Made by a program: the position numbers and the translations under genes. Below, one piece after another: positions 1 through 53,167 of a DNA stretch of 53,167 nt. This stretch comes from Dimorphilus gyrociliatus (taxonomy: Eukaryota > Animalia > Annelida). Location of the stretch: positions 1 through 53,167 of the forward strand of contig CAJFCJ010000078.1 of the NCBI GenBank assembly GCA_904063045.1, written 5' to 3'. The first letter of the stretch is position 1. Every line of letters starts with the position of its first letter. The notes beneath the pieces were generated by a model that was not told where the DNA came from, did not search any database, and saw only the letters and a program-made list of their open reading frames with translations.

Positions 1-4
1 TAAA

Positions 5-3000
5 ATGGAGAATAAACTACTCAACTATCATTATACAACTATAAAAGATTGCCTTGAGAATGTTAGTTTGTTTGAAACACATTTAAAATCCAAGAGAATT
101 GTAACAACAGATTCATTAGAGGAGTGTGGGAATTTTGAATCAATTTTTAAAAAGCATATTTGTCATATGAAAACAGGAGATTTAATTGAAATATTACTTA
201 ATATGGACTTGGAAAAATGTTATAAATTAGTTAATTTAATAAAAAATACATGGAATAATTTATTAGAAAAGAGAAAGGAATGTATAATGGAAGAATTTGG
301 AACAATTAAAAAATTTCCATTCCAAAAGTACAATGATACAAGTATTAATTTTAAAAACATTTTAACACCAGTTCAAATTGTTCCATCATCAAAAAATTCA
401 CAAAATAATTGTACTAATTATAATAGTGATATTGATGATGATATTTATCAATGTGTCATTGAAGAGGGTTGTCAGAGAATACTAGTAAGAGGAGATGCTG
501 GTATGGGCAAAACTTTCCATTCGATGAAATTATTATATAACTGGGCAACTAGTGATAATTCGTTGAGAGACTACTTACTTTTAAAAGTCAATCTTGCTGA
601 TATAGAAGATGATGACGATTTAGAAAAAACACTATTTCTAAACAATTTTACAGAAAACACTGGAGTAAATTTACAACTTTTTCAATATTTCTTTACTGAT
701 TATGAAAAGGATTGCAAAGAGAGAAAAAAGATACTTCTTCTTTTAGATGGAGCCGATGAGCTGAAATATGAAAATTCAAAATTTTATTCCATAATAACAA
801 AGATAAATCAAATAAAGTATCCAGTCATTGTTTGGTCAAGACACTGGAAAATGAGATATGTTATAGAAACGTATGATCGGATTTTTGAAATAATTGGCTT
901 TAGTCCATATAATGTCAAATTATATTTTCGAAAATTTTTCAATGAAGAAAATACGCCATCATTAACATATGAAAATATGTCAAATCAACTATTTAAATAT
1001 TTAAATGAAGAGAAAAAAGATATTCTAGAAATATGTCGTTATCCACTTGTTGCAAATTTAATTGCAGGTTTATGGGAGGAAACAAAACACGAAAAGTTGT
1101 CTGATGAATATTCAATTTTTAAGGAAGTTATTAAGATTACTCTCTCAAATAGAGGTATTGAAAAAGGTAGTAACAATTATATTGAAGCCATGAAATATTG
1201 TTCAAAAGTAGCATTTGAAAATTTAGTTTATGATAAAAAAATCAATTCAAATGAAATTTTTGAAAAAACAAATTATTTTGGTGGAATATTAACTCCAGTA
1301 AAAGTAAGAGCTACACTGAATTCTTCTACAAACAAAAATGAATATAAATTCATTCATTTCTCATTTCAAGAATATCTAACAGCAAATTATATCATCAAAG
1401 AATTCCCAAATGAAGTTTTAAATACAGAAACATTAAAATTAATTTTGGATAAAAGTAAAAATTTATATCTTTTAACGAAAGTTTTCTTGTTTATTCAGCA
1501 AAGGAACAGAGAAGTTTTCATTATTCTGGTGAAAATTAATATTAAAATTCTTTCAATTGTTTCTGACACAAATGAACAAATTATTCAACTTTTAAAAGAC
1601 AGGAAACAATCAAGTGAATTATCAGAAATTAAACTGTATTCATTAAATATGGAGATTTCAATGTGGAAACTAATTACTTCATTTTTTAATAATTCAATTA
1701 CAGAAATTGATTTTTTTCATGTTCAAATTGATTTTCTTAAGTTTATTGCCATTTCCAAATCGACTTTAAAAGGAACACTTAAAACGTTAAAAGTTTGTGG
1801 AGGTGTCAAAAATTCCATTTCAGTAGAAATTCTTGAAAAATTATTATATGAAATGGTAAATTTGGTTGAATTAAATATTTCAAATATTCAATTTGAGTAC
1901 AATGAAAAAATGGGAAGTGTTACACTATCATCAGAAAATTTAAAGAAATTAACATTGAAAAATTGTAATATTGAAGTTTTGGGAGAAAATTCAATTGATT
2001 TGCATTGTTCTAATCTTTGTTTTCTTAATTTATCTGGAAATAATTTACAAGGTAAAAAGTTGATGATTCAGCACAATAAAGTGCAATTGATTTTAATTGT
2101 TTTTATTTTGTTCACAGAATCCAGTTTAAAAAGTTTATTTGAAAACATTGAAAATATAATGGAAGATATTCAATATTTAAATCTGTCTAGAATGGAGGAT
2201 AATTCAATTGCTTTTGAATATGTATTTCAACAGTTTTTTAACTTTTCTTTTAATAATTTAAAATCATTAAAAATGAATGATTTTAGATCTACAATCAATT
2301 TAAATTCACTAATTCAATTCTTGAATAATCATAGACAAATTGAAAATCTTGAACTGAAAGGTAATAACATTGAAGAGAATTTGGAAAATTCCTTTTTCAA
2401 TTGTCTGCTATCAATGAAAAATTTGGAAATTTTAAAACTTCCACAAATACATTTTCTACAAGATAAAAATATGGAAATTGATGATGGCTACACTGGAGAA
2501 ACTTTTCTAAATTTAAAGTCATTAGATACTGGTGAAAATTCATTAGAGAATCCAAAAATGTGGAAATATTTTAAAAGAATGTTAAGTAATTCAAGAAAGC
2601 TAGTTGAAGTAAACTTAAATAATTCAAAATTTATTTCAAAGCAATTTCATATAATTTTGGATTTAATAAATTCAATTCCTTCATTAAATTATAGAGAATT
2701 CAAATTTTATTGTAAGAATTGTAATTTAAAGGTGGAGGATATTGAAAAAGTTGCAAAAATATCAATTTTCACACATATTGATCTATCATATTCAACATTT
2801 TTACAACATTCAAACTTTCCAAAGAATATAACTTTTGGAAATATTTTAAAAGAATTATGTCTGGAAGGTTGCTGTTTGGAAAATGAATTTCTTTCAAACT
2901 TTTCTGACTTACTACAAAATTTGTCTCATTTGACAAAACTCAATATATCCTATAATAATTTTGATTCAAATTCAACAAAGAAGTTTCTGTGTAAACTATG

Positions 3001-5011
3001 TGAAGAATCAAATTTAAAAGAATTATATATTCACAATTGTAAATGGAATTTGAAGTATATTATAACATTTTGTGAAATAATTGGAAAAATTAGCAAACTA
3101 CAAGTATTGAACTCACCATTTTTCTCAAATATAAACAATATAAATACTTTAAATGTAAAGGAAATTTTCAATTCAAATAATTTTAATTTACATTTTATTG
3201 AAATGATAATGAAAGATTTTAAAGATATTTTGAAAATGAAATATTTACATTTGGATGGAAATTTAAATTTGAATTCTGATGTGTTTTTACACATTCTTAA
3301 ACAAACTGGAAAAAATTGTTTGGAGACAATAATACTTCAAAAAAAGTTGAGAAATGATGAATTGAATATATTAAATACAATAATTCGAAATCAAAAATCT
3401 TTAATTAGTATAAAGCTTTGTCAACAAATGCCAAACATTTCATTTACAGAAACTTTTAAAGCGATTGAAATAATGAAAGCTTCCAAGTTACAATGTTTGG
3501 ATTTTACTAATTGTAATCTAAATAGTGAAACTGCTAATCTAATTCCTAAAATAATTGAGAAACATAGACAAATTACTTCATTATATCTTCATTACAACAA
3601 AATAGAATCAACTATTGGTAAAAAAATATTTGATACTATAAAGACTTTTTGTGAAAATTTGAAAATAATCGCTTTTGATGATTGTGAAATTGATTCAAAA
3701 GTTGGTAATATAATTGGTGAAGCAATTGGGCAGCAAAAGGAACTTGAACAACTTCTTTTGAATGGAAACAAAATAGGATCAAATGTTAGTCAACAAATTT
3801 TTAAAATGATTAAACAAAATTGTTTTAAATTGTCTGCTATTAATTTTGACAATTGTGAAATTACATGTAATGTTGGAAATATTGGTGATGCATTTGAGAA
3901 TTTGACCAGTCTAACAACTCTGACAATGCAGAATAATAATTTAGGATCAAAAGTTGGTGGAAATATATTCAAAAATATTCAAAAAAAATGTGTTAATTTA
4001 ATACACCTATGTTTTGATAATTGCAAATTTGACCAAGAAATGGGAGATGTTCTTGGTAATACTATTGCTAAACAAAAAAATTTAAATGCACTAGCCCTGT
4101 CAAATAACCAATTAGGATCAAAAGTTGGTAGAAATATATTTAAAAATATTCAAAATAAATGTTTCAATTTAATACACCTATGTTTTGATAATTGCAAATT
4201 TGACCAAGAAATTGGAGATGTTGTTGGTTTTGCTATTGCTAATCAAAAAAAATTAAATACACTAGTCCTGTCAAATAACCAATTAGGATCAAAAGTTGGT
4301 AAACATATTTTTGAAAATATAAAAAATAATTGTTTCAATTTATGCACACTGGCTTTTGATAATTGTAACTTGACTGAGTATGTTGGAAATGAAGTTGGAG
4401 ATGCTATAGGAAAACAGAAAAACATATCATTGTTAACTATGCAGATGAACAATTTAGGTTCAAGTGTTGGTAAATGTATTTTTGAAAACATTAGCCAGAA
4501 TTGCAGAAATTTAACAAGAATATCATTTGGTAATTGTGGATTTAATTCTAACATCACTAATATTATTGGTGAAGCAATTGGTAAACAAAAAAGTCTACAA
4601 TATCTTTATTTACAAAACAACAATTTAGGAACAGAATGCTGCAGAAATATATTTCAAAATATTTATCAAAATTGTTCAAATTTAAAACATATAAATTTGG
4701 GTAATTGTGGATTTGATTTTGAAATTGGTAATATTATTGGAGATGCAATTGGTAAACAAAAAGGAGTAGAATCATTAGTTTTCGATAATAATAATTTAGG
4801 AACAGAAATTGGTAGATATATTTTTGAACAAATTTTAAACAATAACTGCACTTCTTTAATTAATATTACGATGTGTAATTGTGAAATAAGTGATGTAATT
4901 AGGCCAATTGTTGCTGAGGTAATGGAAAGACAAAAATACCTTAAATTTTGTGCACTACAGAAAGTTCCTGTGGAACAATGCAAAGAATTTTTTAACTATG
5001 TAGAGTTCTAA
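5..5011 (+). CDS. NLR-type protein: N-terminal ~100-aa possible death-fold domain, NACHT NTPase, long LRR region (probable 66-nt intron at 2052-2117)
   Basis: Walker A GDAGMGKT, Walker B ILLLLDGADE, sensor-like VWSRH, winged-helix motif FIHFSFQEYLTA, and more than 20 LRRs (e.g. LSNNQLGSKVG, LQNNNLG). ATG at 5, stop at 5009-5011. The N-terminal domain identity is uncertain. Confidence 0.92.
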   Translation: MENKLLNYHYTTIKDCLENVSLFETHLKSKRIVTTDSLEECGNFESIFKKHICHMKTGDLIEILLNMDLEKCYKLVNLIKNTWNNLLEKRKECIMEEFGTIKKFPFQKYNDTSINFKNILTPVQIVPSSKNSQNNCTNYNSDIDDDIYQCVIEEGCQRILVRGDAGMGKTFHSMKLLYNWATSDNSLRDYLLLKVNLADIEDDDDLEKTLFLNNFTENTGVNLQLFQYFFTDYEKDCKERKKILLLLDGADELKYENSKFYSIITKINQIKYPVIVWSRHWKMRYVIETYDRIFEIIGFSPYNVKLYFRKFFNEENTPSLTYENMSNQLFKYLNEEKKDILEICRYPLVANLIAGLWEETKHEKLSDEYSIFKEVIKITLSNRGIEKGSNNYIEAMKYCSKVAFENLVYDKKINSNEIFEKTNYFGGILTPVKVRATLNSSTNKNEYKFIHFSFQEYLTANYIIKEFPNEVLNTETLKLILDKSKNLYLLTKVFLFIQQRNREVFIILVKINIKILSIVSDTNEQIIQLLKDRKQSSELSEIKLYSLNMEISMWKLITSFFNNSITEIDFFHVQIDFLKFIAISKSTLKGTLKTLKVCGGVKNSISVEILEKLLYEMVNLVELNISNIQFEYNEKMGSVTLSSENLKKLTLKNCNIEVLGENSIDLHCSNLCFLNLSGNNLQGKKLMIQHNKVQLILIVFILFTESSLKSLFENIENIMEDIQYLNLSRMEDNSIAFEYVFQQFFNFSFNNLKSLKMNDFRSTINLNSLIQFLNNHRQIENLELKGNNIEENLENSFFNCLLSMKNLEILKLPQIHFLQDKNMEIDDGYTGETFLNLKSLDTGENSLENPKMWKYFKRMLSNSRKLVEVNLNNSKFISKQFHIILDLINSIPSLNYREFKFYCKNCNLKVEDIEKVAKISIFTHIDLSYSTFLQHSNFPKNITFGNILKELCLEGCCLENEFLSNFSDLLQNLSHLTKLNISYNNFDSNSTKKFLCKLCEESNLKELYIHNCKWNLKYIITFCEIIGKISKLQVLNSPFFSNINNINTLNVKEIFNSNNFNLHFIEMIMKDFKDILKMKYLHLDGNLNLNSDVFLHILKQTGKNCLETIILQKKLRNDELNILNTIIRNQKSLISIKLCQQMPNISFTETFKAIEIMKASKLQCLDFTNCNLNSETANLIPKIIEKHRQITSLYLHYNKIESTIGKKIFDTIKTFCENLKIIAFDDCEIDSKVGNIIGEAIGQQKELEQLLLNGNKIGSNVSQQIFKMIKQNCFKLSAINFDNCEITCNVGNIGDAFENLTSLTTLTMQNNNLGSKVGGNIFKNIQKKCVNLIHLCFDNCKFDQEMGDVLGNTIAKQKNLNALALSNNQLGSKVGRNIFKNIQNKCFNLIHLCFDNCKFDQEIGDVVGFAIANQKKLNTLVLSNNQLGSKVGKHIFENIKNNCFNLCTLAFDNCNLTEYVGNEVGDAIGKQKNISLLTMQMNNLGSSVGKCIFENISQNCRNLTRISFGNCGFNSNITNIIGEAIGKQKSLQYLYLQNNNLGTECCRNIFQNIYQNCSNLKHINLGNCGFDFEIGNIIGDAIGKQKGVESLVFDNNNLGTEIGRYIFEQILNNNCTSLINITMCNCEISDVIRPIVAEVMERQKYLKFCALQKVPVEQCKEFFNYVEF
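3934..4320 (+). repeat. Recent internal tandem duplication of a 171-bp (57-aa) two-LRR unit within the NLR
   Basis: TTAGGATCAAAAGTTGGT recurs at 3941, 4112 and 4283 (period 171). The unit ...LIHLCFDNCKFDQE.GDV.G..IA.QK.LN.L.LSNNQLGSKVG is nearly identical at DNA level. Confidence 0.9.
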
Positions 5012-5077
5012 CATACCTAAATAAATTAGACATAAATATCTTTATAGATATGTTATTTAAACTTTAGAACTTTGAAA

Positions 5078-5540
5078 AGTCTAGAACTTTAAGGAGACCT
5101 TTATTTCATAGGAAATAGATTCTTTGGCCATAACAGATGGTGCCACTATGAAATTAACAAAGGAACAAACAATATAGAAAAAATGCATGTCAAACTTGTT
5201 GCATCTTATTCAAAAACAGATGCGGGAGAGGCAGGCTTGTTTTTGTAGTGCTATATGTTAGCCATAATTGATTAAATAGTTTTCGTGTTTTTGTTATATG
5301 TGCATTATGAGACCGTTACATTTCAACTTCGTAAGTCCTTTTTACCAAGTGAACCCAAGCTTTGGAAAATGTATAAAAGGGAATACATTTCCCCAGTTTG
5401 GCAGTTCAGTTCTATAACTGTCAGATTGTTGTTTAAAATTGCTTATTTAGAACTAGAAACTCATTTACTCAATACATATTCTTTAAATGAAAAATACTGG
5501 CATTTTGTTGATTAATTTCTACCGAAATTGCATTTATTAA
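5078..5540 (+). repeat. Dispersed ~460-bp repeat, copy 1; decayed transposase-like relic
   Basis: Aligns by eye at roughly 85% with 31987-32445, and more distantly with about 15630-15760 on the minus strand. One frame reads EINKGTNNIEKMHVKLVASYSKTDAGEAGLFL*. Confidence 0.8.
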
Positions 5541-5599
5541 TATGAGATGAGATAAGCTGTATTTTAAAAATATTCCAGTTGAAGAATACAATTTTTTTT

Positions 5600-6448
5600 C
5601 AGTCTGTCTTCGTAAGAATCAATTCCATTGTGGGGGGATGCCTCGACCTTTCTCTGAAGTGTGACTTGAGATCTCATTGAAAGGATGATTTAGATGAAGA
5701 GAGAACTTGTCATAAATTCAATTCAATGTCTACAAATTGTTTGCAAATTATTACAAAGAGCAATGATAAGAAATACGATGTAGAATATAGTTCTATGGAA
5801 CGATTACAAACAAAAGTTCTCTATACGTTCAACAGTTTAGAAAATTACTCAAGAGAATTAAGATGTGGGAAGGGTTTTACCAGTGCACAGATTATTTTTA
5901 TTGTATATCAATTGAGCAGATTTGTGATAAAAATATTCCACATTGCACATTAGCTGATGATGAAATGAATTGTTGTACGAGAGAGAAACATAGATATGAA
6001 AGAGATAGAAAAGTCTGACTTTTAGATATATTTTCCATTGCAGATAATTTCCAACCAAAAGGCTATTTCAAATGCAAGGATGAGTTATATTACATCAATA
6101 CTAATAAAATTAAATAAATAGTAAAAACTGCTCTACATTTGTTTGTCATTTGGAGATTTATTAACTGGTATATATGTAATCCTATTGGGAATAGTGGATT
6201 CCTTGTACAGAGGGAATTGTATATAAAAAGATCACTTTCGGAGACACAGCATACACTGCAAAATGATGGGAATATTGATCATTTTTTCAATAATATTTTC
6301 AAATTTTAGCTTGCTTCTAATTGCAATTATCATATTAAAGCCATTTGATGTTCCTAAAACTAGGCTTAAATTGTATACAAATTTTGTCTTATTCATTTTC
6401 TGTTTAGCAATATCAACCATCCCACTTTTCCTTTATGATGTAAAATAA
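5600..6448 (+). pseudogene. Decayed LGR/GRL101-like (LDLa + 7TM) GPCR fragment
   Basis: LDLa-like GGCLDLSLKCDLRSH*KDDLDEERTC at about 5630-5715. TM2-TM3-like SFGDLLTGIYVILLGIVDSLYRGNCI*KDHFRRHSIHCKMMGIL...LKPF at about 6140-6345. Multiple stops. Confidence 0.6.
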
Positions 6449-6788
6449 AGTACCTTTAGGAGAGATGTTGTATCTGAAAAATGCTAGTAAACCACTAAGT
6501 TGTTGAAGATTCAGATTTAACCCCTTAGCAAATAAAAACTTTCTTCTCAATGTTCGCTGATAATTGTACTTGTTTATTTGTCTGTTTTCACTTTGTCTCC
6601 TGACTTTTTAAAAAAGTTTTCTTATGTTATCGTATTTTTAGAAGTTTTTGTGGAGAAATTTCAGTGCTTTCTCATGTCTTTAATTTAATTAATAGTTAAT
6701 GGATTGTGTAACATTTTTATAACCTCCTGAAAGATGTGGAATTATTAGAAAGATTATCAGGGGCATTTACCAATATAACATTATTGGA

Positions 6789-7149
6789 AGGGGTCGAGAA
6801 AAATCGTCCCTGGGAAAAAACAGTATGATATTCTTTGTATTGAATGGTTTCTTGAATATTACAAGATTATACAATTTTTCAAGAATCTTTCTCTCCTGGT
6901 CAATTATTTTATTATTAATTCCAATATACTAGGCAAAAGAAGAAGGTAGGACTTTTGAAACAAGTGTTGGCATTACTCTTTCTTTCAGCTGAAGCAATTT
7001 TAAACAGTTTCTACTTACTAAAAGATAAGGCTTTTGTGAGAAATTTTTGGATTTTTTTCAATACATCGAAAGTACTTGAATTAAGAATTCAATTTATACA
7101 CCAGATTATTGAGAAGTATTGCATTTGCTGTCCTCGTGCAGAAGATTAG
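6789..7149 (+). mobile_element. Mutator-like (MULE) transposase relic
   Basis: KQVLALLFLSAEAILNSFYLLKDKA resembles RKLLALPFLPSQVIPPTFSTLKREA in the MULE at 33498-35460. GGGGTCGAGAAAAATCGTCC at 6789 resembles the MITE terminal repeat. Confidence 0.4.
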
Positions 7150-7413
7150 GTTAGCCTATACAAAAAAGGTTTAGTGCCTTAACATACTTTGTTAGTATTC
7201 TAGTAACTTTAAAACTTTATATAACACTGTTAGCTTTTTACAGTTTTAATACATTTTCATAAACATAGATTTATTATATTTTCATTATATTACCATTAGT
7301 TTCCAATTACCCTTGAAATATCTTTTCCCACACCTGCAACGTTTTTTCTCATACCTTTATTGGAATTGTAAACAACAGCAAGTGACAAAATAAATATTTC
7401 ACAAACCATTTCC

Positions 7414-9447
7414 CTAAGGATTTACATAGCATACATCAACAGGTGATAAGAGTGGGTCATTTACTGTTATCCTATAATAAAACCTTGAAATGACGTCATG
7501 TTGTCTTTCGCAGACAAAAATAAATCTGTGATAACCATTTTGACTAATTGCAGAAGTTTTCATTGAACAGAATCCATTCGATTCGTCTTTGTTTACATTT
7601 TCATAAAATATTTGAATATTTTGCATATTTTGAATATTTTGATCAAATTTAAAAACAATTTCCGGTTGAATATCATTAGAATGATAAGTTAGACCATTCA
7701 AGTTGAAAGTTTCAATTATTGTTGTTGAAGACAATAATGTCATACATGTCATTAATGATTTATCATTTAAATATTCATTTTCCTCTGCAATGCAAGACTT
7801 ATTTCTATGAATGAGAATCTTTTTTCCATCTGTCCAACAAAACAGACAAAATTTGTATAAATATACAAATACTCAACAAGAAAATATCTTCATTTCAATT
7901 AAATTTATTATAAGCCTACCTAGATCGTTGAATTTTAAATTATGGTTAAAATTCATTTCAGCATTCTTCCATAATATTTGTGAGAGCTTATTAATTTTGA
8001 ATTGAGTACTTATCAGTCTATTCACATTATAAATTAGACCTCTACCAAATTTAACAATATCGTTTGACGTTGATATCCAAAACCTATTCCATTCATTGCA
8101 TTTAATATTTTGTCTCACAGCTGAATCAGTAATTTCCATTGCAGGATCAAAGGTTATAAGACGACTTTTTGCAATATTTGATATAAAAATACTCATTATT
8201 GCATTATCGCCCAAATACAATGAAATGTATATTTCTCCACAAGAATTTTCTATGCTCTGTATTCCGTATAAGCTGAAACTGAATGCTTTGAAATTGTCAT
8301 AAAGCTGAGGCGGAAGTTGATAGGCAAAACTGGAATTGCCCTCAAGAAAGTATACTCTTTCAGCTAAAATTTAAACATAAACATTAGTGGTGTGTGTTAT
8401 TCAAGTTTGTAATAATGTAATATAGACTTTTGACAAACACTTGAATCTGGGCGAATCCAACATTGCCACTACCAACTTTTTCTCTCACTTTAAGACGAAA
8501 CCCCGTTTCGATAAATTCATTTAAATATTTAAAACATTGTTGAAGAGGAGTTTGCTTTAAATGTAAATATTTAAAAAAACCAGAAGTTCATTCCACCTTG
8601 ACTTTTGTAATATATTTGGCAATGTACTGCCTGCTAGTGAGGCAATAGATTGTTGGTTTGCCATATATTCCAAAGTTAACTATAATAAATTGTCCAATAC
8701 AAGAAGCTCCACTACAAAAAGCAGACCACTCCTGATTCTTTACTGTCTGGCTACTTATAAAATCCAATGCTAATGAACACTTCCAAATATTGCTTAGTGT
8801 GGACTTAGCTGAACAAGTAGCTCCATTACCTTTGAAACTTACATCTGTAAAATATTGAGTACTATCCTCATCTTTAGCAACATTACCTGTAAAAGAAAAT
8901 TTTGAATTGTAATGGCCTAGTTTAAAAACAATAACGAACTGTCATTAGCATAAATAATGATTGAACTGAAGCCAGAGTCCTTATTAATCTGTTTATGAAT
9001 TGGAGAGAAACCTATGCTATCTATTTCTTTACCAAAATTGAATTTAGGAAGGAAACATTGAATTGCAATTTCAGTATTGAGTGTCATTGTATAAGATTGA
9101 TGGCCATTGTAAGTAATTTTAACGGCTTTTGCCTTGTTCGATACAGTAAGAAATGTTTGAGAGAGACAAAATTCAGTGATATTGTAAACTTTTTTGAAAT
9201 TTATTGTAACATATTGAGATTGGCAATTTGGTTCACAATTTGTTTGCCAAATATCCATATTAATCCAATAAGGAGAAAGTAGATTTTCACATTTATAATT
9301 GTACTTGCTATTTGATGGTTTTACTGAAGAACTATAGCAGGTAGAGTTGACACTCTTATCAGCAATGTTAATCAATCTTCCTTCTAAATTCAACATAATT
9401 AGACAATTAATAAATAGAATAATATTCTTATAACAAACAAGAGTCAA
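7414..9447 (-). CDS. Four-exon secreted multi-domain protein: two discoidin/F5-8C-like repeats, a FAMeT (Methyltransf_FA)-like domain and a C-terminal beta domain; one in-frame TGA, start unresolved
   Basis: Exons 9447-8940, 8886-8428, 8363-7920 and 7829-7414 join through phase-consistent GT-AG introns of 53, 64 and 90 nt. Hydrophobic N-terminus; W-x-x-x-C...QYVTINF / QFIIVNF repeats; CNEWNRFWISTSNDIVKFGRG motif. TGA at 8588-8590. The listed start codon is TTG, not ATG. Confidence 0.7.
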
Positions 9448-9994
9448 TTACCAGTTTTTGCATGTTTTAAAGAAAGTAATAATAGAAATACAACCCTAAT
9501 TGTATAGATGATATTCATATCTGAGAGAGAAGAGGGGAGAAATGTTAAATACATTATATTCAAAAAGTTTTTATAATGTGGAAAGTGATTGATGTATATT
9601 TTAAGACAGTGAAAAGTTTTCACAAGATTAACATATATTACTAATCATGTCCAACTTGAAATATTAATCTACAGCATAAAGAGCTTTAAAGACTCTTCTT
9701 AAATCGACCTTTACAGCTTACAGCTAAATGTGAAAAATCTGTCCAAAAAACAATCCTAAATCTTTTGCTAATTTTACTTATTTGTAGGTTTTTTTTCACA
9801 CTTGTAAACAAGTCTCTTACTGAATAATTTCTTTTTCTATCAATTTTTTATTATAGTAAAATAAAAGTTTCTGTTTGCTGCATAAATTAGAATTCTACAT
9901 AAAAGACTTTCCTGTTACATACTGTAGCATAATTATTTCAATATGCAACAAAAGAGTACAAGAATAACCTCAGTATTTAGGAATAGTAATGAAT

Positions 9995-10201
9995 GGGGCC
10001 GACAGAAAACGTCCCCAAATGAGATTTTTGAAAGCAACATTTCGGATTGAAAAATGGTTAGGAGGGGTAAAGTAGCTTTTGATTTATAGTTAGGGGGGTT
10101 CCATCTAAGGGTTAGGAGCAATCAAAAAGGTTAAGGAGAGACAAGGGCTAGGTTAGGGTTAGGGTTAAATCATGAATTTGGGGGCGTTTTCTGTCGTATC
10201 C
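9995..10201 (+). mobile_element. Mutator-like MITE with telomere-like TTAGGG interior, copy 1
   Basis: TIRs GACAGAAAACGTCCCCAAAT / ATTTGGGGGCGTTTTCTGTC. Perfect 9-bp TSD GTAATGAAT at 9986-9994 and 10202-10210. Internal GGTTAGGGTTAGGG. Confidence 0.9.
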
Positions 10202-10613
10202 GTAATGAATTAATCAATTCAAATTTTGTTTGTAGTGGTAGGGAAGATTGTGCTAGAGAAATTGATAAAAAAGTCTGTAATATGCCTATCATTATCAAAG
10301 ACAAAATAATCAATGATATGAACTATTTGAATGGCTAATTAAATGAGTAATGTATTGACAAAATAGACCATTTTGAATATATTTCCAACTTGATTGATTA
10401 TCAATTGTCTTAATGGATTAGATGAATTCTTTTCCAATAATTCAAACCAGCCAATGAAATGCAGTTATAAACACTGCCAGAATAATGGGAAAATAATAAA
10501 TAATAAATTACAAAATTTCTATTATTATGGTTGTATTTTAAATATTCAAAATTGTAATTGGAAAGTAAAAAATAATTGGTTCCGTTTTAACCTAATTGAA
10601 AACGGAGAGGAAT

Positions 10614-10854
10614 TACAGTGGTGAAAGAAATTTTTCATTCGATGGACTGTTTTTTTGTAAGGGCTATGTTGAAGGGTAATCAATGGCCTCGTTTTGACTA
10701 AAATGTAGGAAATTTTGTCTAGTTTTGTGAGTAGTTTTCAGATACTCTCTACCTCTCCTAGTTTACAAATTATTTACATATTTTTGTCAGTATGTATAAT
10801 TCCATACGGAAATTTTTTGGAAAAGGCAAGCAAATTTTCCATACGCCCCATATA
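10614..10854 (+). repeat. ~240-bp dispersed repeat; uninterrupted counterpart of the sequence flanking the MULE at 33078-35756
   Basis: The left part matches 33078-33136 (TACAGTGGTGAAAGAAATTTTTCA...GTAAGGGCTA). The right part matches 35605-35756 (TGTAGGAAATTTT...GATACTCTCTACCTCTCCTAGTTTACAAATTATTT...). Confidence 0.85.
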
Positions 10855-10963
10855 AAATACGATTTATAAAAGCCACAATAGATTTTTTTAACTATTTGCT
10901 GTGAAATGCCAATTGCTTCAGTTTATGTTTGATAATTCTATCTCACAAGTACAAATCTCTTTA

Positions 10964-11209
10964 CTAATTTTTATTATTGCCGTCTTTTTCAAAATTTAAA
11001 TTTAGCTTTTCCATGTCAGTTTTGATGATTATAAAATCTTTTGAAATGTTTTTACAAATTGGGCACTCTGGTAGAAGACCCTGTGTACACCCTTTACAGC
11101 AAGAAACATGATTGCAAGGTAAAAGTAGTGTATTTGCCAACTTGCAAAAACATATTTTACATACAAGTTCTTGAATAATACCATAGAATTTTCTTGATTC
11201 TTCAGTCAT
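10964..11209 (-). CDS. Small IAP/MGRN-type RING-HC (C3HC4) finger protein, or terminal exon of one
   Basis: CKIC...NTLLLPCNHVSCCKGC..LLPECPICK; ATG at 11209. No BIR domain is visible upstream. Confidence 0.7.
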   Translation of the reverse strand: MTEESRKFYGIIQELVCKICFCKLANTLLLPCNHVSCCKGCTQGLLPECPICKNISKDFIIIKTDMEKLNLNFEKDGNNKN

Positions 11210-11674
11210 CTATTTTCATCAAAAAAATAACCAACTTTTATTTACAGCATTATGAAAAAATTCAAAAATTTCACCTCATTTACAAAGCAGAAACGCACTG
11301 GAATAATTCAAATTTCTTTTTATAGTAAATTTTGATGATTAATTCGAAGGTGCATTACCCTTTTTCTTAGTCATATAAAATACGGCTTGTTGAAAACGCC
11401 CATTGTGTTTTTATATATACCAAATGTTTTATAAAACTTGTAAAGACAGACAAAACAACTTTAATAACAATACATTTCAAATGTTAATACTTTTATTATA
11501 CAAAAAATTGTATATATCCATATAAAATTGATTTTTTTCATAGCAATCAATGGATCAAGCTATTATCAAACTTAAACTGTCAAAATGGCATATTCCACCT
11601 TTCGTTTACAACTCGGTTCTATTTGGACCAGTATTTACCTACAACCCCACAGCAGGAGAGTACAGTGTGTATGT

Positions 11675-11880
11675 CCACATCACCCATACAGTCCTGATTT
11701 GGCCCCATCTCATTTTTACCTGTTTGGACAACTAAAAGATCATAACAGGGGAGTTGATTGCAATAATTTGGATAAATTAGAAAAGACATTAGGGAATTTT
11801 TGAGAAAACCATTCTCCTTTTATTAGATTGGGATTATCTTGCTTCGATCCAAATGGGAGATGTGTTTGAACATAGGGGGA
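11675..11880 (+). mobile_element. Mariner transposase C-terminal relic
   Basis: PHHPYSPDLAPSHFYLFGQLKD matches the mariner HPPYSPDLAPSDFYLF motif, with the third Asp changed to His. No TIRs seen. Confidence 0.7.
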
Positions 11881-11928
11881 TTATTAAAACATGAAATAGT
11901 TAGATTTTGTAGACTATAGGCTATAATA

Positions 11929-13350
11929 CAGTATAGACAAAAAGTCCCCAGCCACCCTGTAAAATTTTTAGTTTTCATATTAAGATATACTGAATAACTA
12001 CTTTGAATTGGTAATAATAATTATTAATATGTAGAAACTAATATCCTTTACAAAAAATTATCAAAAAATTGTTTTTCTTTTAAAAAATGCAGTTTTAGTA
12101 ATTATACCTCGAAAAAAGGGGTTAGTTAAAAATGAGTCACCATCTATTTAATCAAAAACTAGGGGGCTAAGCTGCATAAATCAAATAGGAAATTATCTTA
12201 TTATAATTATATCTTTGGTTATTCAAAAAAATGGTGGTCATTGATAAAGGAATTCGTCATTTGGTTGTTGAAAAACACCAAGAAGGGCTATCGTTGAATA
12301 AAATTGCCAAAATACTAAAAATTTCGAGGATCAGTGCCCAAAATATCTGGAAAAAGTTTCAATTGCATTGTACAATTGAAGATTTACCCAGAAGTGGCAG
12401 GCCAGTCAAATTAAGCGAGCAAGATGAGAGAATATTATGCCTTATATCTAGCAGAAATCCTTTCTGGGGAGCAAAAAAATTTTGTCAGCCTCTAAATTAG
12501 CCTCAATAATATCCCTATCTACTTGCAAGAATGTTTTAAGGAAACATAACTTGAGTGGCTATGTTGCAGCAAAAAAACCCCTATTAAAAAAAAGGCATTT
12601 AATAAATAGGAGAAAGTTTTGCAAAAGACTCCTCTCTTGGAGCACAGAGCAAATTAATTCAATTGTGTTTTCAGATGAGACAAGGATAAATTTATATCCA
12701 AAACACAGGCAGTTTGTCAGAAGGCATCCAGCAGATAGATTTCAAGCAAAATATGCCATAAAAACGTTTAAAGAGGCAAATGGTTCCCTAAATATATGGG
12801 GTTTTATAAAAAGTGATGGCAGCAGAGGTATACATTTATATAAAGGTAACTTAAATTCTGAAAAATATCAAGAAATTCTTGATAAATCTTTTCTAGAGAA
12901 TTATAATAGGGACCAAGTATTCATGCAGGATGGTGCTCCATGCCATACATCTAGGAGTACCTTAAGGTATTTGGATGAAAAGAACATTAGGCACTTGCAA
13001 GACTGGCCAGCCCAGAGTCCTGACCTAAATCCTATTGAAAATTTATGGTCATACCTAAAAGGAAGGGTTGGTAAACATATGTGCACAAATGTTGATGATC
13101 TATGGAGGGTAACACAGCAAGAATTTGACAATATGATGGTGACTCAGTTTTAACCAACCCCTTTTTTCGAGGTATAATTACTAAAACTGCATTTTTTAAA
13201 AGAAAAACAATTTTTTGATAATTTTTCATAAAGGATATTAGTTTATACATATTAATCATTATTATTATCTATTAAAAGTAGTTATTCTGTATATCTTAAT
13301 ATCGAAACTAAAAATTTTACAGGGTGGCTGGGGACTTTTTGCCTATACTG
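11929..13350 (+). mobile_element. Tc1-like DNA transposon with ~215-bp TIRs; transposase frameshifted and C-terminally truncated
   Basis: TA TSDs at 11927-11928 and 13351-13352. TIRs 11929-12143 and 13136-13350 (CAGTATAG(A/G)CAAAAAGTCCCCAGCCACCCTGTAAAA...). ORFs 12231-12500 (HTH, GRP) and 12482-13153 (FSDE, QDGAP, SPDLNPIENLW) are offset at an A7 run near 12472-12479. The ORF stops inside the right TIR. Confidence 0.93.
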
Positions 13351-13559
13351 TATGTATTGTATGCTTTTGCTGTTTTTAGACAAATATTCATCGAGTAAAA
13401 ACTAGCAGCTAGGTCCATACAAGATGTTTTCTAATACAACAAATGAAATGAAGCAATTAATGGGAAGATCAGAAGTGAAATGGCATTCTGCTTTCTAGTA
13501 GATGAAAGAGTAAGCTCTTCTATTACTTGATCTTCAGTTTGATCACATGAACTGAAATC

Positions 13560-13702
13560 AATTTCTTTTAGATTAATTGACAAATGATCAAATCTATCAA
13601 ACATTTCTCAAATTCCATTTCTGATATGACTATTTTCTTGTAAGCTGCTTAATTCCATATTACAAGTAAGATTGCATTCACTGATATGAACTTCTGTTAA
13701 AC
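13560..13702 (-). pseudogene. Relic LRR of the TRIM-LRR family type
   Basis: Minus-strand translation TEVHISECNLTCNMELSSLQENSHIRNGI*EMFDRFDHLSINLKKL resembles LSENTGIGNGIFNLFEGFKMSSNTLKNI of 22883-23530. Confidence 0.45.
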
Positions 13703-14153
13703 TGTTTGTACTTTATTGCAAAGATTAAGTTTTGAGTAAAATGAGCTTCTTGTTCTAAACAAGCAAGTTTATACAACTAGCTAATGGTTGAAGAATTGAG
13801 CTTTTTACTGTTAGAGTTCTATTCTTACAAAATGGAATTCTTTGTAAAGTTCTGTTATCTCTTATTTCAAATATTTATATTAATGTGTCAATACTTCTAG
13901 GTGTGAGGGATTCCATCTGAGGGCCAGCAGGGCAATTGAAAATGGATAGAAAATGCAAAATTTTTATTGATATCTTGTACCATCTTGTACCATCATGTAT
14001 TGGCTCACTTATACACTAACTGCTAAGCATGGTAAGAAAAATATTTCTACACAGGAAAACCAGCGTGGGAAAATTGCATGATACGATTATATCTATTGTC
14101 TAAAATGTATAAATAGAGTTGGCTAAAAATAAATTTTTCATCATGAAATAAAA

Positions 14154-17100
14154 ATGAGGCTGATTCACATATTTTCTTTTTTATTTCTACTGTTAGCTGG
14201 TAAAATCAACTGTTTATTTGAATTGAAAGTTGAGACCCAGGCTGTTGGTGTAGAAGGACAAAAAATAGCCATTGGTCTACGACAAATTTCAGGAACACCA
14301 TCATGCAGGTTTGTATTAAAATTTTTATATATAAATGGGTTAAACTTTCTATTTTAAAGTATATCTACTTCAAAACCAAACGGAACAGTAATTCATGCTG
14401 TCACAAAATTGGTTAATTCAGAATATGTTTCCTACGAAGTTCCAAGTACTGAAATTGGGAGTATAACTGAGAGTTTCTTGGCAAAAATTACCTTTTACAT
14501 GTACACTAGGTTCAGACACAGCAGTTTTTTCACTTCAGAACTTGGTCTGACAATGACAAATTGAAATGTCAAGTCAGCAAGCATCACCAATTACTTTTGG
14601 TGTAAAAGATGGTTCTGGTTCTGTCACTTGCACGTGAGTTAAAAAACAAGCACTTTTTAAAATATTCTTAATTTTCTCTTCAAGTTCAGCACTGAATCTA
14701 CAGATCCTTCGAAAGCAACAATAGATATAGGCGGACCATTTTCTCCTGGTATTAGTATTCAAAATATTATAGCCACAAAGGCTGGTTCAAGTGACTTTGC
14801 ACATATGAATCATTTAAAGTATGAATAGTTTAAGATATATTCTAACATGAAATTAAATAAAAATAATTAGTGAATTTTAAGAAAATTCGACAAGTTTGAA
14901 AATCATCCCATCATTTCATGAAAGCAGCATGGTGTCAAGTAATATTTCTAAAAAAACATCAAAATAAATAACACTAGTTTCAAATGTAATCTCTGTCATC
15001 ATAATTACCATAAGAAGTGTGTTAATGGTTAGTTTCAGTAGTTTTATTTGTCAAACATTTATAATTTATTAAACAAGCTCTGAGAAATGTCTTTGCTCAG
15101 TCTGTTTAAGAATGTCATAATGCCATTTAAAAATGTATAAAAAATGTGATCAACAATATACTGATAAAGCTGCAGAAAATGCCATTGATAGCAATAGTCC
15201 AAATGATTATCAAATACTATTTAATTATGATTTGTATAATGAACAGGAGATGAATACTGATAATCCTTCAGTTGATTTTACAAATTCAAGTAAAGGAGCT
15301 TGGCTATAGTAGAAGACTACAAAAATATAATAGGAGAGTGGTATGAGGATGATATTAGCCACTCCATTTCTTCCTGGTAATATCATTAATCATCATTTTA
15401 AAAAGATTAAAAGAAATTTAAAAAGTCATCTAATTGATGTTTATCAAAAGCTACTATCAGAACAAAAGATCTGTAGGATACAAAAAATAATTTATGCCAA
15501 CATTTGGAAGAAAATTTATGAATTTTGGGATGAATTTGAAAATGGTGATATTTGTGCTGGTGAACTATTGGAAAAATGTTCACCAGCTTATCATGTATAA
15601 ATCTGTTTGCCATCAATGTTTCTGCTCTAAATAAATAAGCCTGTGTCTTCAGCATATGGTATTGAATAAGATGTAACAACTTTGGCATGAATCTTTTCCA
15701 TGTTCTTGTTCCTTTGATAATTCCCAAGTAGCCATCATCTGTTACAGTCAAAGAGTCTATTTGATACGAAATAGAATTATTTCGATAGTTGCACCATTCT
15801 AATTCCTATGAAACTTTCAAAGACAAAGTAAAGGTCCGCCTGGATCATCCTAACATTTAAATATATTAGTATTTTTAATAAGAACTGATATTCCCTTCCT
15901 CAAAATAGAATATCCAGCAGATATCATCTGAGGGAATGTTTGTTAGTTTTTTCCAATATTGAGTATCATTATCAAGTGGAGGTTTTGTTGCAAATAGAGG
16001 ATTCATTGCTTGTTTTGTTGTTAAAAGTTTTTCTGGGAAAGTATGTTTAATATTACCAAGCACTAAAACCTAAACTGCTAGTTATAACTTTTTCCTATAT
16101 GAATGTCCAAAGAAATTTAAATGCTTCAAAACTACATGGCTTTTTCTAATTTTTTTGTGCTGATATCTGTTTGGATTAAAAGAGAGCACCTTAAACTTTT
16201 TATTCAAAAAAATAATTTCTTATGCTAATTTCTGTTTGTCCAATTTTGTAAACTTTTCCATGAATAGGCCTATCACATTAAAATATCAATATTTCAGAAA
16301 ACAAAAAACATATATTTTCTCTCTATAATGATAAGAATTAGAATTATTAGAATTTCTTATTGATAAAAACTTTAACAAAAGAAAAACGTCTTTTGAAAAT
16401 ATAAAAATTAAACCTCTCAGAATGGGAATTTTTAAGAAAGTGCAACATATTTGGATGATATTTTATCTCATTTTCCATAACTGAACCATTGGATATCTTG
16501 TGTTCGTTTTTCATTCTTACTGTACAAATTAATGAGGAGAGTAAGTTTCTGTTATTTTTACATCCATTAAGCATTTTTTATCTGAAAGCACATGCCCTAA
16601 TTGTTCTCTAAAAATTATACAAGGCAACTCTTTTATGTACACAATGATTTACTCTAAATATCTTAAACTATAAATCAAACATTTGACATACAGAAACAGT
16701 GTTAACATTATACGTGATTACAGAGAGGTCGTCATATTGAAATTTTAAATGAATGGCTTGTACAATTTTATATCATTCACAATATTACACATAAAAAAGT
16801 AAAACAGCCCATATTTTGTTAAAGGGTTAGGTTAAAATGAATGTTGTTGCAAATATCTACAGTTTTGTGGTTTCACCCTAACCCTAACCCAGCTCACAAC
16901 CCTGTTTTAAGCACTTCATCATTCCTAACCTTTAGTTTATACCTACCTAATTACAAATCAATTGCTTAAATACTTCCTAATTCATTCCCAACCCAAAATC
17001 TTATCCAAAAATAACTTCAAAATGGTGATTTTCAACAGGTAAAATCATAGATTTATGGCCATTTGCTACCATATCCATTTAATCTGAATACAATTTCACC

Positions 17101-18984
17101 TGCCCTTATTCAAGAAGAATAAATAAGACTCAGTTAAATATCTTACAGAAAATGGGAAAAAAATCTAAAAAAATCATTTTTATTTCATACTGACAGTTTT
17201 AATTAATTTTATCAAGTCAATTGATTTCTAAAAATAAATCAAACCATCCAACAAAGAAGTATTTGTATTTTAAAAAAAAATTATCCTCATATATATTTCC
17301 GTGTGTTTGAAGGCAAAAAGAGTCAAAAACTGAAAATGAAGAGTAAACTAGATTGTGTTTCATTTTCACTGATTTTTCTAAGCATTTTTTGCTGTTTGTA
17401 AAAAACAAACCATTTTTTATTTGAAAAAAATAAAGCTAATGTTACTCTTTTTACAGCTAATTTAAGGCAGGATTTCAAGCAATATTTGCAAAAGAATCTG
17501 GAACAACTATCTCTCTATCAAAACCTTCAGGCCTTCCAAATTGCGAGTTTGTTGATTTACTACTGAATTATATAAATTAAAGAGTGCTTAATTAAATATC
17601 TCAATGTTTACTTTAGCTTCAGAATAACAAAACCCGATGGAACTGAGCTCTATAAAGCATCTTTATCAGTAATGGATGATGTTCAACACAATGTCCCTGC
17701 TAAACACTTTGAAAGTATAACAGAAAAGACGATGATTACTCATAGTTTCATATGTACTGATGGAAAAACAGATGCTAAATCTTTTATCTTTAAATCCATA
17801 GTTTTTACAACAAATGGTTTAAAATTTGTTTCACTTCTAAAAACAAATGAACACATCTTTTGATTTGAATTTCAATTCTAGATTTAGGAGACATAGATAT
17901 GTTTAAAATCACCTTAGAAATTCCAGCTTCTGAAGTATCATCGAGAGTTGTGTCGCTCTATTTTCTAGGTGTTAAATTGAATTGCCAGTGTGTATTACTC
18001 TAATTATTTTGAAAGTGTAAAATATAATAAAAATACACATTAGGGTTAATGTAAATCTTTTATGCCTTTTTTAGATATTCAGTCCCTAATCCTTATGAAG
18101 CATACTTAGATACAACCAAAAACTCTTTCTCTGATACAGATATTTATCGTATTAAAGCTACCAAACTTGAATTCACAAAGTCAACATTGATGCGATTAAG
18201 TTGTGAAACGCCTGGCTCTTTTACATTCAGTCTTGATGTTCCAATTTATTTTGCTCCAAATAGTGATCCATGGCCTTCTGCATCAGGTGATCCACATTTT
18301 AAGCAAATTGTTTTAGATTATTCAGGTCCAACTACTAAATCCATATGTTATGATGTTACTGGATCACCTGGAGATTATTTATATATTGCTGGCTTTAGTT
18401 TAAGTGGTATTCAAATTTATGGACAGCTTAAGGATGACTACTACATTCATAGGATTTTTATAAAATCTGATTCAAATAAAATAACTGTTTCAACAAATTA
18501 TATAACTCTTGACAATGGAAAATTATTTAACTGGACTGGTAATATGCAAAAGACTAGCTTTAAATCTAAACATTTTCAATATCTGATTACTGGAAAATAT
18601 GTCTTTATAACATCTGAAGAACATCCAGAAAACACAATTAAAATACAAAAGTCTCTACATTCCTTATCAGAAATTCACTTAGATGCAAGTTTTAAACTCT
18701 CACCAAGTGATTATAAAGAAATGGATGGACTTATTGGTGATATTGGGAAAAAGAATTACAAATTTCACTCAGAAGTTCAATTGGATGGTAATATTGGATC
18801 AAAGTTCATTTCGATTGACATTGACGACAATTTAATGAAGGGAGAAAGGGTGGAGAGAAACAAGGAAGAATGTTGGCTGATTAATGTGAATGATATTTTA
18901 AAACCATTTAAAATATCAAAGTATCTATACAAAAATGTGGATGCTTTTGAAAAAACCACCCAAAATTTTATGAATCTACCATAA
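14154..18984 (+). CDS. Probable multi-exon secreted protein ending in an inter-alpha-trypsin-inhibitor heavy-chain C-terminal-like domain (GDPH)
   Basis: Signal peptide MRLIHIFSFLFLLLAGKINC. Candidate exons at about 14154-14308, 14360-14633, 14690-14818, 17469-17548, 17618-17817, 17882-17965 and 18073-18984. The last exon has SASGDPHFKQ...ICYDVTGSPGDYL. Apparent 1-nt insertion near 14558-14560. Joining across the 14.8-17.4 kb transposon-filled gap is not fully phase-resolved. Confidence 0.55.
15343..15600 (+). mobile_element. Internally deleted MULE transposase relic
   Basis: MILATPFLPGNII... fused directly to QKLLSEQK...IYEFWDEFENGDICAGELLEKC, matching two separated segments of the 35 kb MULE C-terminus. 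Confidence 0.65.
15630..16063 (-). mobile_element. Dispersed transposase-like relic, copy 3 (same family as 5078-5540 and 31987-32445)
   Basis: Minus strand GGAATTATCAAAGGAACAAG-AACATGGAAAAGATTCATGCCAAAGTTGTTACATCTTATTCAA...CAGGCTTATTT matches the other two copies. Upstream frames read SDDICWIFYFEEG and DDPGGPLL. Confidence 0.6.
16839..17076 (-). mobile_element. Degenerate relative of the TTAGGG MITE family
   Basis: CCCTAACCCTAACCCAGC at about 16876-16893. The right end ATTTATGGCCATTTGCTACCATATCC matches the end of the 35940-36146 copy. No TSD found. Confidence 0.5.
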
Positions 18985-19519
18985 CCAATTTCTGGATCTT
19001 GTATGGATTCAGCAGAGTACACCATCTATTTGCAAACTTGGACTAGAGTCAAAAATTCTGTCTAAAAAACATAAAGGTTGTCAACACTTTGAAGACTATT
19101 TTACTATATATTTATTGAGCTTAAAAATTATAATATTGCTATTATATTTCAAACATATAAGAATACAATTTTGGGAAAATGCCTTTTCTTCATTTCAGCC
19201 CTTACCTAACCTTCCATTAAAGGAGCAGGCTAATTTCGATCCATTTTATTCATATTTCCATTTAATCCATATAGGAAACCATCATTTATAAAGTTGTTCA
19301 AATAGGTATTATTTAGACTGCAATCTCTATTATTAGTTTCCACTACATCCGAAACTATGTTCTCTAATGGCTCAGAAATGTCAAAATTGACAAAAAGTCG
19401 TTTTCAGCAGGTGTAGGAGAGCCTTGAAAATTAGGCGTAAAAGCATTTTACGCAATAAATGTAGGTGGAGTTTTCATAATAGGGGAGAGCATATTTTATA
19501 AAGCAAGCAAATGCAGGCT

Positions 19520-21753
19520 TTACGCAGAAGGTGTAGATGTTTCAAATCCATCTAGCCTATCATTACATTCTGGAATAAACTGACTCCTGTGACTCCTGCA
19601 ATATTTAAATAGAAATAAAAAAAAAAGCATCCTATCATTTACACAAAAGAAATCAATATACCTTTCAATTGGTCTAAGACGAACTTGATACTTTACCTTC
19701 TCTACCTGATAGCAATCATCTACAACTGATCAAAAAATACATTAAAATTACTTTAATTAATGAAAAAACATTTTTTACATGATTCTTCATCATCACAGTT
19801 TAGGGCTTCTCTGAAAGATTTCAATTCTAATGACTGATTTTCAATAGGACTAAGCACAACGTTTCCTTCGGCAACTAGTTTTCTTCTAGTTTCATAGATT
19901 TCTATTTCATTTAGTGTCTCAAATAAATCCAAGTAATTCTGATCTAATTCCTCAAAACTCAAAAAGATCCGTAGTTGATAAATTTCATTTTGTTGTTTCA
20001 CAGCCAGTGTAAAATTTGCTTTTGGTGTTGCACTATGAGTTGCTTTCATTCCACGCTCAGCAAAACGGATAAGAAAGGTTCCATTGTCATAATCTGCAAG
20101 AATTTTTTCTGCGTATCCCTTACTTATAAAACCATAAACCAATCTAAATAAAAAACCATACTAGTTTTTAATGGTATGAATTAAAACTCAAGAATTATTC
20201 TTCTTTTACCTCCTCTTCCAAAATGTATTTACTTTTCCTGCTCTTAATGAATTGATACACGCCACAAACCAACGCCAAGGTGTAAAATTTGTTATAAAAT
20301 ACTTTTTCTATTTGTATGAAGAAATTCTGATAAGTGAAATGAAATGTTCAAAAAGTATTTATTCTTACTGTTAAAAGATCATTAAGAGTGATGGTACTGT
20401 CATCATTCTCCAACACTGGTAAAAAAATTGAAGATAAAAATGAAAATATTATTTGTGAAAATTTTCAATACTTACTGAATCTATGTCTTAAATAGTTGAT
20501 TTGTGTAGATGTTAGATGTCTTCCAGTATTTGCATGGTAATAATCTAACAATAAATTCTTAAATTCATTCCATGGTTTCTCAACAGCTTCTCCAAAAAAT
20601 CTAAGCCAGCTCATAGTTGCTTTAGCTTGAACAACCTGTGATGTCTGCGAAATGATTACAAATGCTCTTGTACTAATAAACAATTTCAATTTGTGATTAT
20701 TCCACACGAATTCGTTCAAGTAAACATGTAAATAATATCTGAAGGCTGCCACTACGTTATCCTTATCTGTTTTCGGTCTATCCTTAATTTCAACAGTCTT
20801 CTTTAAGCCTAGATCAAATTCGAAATTCATCATTTCATTACAATCTAAAACTCTTCTTGGAATTTTATTGTGAAGTTCAAAGGAAGATTGTTGCTTCTCT
20901 TCCATGATGTTTGTTTCAGTTATTCCTGTTGAATCTGGCACCTTCAGAGCCTCACTGCACAGGAAACGTACAATAAAGGGAGTCTTTGTGGCCTGTCGCT
21001 TTTCTGCCTTGACTGTTTCTGTTGTTGGTAGTAAGATGATCAGGAATTGGTTTATTAACTGTTCAAGATCATCATATAACATATCTGAAGCTGTTTTGAG
21101 GTGATCATGAAAAATCTTAGAAGTCTGTTTATCCATAAACAAGTTTGGATTATCAAGCAAGTTGGAATGCACTAAAAGTTCATTATTTTTAACCAATGTT
21201 TGTATGATCATGTCAAACTCCTGTATTGATTTAATAAATTCAGACATTCTGCAAAAAAGCATTTTGTAAAAGTTTACCAGTTTACAAAAGAAATATTGAC
21301 TTACACTTTATCCAGTGCATTTATACATTTAACTGAGATTTCACTGAAGTTTCTTTCCTCATTTTTAAATTTAATACATTCATGAAAAAAGAGTGATGTG
21401 GCATTATGAGTTGTGTTCACTATCCCGTTCACTTGTTCGATAAAACTCTATGGACAAAAGTTTATTGGTAAACATCGTAGATGTGTTTATGTTTTATTAT
21501 TACCTTGAAGAAAGTAACATTTTCATCTATTTGGTTAGACCAATCAAACATTTTCCATTGATAAACACACTCCTACAATAAAGGAAAATTACTCATCGGG
21601 GGAAAATCAATTTACTTTTCTATATATATTATAATATTACATTTATTTCTGATTGTATAAGCAGAAGCATTGCTCTTTCCTTTAATTCATCTTCATACTC
21701 CTTATTAATCAACGAGAAAACTGAATTCTTGTCAATTTGTTGTCCCTTGGCAT
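19520..21753 (-). CDS. STAT: STAT transcription factor, copy A (coiled-coil, DNA-binding, linker, SH2, pTyr segment; tail truncated by premature stop)
   Basis: DBD motifs KTPFIVRFL and STRAFVIISQTSQVVQAKATMSW (cf. SLPVVVIVHGSQ..NATATVLW); linker NFTPWRWF; SH2 GTFLIRFAE with the conserved Arg; Tyr in DDCYQVEK (codon 19709-19711). Eight phase-consistent GT-AG introns traced. TAA at 19520-19522. The 5' end is uncertain; an upstream exon near 21827-21860 is possible. Confidence 0.88.
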
Positions 21754-22234
21754 TTCTATGCAAAAAAATCATCATCACAATTTTAAATTCCAATATTTTA
21801 ATCTAATGTGAAAGTAGAAATTCTCACCCTTCAGCCATTTTTCAATATTGATGTGCTATTCCAACAATCTCTTTGATAAGCACAATTAATATGTCGTAAT
21901 AAATTTTTATCCAGAAATTACATCTGTGCTGAAAAGTAAATGTTTTAACTCTGCTTGTGTATTATTTCCAACAGCACCCTGGTGACAACTGGCAGAGTCA
22001 GAATTCCATTTCCGGATTGGTCAATAGATGGAAAAAATAGGTTGTATTAGAAGTTATTCCAAAATGAATAGAAACAAATATTACATAATTTTTCACTGAT
22101 TCAAACAATTGAAAACATGTTTTGTAAAACAATGATATAACTGAAATTTCTTACTTTCGTATTAAACCGGATACGGAAATAGCAGACGTAAGATTGATTA
22201 TAAACAGCCTAGGTAACATTTTCGAGAAACCGCT
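20298..22234. repeat. 1937-bp near-identical block duplicated at 46347-48283 (offset 26,049), inside an older ~3.3-kb duplication (about 19090-22449 vs 45100-48386)
   Basis: ORFs 20465-21262 and 46514-47311 encode identical proteins. About four differing sites seen by eye (21716, about 21828-21834, 21910, 22027). Flanks are homologous but clearly diverged. Confidence 0.95.
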
Positions 22235-22345
22235 CATATATAATTATATAACCGAAATTTCTTATTTTCCTATGAAACCGGATACGGAAATAGGAGACAT
22301 AAGCTTGATTATAAGAGGCCTAGATAAACATTTTCGAGAAATCGC
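22133..22345 (+). repeat. 111-bp tandem duplication upstream of STAT-A (single copy upstream of STAT-B)
   Basis: AAACCGGATACGGAAATA at 22164 and 22275; CATTTTCGAGAAA.CGCT ends both units. Only one unit is present at 48182-48283. Confidence 0.88.
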
Positions 22346-22752
22346 TATTGATTTGTCAACAACAAAAGTACATTTTAAAATCTGAGTTATTGAGACCATC
22401 ATTTAGTATCTCAGATTATTAACAATAAATATGTGAAATGATAGGCCTAATCTGTTTAAATGTAATCGTTTTTGTTATTTATATAATTTACTTAATAAAA
22501 ATGTCAAAAAATAGAAATCACTGTATTACAAAAAAACTTGAAAAAATTTTTTACCTTTGAAAATTTTACAATAGCAGGAAAGTTATTTCATTGGAAAGAT
22601 ACTTTTTTTTTATTTACCACTTGCTCCAGATAAAAGCATTGTGCACACTTGACATACAATATTAATTTGGGAACAATGGGATATTATGTATATATTATTA
22701 ATCAGTTTTAATATATGAGTTCTCTCATTGCAGATGTTACCCCTCTCCCATA

Positions 22753-24259
22753 CTACAAGAAGGACTTTAGCGTACGATATTGATACTTTCTGAAATAATA
22801 AGATTCTTTTGATAGAATAGGCCTTTGTTTGTACTTCGGGACAAAACAATTCTTTTCAGCTGACAACTTCAGAAGAACATTGTCATGACAACCTCCCAAA
22901 AAAACATTCTTCAAAGTATTGGATGACTTGAAGTTCATTACAAATATTCGCTATTTTATCGCCCATCCTTTCATTGCCAGACAGATTTATTGTTTCAATT
23001 CTGGAGTAATGCCTTAGAAAATTTCCAATCTTTAAACTTTGTTTTTCTTTTAAATTTGTTAAATTTAAATCAACAATCTTTAAAGTATTTGATGACGTTT
23101 TCAATCCTTCAATAATCTTCAGTATTCCATTTCCCATGTTTATATTCCAAGATAAATTTATTTTTTCCAATCTGGAACAATATTTTAGTAAATTTCCAAT
23201 CTTTCTACTTTGTTTTTCATTTAAATTACAATCCTCCAAAATAAGAATCTTCAAAGTGGATGATGACCGTTTAAGCCCTTTACAGATCTTTGATATTCCA
23301 TTTCCCATACCAATATTCTGAGATAGATTAACTGTCTCAATTTTAGAACATTGTTTAAGGGCATTTCCAATCATTTTACTTTGTTGTTTATTTAAATTCA
23401 TAGAATTTAAATTAATATTTTTCAAAGTATTTGATGACATTTTAAATCCTTCGAAAAGATTGAATATTCCATTGCCTATCCCTGTATTCTCAGATAGATT
23501 AATTGTTTCTATTGTGGAACAACCTTTCAATACATTTCCAATGTTTTTGTATAGTATTCAAATTACAAGCTTTAAAAGTTATATCTATTACATGTTGTTT
23601 TGATTTTGTTAGATTTATCAAACCTTCAACTTCCTTATAAGTAATATGTTTTCCAGACATATCAATAATTTTTTTTCTCTCATCTTCCAGTTGTTTTTCA
23701 AGCTTTGAAAATAATTCCATTTGATTATTATCAAGGTTTTTCACTTTAAATTTGTCAATAATATCAGTATTGTTGTTAAGTTCTTTCTTTCACATCTATC
23801 AATTTTGTTTAGGGTTTCAGTTTGTCTTTTGTCTTCTTCATCCAAAATTCCATTCAATTTCTTATTCATTTGCTCAAACTTTGTCATTGAGAAAGTTTTA
23901 CAAGTCTCATGTTTGTCATCCAAACATGAAACGCATAATCTTTGAATACCATGTGTTTGGTAATACATATCTGACTGTTTTTCATGATATTTGCATAAAT
24001 TTTTCCTGCTTTTTAGATCTTGTAAACGACTAATAAATCGATGTTTTGGGAGTTGTGCAATATCTCCATTTTTTATTTCAATATTTTGTCTACATTCTGG
24101 ACAGCAGATTTCACAATTTTTTACTTGAAATTTTTGAATACATTCAAAACAGTATGTATGTTGGCAAGGCAGTATTCTTGGATCATTGCCTATCAAACTT
24201 CTATAGCAAATAGAACATTCAATTTCATCTTCATAAATGATGATTTGCTTGGATAACAT
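22753..24259 (-). pseudogene. RING/B-box/coiled-coil/LRR (TRIM-LRR) paralog broken by three frameshifts
   Basis: RING (CSIC...PCQHTYCFEC...CPEC) and B-box-like (CKYH...CVSC...H..C) in 23741-24259. Frame changes near 23780 (with about 50 codons deleted relative to the 29941-31323 paralog), near 23548 and near 22930. LRRs in 22883-23530. Confidence 0.85.
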
Positions 24260-25123
24260 TCCAAATTTCTGGTTGATATTTCACTTTCCCATCCAATATT
24301 ATTAAACTATGAAGTTCTTAATGATAAAATAATATATGTAAGCAATCTTCTCTTAATATTGAAAATTGCTGTGTGCTATCAAGAAATATTTATATCCACT
24401 TTTTTTTGTTTTACAGCCAAAGATATAATATTTTATAGTAGTTGAGTGTTCTGTAGTTATAAAACTATATAAGGATAAATATTTATTATATCGTAAATAG
24501 TGTACTTGTCTTGTTTGATCAATTTATGAGTTTGCATGTCCAAAACATATGAACTATATGATTAAGCACTACAATTGAAGATTATAAAACAGTAATGTAA
24601 ACAACTTTGTGCTTTTAGATCTTGTTTATGGTATCACCTATAATTTGTGTATTGCGCTATTGTAACCACCGAAATTTCTTGCTCATTCCAATCCTTATCT
24701 TAAGGATTATAAGATGTAATGAAAAATATTCGTATATCTATGATTTTATCTTAAACTAGCCCTCAGTTTTCATTAACCATTTTCCATAACCTTAACAATC
24801 AGATTAATCATAACCATCCAGAGTTATACTATTAAACACTGTAATAACCATTTATTGAAAAGGATTTTTGTAGCTATAACTATCTTATAATCATAAAACT
24901 TCTGACAACTCTAATAATTACTTATCAATATATCAACCATGAAAGCATTAATCATAAAATTATCAGGCAATTGTCCACAACTATATATTGTTCTAAATGT
25001 ACAATTGGTTTATACCTTACCCATCACAAGAATTGACAACTTCAAAATTTTATGAAGTTAAGAGTGAAGTGCTAGAGAAAAATGTTTTCATTAATCTTTT
25101 ATAATACCGTATATTGAAAAAAC

Positions 25124-25921
25124 GGTGCAGTGACATTTCGGCCCATTTTAGGACATTTCTTGTTGTAAGAAATGAAAATCATCTTCATAATTTGCATAAA
25201 AATCTGGAAAATGTTCTTCAATCAAGAATGGACTTGAAAGAAATTCTTCATATAAAGAGAGTAAAAGACCAAAGCATCCTAGAGATTTTGATTTTGAAAT
25301 CAATCTGAATGAAAATCCAATGGATTTCTTATTAAGAGATATAAAAGAAAAGAAAAATTGTTGTATTATATTTGGCACAAATCATCAAATAAAATTACTG
25401 GAATGTTGTAAAATTTGGTTTATTGATGAAATATTTAAAGTTGTTAGAGATCCATTTTATTAACTCTTTTCAATTCATGGATTCTTGAAAAAATATGATT
25501 AATATCAACAAGTTTCATTGATCTATGTTCTGATGAGTAGCAAGAAGAAAAACTTTTATATTGCTGTTGTGGAGTAAATTTGAAGAAAGAGAATTGAGTT
25601 TGGATGAATTATTGTATAGACTTGTTGATTTAAATATTTGTTAAAAGTTGATATTTCTTTCTCTGCACTTCAGTTATTAAAAAGTATGTACAATTACATT
25701 TTTTTTATATTAAAGAAATAAACATAATTGTTCACAAAACTAAAAATTATAATTGTCATGTTTATCAATTAAAGTACACTAAACCTATCTTCAAGTGAGA
25801 CACAATGCCTTTGGTATGATTACCTTAGAATGGGCCGAAATGTTCTGGGCCGAAATGTCCAAAATGGGCCGAAATGTCCAAAAGTGGGCCGAACTGTCCT
25901 GGGCCGAAATGTCCTGACCCC
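25124..25921 (+). mobile_element. MULE deletion derivative with subterminal GACATTTCGGCCC repeats
   Basis: 9-bp TSD TGAAAAAAC at 25115-25123 and 25922-25930. Left GACATTTCGGCCC; right GGGCCGAAATGTCC about five times (25831-25914). Internal frame PRDFDFEIN...KIWFIDEIFKVVRDPFY*LFSIHGFLKK is homologous to the 33.7-34.7 kb transposase. Confidence 0.88.
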
Positions 25922-25947
25922 TGAAAAAACACATCAATAGCAGAATA

Positions 25948-26007
25948 GAGAAGCCAAGGTATTGATCTGTCTATCAATGAGTACACAGACCAATACCTTG
26001 GCTTCTC
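25948..26007 (-). ncRNA. 60-nt hairpin with pre-miRNA-like geometry (candidate)
   Basis: 23-bp arms at 25948-25970 and 25985-26007 with a 14-nt loop. The single mismatch becomes a G.U pair on the minus strand, and the basal stem extends about 5 bp further. Not a miRNA family I recognise. Confidence 0.4.
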
Positions 26008-26269
26008 CTCTGTGTGACAAAAAAAGGACAACGAAATGCTATAACATTGGCCAAACACAGGTCTTCATTAGTCAGTTTGAAGGTTCATCTTTAATTACCT
26101 GTTAAGTGATGATTGGATATCAGAGGCAAACCTTAAAGTATATAAATCCTCACTATTTTCATTCTATTCATTTGTATCATTTGTTTAAAGGTTCGAGTAA
26201 AACCAGTACTGTTGTAAGTGGCAATCACATAAATTAGCCAAGCAAGAGCAGCACAATATGAAATGCCGT

Positions 26270-26420
26270 TTTCTCTCATCTTGCTCATTTAATTTGCATG
26301 GTCTGCCACATTTAGACAAATTCTCAATTATATTGTGTAAGTTGAACTTTTTCCAGATTCTTTGAGCACTGCATCTGGAAATTTCAAGTATTTCCACAAT
26401 TTGTTTTTTAACAATCAAAT
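26270..26420 (-). mobile_element. Tc1 transposase N-terminal fragment
   Basis: EILEISRCSAQRIWKKFNLHNIIENLSKCGRPCKLNEQDER closely resembles the 12231-12500 ORF. Confidence 0.8.
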
Positions 26421-26535
26421 AAAAAAACAAGAAAGTTTTTCTGCAATTTGAAAAGATATAGAGAGCACTATTGATTCAGTTGCAAAAGAAAATAGTCATT
26501 TATTTAGACAATAAAGATCTATTTACATTTCTCAT

Positions 26536-27692
26536 TTACATTATTGTTTCTATTTCACAGACTTTCATTAATTCTCTTTTATCATTTATATTACTGTAGA
26601 ATGCTTGACAAAAGTCATCACCACAATTACAATTATACTGGCATTCAACTGGAGAGGCAAGAATCAGATTACATGCAATAAAATTTCCATTGAATGAAGA
26701 ATTTATTTGATGATCTAAAGGTAGATAAACAATTATTCCATTCATTTCTTTCCCTTGAAACCCAGAATAACAAATTAAATTTTCTCCTTTAATACCAACT
26801 TTAAATTGACTTAAACTATTGTCCACTGATGGCCATGGAAATCTAACTGTTATTGGCATTTTTCCAATTGTTTCACATGTCATTTCGTCATTATCAAAAA
26901 ATTTATGTTCTTTAGAGACTGTTTTTGTTCCAAGTTTTTCATCGAAAATAAAATTCCCATAAAAGCAAATATTTTTATCATAATCTTTGGTAATTTCATT
27001 CAAATTCATTTTCTAGAAAGGGATAATCCTTAAAATTGGCTTTTACTTAAATGAGAAAGCTAACCTTCAAGTATAGGCCTGTTGGAGTGAAAGCAATCGC
27101 TTTATTTTGATTTTTAGCATCAGAAATTACAGTCTCTTTCTGAAAGTAGCCGAATGCTGTGCCAGCTGATCCTTCATATCCACCAATAAAGCATGTTAAT
27201 CTTTTATCAGCAATACGGTGATACGATGTTAAGGAAGTATAGTAACTTTTACAATCTGTTTTCAAATAGCAACTACGTGGCATTCCCATAACATATGCAG
27301 CACACTGACTCTCTTCTAGACAAATCCTGGAACATTCCTTCACTGTAGAGACAACATAGAGTCCAATATCTGAACCAGCACAATCTTGTCCATCTATATA
27401 TTTTTTAAAACCAATCACTTCACTGGTTCTAAAGTAGCAGCCATAGCCCACCTCGTGACATAGTTGTCCAACATCACATGTAGTCTTTCCATTGTCGGTA
27501 TCTTGAAGAAAAAAGTGATTAAAACAAAGGTTATTAATTTCAAACAATTGTGTAGTTTATTGGTTGTTTACCTCCTACTTTTACACGGGAATCAACTGGA
27601 ATATCGCAAGAACCTATGGCAAAGCTACATTTGAAAAAATAGTTTAGTCCACCAAAAAGAAGGGCACAAACTCGTAATGTTGACCATTCCAT
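26536..27692 (-). CDS. Three-exon secreted PAN/apple-domain protein (about 344 aa)
   Basis: Exons 27692-27572 (MEWSTLRVCALLFGGLNYFFKCSFA, signal-like), 27501-27065 and 27012-26536 join through phase-consistent GT-AG introns. PAN motif DCAGSDI...TVKECSRICLEESQCAAYV...CYLK. Confidence 0.85.
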
Positions 27693-28658
27693 TGTAATTT
27701 TTTTTCAATTGATTTTGTGTCCCCAATGAAAATTTTAATCACACTGAAAATTCATACTTGCATTTAATTATTGCATATTATTAACATTTATATATGAAAT
27801 GTAGCCAATGACTACTGATTAAATAGAAAATAACTGTTACAATGATCAATTACTTCACTTGCAGATTAAATTCGCATATAGACACTAATTCTTAAAATTT
27901 TTAATCAGAAACGATTTTGTGGTCCTACCTTAACGCCAATCCAGCCCTGGACCATATTTTAAGCACTTCCTGGTACCAAACCCTTAATTTGGACTCAGCT
28001 AATTTACAAATTAATAAATTGCAAATACATTATTAATGAAATAAATGTTAACTTTAACATTTTGCTCAGAGTAAAATGACATCCATGACCTTTAAACATT
28101 TTACATTTTATGTTGCTTTTCAAAATATCAATGATATTTTCTATGTTAAATTTACTAGTTTGTAAAATATTGAATAATATTTCATTCATTTTAGAAATTT
28201 TTATTCAAGGAATTTTAAATGTTAAAATTTGAATTTATCATACTCTTTTTTTTTAATATATGCATTGGCCTTTTTTCTGATTTAAGTTTCTCTACAGCTG
28301 AAATAAGACTTGATTTCTGTTTTAAAATGTCTATAAGAATTTAAGAATTTATCCATCATCCCCATAGCAAGCTTTCCAGACTTTCTTTGGTTTGTAAGCT
28401 GTCTATGATAAGAACTACATTCCTTTTGTTGAATGCATTTGTTAACAGCTTCCCATTCCTGATTGGTCTATTATAATTTCTCATTCTGAATTGAAAATCA
28501 TCTATGATTTTAATCTTAGACATACACTCGAAGTGTGTAACTTCTTGTTCCTGTATATCGAAAATAGCCATTTGTCTTTGTTTAGCTTCCTTCACTGTCG
28601 GTTCTTCACTCAGAAAAGAAGAAAAGAAGCAGTGGAGCATTACCTACCAGAGGATCAA

Positions 28659-28867
28659 GGGGTCGACAGAAAACGTCCACAAATGAGAAATTTCAAGACA
28701 AAAATTTGGATTGAGAAATGGTTAGGCAAAAGAAAACAGCAACTGATTTGTAGTTAGGAGGGTCTCCTCTGAGGGTTAGGGGTAAAGGAAAAAGGGTTAG
28801 GTACAGCTAAGGGCTGGGTTAGGGTTAGGGTAAAAGCACTGATTTGTGGACGTTTTCTGTCGTATCC
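28659..28867 (+). mobile_element. Mutator-like TTAGGG MITE, copy 2
   Basis: TIRs GACAGAAAACGTCCACAAAT / ATTTGTGGACGTTTTCTGTC. Perfect 9-bp TSD GAGGATCAA at 28650-28658 and 28868-28876. GGGCTGGGTTAGGGTTAGGG at 28811-28830. Confidence 0.92.
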
Positions 28868-29940
28868 GAGGATCAATGGTCTGCACTTTATTAACATTAG
28901 ACTGCTTAAGTTTGGTAGTGACACATCATTAACTAAAGCAAACAATACTGTAAGAATGCTGCCACCAAAACAATTTTGTCAAGGACAATCTTATGATTTT
29001 TCTGATGAACCAGTATGTACCTTTGAAACTCAACAAATGTCCAAAATAATGACAAATATTTATGAAATAAAAGCTGAAAAACTGGCATTTCAAGCACTTA
29101 AGTGTATGGTAAACGCAGAGTCAACTTTCAAACTTATTACTTCTTTGGAGCAAAAAAGCACAGAATTGAAAAACAATTACCTTGACCAAAAAGCAATGTA
29201 GAACAATGCTTAATTCTAAGAAAACTCTAGATGGACAAAAACTTATTCAGAAAGGAAAACTTCGTGAATTTGGTGAAAACAAATTATGATTATTATTATT
29301 TGATTTTATTAACTAAATACAATGTTTTAAAGTATAATTGTTGAGCTAGTAGAAGAGTAGAATGCTTGTTTCGGTGGAGGTCATTTCAAGATCATCTTCT
29401 CAGATGCTTGGATTGAGTTATGATGATTGGAATGAAAATAGTGAGGATTTATATACTTTGAGGTTTGCTTCTGATATCCAATAATCACTCTACAGTTGCC
29501 AAAACTGTCTAATTTATATTTATCACTTGCAACAGGATGTTAAAAGGTTCAACATTTATGCAGGCTAATTGAATTATAATTTGGCAACGCCTTAGGCAAA
29601 CTAGATATATCGACAATATTTCCAAAGCTGAAACTTTCCGCTGCGAAATTAAAAGTCTTGTTTTTTGAAGATTGCCACTTGGACAAGTAACAATTGACCC
29701 ACAAGATTTAGTCCTAACTTGTAACCAGTTTGAAAAAGTCAGAAACAGGTTTGATGAAATGCATTTCATTAGCAATATATCTTATAGTTCAATATATGAG
29801 TGTGTGTGATTTGTAATAATGTTGTGAACTTGTGTAGACTGGTGTGTTGACTTTGCTAAAATATTTTCCTCTAATTTGTTTAACATTTATAGCTTTTCAA
29901 ATTTTTAATACACTTGTAAAAGATTATCAAAGTATTCACT

Positions 29941-31323
29941 TTATTCCTCATTTAAATCAAAAATGTCTAACTGAAGATTCTTCAAAGTATTTGATGACGC
30001 TTGAAATCCTTCCAATATATTCAATGATCCATTTTTAGTAGTTTCATTGTTTGTTTCAATTGTTGAACAATGTTTTAGCAAACTTCTAATCCATATACTT
30101 TGTTCCTCATTAAGATCACAATAATCCAAATAAAGATTTTTCAAGGTTTTGGATGACATTTGAAGTCCGTCACAAATATTGAACAATCCATTTCCCATAT
30201 TCTTATTCCCAGATAGATTTATTGTTTCTATTGATGAACAATTTTTTAGCATATTTCCAATCAGTCTACTTTGTTCCTCTTTTAAATCACACCAACTTAA
30301 ATTAAAATTCCTCAAAGTTTTTGATGACATTTGAAGTCCTTCACAAAAATTCATAATTCCATTGCCCATATTTTTATTTCCTGTAAGATTTATTGTTTCT
30401 ATTGATGAACAATGTCTTAGTAAATTGCCAATATTTTCAGTTTGTGCTCTGTTTAAATTATAAGCTTCAAAATTAATATTTATTCCTATATTCCTTGATT
30501 TTATTACATTTGCCAAATCTTCAACATCATTACATGTTATACCTTTTTCATACATTTTCATTTTCTCATATTCTAATTGGTTTTTTAACTTTAAAAATGT
30601 TTTTAATTGTCTTTTGTCAAAGTTTTCTATTTCAATATTATCAATAAAATCAAAATTATTTAAAAATTCATAATGAACTGCAAAGTTTGTATTAATTTCT
30701 ATTTTTTCTTTCTTTGATCTTTTTAAAATAACTTCAAGTTTTTCAGATTCACAAATGAATGTTTCAAAAAATTCAACCATTAGTTCATTTAGTGAAATAA
30801 ACTTTTGTCTCATAATATCATAATCTTTCTGAATTTTTTTTATTGCTTTTCTTTCATATTCATTTATTTTGTCCAAGATTTCTGTTGTACTTTTTTCATT
30901 TTTATTCAAAATTCTATTAAATGTTTCCTTCATTTGTTCAAATTTTTCCATTGAGAAAATTGTACAAGTCTCATGATTGCCATCTAAACATGAAGTACAT
31001 AATCCTTGGATACTATGTGTTTGGCAATAGATATCTGACTCCTTTCCATGATATTTGCATAGATTTTTCCTATTCAGTAGATCTTGAACAGAATTTACAA
31101 TTCGATTTTGTTGAAGTAGATTGATATTTCCAAATCTTATTTTGACAATTTGTCGGCATTTAGGACAAACAATTTTAAAATTTTTCAGTTTCAATTGTTT
31201 AATACATCCAAAACAGAATGTATGTTGACAAGGTAACATTCTTTGATCCTTTCCCACCATGGATTCTAAACAAATTGCACATTCAAGTTCATTTTCACTA
31301 ATGATATATTGTTTGGCTGCCAT
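29941..31323 (-). CDS. Intronless RING/B-box/coiled-coil/LRR protein (TRIM-like E3 ligase with LRR C-terminus), 460 aa
   Basis: ATG at 31323. RING CAIC...PCQHTFCFGC...CPKC; B-box-like CKYH..DIYCQTH...CTSC...H..C; charged heptad region; LRRs with a 57-aa period (SSIETINLTGNKNMGNG...LSWCDLKEEQS). Confidence 0.88.
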   Translation of the reverse strand: MAAKQYIISENELECAICLESMVGKDQRMLPCQHTFCFGCIKQLKLKNFKIVCPKCRQIVKIRFGNINLLQQNRIVNSVQDLLNRKNLCKYHGKESDIYCQTHSIQGLCTSCLDGNHETCTIFSMEKFEQMKETFNRILNKNEKSTTEILDKINEYERKAIKKIQKDYDIMRQKFISLNELMVEFFETFICESEKLEVILKRSKKEKIEINTNFAVHYEFLNNFDFIDNIEIENFDKRQLKTFLKLKNQLEYEKMKMYEKGITCNDVEDLANVIKSRNIGININFEAYNLNRAQTENIGNLLRHCSSIETINLTGNKNMGNGIMNFCEGLQMSSKTLRNFNLSWCDLKEEQSRLIGNMLKNCSSIETINLSGNKNMGNGLFNICDGLQMSSKTLKNLYLDYCDLNEEQSIWIRSLLKHCSTIETNNETTKNGSLNILEGFQASSNTLKNLQLDIFDLNEE

Positions 31324-31870
31324 TTTGAATCAATGACTAGTATTGTTGTTTTACTTTCGTTTTCTATATTTGCAGCTATTAAATCAACAATGGAAAAATT
31401 TAGACACATTTTGATAGGTCAACTTATAATTGACATTAAAAACTGTTTGTTCGCTCTAAAGCATATTTTTCGTCTAAATTTTTATGGGAAAAGAGTGATA
31501 TTAGTGTAATTATTTCTTGTTTTGACTTTGTCTCATCATTACTGCAACATTCAGTTCACATCTGGTTTGGCATTCAAGTAGATGGATTCACCATATTTGT
31601 TTATGTCTGTTTGAGTCTCTCAATCTCAATTTGTGCAATTTGAACATATCCCATCATAAGAAAAATTTTCTTTATGAATAATAACTTAACCTTAAACTCT
31701 ATCTTCAAAAATATTTTCTATTAGAATATAATATACTGTATACACAAATAAAGAATAATGTTGTTGAAATAAGTGATAACTCTACAGTTTCACATGGAAA
31801 ATGATAATCCAAATGTGCAGTGTGCACTTAGAAACATCAACATAATAATATTTAGACTTAGATATTATAG

Positions 31871-32021
31871 AACTTTAGAAAGGCTTTTATTTCGTAGCAA
31901 TTATAATGGTGGAAGTTTAGAAAAAGTGTTATTTCATAGAAATTATAATGGTGGAAGTTTAGAAAGACATTTATTTAGTAGAAATAGAGTCTAGAACTTT
32001 AAAAAGGCTTTTATTTCGTAG
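31871..32021 (+). repeat. ~42-bp minisatellite, about 3.6 units
   Basis: Units AA(C/G)TTTAGAAA..(C/G)..TTATTT..TAG.AA... start at 31871, 31913, 31955 and 31995. Confidence 0.8.
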
Positions 32022-32445
32022 TAAACATATTCTTTGACCAAAACAGATGTTGGATTATAGAATTAACAATGGAACAAACAATATAGAAAACTTGCATGTC
32101 AAACTTGTTACATCTTATTCAAAAACAGAGGCGGGAGAGGCAGGCTTGTTTTTGCAGTGCCACATGTTAGCCAGAAGTGATGCAATAGTTTTTCATGTCT
32201 TTGTTATATGTGCATTGTGAGACTGTTACATTTCAACTTCATAATCTTTTGACCAAGTGAACCCAAACTTTGGTAAATGTATAAAAGAAAATACATTTCC
32301 CCAGTTTGGCAGTTCAGTTCTTAAAGGTTAACTGGTTGTTTAAACTTGCTAATTTAGAACTAGAAACTCATTTACTATATACATATTCTTTAAATGAAAT
32401 ACTGCCATTTTGTTGAGTAATTTCTACCGAAATTACATTTGTTAA
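31987..32445 (+). repeat. Dispersed ~460-bp repeat, copy 2; decayed transposase-like relic
   Basis: Matches 5078-5540. One frame reads RINNGTNNIENLHVKLVTSYSKTEAGEAGLFLQCHML. Confidence 0.8.
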
Positions 32446-33139
32446 AACTACTTGTGGACGAATTTGGAAGGTTCTATTTGGAGCAGTACTTTGGCAGATT
32501 GGTAAATGATTGGAAAGGACGAATACTGTTCAGAAGAAGCAGAAATTCCTACAATTACAATACAACAAAGTATATGCAGTTCAGTTCTTTATAAGCATTT
32601 TTTCAAAAACCATATACTTTAAAAACATAGTCAAAGTTCAATGGTTAAGTTGAATGTTATCCAAAATTATTACATATTACAAAATGTGCTGATCACCTAT
32701 AAATGTATCTGACCTAATTACTTAGGTTGAATGTAACCAATACTTTGGTGTTACTATTAAATGATCAATATGAATGATTTTGGCCGGGATGAGAATGAAA
32801 CTCCTATAATCCTATGAAGCTAATTGCTCAATTCCTGGAGGATGGTTAGAATGGCCAGCATAGAGCAGTTTAGATGTTCCTTATGGTGAAGAAGGAAGTT
32901 AAACTAGAACAAGAGAATACAATAATCTTCATCCAGTAATTAGTCGATTAGAGCAACCAGATAACTTAAAATAACTAGATCAATGCAAAAAATATTGCAT
33001 TAATGTAAAACTTTAATTAGTTCTTCTAAATACATTTAACAATTAGGGGGAAATGGGTCTGACAATAGCCAGCTTTGTACAGTGGTGAAAGAAATTTTTC
33101 AATCGATGGAATATTTTTTTGTAAGGGCTATTTTGAGAG

Positions 33140-35604
33140 TATGGGAAAACTCGTCCCCTTTTTGTGGGAAACCCGTCCCTTTTTTTTGGGAAAACTTTTC
33201 CCCTTCTTTGGGGAAAACTTATCCCTTAAATTGATAAATAATGAAATAAATAAAAATAACTGAAAAAATGACATATTGAATGAGAATTGGGTAGAAAAAA
33301 AAGTAGTTCCTCACTTCCTGTTGACAACTGTCTAAAGTGAATAACCATAATTTGATAATTTGGCTTAGTTATTAGAGGTCTGTTGAGAATATAAATTTTG
33401 TGAATATATTGTTAAGATTATAGCTTATTATAAGTAGATTAGTTTATGTCAAATATGTGTTTTATTGCATTTTTTCAGTCAAACATCAAATTGAAACATG
33501 GCTCCTGTTTGTTCAAGCTGTAAAAATCGATTTTATGGCAGACAAAAAAGAATAAAATGTGTTATATGCAATCAAATTCTTCATCAAAAGTGTCTTCAAA
33601 GTAAGTGTTACAATCTGTATAAACTGAGTATTATTATCTTCTTTTTTTCAAAGACCAGAGTCAGTTCATCTGCACTGTTTGTGAAACATTTCTAAAAAAC
33701 AAATCAAGATACCTAATGAACCAGAAAAGAGTGGATCAAGATGAAAATATTGTAGCTTTGGGTGAGAATGGTCCCTCTGAAAATCCAGAGCAGGGGCATA
33801 CTGATACTTACATGAATCATGATGATAACACAAAAGACTTATTAAAGATGAGTGGTGAAAATGAAAATCATGCAGCTATGAATGAGAATCACTTGTCTGA
33901 AAATCAAGAACAAATGCAAATAGATACTAACATGGATCATGAGAATTATAAGGAGATAAATGAAGGAGAGGAAGAAGAAGAAGCAACATATGTAGATAAA
34001 GAGTTTAAAGTTTTGCTTGGTGGAAGTCAGAGAGGAAAGGATATTTTATCATATGATGGATTAGCATTTAAGTTAAAGAAAAGAGGCAAGAATATGATAA
34101 TTTGGAGATGTAGTGTCAGAAATAAAAAAGTTCATTGTCCTGCAACAGTCAAACAAAAAGGAAATGCTTTTGTGCCAGGTCCTCAAAGTCATAATCATGA
34201 CAGAAGAAAAAGTTTAATAACAAACATAAAATGTAGGAAAGAAATGAAAAGTGTTTGTGATAATGATGTCATATCTTCAGGTAGAAAAATTGCTGAAGAT
34301 ATTTTATTGAAATGTTCACCTGAGGAAAACAATTTACCCAATTTGGAGAATTTGAGAAGATTAGCTAACATTACAAGGCAAAAGAACAGGCCTATTGAAT
34401 CAAATGATCCTTTTTTTGAAATAAATGTTGATTTTCTTCCTGATAATTTTCTTCAGAAGGATATCTCATTTGAAAATGAAAGAATTATTATATTTGCTTC
34501 ACAGCAACAATGCAACATATTAGCAGAAAGTAAAATTTGGTATCTTGATGGAACTTTTAAAGTTGTTAAACAACCATTTGTTCAACTTTTCTCAATCCAT
34601 TCATTTATTAAAAAAGATGATGAAGCCAAGCAGATTCCCTTAGCTTTCATCTTTATGACTTCAAAAAAGAAGAAAGCATATAAACTTGTATTAAAGGTGA
34701 GTCATCAAATATTTCATCTAACTTCATAACTTGAACATATTTTGCAGGAAATTCAAACAATAACAAACTATTGGAATCCTAAAAAGTTTGTTGCAGATTT
34801 TGAGTCAGGATTATGGACTGCATTATCATCTATATACCCAGATGTACCAATTCAAGGATGTGTGTTCCATTGGACACAGGCTGTTTTCAGAAAAATACAA
34901 GTCAGTTTCTAACATTAATGTAAATTGTTTAAAATTGTTTCTATTTTTAGAATTTGGGATATGCAACTGACTATAAAACTAGCAAAGATGCAAAAAATAT
35001 GATGAGAAAATTATTAGCCCTGCCTTTCCTTCCATCTCAAGTCATTCCACCTACTTTTTCCACCTTAAAAAGAGAAGCTCTGGAGAAAAATGTATATACA
35101 GATTTATATGAATATGTGGAAAAGACTTAGATTAAAAATTCAATTTGGACTCCAGATAGTTGGTCTGTATTTGGAATGAGCATTCATACTAACAATGATG
35201 TTGAGGGATGGCATAGAAGACTCAATGTAAAAGCTATGCCAAATACTTGTTTCTATTTATTAGTTGATTTTTTGAAACATGAAGCATCTCTAATTCCAGT
35301 CTTTCAAAAGCTTCTATCAGAAAAGAAGTTGAAAAAATATCAAAAAAAATTAAGCATCAAGAAACAGAATAATATTTTCAAGATATGGGATGAATATAAA
35401 CAACGAAAAATAACTTCATTGAATCTATTGGAGAAAACTGCCAATATTTATTCTCAATAGAATTATTTTCAATTCTCTCAATTTCTATCTATTTCCCTTT
35501 AAATACTTTACTTATTTCTCCATTTATTAAATATATTATAACATTCTTTTCGAATTCTCTTACTATATAAGGGGACAAGTTTCCCCAAAGAAGGGGACAA
35601 GTTT
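33140..35604 (+). mobile_element. Mutator-like element encoding a PHD-FLYWCH-MULE DDE transposase (4 exons, one nonsense codon)
   Basis: Exons 33498-33600, 33654-34696, 34748-34900 and 34951-35460 (introns of 53, 51 and 50 nt). Splicing completes a C4HC3 PHD finger. Also FLYWCH (YDGLAFKLKK...WRC..C...HNH), WYLDGTFK, ADFE, GCVFHW and TNNDVEGWH. TAG at 35128-35130 in place of the expected Trp. Inverted subterminal GGGAAAACTT.TCCCCTT repeats at 33143-33227 and 35570-35604. Confidence 0.9.
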
Positions 35605-35849
35605 TGTAGGAAATTTTTGTCTAGTTTTATGAATAGTTTTCAGATACTCTCTACCTCTCCTAGTTTACAAATTATTTGTATATTTTCATGAGTATGTATA
35701 ATTCTGTATGGAAATTTTTTGGAAAAGCCAAGCAAATTTTTCATACACCCCCTATATCTTATTTATTTATTAATTTTTTAATTAAACGTACATTTATAAA
35801 TATTAGTACTTTAGCTTCAAGCCATTTTGTTGAATGCAAGTTAATCCTC

Positions 35850-37082
35850 ACTTTAACAGGGACTTATGAAGGGCGATTAAATCCTTCTTCCGTCTTTTAT
35901 TCAAAATTTCCAATTTTTGTTGAATAGAGTGCCACAAATGGGACCTGTCGAAAACGGCCATAAATGAAATATTTGAAAGTTAGATTTCAGCCTGGGAAAT
36001 GGTTAGGAGGAATAAGATAACTGTTGATATGTTCTTAGCAGGGTCCCATCTAAGGGTTAGGGGTATTCAAAAAGGTTAGGCAAAAACAAGGGCTGGGTTA
36101 GGGTTAGGGTAAAACCATAGATTTATGGCCGTTTTCTACCACATCCGCCACAAATTATCCTTTTTAGTAAATTGGGGGCCGTCATATGCAAGATTCTTCA
36201 ACATGTGCCATGCATTCTCTATGGGGGAAAGATCTGGGGAGTAAGCTGGCCGAGGTAATACTTTGCACCTTTCAGTCTTAAAATATTTTAGGATAATTTT
36301 GGCTTTGTGGCAAGGAGCATTATCCTGTTGGAAGATGAAACTCTTCCCATATCTTTTTTTCAGGAATGGCATGACCTTTTTTTTCAAAAGAGGCAAGTAC
36401 CATTCCTTTGTGCACTTTTTTTCGATCCTGGAAATGTGCAAGAACCCATCTGGCCGCATACATCCCCAGATCATTACTCCTCCACCACCTATTGGATGCT
36501 TTGTTCTTAGATTTTCTATTTCTGGGTTGAACTGCCATGTTTGGAAATTGTTTGGCCCATCTAAGCTGAATCTACATTCATGAGATATAATTGTTTTGTC
36601 CAAGTCAAATTTATTTTCAAACCAGCCTCTACACATTTCTACTCATCTTAGTCTATTTTTCTTCTTTAGTGGGGGATTTAGAGGGATTTTTTTAAATTTC
36701 CCTCCCATTTCTTTTAGGGCTTTCTGTATGGTCGTCTTTGATACTATTAAGTTGCACTTGGATGCCAACTTTGTACTTGTAACCCATTGTTTTTTTCCTC
36801 CTTCATCTTTTTAATCTCCCTCTTCATGATGATTCTGTCTCTTTTTGAAAGGGAGCTTGGTCTCCCTACACCTCCACTTTTTTGGTATGATGGCTTCAGA
36901 ATGAATTTAACAGAAGATTTTGGAATTTTCAATAATTCTGAAATCTCTCCATAGGATAATCCCTCTTCATGTTTTCTCTTGATTAATGCCTTAATTACTT
37001 GACCATATGCCATATTCAAATTTTATTTTTGATACTGGCCTATTAATATTATTCATGTCTATCATACTGATTGAGTACACTG
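35850..37082 (-). mobile_element. Decayed Tc1/Tc3-like DD34E transposon, interrupted by a MITE
   Basis: HTH/GRP ORF at 36747-37019. Catalytic ORF 36136-36636 has SHECRFSLDGP (first Asp changed to His), QDNAP and SPDLSPIE with 34-residue spacing. Frameshift near 36800 and a TGA near 36643-36645. Putative end CACTG|TA at 37078-37084; the other TIR was not found. Confidence 0.8.
35940..36146 (+). mobile_element. Mutator-like TTAGGG MITE, second subfamily, nested in the Tc1 transposase
   Basis: TIR cores AAAACGGCCATAAAT / ATTTATGGCCGTTTT. Perfect 9-bp TSD GCCACAAAT at 35931-35939 and 36147-36155. GGGCTGGGTTAGGGTTAGGG at 36090-36109. Confidence 0.9.
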
Positions 37083-37996
37083 TAACCAAAAAGGCAATAT
37101 GGAAATTTATAGTTCAAAATATTTTAGTTATCATGCTAATTTTGAAATATTCAATTTTTCTATATAACATAATAGAAACCTAAGAATACTTGTTGCATAT
37201 ATCAAATGTAGCATTACATATTCTGACAACTATTGTTGACAATGTCATTTTCAAGGTTGTTGTTAAAACTTGAATCAATTTTTCCCAGGATTAACTATTT
37301 ACTTGCCAATTGCATCATGGCTTTTTTATGACTAATTTTTGAAAATGAAAGTATATGGAGAATTGGTTTATTTATGAATTATCTACAGGGACTAATAACA
37401 GTGTGAAGAGATGACACAATAACATAAATGATAAAGATTTGAACCCTAACTGGCTAATGCAATATTAGTTCAAACATCATTTATGCTTCATAGTACTCTT
37501 TCTTTGATAGTAAATACTTCGATATTTTTTATCTTGAATTCTTAAATGTTTTTCACTAACACATTCTTAGTATTATACCTGCTTTTCTTTGGTATTAATA
37601 AAAGAAATGGCTAGAATTTCATGAGTAAAGCTTTACCCCTAATGGGTATGATTTCACTCAGGTATGGTTTAACCCCACTATGGCTTCATCTGTTCCCCAC
37701 AAATATCATATTTCAGAATTAATAATATTCCAACTATTACTACAGTATGATAGAAATTTCAAAATTGTGCCAAAGGAATATGTATTAAGTAAATGTGTTC
37801 AATCTAACATTACTGTATAGATTCTACAGTTAGAAATCAGACATCTGAAAATCTTCAGAAATGCATTTCATGAAATAAAAGATGGATTAATAGTAATCTG
37901 AAAAGCTTATGTGGTTATAGATTGAGATTAGGCATTATTAAGACTTTTCAATTGCACCGATACATGAATTATGAAACTTTGGTTGTGTTCTGTCAT

Positions 37997-40900
37997 TCAA
38001 GCGAAAGATCCTTCATAATTGGAGTTACAATGATCAATGTATAAAAGACTGTTACGATTCCAGGCATAAAGTGCTGCTGCACCTTTACTCTCTCTAAGAA
38101 CACTATTAAAGTCCGATTCCCTTACTAAATGTTTAGCCTTTTCAATCTTAGCTGGGTTAATATTTGAAAGGTTGACTTCTCGAATTTTGTACAAAAGACC
38201 TTTTGCAGTATACAATTGAAGATGCTTTTGACAGTTTTCCCAATTATCTAACTCAGACTCATCAACTCCTAAAATTAGAAGCAGTGACTTTATTGCGGCA
38301 TCAACATCAGATGAAGGGTTCAACATTGTACTCAACTCTCCCAAACATCTGGGATCACAATTCAACACTTTTTCATTCAGAATTTCAGTTTTTGATTTTA
38401 TATCCAGACTTCTGCAAACATCATCCACTTCATTACTTCCCAGAATTTCATTCAAAACACTTATCCAATAGTTGGCAGATTGTTGATTTTCTTCAAGAGA
38501 AATAGCTTGAATACTCTCTGCTAGAGTATTACAATCTTTGTTATGAACTTTAAATATATTTTCAATCTGGAAAAATTGAAAATGATTATTCACTTAAAAT
38601 ACATTAGAGGAAATGTAAATGATATATTAATACTGCATTAATGAAAGATGGCAATGGAGGTTCTTCAGATTCATTCAATGATTTATCATTCTTCTTATAA
38701 ATCTAAAGTTGGAAAAAAAATGAACTTTTCTTGTCTATTTTGCTAAACACTTGAATTATTTGTCTCAAACAACAATTTTTAGTTTCTTACTTTAAATTTA
38801 CCAAACCAGTCATATGAGTTTGAACTTGAATTAAAATTTATATACAAATCCAACACTCCTGATTCTTCTCCAGTGTTACCCATAACATTCCATTTATCAT
38901 TAATACAATCAGCATGAAACCATTCTTTATCTGATGATCTAACAACAGCAACTTTTTTTGCATTTGGAATTTTTACTTGAAATTTAACATCTGTGTTGTA
39001 GTATAGTTTGTGAAATGGTTCCATCAATAAACAAGGGTTTTTAATATTGGGAAATTCAAAACTTTCATTGAATCCTTGGCTTACAACAAACACACAACTG
39101 TAGGCTAGACCATAACTGCTTGTTGAGTTGCTCTCTCTTACATAAATATCATAAGTGTAAATACCTGGCATTGGAAATTTGACCATAAACTTAACTTCAG
39201 TTCTGTTATTGATATGAAATTGATATCTATCCAGTTCAGTTTCAATTGCAGATGAACAGGTGTAAAATAAATGACACAAAAATTCACATTCTTTTAATTT
39301 ATAAAATCTAAAATCAATTGATTTGTAGACATGTTGTAAAGGCAAAAAACCTTCTTCTGTCTTTAATTGATGCATCTGAAATTTTTCATATTGTCCAATT
39401 GGGATATTCAATTGTTTAGCCGCAATTTGAATTTGCACTTTTGGATCATTTCTACAAACAATCATAAAGGAACATAAGCCTGAATAATCCCCTTCTTCAC
39501 ATCTCTTCTTAGCATATATGTTTAGAACATATTCTCCCTTTTTAGGTAAAAACACTCTTATACAGGCTCTGTTGTACTCAAAAGTTGTCAGGCAATGCTT
39601 TCTTAATTCTGTCTCCTCCATATCATTACTTAAAAGTTTAAAAGTTATAGAATATTCCTCAGTATTGGCATTAAATTCAATAATTGCATATCCATTTTCA
39701 TCACAGTTCACAATTCCAGTTTGTGGATTAAAATTGGAGAAATTTAGTTTTCTCGTAATATTGTTTTCTCCCATTTTATTATAAATAGCTTTTGGAAAAA
39801 ACAATTTTTGTTTTGGCATTTCTTCGCCTGGTAGGATCTGGTAATTAATTATGTAAGCACACAAGAATTTTGTTGCTGTCCATATAATAAATTGATATTT
39901 TGCAGGAAAAGGAAGCCTCAGCCAAATCACACATCTATCCCTTTTCCTTTCAACAAAAGCAATACAATATGTTTTGATTTGACCATCTTTAGTCACCACC
40001 ATTTCATTCTTATTATCACAAGCTGATCCATTCAACATATATAAATAAAAGTTTATGTCACAATAAAAATTCTTGCTAATACCAAATATGATTTCATTAT
40101 TGGCTTTGTTTGTTTCAATGGTTTGTCTAGGATGAGAAAGAATTGACAAGCCATTGTTAAAAAATGGCATCCGTATTATGGTTGCTTCAAGAAATTCTTG
40201 TTTTGTAAATGAACGAGCTAACAGCTGATTTTTAGGATTGTCAGGGAAAAATTGAAATATGAATTGTTCTGGATTAGAAAGAAAGTATTCCTCTTTAAAT
40301 ACATAAACTCGTTCATCCTTTGAATGTTTGACTTTGTCTTTATTAGATATTAAAGTCCACCCTTCCATATCACTTATTGTATGAAACCATGCCCAATGTG
40401 GATGGCATATGTACCATTTATTAGAAACTTTAACAATAGTCCATTTACAAATGCCTGTTTTATCATTTTCAAAGCTTTTATAAATGCCCCAAACTGTAGC
40501 ACAAGAAAGATTTGCTAGGCTAACAGAAGTATAATATTTTGAATAGTACATTTGATATAAAAGTATTATATTTAGCCCATTCTCACCTGCAAAGTTTTGT
40601 AAAAAGTGCAGTATTTCTGCCAGTTTCTAATATGTTTTGTATTTCATATCCAACTGTTCCAAAAGGTAAATTATTGGTGTCAATGTCTTTTAATTTTGGT
40701 GAAGTAATCCAGCGAAAAATTATTCGAAGTTTTTCCATTTCATCTTTGCAAACTGCTGTTAAATGATCTACTAGATGAGATAAAGAATTTTTCGTAATCA
40801 TTGGTGTTATTGCCTCTAAAGCAATTTTGTCTAACTCTTTAAAACAATAGTTTTTGAGAGCTTCTTCTTTTGTCAATGGAGAAGGGTATGGTTCATCTGT

Positions 40901-41302
40901 GTTTACCTATTATTGTATTTCACAAAAGTGTTATAGGTCTACAACATAAGACAGGTTTTTAACAAATAGAAAGTGAAAGTAAAAATAGAAATCTGAATTT
41001 TTTTAAGTAAAATAAAATATGATGTGACAGAAAACACCCATAAATGTAGTGTTTTCATAAGCTATGTCTTACACAATCATTGGGAAATGATTCATTTAAA
41101 TTGAACTTTGATACTTGACCCCATGGAAATGTTTCCAAAGTATAGAAAATATTATAAAAAATATAGGTCACCTGTTCTCCATAAGAATTAGCCCACTCTC
41201 TATTTGCTATTCTCAATTTGATGTCTGTTGGATAAGGAATTTCAGTATAATCCATTTCGTTTGAAATATGATCACTATTTCTGTTTGTAATTGGCTCTTT
41301 CT
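37997..41302 (-). CDS. KY/hillarin-like transglutaminase-fold protein (catalytic triad apparently lost) with Ig-like repeats and a C-terminal dynein-stalk MTBD-like domain; 5' end unresolved
   Basis: Exons at about 41302-41173, 40907-40588, 40520-38788, 38702-38634 and 38566-37997, joined through GT-AG introns. KY-like motifs KLRIIFRWIT, LFTKLC, EEYFLSNPEQFIFQFFPDNPKNQLL and LPKKGEYVLNIYAK. The last exon has GELSTMLNPSSDVDAAIKSLLLILG...W...VLRESKGAAALYAW. Confidence 0.8.
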
Positions 41303-42419
41303 CTTATGAAGACAGGAGACTGAATAAAAGATTGTGGAAGACACATTCTTACTTTCTTTTCTATTTTTAAAACATTTTTTTTCTCTTGTTTAATTGTTAT
41401 GCAGATTTAAGCTTTTTTAAGTTTTGAATTAGTATTGTAAGTAAAAGTAGTAGCAATTATTCAACCAAAGAGAAATACAACCTACCACAATGTATTAGAA
41501 ATATACAATGCAAAGGGGCTAAATGTTCAAGTTACTCAAAGTTGGAAATAAACACAGATATATCGAGATAAAGAGAAAAGAAAAAATCAGATACAAACAG
41601 CTAGAGACTCATGTCAGCTATAATTGTCTTTCATCTAATATAATCACTAAATCATCATCTAAACAGTTACACTTTTGATTTCTTCTTGAGATGAGTATGA
41701 ACTCATACCATATATGGTGTAGTGGATGGGTACTTCGCCTAAATTTGGCTGTGAGCCAAATTTCCTTTACGTTATTTTATAATTACCTTACGTTATATAT
41801 ATTTTAAACCTAACCATATTTCATTACCCCTTATCATTTTCGATACGTTATTACTTATTATTACTGCTGTATATTTACTAGTAAATATAGTAAATACGTT
41901 AAATCTTTAACGCGTTGTACTGCTCATTCACCGACTACATATGGTATCACCATTGTCATCTGGTTAAACTAGGATATCATTGTTTTTCTCTAATAAAAAA
42001 GTTTGCATGTAATTTTTCAATAAACAAATATAGATATGGCATCCTTGTTTAACAGCTTTTATGGGAAGGTCACTGTAGAGTTTCAATTGCATGCCATATC
42101 AAAGGCAGCAAAATACTGGATCATTTTCAAATTAAAAACTCTGAAAAAATTAAATTAAAATAAATAATTTGTTATTAAAATCTGATAGAGATGTAATAAC
42201 ATCCAATCAAATGACTTTATTCACTAAGGTATTAGTGTAATTATTGTTATTAAACCCTAACCTCACAAACTTCTCTGGCAATATGACATCTTAGAACCCA
42301 TTTTAATATATATAAATATCGATTATCTTTATTTCCATAGATGCAAAGGAACATTTTCAGTTGACCCCATATTTTTTTTTTCAAACTGTTTATCTTCATT
42401 TAAATACTTAATAGTTTTG

Positions 42420-42670
42420 ATAATAATTCTACAGAAGATGAATAACCTAATGTTGAATGGACAATTGGAGGTATTGTTATAAAATCTACCACTTTGCTAC
42501 AACAAGCTTCAATCATTGACAATATTACAAATAATCTACAATTAAATGATGCTAATGTAGCCATTCATGTTGGAAATTTGGACCACGGTGTTCATTGTAA
42601 AGTTCAATTTTGTAATGTTGACAATTATTATGATACCATTTCGTCTGAGGAATTTAAATCATATGTTAAA
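42420..42670 (+). pseudogene. Possible Ig-like domain exon relic
   Basis: PNVEWTIGG...LQLND...GVHCKVQF pattern (Trp and late Cys of an Ig fold). There is an upstream stop and no linked exons were found. Confidence 0.3.
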
Positions 42671-45280
42671 GTAAGAAACACTTAAGTTTAATATAAAACA
42701 TTGGACAAATATCATTTATATACTTACACTTGTAAATGAACTTATGATTCTATTTGCATGAGTACTAGCATACTATTAGATGGGCAATACCAATAATTTC
42801 AATTTGGAGCAGAACAAGAAGATACCAAGAAAAAAAAGAGCTCGCAACTGCAAACAAAATTGTGGGAAATTTAGGGTTGGTTATTTCAAAAAGAACCATT
42901 CAGAGGATTCTGAAAGAGAAAGGAGCAAGTTTTACAACTTTATCATTAGCTTAATCCAGTAAAGTGTTTCTACTAATAAATGCATAAGCCAAAAATAATA
43001 TCATTTAGCTATTGAAGAGCATTTTTTTTTGATTCTCAATTGACAAGCTGTTTTTCACAGATATTATACAAAGAAATTGCCTACAAGACCAAAATGCCTG
43101 CGTCACTATTGCCAATTGCTCCTTCATTACCAACAATTTTCGGCTTGGTGATCTGACTTTACTCAATACATATTCTTTGGTATTTTGTTACCTAATCTCT
43201 ACCTAAAGTACATTTGCATATAATAACAATAACAATTCGAAGGAGCTGTGATATGGATGAGTACCATAGAAAGAACAATATATATGTCTTAAAATATGCT
43301 TTGTAAATTTCAATATTACATTTAAAAGAGCAAGCATAACATAAGGTTGTGTAGAGTCTAAAACTTGGTTTCATATCAATTTATCTGGCACTACTTCAAT
43401 TTCATATGTCACATTCATCCATGCTATCTATGCGAATGGGTCCAACAGCAGGGGACTTTTTAGGCTTGTAAAAGAAAATGCCATTGAAATTTTGTTTATT
43501 TCTCCATTTTATTTATTAATCCATGAATGGAGAAAAGTTGATTAAAAGGGTCTTTCACACATTTAAATCTGCTGCCCATTAAAGAAAAATGTTTTAACCA
43601 GATTGAAGTGAATACTTTGAGGTTCAGCTGGTCTAAACTGCTTTCTTGTCCAAGTTTCCAGATATGTACAATTATCTATAGATGGAATAACTTCACTAGA
43701 ACTGCAATGTTTCACCAGAACATCTCCATCTAAATGTTTTCTGAACTAATGATATCTTTATTACAGGCATTTTTCAGTTCATTCCTAATCATTATTTTCT
43801 TTTCCAAATCCAGTACTCTTGTACTCTTGCATGAGATTGTGAAATCTTTCCAGGATAAAAGTTGTTACCCTTCCGGCTGGCTGTTGCTGAACATTTGTTT
43901 CTTTGTTCATAACACAGTAAATCCAGAATATTATCTTGTTTCTTTTTTCTTTATTATTGTAGTAGAAATTGTTGAAAAGTAGCAAATCTTTTCCTTTCCG
44001 AATCATTCCCTTTAAGATTTTAAATGAATAATTTTCTTTCTAACAATCTGATCTTGGAGAAATGATAAATGATACCTCCATCAAAATTATTTTGTTGAGC
44101 TAGAAGATCTTCAACTAAAACATTGTTTGATTCCACAATACTGCCATTAGTATCACTTTCTCTGGACTTTCCCCAATGATTTTCACAAACAATAGTATGC
44201 TCATTTGTAATATTGGCTGTACAGCAATCAATAATTTTTTATTATAGATACAAAAAAGTTCTATTTTGACAATTTTGGCAATTTATCTTTAACAGATTGA
44301 TACTGATAATATGCATATAATATGATACTTATGCAACTCTCCAACTTTTGAAATTTGAACCTGGTTATTTAGAAGACAGGAAACAATGAATACATGACCA
44401 TATTTAGAACATCTTATCTTAAAACATTCCTTTGCTTTTATAAACATTGAAATTTTTGAACTCTAGTACTTTTTCAAAGGATACCTTTCAAGTGCATTAA
44501 ACAAGAAAACATAAGAATTGAATATTTCACCATTTTTGTAAAATGTATATGCATTGTAGTAAAAAAAATTAGGTTCAAAGTTCAAGATCTATGTTTGGCC
44601 AATTCTTATTGCATTTTCTTGGTTAGGATTTAAGAAGTACAAGCATAAGTTGCAATAAAGTAATATGGTTAAAACATAAAATTTTTTACAATATTGAATC
44701 AGAAAACAACATTTTTTTCAAAAAATGATGTATCCAATACGTGCAATGGACTTGAATATTCTTCTAACTCTTTGAAATATTTAGATTTTAATAGAGAATA
44801 AATACCTGGGTATTATTGAAATTTTGAATGTGTCTTACCATTTCTTTACAGTATTCAAATTGGGTAAACCTAAATAGGGATTCACCTCCAATGGGAACGG
44901 TTTCACCTCTATTTGTTTTCATCCTTGTTGATGAAATTCTTATCATATCATTTTTTTAGGCATAACATTAATTCTACTAATGCCAAGAAGTTTCGAATTA
45001 GTATTGACCTATGGCAAAGTAGTCATTGGTTGAGCATAGTAAAAATATACCACCATATGGCCAATGTCAAAAAAAAGACACTTTATTTTTAGAGAGAAAT
45101 ACATTTATTGAGTTTAAATATTACAACACTGTTATTACATTCCAAATACATAAGAATAATATTTTGGGAAAATGCTTTTTCTTCATTTCAAAAACTTTTA
45201 GGGTTAATCCTAACCTAACCCTCCATTGAATTTATATGTTAAATCTTGATCCATTATATTCATATTTCCTCTTTATTAGT

Positions 45281-47802
45281 TTAAACAAAGTCATATTCAG
45301 TTTTATCCGGGTCATTCAAATAAGTATTGATTAGATTAGACAATAGTTGGGCATTTTCCTGTACTTCCAAATAACTTTGCTCTAGATAAACGTTCCCTAA
45401 TGATTCACCTTGCCCACATTGAAAAATAGGGAAATTGTCAGGTAAAGTATTCTCCGATTGCGTAGACTGAAATTCATCTTCAACTTCTGTAGAAGAGTCT
45501 TGGAAAAAAGGCGAAGGCGTATTTTGTGAATGCAGGCTTTCCACAGAAGGTGTAGGTGCCTCAAATCCATCTAGCGTACCATTACATTCTGGAATAAATG
45601 TATACCGATGCCTGAAATTTTTTAAAAGAAATAATAAACAGTTGTCCAATTTTTTAAATGGGTAAAAATTGATATACCTTTCAATTGGTCTAAGAAGAAC
45701 TTCATATTTTACCTTCTTTGCATTATAATTATCTTCTCCAGCTGATAAAAAAACACATTAAAATTCCTTTTATTAATAAAAAAACATTTCTTACCTAATT
45801 CCTCGTCACTATTGTCATCGTCGTCTCTAAAACTTTTCAATTCAAGTGGATTAGATTCAATTGGATTTAGCACAACTTTGCCATGGGCAACTAGTTTTCT
45901 TCCAGTTTTATAGATTTTGATTTCATTTAGGGTATCATATAAATCCAAGTTTTTATTATTCAATTCTGTAAAAGTCAAAAAATCCTGTAGATGATAAATT
46001 TTATTTTGTTGTTTCACAGCCAGTGTAAAATTTGCTTTTGGTGTTGCACTTTGAGAAGCTTCTATTCTACTCTCAGCAAAACGGATAAGAAAAGTTCCAT
46101 TATCGTGATTTGTAAGAATTTGTTCAGCGTATCCCTTACTTATAAAACCATAAACCAATCTGTATAGACAATCAAATTAGTTTTTTGTGAAATTAATACT
46201 CAAGAATTTTTCTTCTTCTTACCTCTCCTCCCAATATGTTTTTACTTTATCTGTGCCTGACGAATTGATGCATGCCGCAAACCAATGCCATGGTGTAAAA
46301 TTTTTTTTATAAAGTTTATCTTTGGCATCTTGTTTTGGTGTTTCTGAATACTTTTTCTATTTGTATGAAGAAATTCTGATAAGTGAAATGAAATGTTCAA
46401 AAAGTATTTATTCTTACTGTTAAAAGATCATTAAGAGTGATGGTACTGTCATCATTCTCCAACACTGGTAAAAAAATTGAAGATAAAAATGAAAATATTA
46501 TTTGTGAAAATTTTCAATACTTACTGAATCTATGTCTTAAATAGTTGATTTGTGTAGATGTTAGATGTCTTCCAGTATTTGCATGGTAATAATCTAACAA
46601 TAAATTCTTAAATTCATTCCATGGTTTCTCAACAGCTTCTCCAAAAAATCTAAGCCAGCTCATAGTTGCTTTAGCTTGAACAACCTGTGATGTCTGCGAA
46701 ATGATTACAAATGCTCTTGTACTAATAAACAATTTCAATTTGTGATTATTCCACACGAATTCGTTCAAGTAAACATGTAAATAATATCTGAAGGCTGCCA
46801 CTACGTTATCCTTATCTGTTTTCGGTCTATCCTTAATTTCAACAGTCTTCTTTAAGCCTAGATCAAATTCGAAATTCATCATTTCATTACAATCTAAAAC
46901 TCTTCTTGGAATTTTATTGTGAAGTTCAAAGGAAGATTGTTGCTTCTCTTCCATGATGTTTGTTTCAGTTATTCCTGTTGAATCTGGCACCTTCAGAGCC
47001 TCACTGCACAGGAAACGTACAATAAAGGGAGTCTTTGTGGCCTGTCGCTTTTCTGCCTTGACTGTTTCTGTTGTTGGTAGTAAGATGATCAGGAATTGGT
47101 TTATTAACTGTTCAAGATCATCATATAACATATCTGAAGCTGTTTTGAGGTGATCATGAAAAATCTTAGAAGTCTGTTTATCCATAAACAAGTTTGGATT
47201 ATCAAGCAAGTTGGAATGCACTAAAAGTTCATTATTTTTAACCAATGTTTGTATGATCATGTCAAACTCCTGTATTGATTTAATAAATTCAGACATTCTG
47301 CAAAAAAGCATTTTGTAAAAGTTTACCAGTTTACAAAAGAAATATTGACTTACACTTTATCCAGTGCATTTATACATTTAACTGAGATTTCACTGAAGTT
47401 TCTTTCCTCATTTTTAAATTTAATACATTCATGAAAAAAGAGTGATGTGGCATTATGAGTTGTGTTCACTATCCCGTTCACTTGTTCGATAAAACTCTAT
47501 GGACAAAAGTTTATTGGTAAACATCGTAGATGTGTTTATGTTTTATTATTACCTTGAAGAAAGTAACATTTTCATCTATTTGGTTAGACCAATCAAACAT
47601 TTTCCATTGATAAACACACTCCTACAATAAAGGAAAATTACTCATCGGGGGAAAATCAATTTACTTTTCTATATATATTATAATATTACATTTATTTCTG
47701 ATTGTATAAGCAGAAGCATTGCTCTTTCCTTTAATTCATCTTCATACTCCTTATTAATCAACGACAAAACTGAATTCTTGTCAATTTGTTGTCCCTTGGC
47801 AT
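45281..47802 (-). CDS. STAT: STAT transcription factor, copy B (full acidic/Pro-Ser-Thr tail)
   Basis: Same exon structure as copy A. Linker KKYSETPKQDAKDKLYKKNFTPWHWF; SH2 GTFLIRFAES; Tyr in GEDNYNAKK (codon 45725-45727); tail ...APTPSVESL..NTPSPFFQDSSTEVEDEF... ending at TAA 45281-45283. The 5' end is uncertain. Confidence 0.88.
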
Positions 47803-49962
47803 TTCTATGCAAAAAAATCATCATCACAATTTTAAATTCCAATATTTTAATCTAATGTGAAAGTAGAAATTCTCACCTCTTAACCATTTTTCAATATTGA
47901 TGTGCTATTCCAACAATCTCTTTGATAAGCACAATTAATATGTCGTAATAAATTTTTAGCCAGAAATTACATCTGTGCTGAAAAGTAAATGTTTTAACTC
48001 TGCTTGTGTATTATTTCCAACAGCACCCTGGTGACAACTGGCAGAGTCAGAATTCCATTTCCGGATTGGTCAATATATGGAAAAAATAGGTTGTATTAGA
48101 AGTTATTCCAAAATGAATAGAAACAAATATTACATAATTTTTCACTGATTCAAACAATTGAAAACATGTTTTGTAAAACAATGATATAACTGAAATTTCT
48201 TACTTTCGTATTAAACCGGATACGGAAATAGCAGACGTAAGATTGATTATAAACAGCCTAGGTAACATTTTCGAGAAACCGCTGTTGATTTGTCAACAAC
48301 AAAAGTACATGTTATAATCTGAGTTATTGAGATTATTTTAAAGTAATCCTACAGTATTTATATTAAAAGTGTAAAATGATAGGCCTATTCCAAAAAAATG
48401 TTTCAGAAATGAGTCATCATTTTAAATTGGGTTCTTGGCTACAAATAATTAGATAGTGATAAATAAAAATAAAACTGGTAAAAAATATATGAAAGCTTCT
48501 TATCTTGAACATTGGTTATGGAACAAAAAGAACTTGTTTTGTCAGGGTTAATACTTGTCGTATTAAAATTGTTTCATGTTATGTAACTCTCCAACCTGAG
48601 AAATTCAACTATTGTTTAGAAAAGGAAAACAATAAAAACATGACTGACCATATTTACAACTTTCCTATGTCTTAAAATGTTACTTTTGTGTTTGTGAACT
48701 ATCAACCCTTGAAAGAGTATATAAACTATAAGCTTTATTAGTATCGCTTGAAAAACTGTAAATCCAGGAAATAGAATTTAGTTCATCTTTTTGTATTAAT
48801 TTATGATGACAAAAGACCATTTTTAAATGAACAAGATATTTGAAGTTTTTCTTTAGTGATAGAAAAATACATTAGGATAAGAAATATCCAAATCTCTGAA
48901 ACCTAGACAGATTTTGAAATTTTCAATAAGAATAGAATAATAAATTTTGTTCTTTGATGGATTTTAATTTTATCTGAATGGCTTATTCCTAATTTAGTTC
49001 TATTGGACCAGTACTTACCTACAAGCTCAGGGCGGGAAAGTACGAACTTGGGGCAGTCAACAGGATTCTCATCTTTTTAAAATGGCTATTGCTGGAAAAG
49101 ATTCCTCTACTAATAAAACAAGTAAAGATGCTTCACTGCTTTACAGTGAAGTAATCATATATGTTTTTTGTTTTTAGTCCATTAAATCATCCAAAAATAA
49201 AACAATTTTTAACAACATTAATTATAGAAAAGTAACAGCGTAGTGAAATTAAATTTCTTCAAAACAGGTGGTTTTCATTGAAAAACACAAAAACTTCATC
49301 AAACTGACTCTAAATGGTCCTTATGATTAGCTATCTAAGGATTAACTATCAGTTGGATCAAGTGTTCCAATATCAACTGTTCTTTACCCAAGTAGGAGGC
49401 TTCTTCCAACTGAGAGTCTTTCCAAATGCTCTTCGCAGATGATTAGAGGAGATACAATCATTGGAGTGAAAAATTGAGGTATTAGCTTCTAACATACAAA
49501 TTCTGGACAAGTTTTTCCCAACACCAGAGTAACAGGGAAGCATATTCCTGATTCTTAAACAAACTTACATGTTCCTTCCGATTCCACCTATACAGTCTTC
49601 AATGGACAAGGACAGAGAGAGACAGAGAGAGGAAGAATGAGAGGGCGTTTAAGTAAACTTGACATAGTATTTCTCTTCTGTTGACTAGTTTTAATTGAGT
49701 ATTTGAGAGAGAAATGTTTCAGAAGAATTTTCAGAGATATAATACTGTACCCCAACTTTCACTCTCTCTGTCTAAATGATATGGACAACTTCTTACCAGT
49801 TTCACCCTACCAGTAGTGGAATTTTGGGTGGCTTTCTTCAGGTATTTCTCTATTCTCCCTTTTGGAAGTATGGGGTACATTGTAAGAGTGTAAATTTTTC
49901 ATTTACTTTCATTGATTGAAATTGGTTGCCTTTTGGGGTTTCATACCAAACATTTAATTTTG

Positions 49963-50600
49963 TTACTGCCTGAGGCTGTTTTCTGTTTCAATTTCAAATA
50001 AGTTTGAACCTATATTTTTATTCAATCTATGATGAAAACCCTCTAAACCGTGGTTGGTTCTGACTATTTGGTTGAAAACAGACGAAGTTGCTAGAAGCCA
50101 TTTATTCCAGTTGTCTTCAATATATTCAACTAAATCACCAAGTTCATTTCTTTCAGCTAAGTCATTTTTTATGTTGCTAAATTGATTTATAATCAAAGTA
50201 TGAGGGATCATCCATGTACCATATCTTTTGTCTTAGTCAAGAGTTTTAACTGACGTTCAGATGAAAGAACTAATATTCTTTCATTGTTTGAATGAATATC
50301 CTTCTTCAAAAGTTTAAATCAAGTTGAAATTTCAAATCATTATGTTCAGCTGGTCTATTTTTTGGCGTATTGTAGTTGGCTACTTCTTTACAATTGTATT
50401 GATATGTCACTACTTATAAAATCTCTTGAGTGCTTTGGTCTTTTACTCTCTTTGTATCTAGAAGCTTTTCTTTGTATTGATTCTAATTCTGGAATGTCTT
50501 CAATGCTATCTTTAAATTTCAGGATAATATCTTCTTCTATTCTTTTACTAGTTTTTTTTGTTGTCACTATTTGTCATTTCTTTCAAATTCATTCTTGATT
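49963..50600 (-). mobile_element. MULE transposase relic
   Basis: SVFNQIVRTNHGLEGFHHRLN (MULE C-terminal motif). Minus-strand AAGAGTAAAAGACCAAAGCA near 50440 matches 25258 in the 25124-25921 element. Confidence 0.75.
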
Positions 50601-51395
50601 GAAAAACTAAATTATAATAACATCTGGCCAAACACAGATATTGGCAAATTGGATTAATTTCATTATTCACAATTGAATCTATCAACAACCAGGTGTTGTT
50701 GCAACTTCTAAAACTAAAATAACTACAAAATCTTTAAGACAACAAAAACTGTAAACATAAACCCACAATGTACTGCAGGAGGACACCTGAGAGATAAGAT
50801 ATTGCAATGTTAGTTTGTGATGTACCTGGAAGAAATTGTGTTCCCCCTATTCAGATTACTGGTTCAAGATAAAAATACTAACGCCTTAAAAATATGTTTT
50901 AACGCCAGTTCTATTACTGATAACATAATTTATGATGTGAACACAATGATAATGTTTAAGATAAGCCAGTGTAGCAACACTTTGGTATGAAGTAAGACAA
51001 CCAAAAACAAAGATGCTCAGTTAAATTTTTTATATTTTGTATCTTTTGCAGTTAACTGTTTCCTTAATCTTATTTTGCTTTTCATTTTATATCAATAATT
51101 GAGATGATATAATTTCACCCATGATATAGTTTCACCTCTTTCTATTCTAAAGCTAATTGGATCATGATTAATTACTTTGTCCAATTCGTAATATAACTCA
51201 ACTATTCTCAATTTCATAAACACCTGTTCTTGGATAATTTTAGACTAGTATTTATTTCAAATTAATTAATTAATTAATATTTAAAAATATTTCAAATTAA
51301 ATATATTCTGGAAAATGTCAAATCTAAATATATTTTTTAAAAGTGATTTGAAGAGCTGACATTTTATAAAAGACAATCTTCTCTCAGTACATAAA

Positions 51396-53167
51396 ATGCT
51401 ACAGCATACAATAATTTTCATAATATTTCTATTATTTTGTTATTTGAGTAAAGCTGAAAATGTTGACATTGAGACAAGCTATATTTTGGATAATGTTAAT
51501 GAAACTGAACAGTATGTTGAAGGGGAATTAAAGATTTTGTATGAAAATCAAACCTCTTATGTCAACGTACAATATAATGATGTGCAATTTTTGTCAAAAA
51601 TTTGTAAACTTCTAGGATATGATGATTTGTATGGAATTTCATATAAAAGTGATAATATAGTAAAAGGTTACTTTAAAATAATTTCCATCAGAAATAAATG
51701 CTGTTATCTGTAAATAAAAGATAGGCCTTTAAAATGTTTATAATTGTATAGTGACTCGTTTCAGCAAGAAAATTCGTAACTATTTGAAGAGACATTCAAA
51801 ATTTATTTTGAAATGTTTCAAAATCAATTTTCCATGTTGGCAAAAATTATGATTTATTTGATTTGACAATAAATTCTAAACCTTAAAATTTAAAATAGAT
51901 CTCCTAAGTATACCAACTTCCCAACCATCATTGCATAAGGTTTATCTAAGAAAACAGAAAACTTTCTTTGATATATTTACATTGACTACATTGAACAAAA
52001 AGAAAATATGCGAGAAAACATTATTCTCTATGAATCAAATGTTTAAATTGGAACTAAAGCTAAAATCTACTCAAAAAGTGCTTTTATTAGTAAACAATAA
52101 TACTTTCAAATTTCAATACAACTACTCAAAGTCAATGACAAATGAAAGTGGAATATTTTGCACACACACTGATTTTAAAGGTATTTTTTCAATTGCTTTA
52201 TTAAGGGATCGACAGAAAACGTCCACAAATGAGAAATTTCAAGACTAGATTTTGGATTGAGAAATGGTTAGGAAGAAGAAGAGAGCAACTGATTTGTACT
52301 TAGGAGGGTCTTCTCTAAGGGTTAGGGGTAATGGAAAAGGTTAGGTTCAGCCAAGGGCTGGGTTAGGCTTAGGGTAAAAGAACTAATTTGTGGACGTTTT
52401 TTGTGGCATCCCTTTATTTATGAACTAAATTTTACTGCTATTTCCTATTACAGAGATAAAAGAAATTTCAATTCGTAAAGGAAAATGGAAATATACTATT
52501 AAATCTAAATCATATGGAACAATGCCATTAGCTTTTAGCCTCTTATTTGAAATTGATCAGTGTTGTTCATACCTCTGTTGGCATCTAAATAAGCAAAAAC
52601 ATATACCGTCTACTTGCAAATCAACTATAATTATTCTAACAGTATTCAATTTCAACATAAAAAATAATTACAATTCAAATTTAGTAACTTAAATTTTTAG
52701 GAATATTTTCCAATATTACAGCCTTGTAGTAATTTTAATACAAATATATTTGTTTGTTATATTTATAATTACCCTCCAGCAAACAAAGTTAGAAGGGTAA
52801 CAACACTTTGTGAATATGATTATGATCATAGTTAGTTTAATTTTAGATTTTGGAGAAGAGAATGAAATTGATATCTTTTAATGTTAAATGCTAACAAAAA
52901 TCAATTTTTCAGCACCTGGAATGAAGAGTTTAATAAATGTTGAACTACAATTCCAAAAATTTAGAATAGATGATAAATATGATAAAGGAGTGTTAAAGAT
53001 GAGATTAAGAAACAACCAATCAGATACATTTCATCATCTTCAGTACAGAAAATTTCCAACTAATATATTAGTTCAGATTTGTTCAGTTTTGGGCTATGAC
53101 AATCTCTTTTCTCTTGTCTATCCTTGGCAAATTTCTCAGTGGGAAAATGGTCAAAAATATTATGATA
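51396..53167 (+). CDS. Secreted protein with repeated divergent SRCR-like domains; runs off the window end
   Basis: Signal peptide MLQHTIIFIIFLLFCYLSKA. Exon 1 is 51396-51666, followed by a phase-1 intron at 51667-52912; exon 2 is open from 52913 to the end. Repeats EGELKILY...KICKLLGYDDL and KGVLKMRL...QICSVLGYDNL. Confidence 0.65.
52205..52411 (+). mobile_element. Mutator-like TTAGGG MITE, copy 3 (intronic)
   Basis: Same TIRs and interior as 28659-28867. TSD CTTTATTAA (52196-52204) / CTTTATTTA (52412-52420), 8 of 9 matching. Confidence 0.88.

Follow-up and report, generated by a model that had tools for sequence, protein, structure and literature searches.

Interlocus gene conversion as the probable source of a near-identical 1.94-kb block in two diverged STAT-type paralogs of Dimorphilus gyrociliatus

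Two STAT-type genes of the annelid Dimorphilus gyrociliatus, here named A and B, share a 1.94-kb block that is nearly identical, introns included, whereas the homologous sequence on both of its sides is clearly diverged. The block was very probably copied non-reciprocally between the two genes, i.e., by interlocus gene conversion in the broad sense, with B as the likely donor. The case is a real and clean, yet ordinary, one of gene conversion, for which mammalian STAT5A/STAT5B provide a precedent, and the A/B locus reveals no new mechanism or pathway.

The near-identical block and its edges

The window, i.e., the whole stretch of 53,167 nucleotides that was analyzed, is the start of contig CAJFCJ010000078.1 and contains 0 N. 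Genes A and B lie on this one contig in the same orientation (minus strand), 26 kb apart. The genome of D. gyrociliatus has a size of 78 Mb. A large segmental duplication around A and B was considered and rejected: the surroundings of the two copies are mutually unrelated, the gene unit of ~3.3 kb is the only shared part, and whatever else seems collinear consists of short repeats or transposon ORFs. Scanning the window for Rfam families and tRNAs gave no match.

Direct comparison of positions 20298-22234 (gene A) with 46347-48283 (gene B), both on the minus strand, gave a gap-free alignment of 1937 nt each with 7 mismatches (99.64% identity). The block reaches from 396 nt upstream of the ATG through the first six exons and all of introns 1-6 to 10 nt into exon 7, and the identical part makes up the 5' two-thirds of each gene when read along the minus strand. 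The original prediction had counted about four differing sites, and the 7 mismatched bases (A numbering, 21716, 21829, 21830, 21832, 21834, 21910, and 22027) indeed fall into 4 places, all within the 5'-most 519 nt of the block. Four of these differences are clustered within 6 nt in exon 1 codons 2-4 (21829-21834, minus strand), where A reads M-A-E-G and B reads M-V-K-R. Introns 1-6 (373 nt in total) were 100% identical between A and B, in agreement with the predicted identity of the introns, and the coding sequence of the 5' half differed at 5 of 1158 nt. The identity had also been predicted for the promoter; this was partly borne out, as the block includes the 396 nt upstream of the ATG and only those.

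The longest identical run is a perfect core of 1418 nt (20298-21715 in A, 46347-47764 in B, minus strand), which may represent the latest conversion tract. When the 188 mismatches in 2814 aligned columns were permuted 10,000 times, the longest perfect run reached a maximum of 203 nt, and the best two-breakpoint chi-square of the A/B alignment was 409, indicating that chance is excluded as the cause of the island. The confinement of the 7 differences to 519 of the 1937 nt had a p value of about 1e-4, or 0.005 with the cluster counted as one event. A signal of GC-biased conversion was not found (GC content of 0.306 in the block versus 0.311 and 0.319 in the 3' halves). GAS-type sites (TTCNNNGAA) were absent upstream of the genes and were not enriched in the window (22 found versus 26.8 expected).

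At its 3' edge, the block stops directly after the K-K-Y codons, 10 nt beyond the intron-6 acceptor, and the abrupt switch that had been described at this position of the linker exon was thus confirmed. Past the edge, exons 7-10 and introns 7-8 are immediately down to 74-89% A/B identity, and intron 9 has only 59%, in line with the divergence stated for the adjoining 3' parts. Gene B carries at this edge 36 nt (46310-46346, minus strand; placement uncertain by ~2 nt) that encode the 12 residues S-E-T-P-K-Q-D-A-K-D-K-L and are missing from A. These residues had been described as extra in B. Their presence in B and absence in A were confirmed, but the segment is found in each of the two outgroup paralogs (P0002 and P0008) as well and is absent in A only, indicating that the 12 residues are ancestral and that A has a derived 36-nt in-frame deletion at the edge. 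The paralog L001 lacks exons 7-8 and was of no use as an outgroup for this indel.

The 5' edge is marked by a 111-nt unit found in A only (22235-22345, minus strand), which repeats the initial 104 nt of the block (22131-22234 in A, 48180-48283 in B) in an old, diverged form (87%) and forms a tandem duplication exactly at the edge. Only three occurrences of the 111/104-nt unit exist in the window; the duplication was not reported by TRF and was seen by blastn and MAFFT. Adjacent to it lies the old 5' flank of A (22346-22452, minus strand), which is 81% identical to B 48284-48390, with 96% in the proximal ~48 nt, and at which the original duplication of ~3.3 kb ends on its 5' side. The blastn alignment of 22242-22452 with 48180-48390 (83.5% identity, E 8e-57) indicates that the 5' flanks of A and B are true homologs. 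A shared transposable element had been the alternative, and no further copy of this sequence was found in the window. No convincing microhomology was visible at the block junctions.

Gene models, STAT membership, and the diverged 3' parts

The coding range of gene A (19520-21838, minus strand) consists of 10 exons encoding 586 aa, and the exon model translates exactly to DgyrCDS14802 (P0011); a shorter isoform is annotated as DgyrCDS14803 (P0010). Gene B (45281-47887, minus strand) has 10 exons and 683 aa in our exon model. In the public record DgyrCDS14808 (P0009, 656 aa), translation begins only at a Met within exon 3 and intron 9 is retained in frame, and this annotation is probably short at the 5' end. 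The diverged 3' part of A (19520-20297, minus strand) comprises what remains of the linker exon 7, the SH2 exon 8, exon 9 with the tyrosine motif, and exon 10, and ends in an early stop (19520-19522). Exons 7-10 of A are located at 20307-20210, 20143-19779, 19725-19662, and 19595-19520, with GT-AG introns throughout. The corresponding part of B (45281-46346, minus strand; exons 46356-46223, 46159-45795, 45741-45678, and 45611-45281) encodes a tail ~85 residues longer than that of A. Single exons or the public proteins P0009-P0011 were used for the searches, and exons were joined for translation and dN/dS only. Searched for as exact sequences, the exon-5 ORF (265 and 260 aa) and P0010 had no record, and P0009 and P0011 were on record in one NCBI assembly only. 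A word search with the exon-5 ORF, under a length filter that restricted its yield, gave a single unnamed paralog.

Judged from their sequences, A and B, which are unnamed in the public annotation, are divergent STAT-type paralogs without an N-terminal domain. The Pfam SH2 domain scored 24.7 bits with the A exon and 29 bits with the B exon (cut-off 21), and 20.2 and 24.9 bits with full-length A and B, respectively. The STAT_linker domain (PF21354) was matched by P0011 (A) with 28.4 bits, above the cut-off of 27, and scored just below it in P0009 (B, 24.8) and P0008 (24.0). The best phmmer matches in PDB were STAT6, STAT5B, and STAT5A (E 0.003-0.04). The SH2 motif G-T-F-L-I-R-F with its conserved arginine (pattern G-T-F-L-x-R-F) is present in both A and B, and the exon-9 tyrosine following the SH2 (V-K-Y-Q-V in A and V-K-Y-E-V in B), a putative phosphorylation site, is invariant in 4 of 4 paralogs.

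No Pfam match was obtained in the A/B proteins for the STAT DNA-binding domain PF02864 or the coiled coil PF01017, and exon 5 gave only a chance match among PDB sequences (CBL-B, E 0.49). In a HMMER search of 1.84 billion representatives, the exon-5 ORF matched P0005 (E 5.8e-4), the domains of which are STAT_bind, STAT_linker (63 bits), and SH2. The AlphaFold model, a poor one (pLDDT 43.5, TM about 0.25), showed long helices, a beta domain, a helical linker, and an SH2 in this order, and all 46 of 46 Foldseek matches in PDB with E <= 0.001 were STAT cores (best 3e-12). The predicted STAT identity is thus upheld by the Pfam matches to STAT_linker and SH2 and by a fold search that returned STAT cores only. 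The N-terminal oligomerisation domain PF02865 had no Pfam match, and the proteins open directly with the first long helix. Dictyostelium STATs are not known to carry this domain either, indicating that its absence denotes a short form and not an exclusion from the STAT family. No ortholog of the A/B pair was found in the public protein sets, where the 1.84-billion-protein search returned 5 representatives and the non-Dimorphilus ones were <= 35% identical. The assignment is a gain for annotation, in that unnamed D. gyrociliatus proteins are now recognized as STATs.

The 3' halves of A and B differ with a dS of 0.284 and a dN of 0.211, giving an omega of 0.74, versus 0.35-0.39 for A or B compared with the paralog P0008. 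The dS of these halves to P0002 and P0008 was 0.46-0.68, and A and B group together at 26 informative sites, against 6 and 7 for the alternatives with P0002/P0008. A and B are therefore nearest kin in this part, which argues against an import into the 3' halves from a third paralog. Unique changes numbered 29 in A and 16 in B. The outgroup paralogs begin with M-S-K-R-N, indicating that the N-terminal E-G of A is derived by a change of KR. With the KR to EG change, the loss of 12 residues, an early stop that removes the ~85-residue tail, and about twofold more unique changes, A is, by comparison with its paralogs, the more derived and faster-evolving copy. It might be a tail-less competitor or, just as well, a copy in decay.

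Gene conversion and alternative explanations

The comparison of the tract (99.64% identity) with its 5' side (81-87%) and 3' side (59-89%) showed an identity island with diverged homologous flanks on both sides, which argues for non-reciprocal copying and not for a single unequal crossover. The recent gene conversion named in the original prediction is supported by this contrast in age, a young island (0.36% divergence) being embedded in an older duplication (dS 0.28). Purifying selection does not account for the identity, because the introns are identical within the block and yet those in the 3' part, with its dS of 0.28, are diverged.

According to the scenario that we favor, an old duplication of ~3.3 kb would have produced two STAT-type paralogs, which reached a silent divergence of about 0.28. 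Much later, a stretch of 1.94 kb would have been copied that comprises, introns included, the proximal upstream region, the predicted coiled coil, the predicted DNA-binding domain, and the larger part of the linker. Since the structural scars at both edges are found in A only and B is ancestral in structure at both, we infer that the block was probably copied from B (46347-48283) into A, on the assumption that both indels arose in the copying event; older indels would be tract stops for either direction and give no donor call. At the 5' edge, the old A version of the first 104 nt would have survived beside the new copy as the 111-nt tandem duplication, and at the 3' edge, the 36 ancestral nt would have been lost from A. 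Such scars may have been left by the repair of a gap or a stalled fork in A with B as the template and with imprecise rejoining, for example in synthesis-dependent strand annealing that end joining completes, or in template switching. Once identity had been reached, ordinary homologous conversion could re-homogenise the block, with the heterologies at its ends as hard stops. The perfect 1418-nt core beside a 519-nt part that holds all 7 differences suggests at least one later conversion round, i.e., two or more rounds, as read from only four mutational events.

The block boundary had been proposed to be the border of a functional module. This was not supported, as both edges coincide with structural heterologies in A and point to a mechanical limit or scar; the boundary is thus probably mechanical and not a selected domain border. 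As a partial conversion the case is textbook-clean, in that the duplication and deletion scars in one copy point to the donor and the likely repair route with no need of population data.

A possible, though clearly less probable, explanation is a continuous concerted evolution favored by selection, in which conversion was repeated ever since the duplication between older indel barriers and in varying direction. The upstream region, the predicted coiled coil, and the predicted DNA-binding domain of A and B would then stay the same owing to the advantage of an identical output, and the SH2 and tail, having escaped conversion, would have diversified, giving the one output with two inputs of the original prediction. 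It would explain why both edges lie exactly at heterologies, as for barrier-limited tracts, and the uneven distribution of the 7 differences speaks for more than a single round. Conversion is hard to start at 80% identity, and unbroken homogenisation would keep it possible. The fast protein change in the 3' halves, seen in their high omega, and the same pattern in mammalian STAT5A/5B also speak for it. However, each heterology is either a derived state of A or confined to it, and one scar-forming event is simpler than two independent earlier indels. The past of the converted part has been erased, so that selection there is unreadable, and the evolution of the tail-less A at about twice the pace of B (29 versus 16) fits relaxed constraint as readily as a second input. 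Rather doubtful is the further idea that recurrent conversion between the two heterologies keeps the DNA-binding output of the tail-less A, with its own diverged SH2 and tyrosine motif, tied to that of the full-length B. If true, A would be encoded by its own gene and activated separately, and would compete or cooperate with B at the very DNA sites that B uses, making the pair a gene-level counterpart of the STAT-beta isoforms, convergent with the mammalian STAT5A/5B arrangement.

An artefact of assembly or polishing, in which read correction, consensus, haplotype merging, or polishing made the block from diverged copies or from a single copy, is improbable. The copies are known from one public assembly, which was generated with self-corrected PacBio RS II reads, Quiver, Pilon, and HaploMerger2 (PMC7854359), and the short-read polish by Pilon could have changed small A/B differences. 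However, a mixing of paralog reads should also hit the equally similar 3' half, where identity is ~80%, and a 20% divergence cannot be polished into identity. The edges are base-sharp with copy-specific structure (a 36-nt deletion and the 111-nt unit), seven differences specific to one or the other copy have been retained, the sequence has no Ns, and the unrelated surroundings show that A and B are not two haplotypes of one locus. The 20-kb PacBio library had a size cut-off of 5 kb (PMC7854359), far above the 1.9-kb repeat, which could therefore be crossed by a single read.

Even less credible is a recent whole-gene duplication followed by very fast 3' divergence or by 3' overwriting from a third STAT paralog. 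The high 3' omega and the three further paralogs in the genome (P0001, P0002, and P0008) would fit this explanation, but the 3' silent sites and introns are as diverged as the coding sequence (dS 0.28; introns 59-89%), which argues against selection-driven divergence alone, and the 5' flank is old as well. Overwriting is further opposed by the grouping of the A and B 3' halves against P0002/P0008 and by P0001, which is without any SH2 exons. The unequal crossover that the original prediction had admitted, with A and B becoming chimeric genes, is scarcely tenable: the direct orientation at a distance of 26 kb is a permissive layout, but a single event deletes or duplicates the intervening 26 kb and gives identity from the crossover point to one end, and it cannot leave diverged homology flanking the block at both ends (5' flank 81-87%, 3' ~80%) with the sequence between and around the copies not duplicated.

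Comparison with known systems

The interlocus conversion between A and B that we propose can be compared with several known systems. STAT1-beta and STAT3-beta are C-terminally shortened isoforms that have DNA binding in common with the full-length form and arise by splicing or proteolysis from one gene. Gene A resembles them in having the predicted coiled coil and DNA-binding domain of B without the C-terminal tail; unlike them, the short form is here encoded by a gene of its own, the SH2 of which has diverged. In HBG1/HBG2, the fetal globin genes of humans, which are tandem duplicates, a near-identical 5' part, with the promoter and introns included, and a diverged 3' part were reportedly found in 1980 by Slightom, Blechl and Smithies. 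A/B and HBG1/HBG2 share a sharp switch where a sequence feature bounds the tract; the bounding feature is a simple-sequence repeat in an intron in HBG1/HBG2 and the 36-nt exon deletion together with the 111-nt upstream duplication in A/B. The conversion of mammalian TLR1/TLR6, in another family, likewise concerns neighbouring paralogs of signalling or immune type, with a base-sharp near-identical module in diverged genes.

The closest counterpart is mammalian STAT5A/STAT5B, adjacent genes of which a segment was gene-converted, as mentioned by Liongue et al. 2012 (PMC3296744) citing Seyfert et al. 2000 (J Mol Evol 50:550). In A/B and, as reported, in STAT5A/STAT5B, adjacent STAT paralogs have an extended homogeneous intragenic stretch and other domains diverged to differing degrees. 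Unlike STAT5A/STAT5B, A and B stem from an independent annelid duplication and are very divergent STATs without an N-terminal domain, and the indel scars at the edges of their tract give polarity. The greatest difference between STAT5A and STAT5B lies in the C-terminal transactivation end. The pattern known from STAT5A/5B, a common DNA-binding part with a diverging input and tail, thus arose independently in a lineage-specific expansion of annelid STATs.

Gene models and STAT family membership

Three public proteins matched the window at 100% identity: P0011 (DgyrCDS14802) and the short isoform P0010 (DgyrCDS14803) of gene A, and P0009 (DgyrCDS14808) of gene B. Their record is CAJFCJ010000078.1 (GCA_904063045.1), with coordinates identical to those of the window. 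Both genes lie on the minus strand and are split into ten exons by GT-AG introns of 53-72 nt, in agreement with the median intron of 66 nt in the D. gyrociliatus genome (PMC7854359). The exon model of A (19520-21838) gave a translation identical to P0011 (586 aa), and that of B (45281-47887) gave 683 aa. In the public B model, translation begins at a methionine within exon 3 and reads through intron 9 (45612-45677) in frame. Since B has intact exons 1-2 that nearly match those of DgyrCDS14802, the product is probably the 683-aa protein starting with M-V-K-R-N. Searches used single exons or public proteins as queries, and exons were joined only in local scripts.

Pfam SH2 scored above its cut-off in both A and B; STAT_linker scored 28.4 in full-length A against a cut-off of 27, and slightly under the cut-off in B. 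The top matches of the SH2 exon among solved structures were STAT6, STAT5B and STAT5A. The large exon, predicted to cover a portion of the coiled coil, the beta domain and the linker start, had no Pfam and no PDB sequence match, and only five matching representatives among 1.84 billion proteins. Of these, three are either further Dimorphilus paralogs or remote ORFs from Logan, and P0005 is a genuine STAT that combines STAT_bind, STAT_linker and SH2; the protein nearest to this exon is an unnamed one from D. gyrociliatus. The AlphaFold model was poor (pLDDT 43.5, input alignment of 9 sequences), with the element order long helices, beta domain, helical linker and SH2, and all 46 PDB matches of this poor model in Foldseek at E <= 0.001 were STAT cores (best 3e-12). 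The N-terminal domain is absent from A and B, and the two were classified as very divergent short STATs.

The tested Dimorphilus paralogs (A, B, P0001, P0002 and P0008) all lie about equally far (32-33%) from the distant homolog P0003, which points to a lineage-specific expansion. The P0008 gene (DgyrCDS7166, locus L005, CAJFCJ010000009.1:178000-184627) adjoins a GWT1 gene, as does P0003 in Logan contigs L003 and L004 (SRR23372229, SRR31984834; two other runs), so P0008 probably marks the ancestral locus. P0001, at 5658-7263 of locus L001 (CAJFCJ010000052.1), is annotated with one exon of 290 aa; counterparts of exons 3-6 and possibly of the tail exon are present there, with nothing matching exons 7-8, and by its sequence it is a STAT-like gene without SH2.

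Extent and relative age of the near-identical block

Self-comparison of the window (GC about 30%) gave one long direct repeat, 19510-22234 versus 45529-48283. Within it, 20298-22234 of A and 46347-48283 of B aligned without gaps, with seven mismatches in 1937 nt (21716, 21829, 21830, 21832, 21834, 21910 and 22027; divergence 0.36%). A full minus-strand alignment of both loci resolved the edges to a single base, confirming the near-identical STAT block of the original prediction. Two differences lie in the 396 nt upstream of the ATG, four in codons 2-4 of exon 1 and one in exon 2; none occurs in exons 3-6, in introns 1-6 or in the initial 10 nt of exon 7. Downstream of the block, identity was 74% in exon 7, 81% in intron 7, 81% in exon 8 (SH2), 89% in intron 8, 80% in exon 9, 59% in intron 9 and 81% in exon 10. 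Upstream, A carries 111 extra nt (22235-22345), an 87% copy of the first 104 nt of the block, followed by an 81% match between A 22346-22452 and B 48284-48390. The block thus sits as an island within a larger and older duplicated unit of about 3.3 kb, beyond which no further duplicated sequence was found around A and B. On its upstream side the duplicated unit is bordered by about 48 nt (22346-22395 versus 48284-48333) of 96% identity, more than in the old unit (87%) and the remaining flank; a conserved promoter element is one possible reason, a leftover of an older tract another.

In permuted data (188 mismatches, 2814 aligned columns) an identical run never exceeded 203 nt, against 1418 nt observed at the 3' side of the block, and the two-breakpoint chi-square was 409. 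All seven differences fell within the 5'-most 519 nt (probability 1e-4, or 0.005 with the cluster counted as one event). The 3' halves of A and B showed dS 0.284, dN 0.211 and omega 0.74 (195-199 codons), dS against P0008 and P0002 was 0.46-0.71, and 26 informative sites grouped A with B versus 6 and 7 for the alternatives, indicating that the family expanded first, A and B then duplicated, and the block was copied much later.

Polarity and mechanism

A and B were aligned with the paralogs P0002 and P0008 as outgroups. The 12 residues adjoining the 3' edge, originally read as extra in B, are also present in both outgroups, so A carries a derived in-frame 36-nt deletion exactly at this edge. 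The outgroup start M-S-K-R-N resembles that of B, indicating that the four clustered exon-1 differences are derived in A and also supporting the modelled exons 1-2. The long tail is shared by B and both outgroups, and the early stop of A is therefore derived; sequence after this stop (19240-19519) is only 54% identical, with indels, to the B tail-coding region (45281-45538), so the tail was lost long ago and not through a recent nonsense mutation. Counting unique changes in the 3' half against the outgroup P0008 gave 29 for A and 16 for B (chi-square 3.8); at sites on which the two outgroups agree, the counts were 17 and 8.

Because homologous sequence is diverged on either side of the identity island, the exchange must have been both double and non-reciprocal, as in gene conversion. 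Each edge falls at a structural change specific to A, the duplication at the 5' edge and the deletion at the 3' edge. Most simply, a single repair event would explain both: a gap or stalled fork in A would have been mended with B as template, and imprecise rejoining at both ends would have left the duplication and the deletion; B would then be the donor. No convincing microhomology was seen at either junction. Alternatively, both indels are older and merely stopped homologous tracts, and either copy could have been the donor. Under both scenarios the 3' edge, 10 nt into exon 7, reflects a mechanical limit and not a domain border under selection. The confinement of all differences to the 5' part suggests that a later, second tract made 20298-21715 or more identical again, stopping at the same 3' limit.

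An assembly artefact is very improbable. Pilon short-read polishing could have altered small differences between A and B, and only one public assembly carries both genes; against this, the edges are base-sharp and carry copy-specific structure, the seven differences were retained, the 80%-identical 3' half was left untouched, the surroundings of A and B are unrelated, the window has no Ns, and the PacBio library was of 20 kb with a 5-kb size cut-off. Of the two mechanisms originally proposed, gene conversion stands, and a single unequal crossover is excluded by the two-sided diverged flanks.

Surroundings, function and precedents

Directly upstream of A lies a RING/B-box protein gene with leucine-rich repeats of 171-nt period (22886-24280, minus strand), with a 53-54% identical paralog 7 kb further on (29944-31329, minus strand) and more 171-nt repeats at 3600-4850. 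An element of about 230 nt, present in four copies (9990-10224, 28654-28890, 35935-36169 and 52200-52434; 66-91% identical) and containing the telomere-like repeat GGGTTAGGGTTAGGG, is probably a small non-autonomous transposable element. An ORF flanked by inverted repeats (11926-13353; arms of 219 nt, 94% complementary, 990 nt apart) resembles a DNA transposon bounded by terminal inverted repeats, and relatives of the ORF occur at 26188-26475 and 36139-37022.

The putative coiled coil and DNA-binding domain are the same in the products of A and B, which differ in SH2 surfaces, tyrosine-motif neighbours and tails, A being tail-less. The region of the SH2 phosphate pocket reads R-F-A-E-R-G in A and R-F-A-E-S-R in B and both outgroups. 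A may serve as a second input, may be a competitor that lacks the tail, or may be a decaying copy whose front part was rescued.

Among the papers searched, none connects Dimorphilus with STAT or reports gene conversion at this locus. Cases of the same kind as the A/B block are the classic fetal globin pair and TLR1/TLR6. The nearest precedent in the literature consulted comes from mammals, where the adjacent genes STAT5A and STAT5B show extended intragenic homogeneity (Seyfert et al. 2000), cited as gene conversion by Liongue et al. 2012 (PMC3296744).

Follow-up and report, generated by a model that had tools for sequence, protein, structure and literature searches.

A KY/hillarin-type gene of the annelid Dimorphilus gyrociliatus ends in a homologue of the dynein microtubule-binding domain, a candidate passive microtubule anchor

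We are mildly inclined to read a region of the Dimorphilus gyrociliatus contig CAJFCJ010000078.1 as one gene, in which a KY/hillarin-type scaffold is joined by splicing to a last exon that is homologous to dynein's microtubule-binding domain (MTBD) and serves as a passive microtubule anchor. The parts of this reading differ in strength. The arrangement of the exons, their splicing and the fold of the last exon are shown. The last exon is a true, diverged homologue of the dynein MTBD, and the combination of a KY scaffold with a C-terminal MTBD-like domain is a family trait that recurs across animals. That the domain anchors the KY scaffold on the tubulin lattice is, in our opinion, a proposition with about even chances.

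The window, i.e., the whole stretch of DNA that was analyzed, comprises 53,167 nucleotides. The gene lies entirely on the minus strand, and its KY-type exon (577 codons) proved in a protein search to be 100% identical to D. gyrociliatus DgyrCDS14807. Read from the sequence, both introns that follow this exon are GT-AG introns of phase 0. The features of the gene are as follows.

41172..41255, minus strand: exon 1, from the annotation only (DgyrCDS14807), with the ATG at 41255, 28 codons and the donor GT at 41171.
40587..40906, minus strand: exon 2, the N-terminal part of a putative degenerate transglutaminase-like core; the 40519->40587 joint is present in transcript contigs.
38791..40519, minus strand: exon 3, the rest of the putative transglutaminase-like core and three Ig-like_KY repeats; one transcript contig covers 38791-40438.
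38703..38790, minus strand: intron 3, 88 nt, GT-AG, with both spliced and retained contigs present.
38634..38702, minus strand: exon 4, 69 nt, 23 codons, phase 0-0, an acidic, proline-containing linker.
38567..38633, minus strand: intron 4, 67 nt, GT-AG.
38000..38566, minus strand: exon 5, the last exon, 189 codons, with the stop codon at 37997-37999.
38363..38437, minus strand: CC1-like helix, exon-5 residues 44-68, a helix of the predicted model that corresponds to the last turns of the dynein stalk strand CC1.
38042..38362, minus strand: globular MTBD-like core, exon-5 residues 69-175, helices H1-H6, delimited by structure and profile matches.
37782..37996, minus strand: 3' untranslated region, given by the extent of the transcript contigs, one of which covers 37782-38243.

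The open frame of exon 3 ends in GKFK and is followed by GTAAGA, the donor GT being 38790-38789. Exon 4 is followed by the donor GTATTA, and the acceptor ...TTTTCCAG stands directly before exon 5. The preliminary description had linked the KY frame through a 69-nt exon to the last exon by phase-0 GT-AG junctions, and this arrangement stands; its placement of the donor at 38787 does not, being a slip of 3 nt. The peptide stretches that it quoted for the last exon are all present in the translation of exon 5. Full splicing would yield a frame of about 923 codons. The public model DgyrCDS14807 misses both of the last junctions and terminates within retained intron 3: its 714 aa read through the intron 3 donor and meet a stop three codons on (...KFKVRN). 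Other Dimorphilus gene models are probably truncated or split. It should be noted that every search, fold prediction and alignment described below was run on single exons.

The transcript data come from one public run (Logan contigs), whose record type is unstated and which contains 95% of the sampled words; its contigs were placed on positions 37600-41500. The run is read as cDNA because its coverage is confined to 37782-41199 and introns are skipped; read depth is 0 below 37731. One contig joint omits 38703-38790 (88 nt, GT..AG, minus strand) at a depth of 297, and a second joint omits 40520-40586 (67 nt, GT..AG), linking exons 2 and 3. The contig that ends at 38566 has 16 further letters, which are the exact reverse complement of 38634-38649 (16/16), while the 14 letters that precede the contig starting at 38634 are exactly 38553-38566 (14/14); the exon 4-exon 5 junction is therefore seen from each side. 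Exon 4 itself is a separate contig with matching loose ends (depth 317.7). In the transcript contigs, the last exon is thus continuous with the KY exons, and the separate transcription of the last exon that the preliminary description had considered was not observed.

These data also bear on the explanation that the last exon is a separate transcript and that the fusion is an artefact of contig assembly, which we regard as very improbable. The public annotation does end the gene before the last exon, unspliced contigs are present, and exon 5 is covered more deeply (508-709) than exon 3 (376). However, with one junction seen as a joint and the other through exact overhangs on both sides, the frame is maintained across both, and the same one-protein fusion is found in two other Dimorphilus models and in 14 models of other animals. 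Contigs that retain introns have lower depth (108.5 for intron 3 and 51.8 for intron 4, compared with about 297-318 for the spliced forms), and their presence means that a minority form matches the short annotated protein. One contig continues unspliced across 40907-41171, the annotated intron 1; since the run's contigs contain no exon 1-exon 2 splice, the 5' end of the model is that of the annotation only.

In the KY-type part, PF23265 (Ig-like_KY) matches three stretches of exon 3 at 1.8e-35 in Pfam, and a genome scan places three Ig-like_KY matches at 39100-40200 of this contig. Exon 2 has no Pfam match of its own, and PF23265 is the only entry in the record of the annotated protein; the exon 2 region aligns throughout with homologues bearing Transglut_core (PF01841). 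When aligned with 9crn_A, a transglutaminase-like chain, this protein has Cys and His in the places of the catalytic His and Asp, respectively. The position that we take to be that of the catalytic Cys, as placed by the C-x-G-Y motif, is Thr in this protein. The catalytic Cys and His are also missing from the other aligned invertebrate members. With Thr, Cys and His at the positions of the catalytic triad, the KY-type protein is most likely, as judged from its sequence, a pseudo-enzyme scaffold. The order of domains, with Ig-like_KY repeats following a putative transglutaminase-like core, is that of the KY/hillarin/LTD-1 family. The C-terminal MTBD-like domain is an addition to the published description of that family, as far as the literature search shows. 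Unlike the hillarin/LTD-1 subgroup, which has N-terminal LIM domains, it lacks LIM: no such domain was found by Pfam in exons 2 and 3 or in the record of the annotated protein.

The homology of exon 5 to the dynein MTBD emerges from profile and structural comparisons. Dynein stalk MTBDs follow the pattern l.El.s...Pp..V..v..av..llg...W...k..l...L...d..ni...v...S.Aa..l..W. The Pfam model PF12777, which had been proposed as a test for the last exon, does not detect the domain: it is absent from exon 5 even at E up to 1, the scan returning two chance-level matches only. A word-index protein search with exon 5 gave no match at E up to 0.01, not even a self-match, since exon 5 is present in none of the annotated proteins of 104-331 aa. 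In the ESM Atlas, 28 of the 30 feature matches of exon 5 are PF12777 clusters. Exhaustive phmmer with exon 5 retrieved 54 representatives at E < 1e-3, including two proteins that Pfam assigns to PF12777 (5e-26 and 9e-58). A profile built from 55 relatives and run against PDB sequences reached a best E of 2.1e-16, with isolated MTBD constructs at ~1e-13; the best 60 of its 79 PDB matches are essentially dynein heavy chains only, matched over the MTBD. Because 14 of the 55 relatives themselves match PF12777, the profile was rebuilt from the 17 KY-linked copies alone. This profile retained the relationship: 56 of its 57 PDB matches are dyneins, the best being the isolated yeast MTBD at 1.1e-11. 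The family profiles begin to align with dynein well upstream of the globular domain, and the family profile also detects the dyneins of the Dimorphilus genome (5e-15 to 1e-5).

The failure of PF12777 is not peculiar to this gene. None of 15 KY-linked proteins scanned matched it at E up to 0.01, nor did any KY-linked locus in a scan of the Dimorphilus genome. Single-sequence phmmer against the PDB placed yeast dynein MTBDs at E 0.06, beside a chance match to alkaline phosphatase; this result is non-significant alone and was used for residue correspondence only. The invariant core residues E77, P84, L99, W109 and W169 are all intact in exon 5.

The AlphaFold2 model of exon 5 (pLDDT 89.7, pTM 0.81) consists of a CC1-like helix of 25 residues (44-68), helices H1-H6 and a short CC2-like final helix (161-188) that closes the protein. 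VIA-align superimposed residues 44-189 of the model on residues 3271-3413 of mouse dynein (3err_A) with Z 16.2 and an rmsd of 2.2 A over 140 residues. It returned 14 matches at Z >= 8, 12 to dyneins and 2 to non-dyneins with the same fold, the next match being at 4.4. The best Foldseek matches are nearly all dyneins, isolated MTBDs among them giving TM 0.68-0.70 and rmsd 2.5-3.1 A. The description of the last exon as a dynein-MTBD-like module, which a lack of structural matches would have called into question, is thus borne out by strong profile and structural matches.

Comparison with the known MTBDs of dynein (mouse 3ERR/6RZB; yeast 6KJN/6KJO; the PF12777 'MT' domain) shows what is shared and what is not. 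Common to both is the six-helix globular fold between two helices that continue as the stalk in dynein, as seen in the model, together with the Glu of H1, a Pro at the start of H2, a Trp at the start of H3 and the Ser...Trp of H6. In contrast to dynein, the domain of exon 5 has no long stalk, AAA+ ring or linker and terminates the protein. No AAA or dynein domains were found in the gene by Pfam on its exons or in the record of the annotated protein, and the long antiparallel coiled-coil stalk joined to AAA4/AAA5 is absent, the 25-residue helix being all that precedes the core. The family further differs from dynein in an insertion of 3-4 residues before the Trp of H3, an invariant basic residue in H4 and another distribution of charge.

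The two non-dynein matches are 7JTK chain C (radial spoke 1; Z 13.6) and 9YA2 chain L (Toxoplasma intraconoidal microtubule; Z 10.7). Like exon 5, these chains have the fold without a motor, and both are located within microtubule-based assemblies, so that a motor-less MTBD-like fold has precedent. They represent other protein contexts and are not among the profile matches listed (best 60 of 79 for the 55-relative profile; all 57 for the KY-linked profile). The Toxoplasma conoid paper does not discuss the MTBD-like fold.

The fusion is also found elsewhere. Sixteen of the 54 relatives are long and have the MTBD-like domain at the C-terminus, combined with Ig-like_KY and in most cases with Transglut_core as well. 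They come from annelids (two further Dimorphilus genes, Helobdella, Owenia), molluscs (about nine sources: Pinctada, Haliotis, Argopecten, Pecten, Batillaria, Ruditapes, Sinanodonta, Potamilus), the flatworm Macrostomum and the cephalochordate Branchiostoma (amphioxus). It had been anticipated that similar fusions may occur in other lophotrochozoans; they do, in annelids, molluscs and a flatworm, and the range reaches amphioxus too. Several of these proteins, with which the Dimorphilus protein aligns, are named 'hillarin-like', 'ltd-1-like' or 'KY' by NCBI. A word-index search with region 953-1141 of the Helobdella protein returned the query itself only. An Argopecten isoform X2 was considered as a form lacking the MTBD-like domain and rejected, for it differs at the N-terminus only.

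Within the Dimorphilus genome, 12 of the 17 exon-5 matches have Ig-like_KY matches on their own strand and lie 1-3 kb downstream of them, and at least 12 loci have the architecture of transglutaminase-like core, Ig-like_KY and MTBD-like domain. The PF12777 scan of this genome identified ~15 true dynein stalks, all of them at other loci. Two observations on relatives of other architecture may be added. Some, e.g., an Ostrea protein, lack the KY part, and two motor-less proteins, whose sources are a protist transcriptome and a JGI contig, respectively, carry four PF12777 stretches.

The residues of the domain bear both ways on its putative binding to tubulin. Dynein contacts tubulin through H1, H3 and H6, and the microtubule affinity of dynein depends on the register of the long coiled coil, a feature that exon 5 lacks. 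Indirectly in favor of binding, the dynein H1 motif, Glu-(Ile/Leu)-(Lys/Arg), is kept in 76% of family members, and most KY-linked cores are net basic. Other features of this copy speak against it. The H1 basic position, which is Lys/Arg in 76% of relatives and in the dyneins compared, is Ser in this copy, and Pro-Ser is found where Pro-Pro is usual. The net charge of its core is -1, most KY-linked cores being basic (up to +11), and the charge of its H3 region is -4, compared with +1 to +4 in the dyneins of the same genome. The Arg and Lys of H6 align with those of yeast dynein in the weak single-sequence match mentioned above (E 0.06). The copy studied here is a diverged family member, the microtubule affinity of which may be weak or altered.

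A second feature concerns H4. Every one of the 17 KY-linked copies has Lys or Arg at residue 127 of exon 5, as do 95% of the 55 relatives; this is the most conserved charged surface position of the family, and it is not basic in the dyneins compared. The neighboring residue 126 is Lys or Arg in 65-70%. The charge of the H4-H5 region ranges from +2 to +9 in the family versus -4 to -5 in the Dimorphilus dyneins. This conserved basic residue of H4 may indicate that the binding face or the partner is another one. It lends some substance to the idea that a dynein-derived fold has been repurposed to bind, through its basic H4 surface, something other than tubulin (septins, another filament or a domain of the protein itself), as does the overall inversion of the charge pattern relative to the Dimorphilus dyneins, with H4-H5 positive and H3 often acidic. 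Members of the KY family are moreover linked to such partners, mouse KY to filamin C and the Z-disc, and Drosophila hillarin to septins. Yet most family members retain both the basic residue of H1 and a core of net positive charge, any basic surface would suit the acidic surface of the microtubule, and the alternative partner is hypothetical; we consider repurposing rather unlikely.

The same residues might be taken to indicate that this copy, which would belong to a lineage-specific expansion, is in decay: expressed and spliced, with a last exon that drifts without a specific function. Several of the at least 12 loci contain in-frame stops or are mere fragments, and exon 5 is only 16-26% identical to KY-linked public proteins, while its identity to the full-length copies of the Dimorphilus genome is 25-36%. 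Family-typical residues have been lost, namely the H1 basic residue, the second Pro of Pro-Pro (now Pro-Ser) and Tyr81 (now Met). The frame of 189 codons is, however, intact, no invariant core residue is missing, the model is confident, and the transcript contigs show the exon spliced and cover it well. Decay appears to us improbable.

In the mechanism that we propose, the domain would act as a passive anchor, not regulated by ATP, by which the KY scaffold is held on the tubulin lattice of the cytoplasm or of cilia, and the Ig-like repeats would hold other cytoskeletal partners at the lattice. Retention of intron 3 would give a shorter protein without the anchor, and splicing may for this reason determine how much of the scaffold is anchored and how much is free. 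Prediction of a complex of Dimorphilus alpha-tubulin, a beta-tubulin exon and exon-5 residues 44-189 scored 0.00, which is no answer and counts neither for nor against binding.

Indirect support for tubulin anchoring of a KY scaffold comes from FAP246 of Chlamydomonas (PDB 7N6G/7SQC). Among solved structures it is the best-matching relative of the KY-type N-terminal module (E 2.8e-17, two stretches), and it forms a structural element of a ciliary complex that is bound to microtubules. FAP246 belongs to the C1b projection of the central apparatus in Chlamydomonas and carries LRR and EF-hand domains (PMC6548120). It is not among the matches listed for the two MTBD-like profiles (best 60 of 79 and all 57, respectively).

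In the literature searched, the combination of a dynein MTBD with a KY or hillarin protein is not described. What we describe is apparently a known domain in a widespread and so far undescribed architecture. The dynein MTBD is normally treated only as part of the motor, with an affinity set by the register of the stalk. Tentatively, and with somewhat less confidence than we place in the anchor itself, the KY/hillarin proteins with a captured MTBD may be viewed as a class of microtubule-associated proteins that is old (at least bilaterian) and has no motor, in which the tip of the stalk, released from stalk and ATPase, would be an autonomous lattice anchor. If so, they would constitute a clear case of the track-binding module of dynein being reused outside the motor in animals and an extra class of microtubule-associated proteins in lophotrochozoans and cephalochordates. 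Such a domain would also be a natural minimal MTBD, free of stalk and motor, for studying lattice recognition, and would supply a molecular reason for the cytoskeletal localization of hillarin-type proteins, on the role of which the fusion yields a testable hypothesis.

Since PF12777 misses the KY-linked branch, a dedicated profile would better annotate many proteins now called 'hillarin-like' or 'uncharacterized'. Some short mollusc fragments bear the automatic name 'Microtubule-binding stalk of dynein motor domain-containing protein'.

The public model of the studied gene, DgyrCDS14807 (P0001, 714 aa), is a truncated version that continues into intron 3 (38703-38790), and the 212 C-terminal codons, which include the exon encoding the homologue of the dynein microtubule-binding domain (MTBD-like exon 5), are absent from it. 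Another model, DgyrCDS14529 (P0006, 253 aa), is probably a split piece of a different gene of the KY + MTBD-like type, because it holds only an MTBD-like exon. Contigs of the public sequencing run X1, read here as cDNA since they skip introns, were compared with the window at both ends of the gene. At the 5' end they bear on one annotated feature:

40907-41199, minus strand: region that includes the annotated intron 1, at the predicted start of the gene model; unspliced, read straight through, in X1 contig 7

From 41193 upward, an X1 contig passes into similar but different sequence, and beyond this point it looks like the transcript of a paralogue with the same 5' exon. At the other end, the X1 contig of the 3' UTR carries 31 loose G+C-rich letters past 37782, which have no match to the A+T-rich window and may represent a chimeric contig end, adapter or a further splice.

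In the 78-Mb Dimorphilus gyrociliatus genome there are at least 12 KY + MTBD-like loci. Most of them lie on small contigs, and several are interrupted by in-frame stops. Loci and shorter fragments include:

C23, C38, C40, C44, C46, C56, C66 (two), C98, C100 and C30: KY + MTBD-like loci
C61:131295-131432: fragment, 87% identical to exon-5 residues 144-189
C40:31426-31557: fragment

Two cysteines of exon 5 occupy positions that are frequently Cys among the 55 aligned relatives of this exon:

about 38345-38347, minus strand: Cys, exon-5 residue 74, in helix H1
about 38231-38233, minus strand: Cys, exon-5 residue 112, in helix H3

Residue 112 is Cys in 33 of the 55 sequences; at residue 74 Cys is found in six, all of which are Dimorphilus copies.

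Taken with the conserved stretch behind it, the KY-type transglutaminase-like module finds its best relative among solved structures in FAP246 (PDB 7n6g chain 6E; E 2.8e-17), which belongs to the ciliary central apparatus (PMC6548120). The MTBD-like model, for its part, matches two non-dynein chains, namely 7jtk chain C of Chlamydomonas radial spoke 1 (Z 13.6) and 9ya2 chain L of the Toxoplasma intraconoidal microtubule (Z 10.7).

In two other relatives, P0012 (894 aa, JGI) and P0015 (1150 aa, MMETSP), a Pfam scan with an E-value limit of 0.01 places four stretches of the dynein-stalk model PF12777 each and nothing else, so both appear to carry several MTBDs but no motor. The Branchiostoma lanceolatum KY protein P0048 (1861 aa) contains eight Ig-like_KY stretches and an MTBD-like domain at 1708-1844; shortly before this domain, at 1533-1614, CARD matches weakly, under the Pfam threshold.

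About 1 kb downstream of the KY + MTBD-like gene lie further open frames:

36136-37019, minus strand: two open frames (166 and 90 aa), which we take to resemble a Tc1/mariner-type transposase in its catalytic and DNA-binding parts
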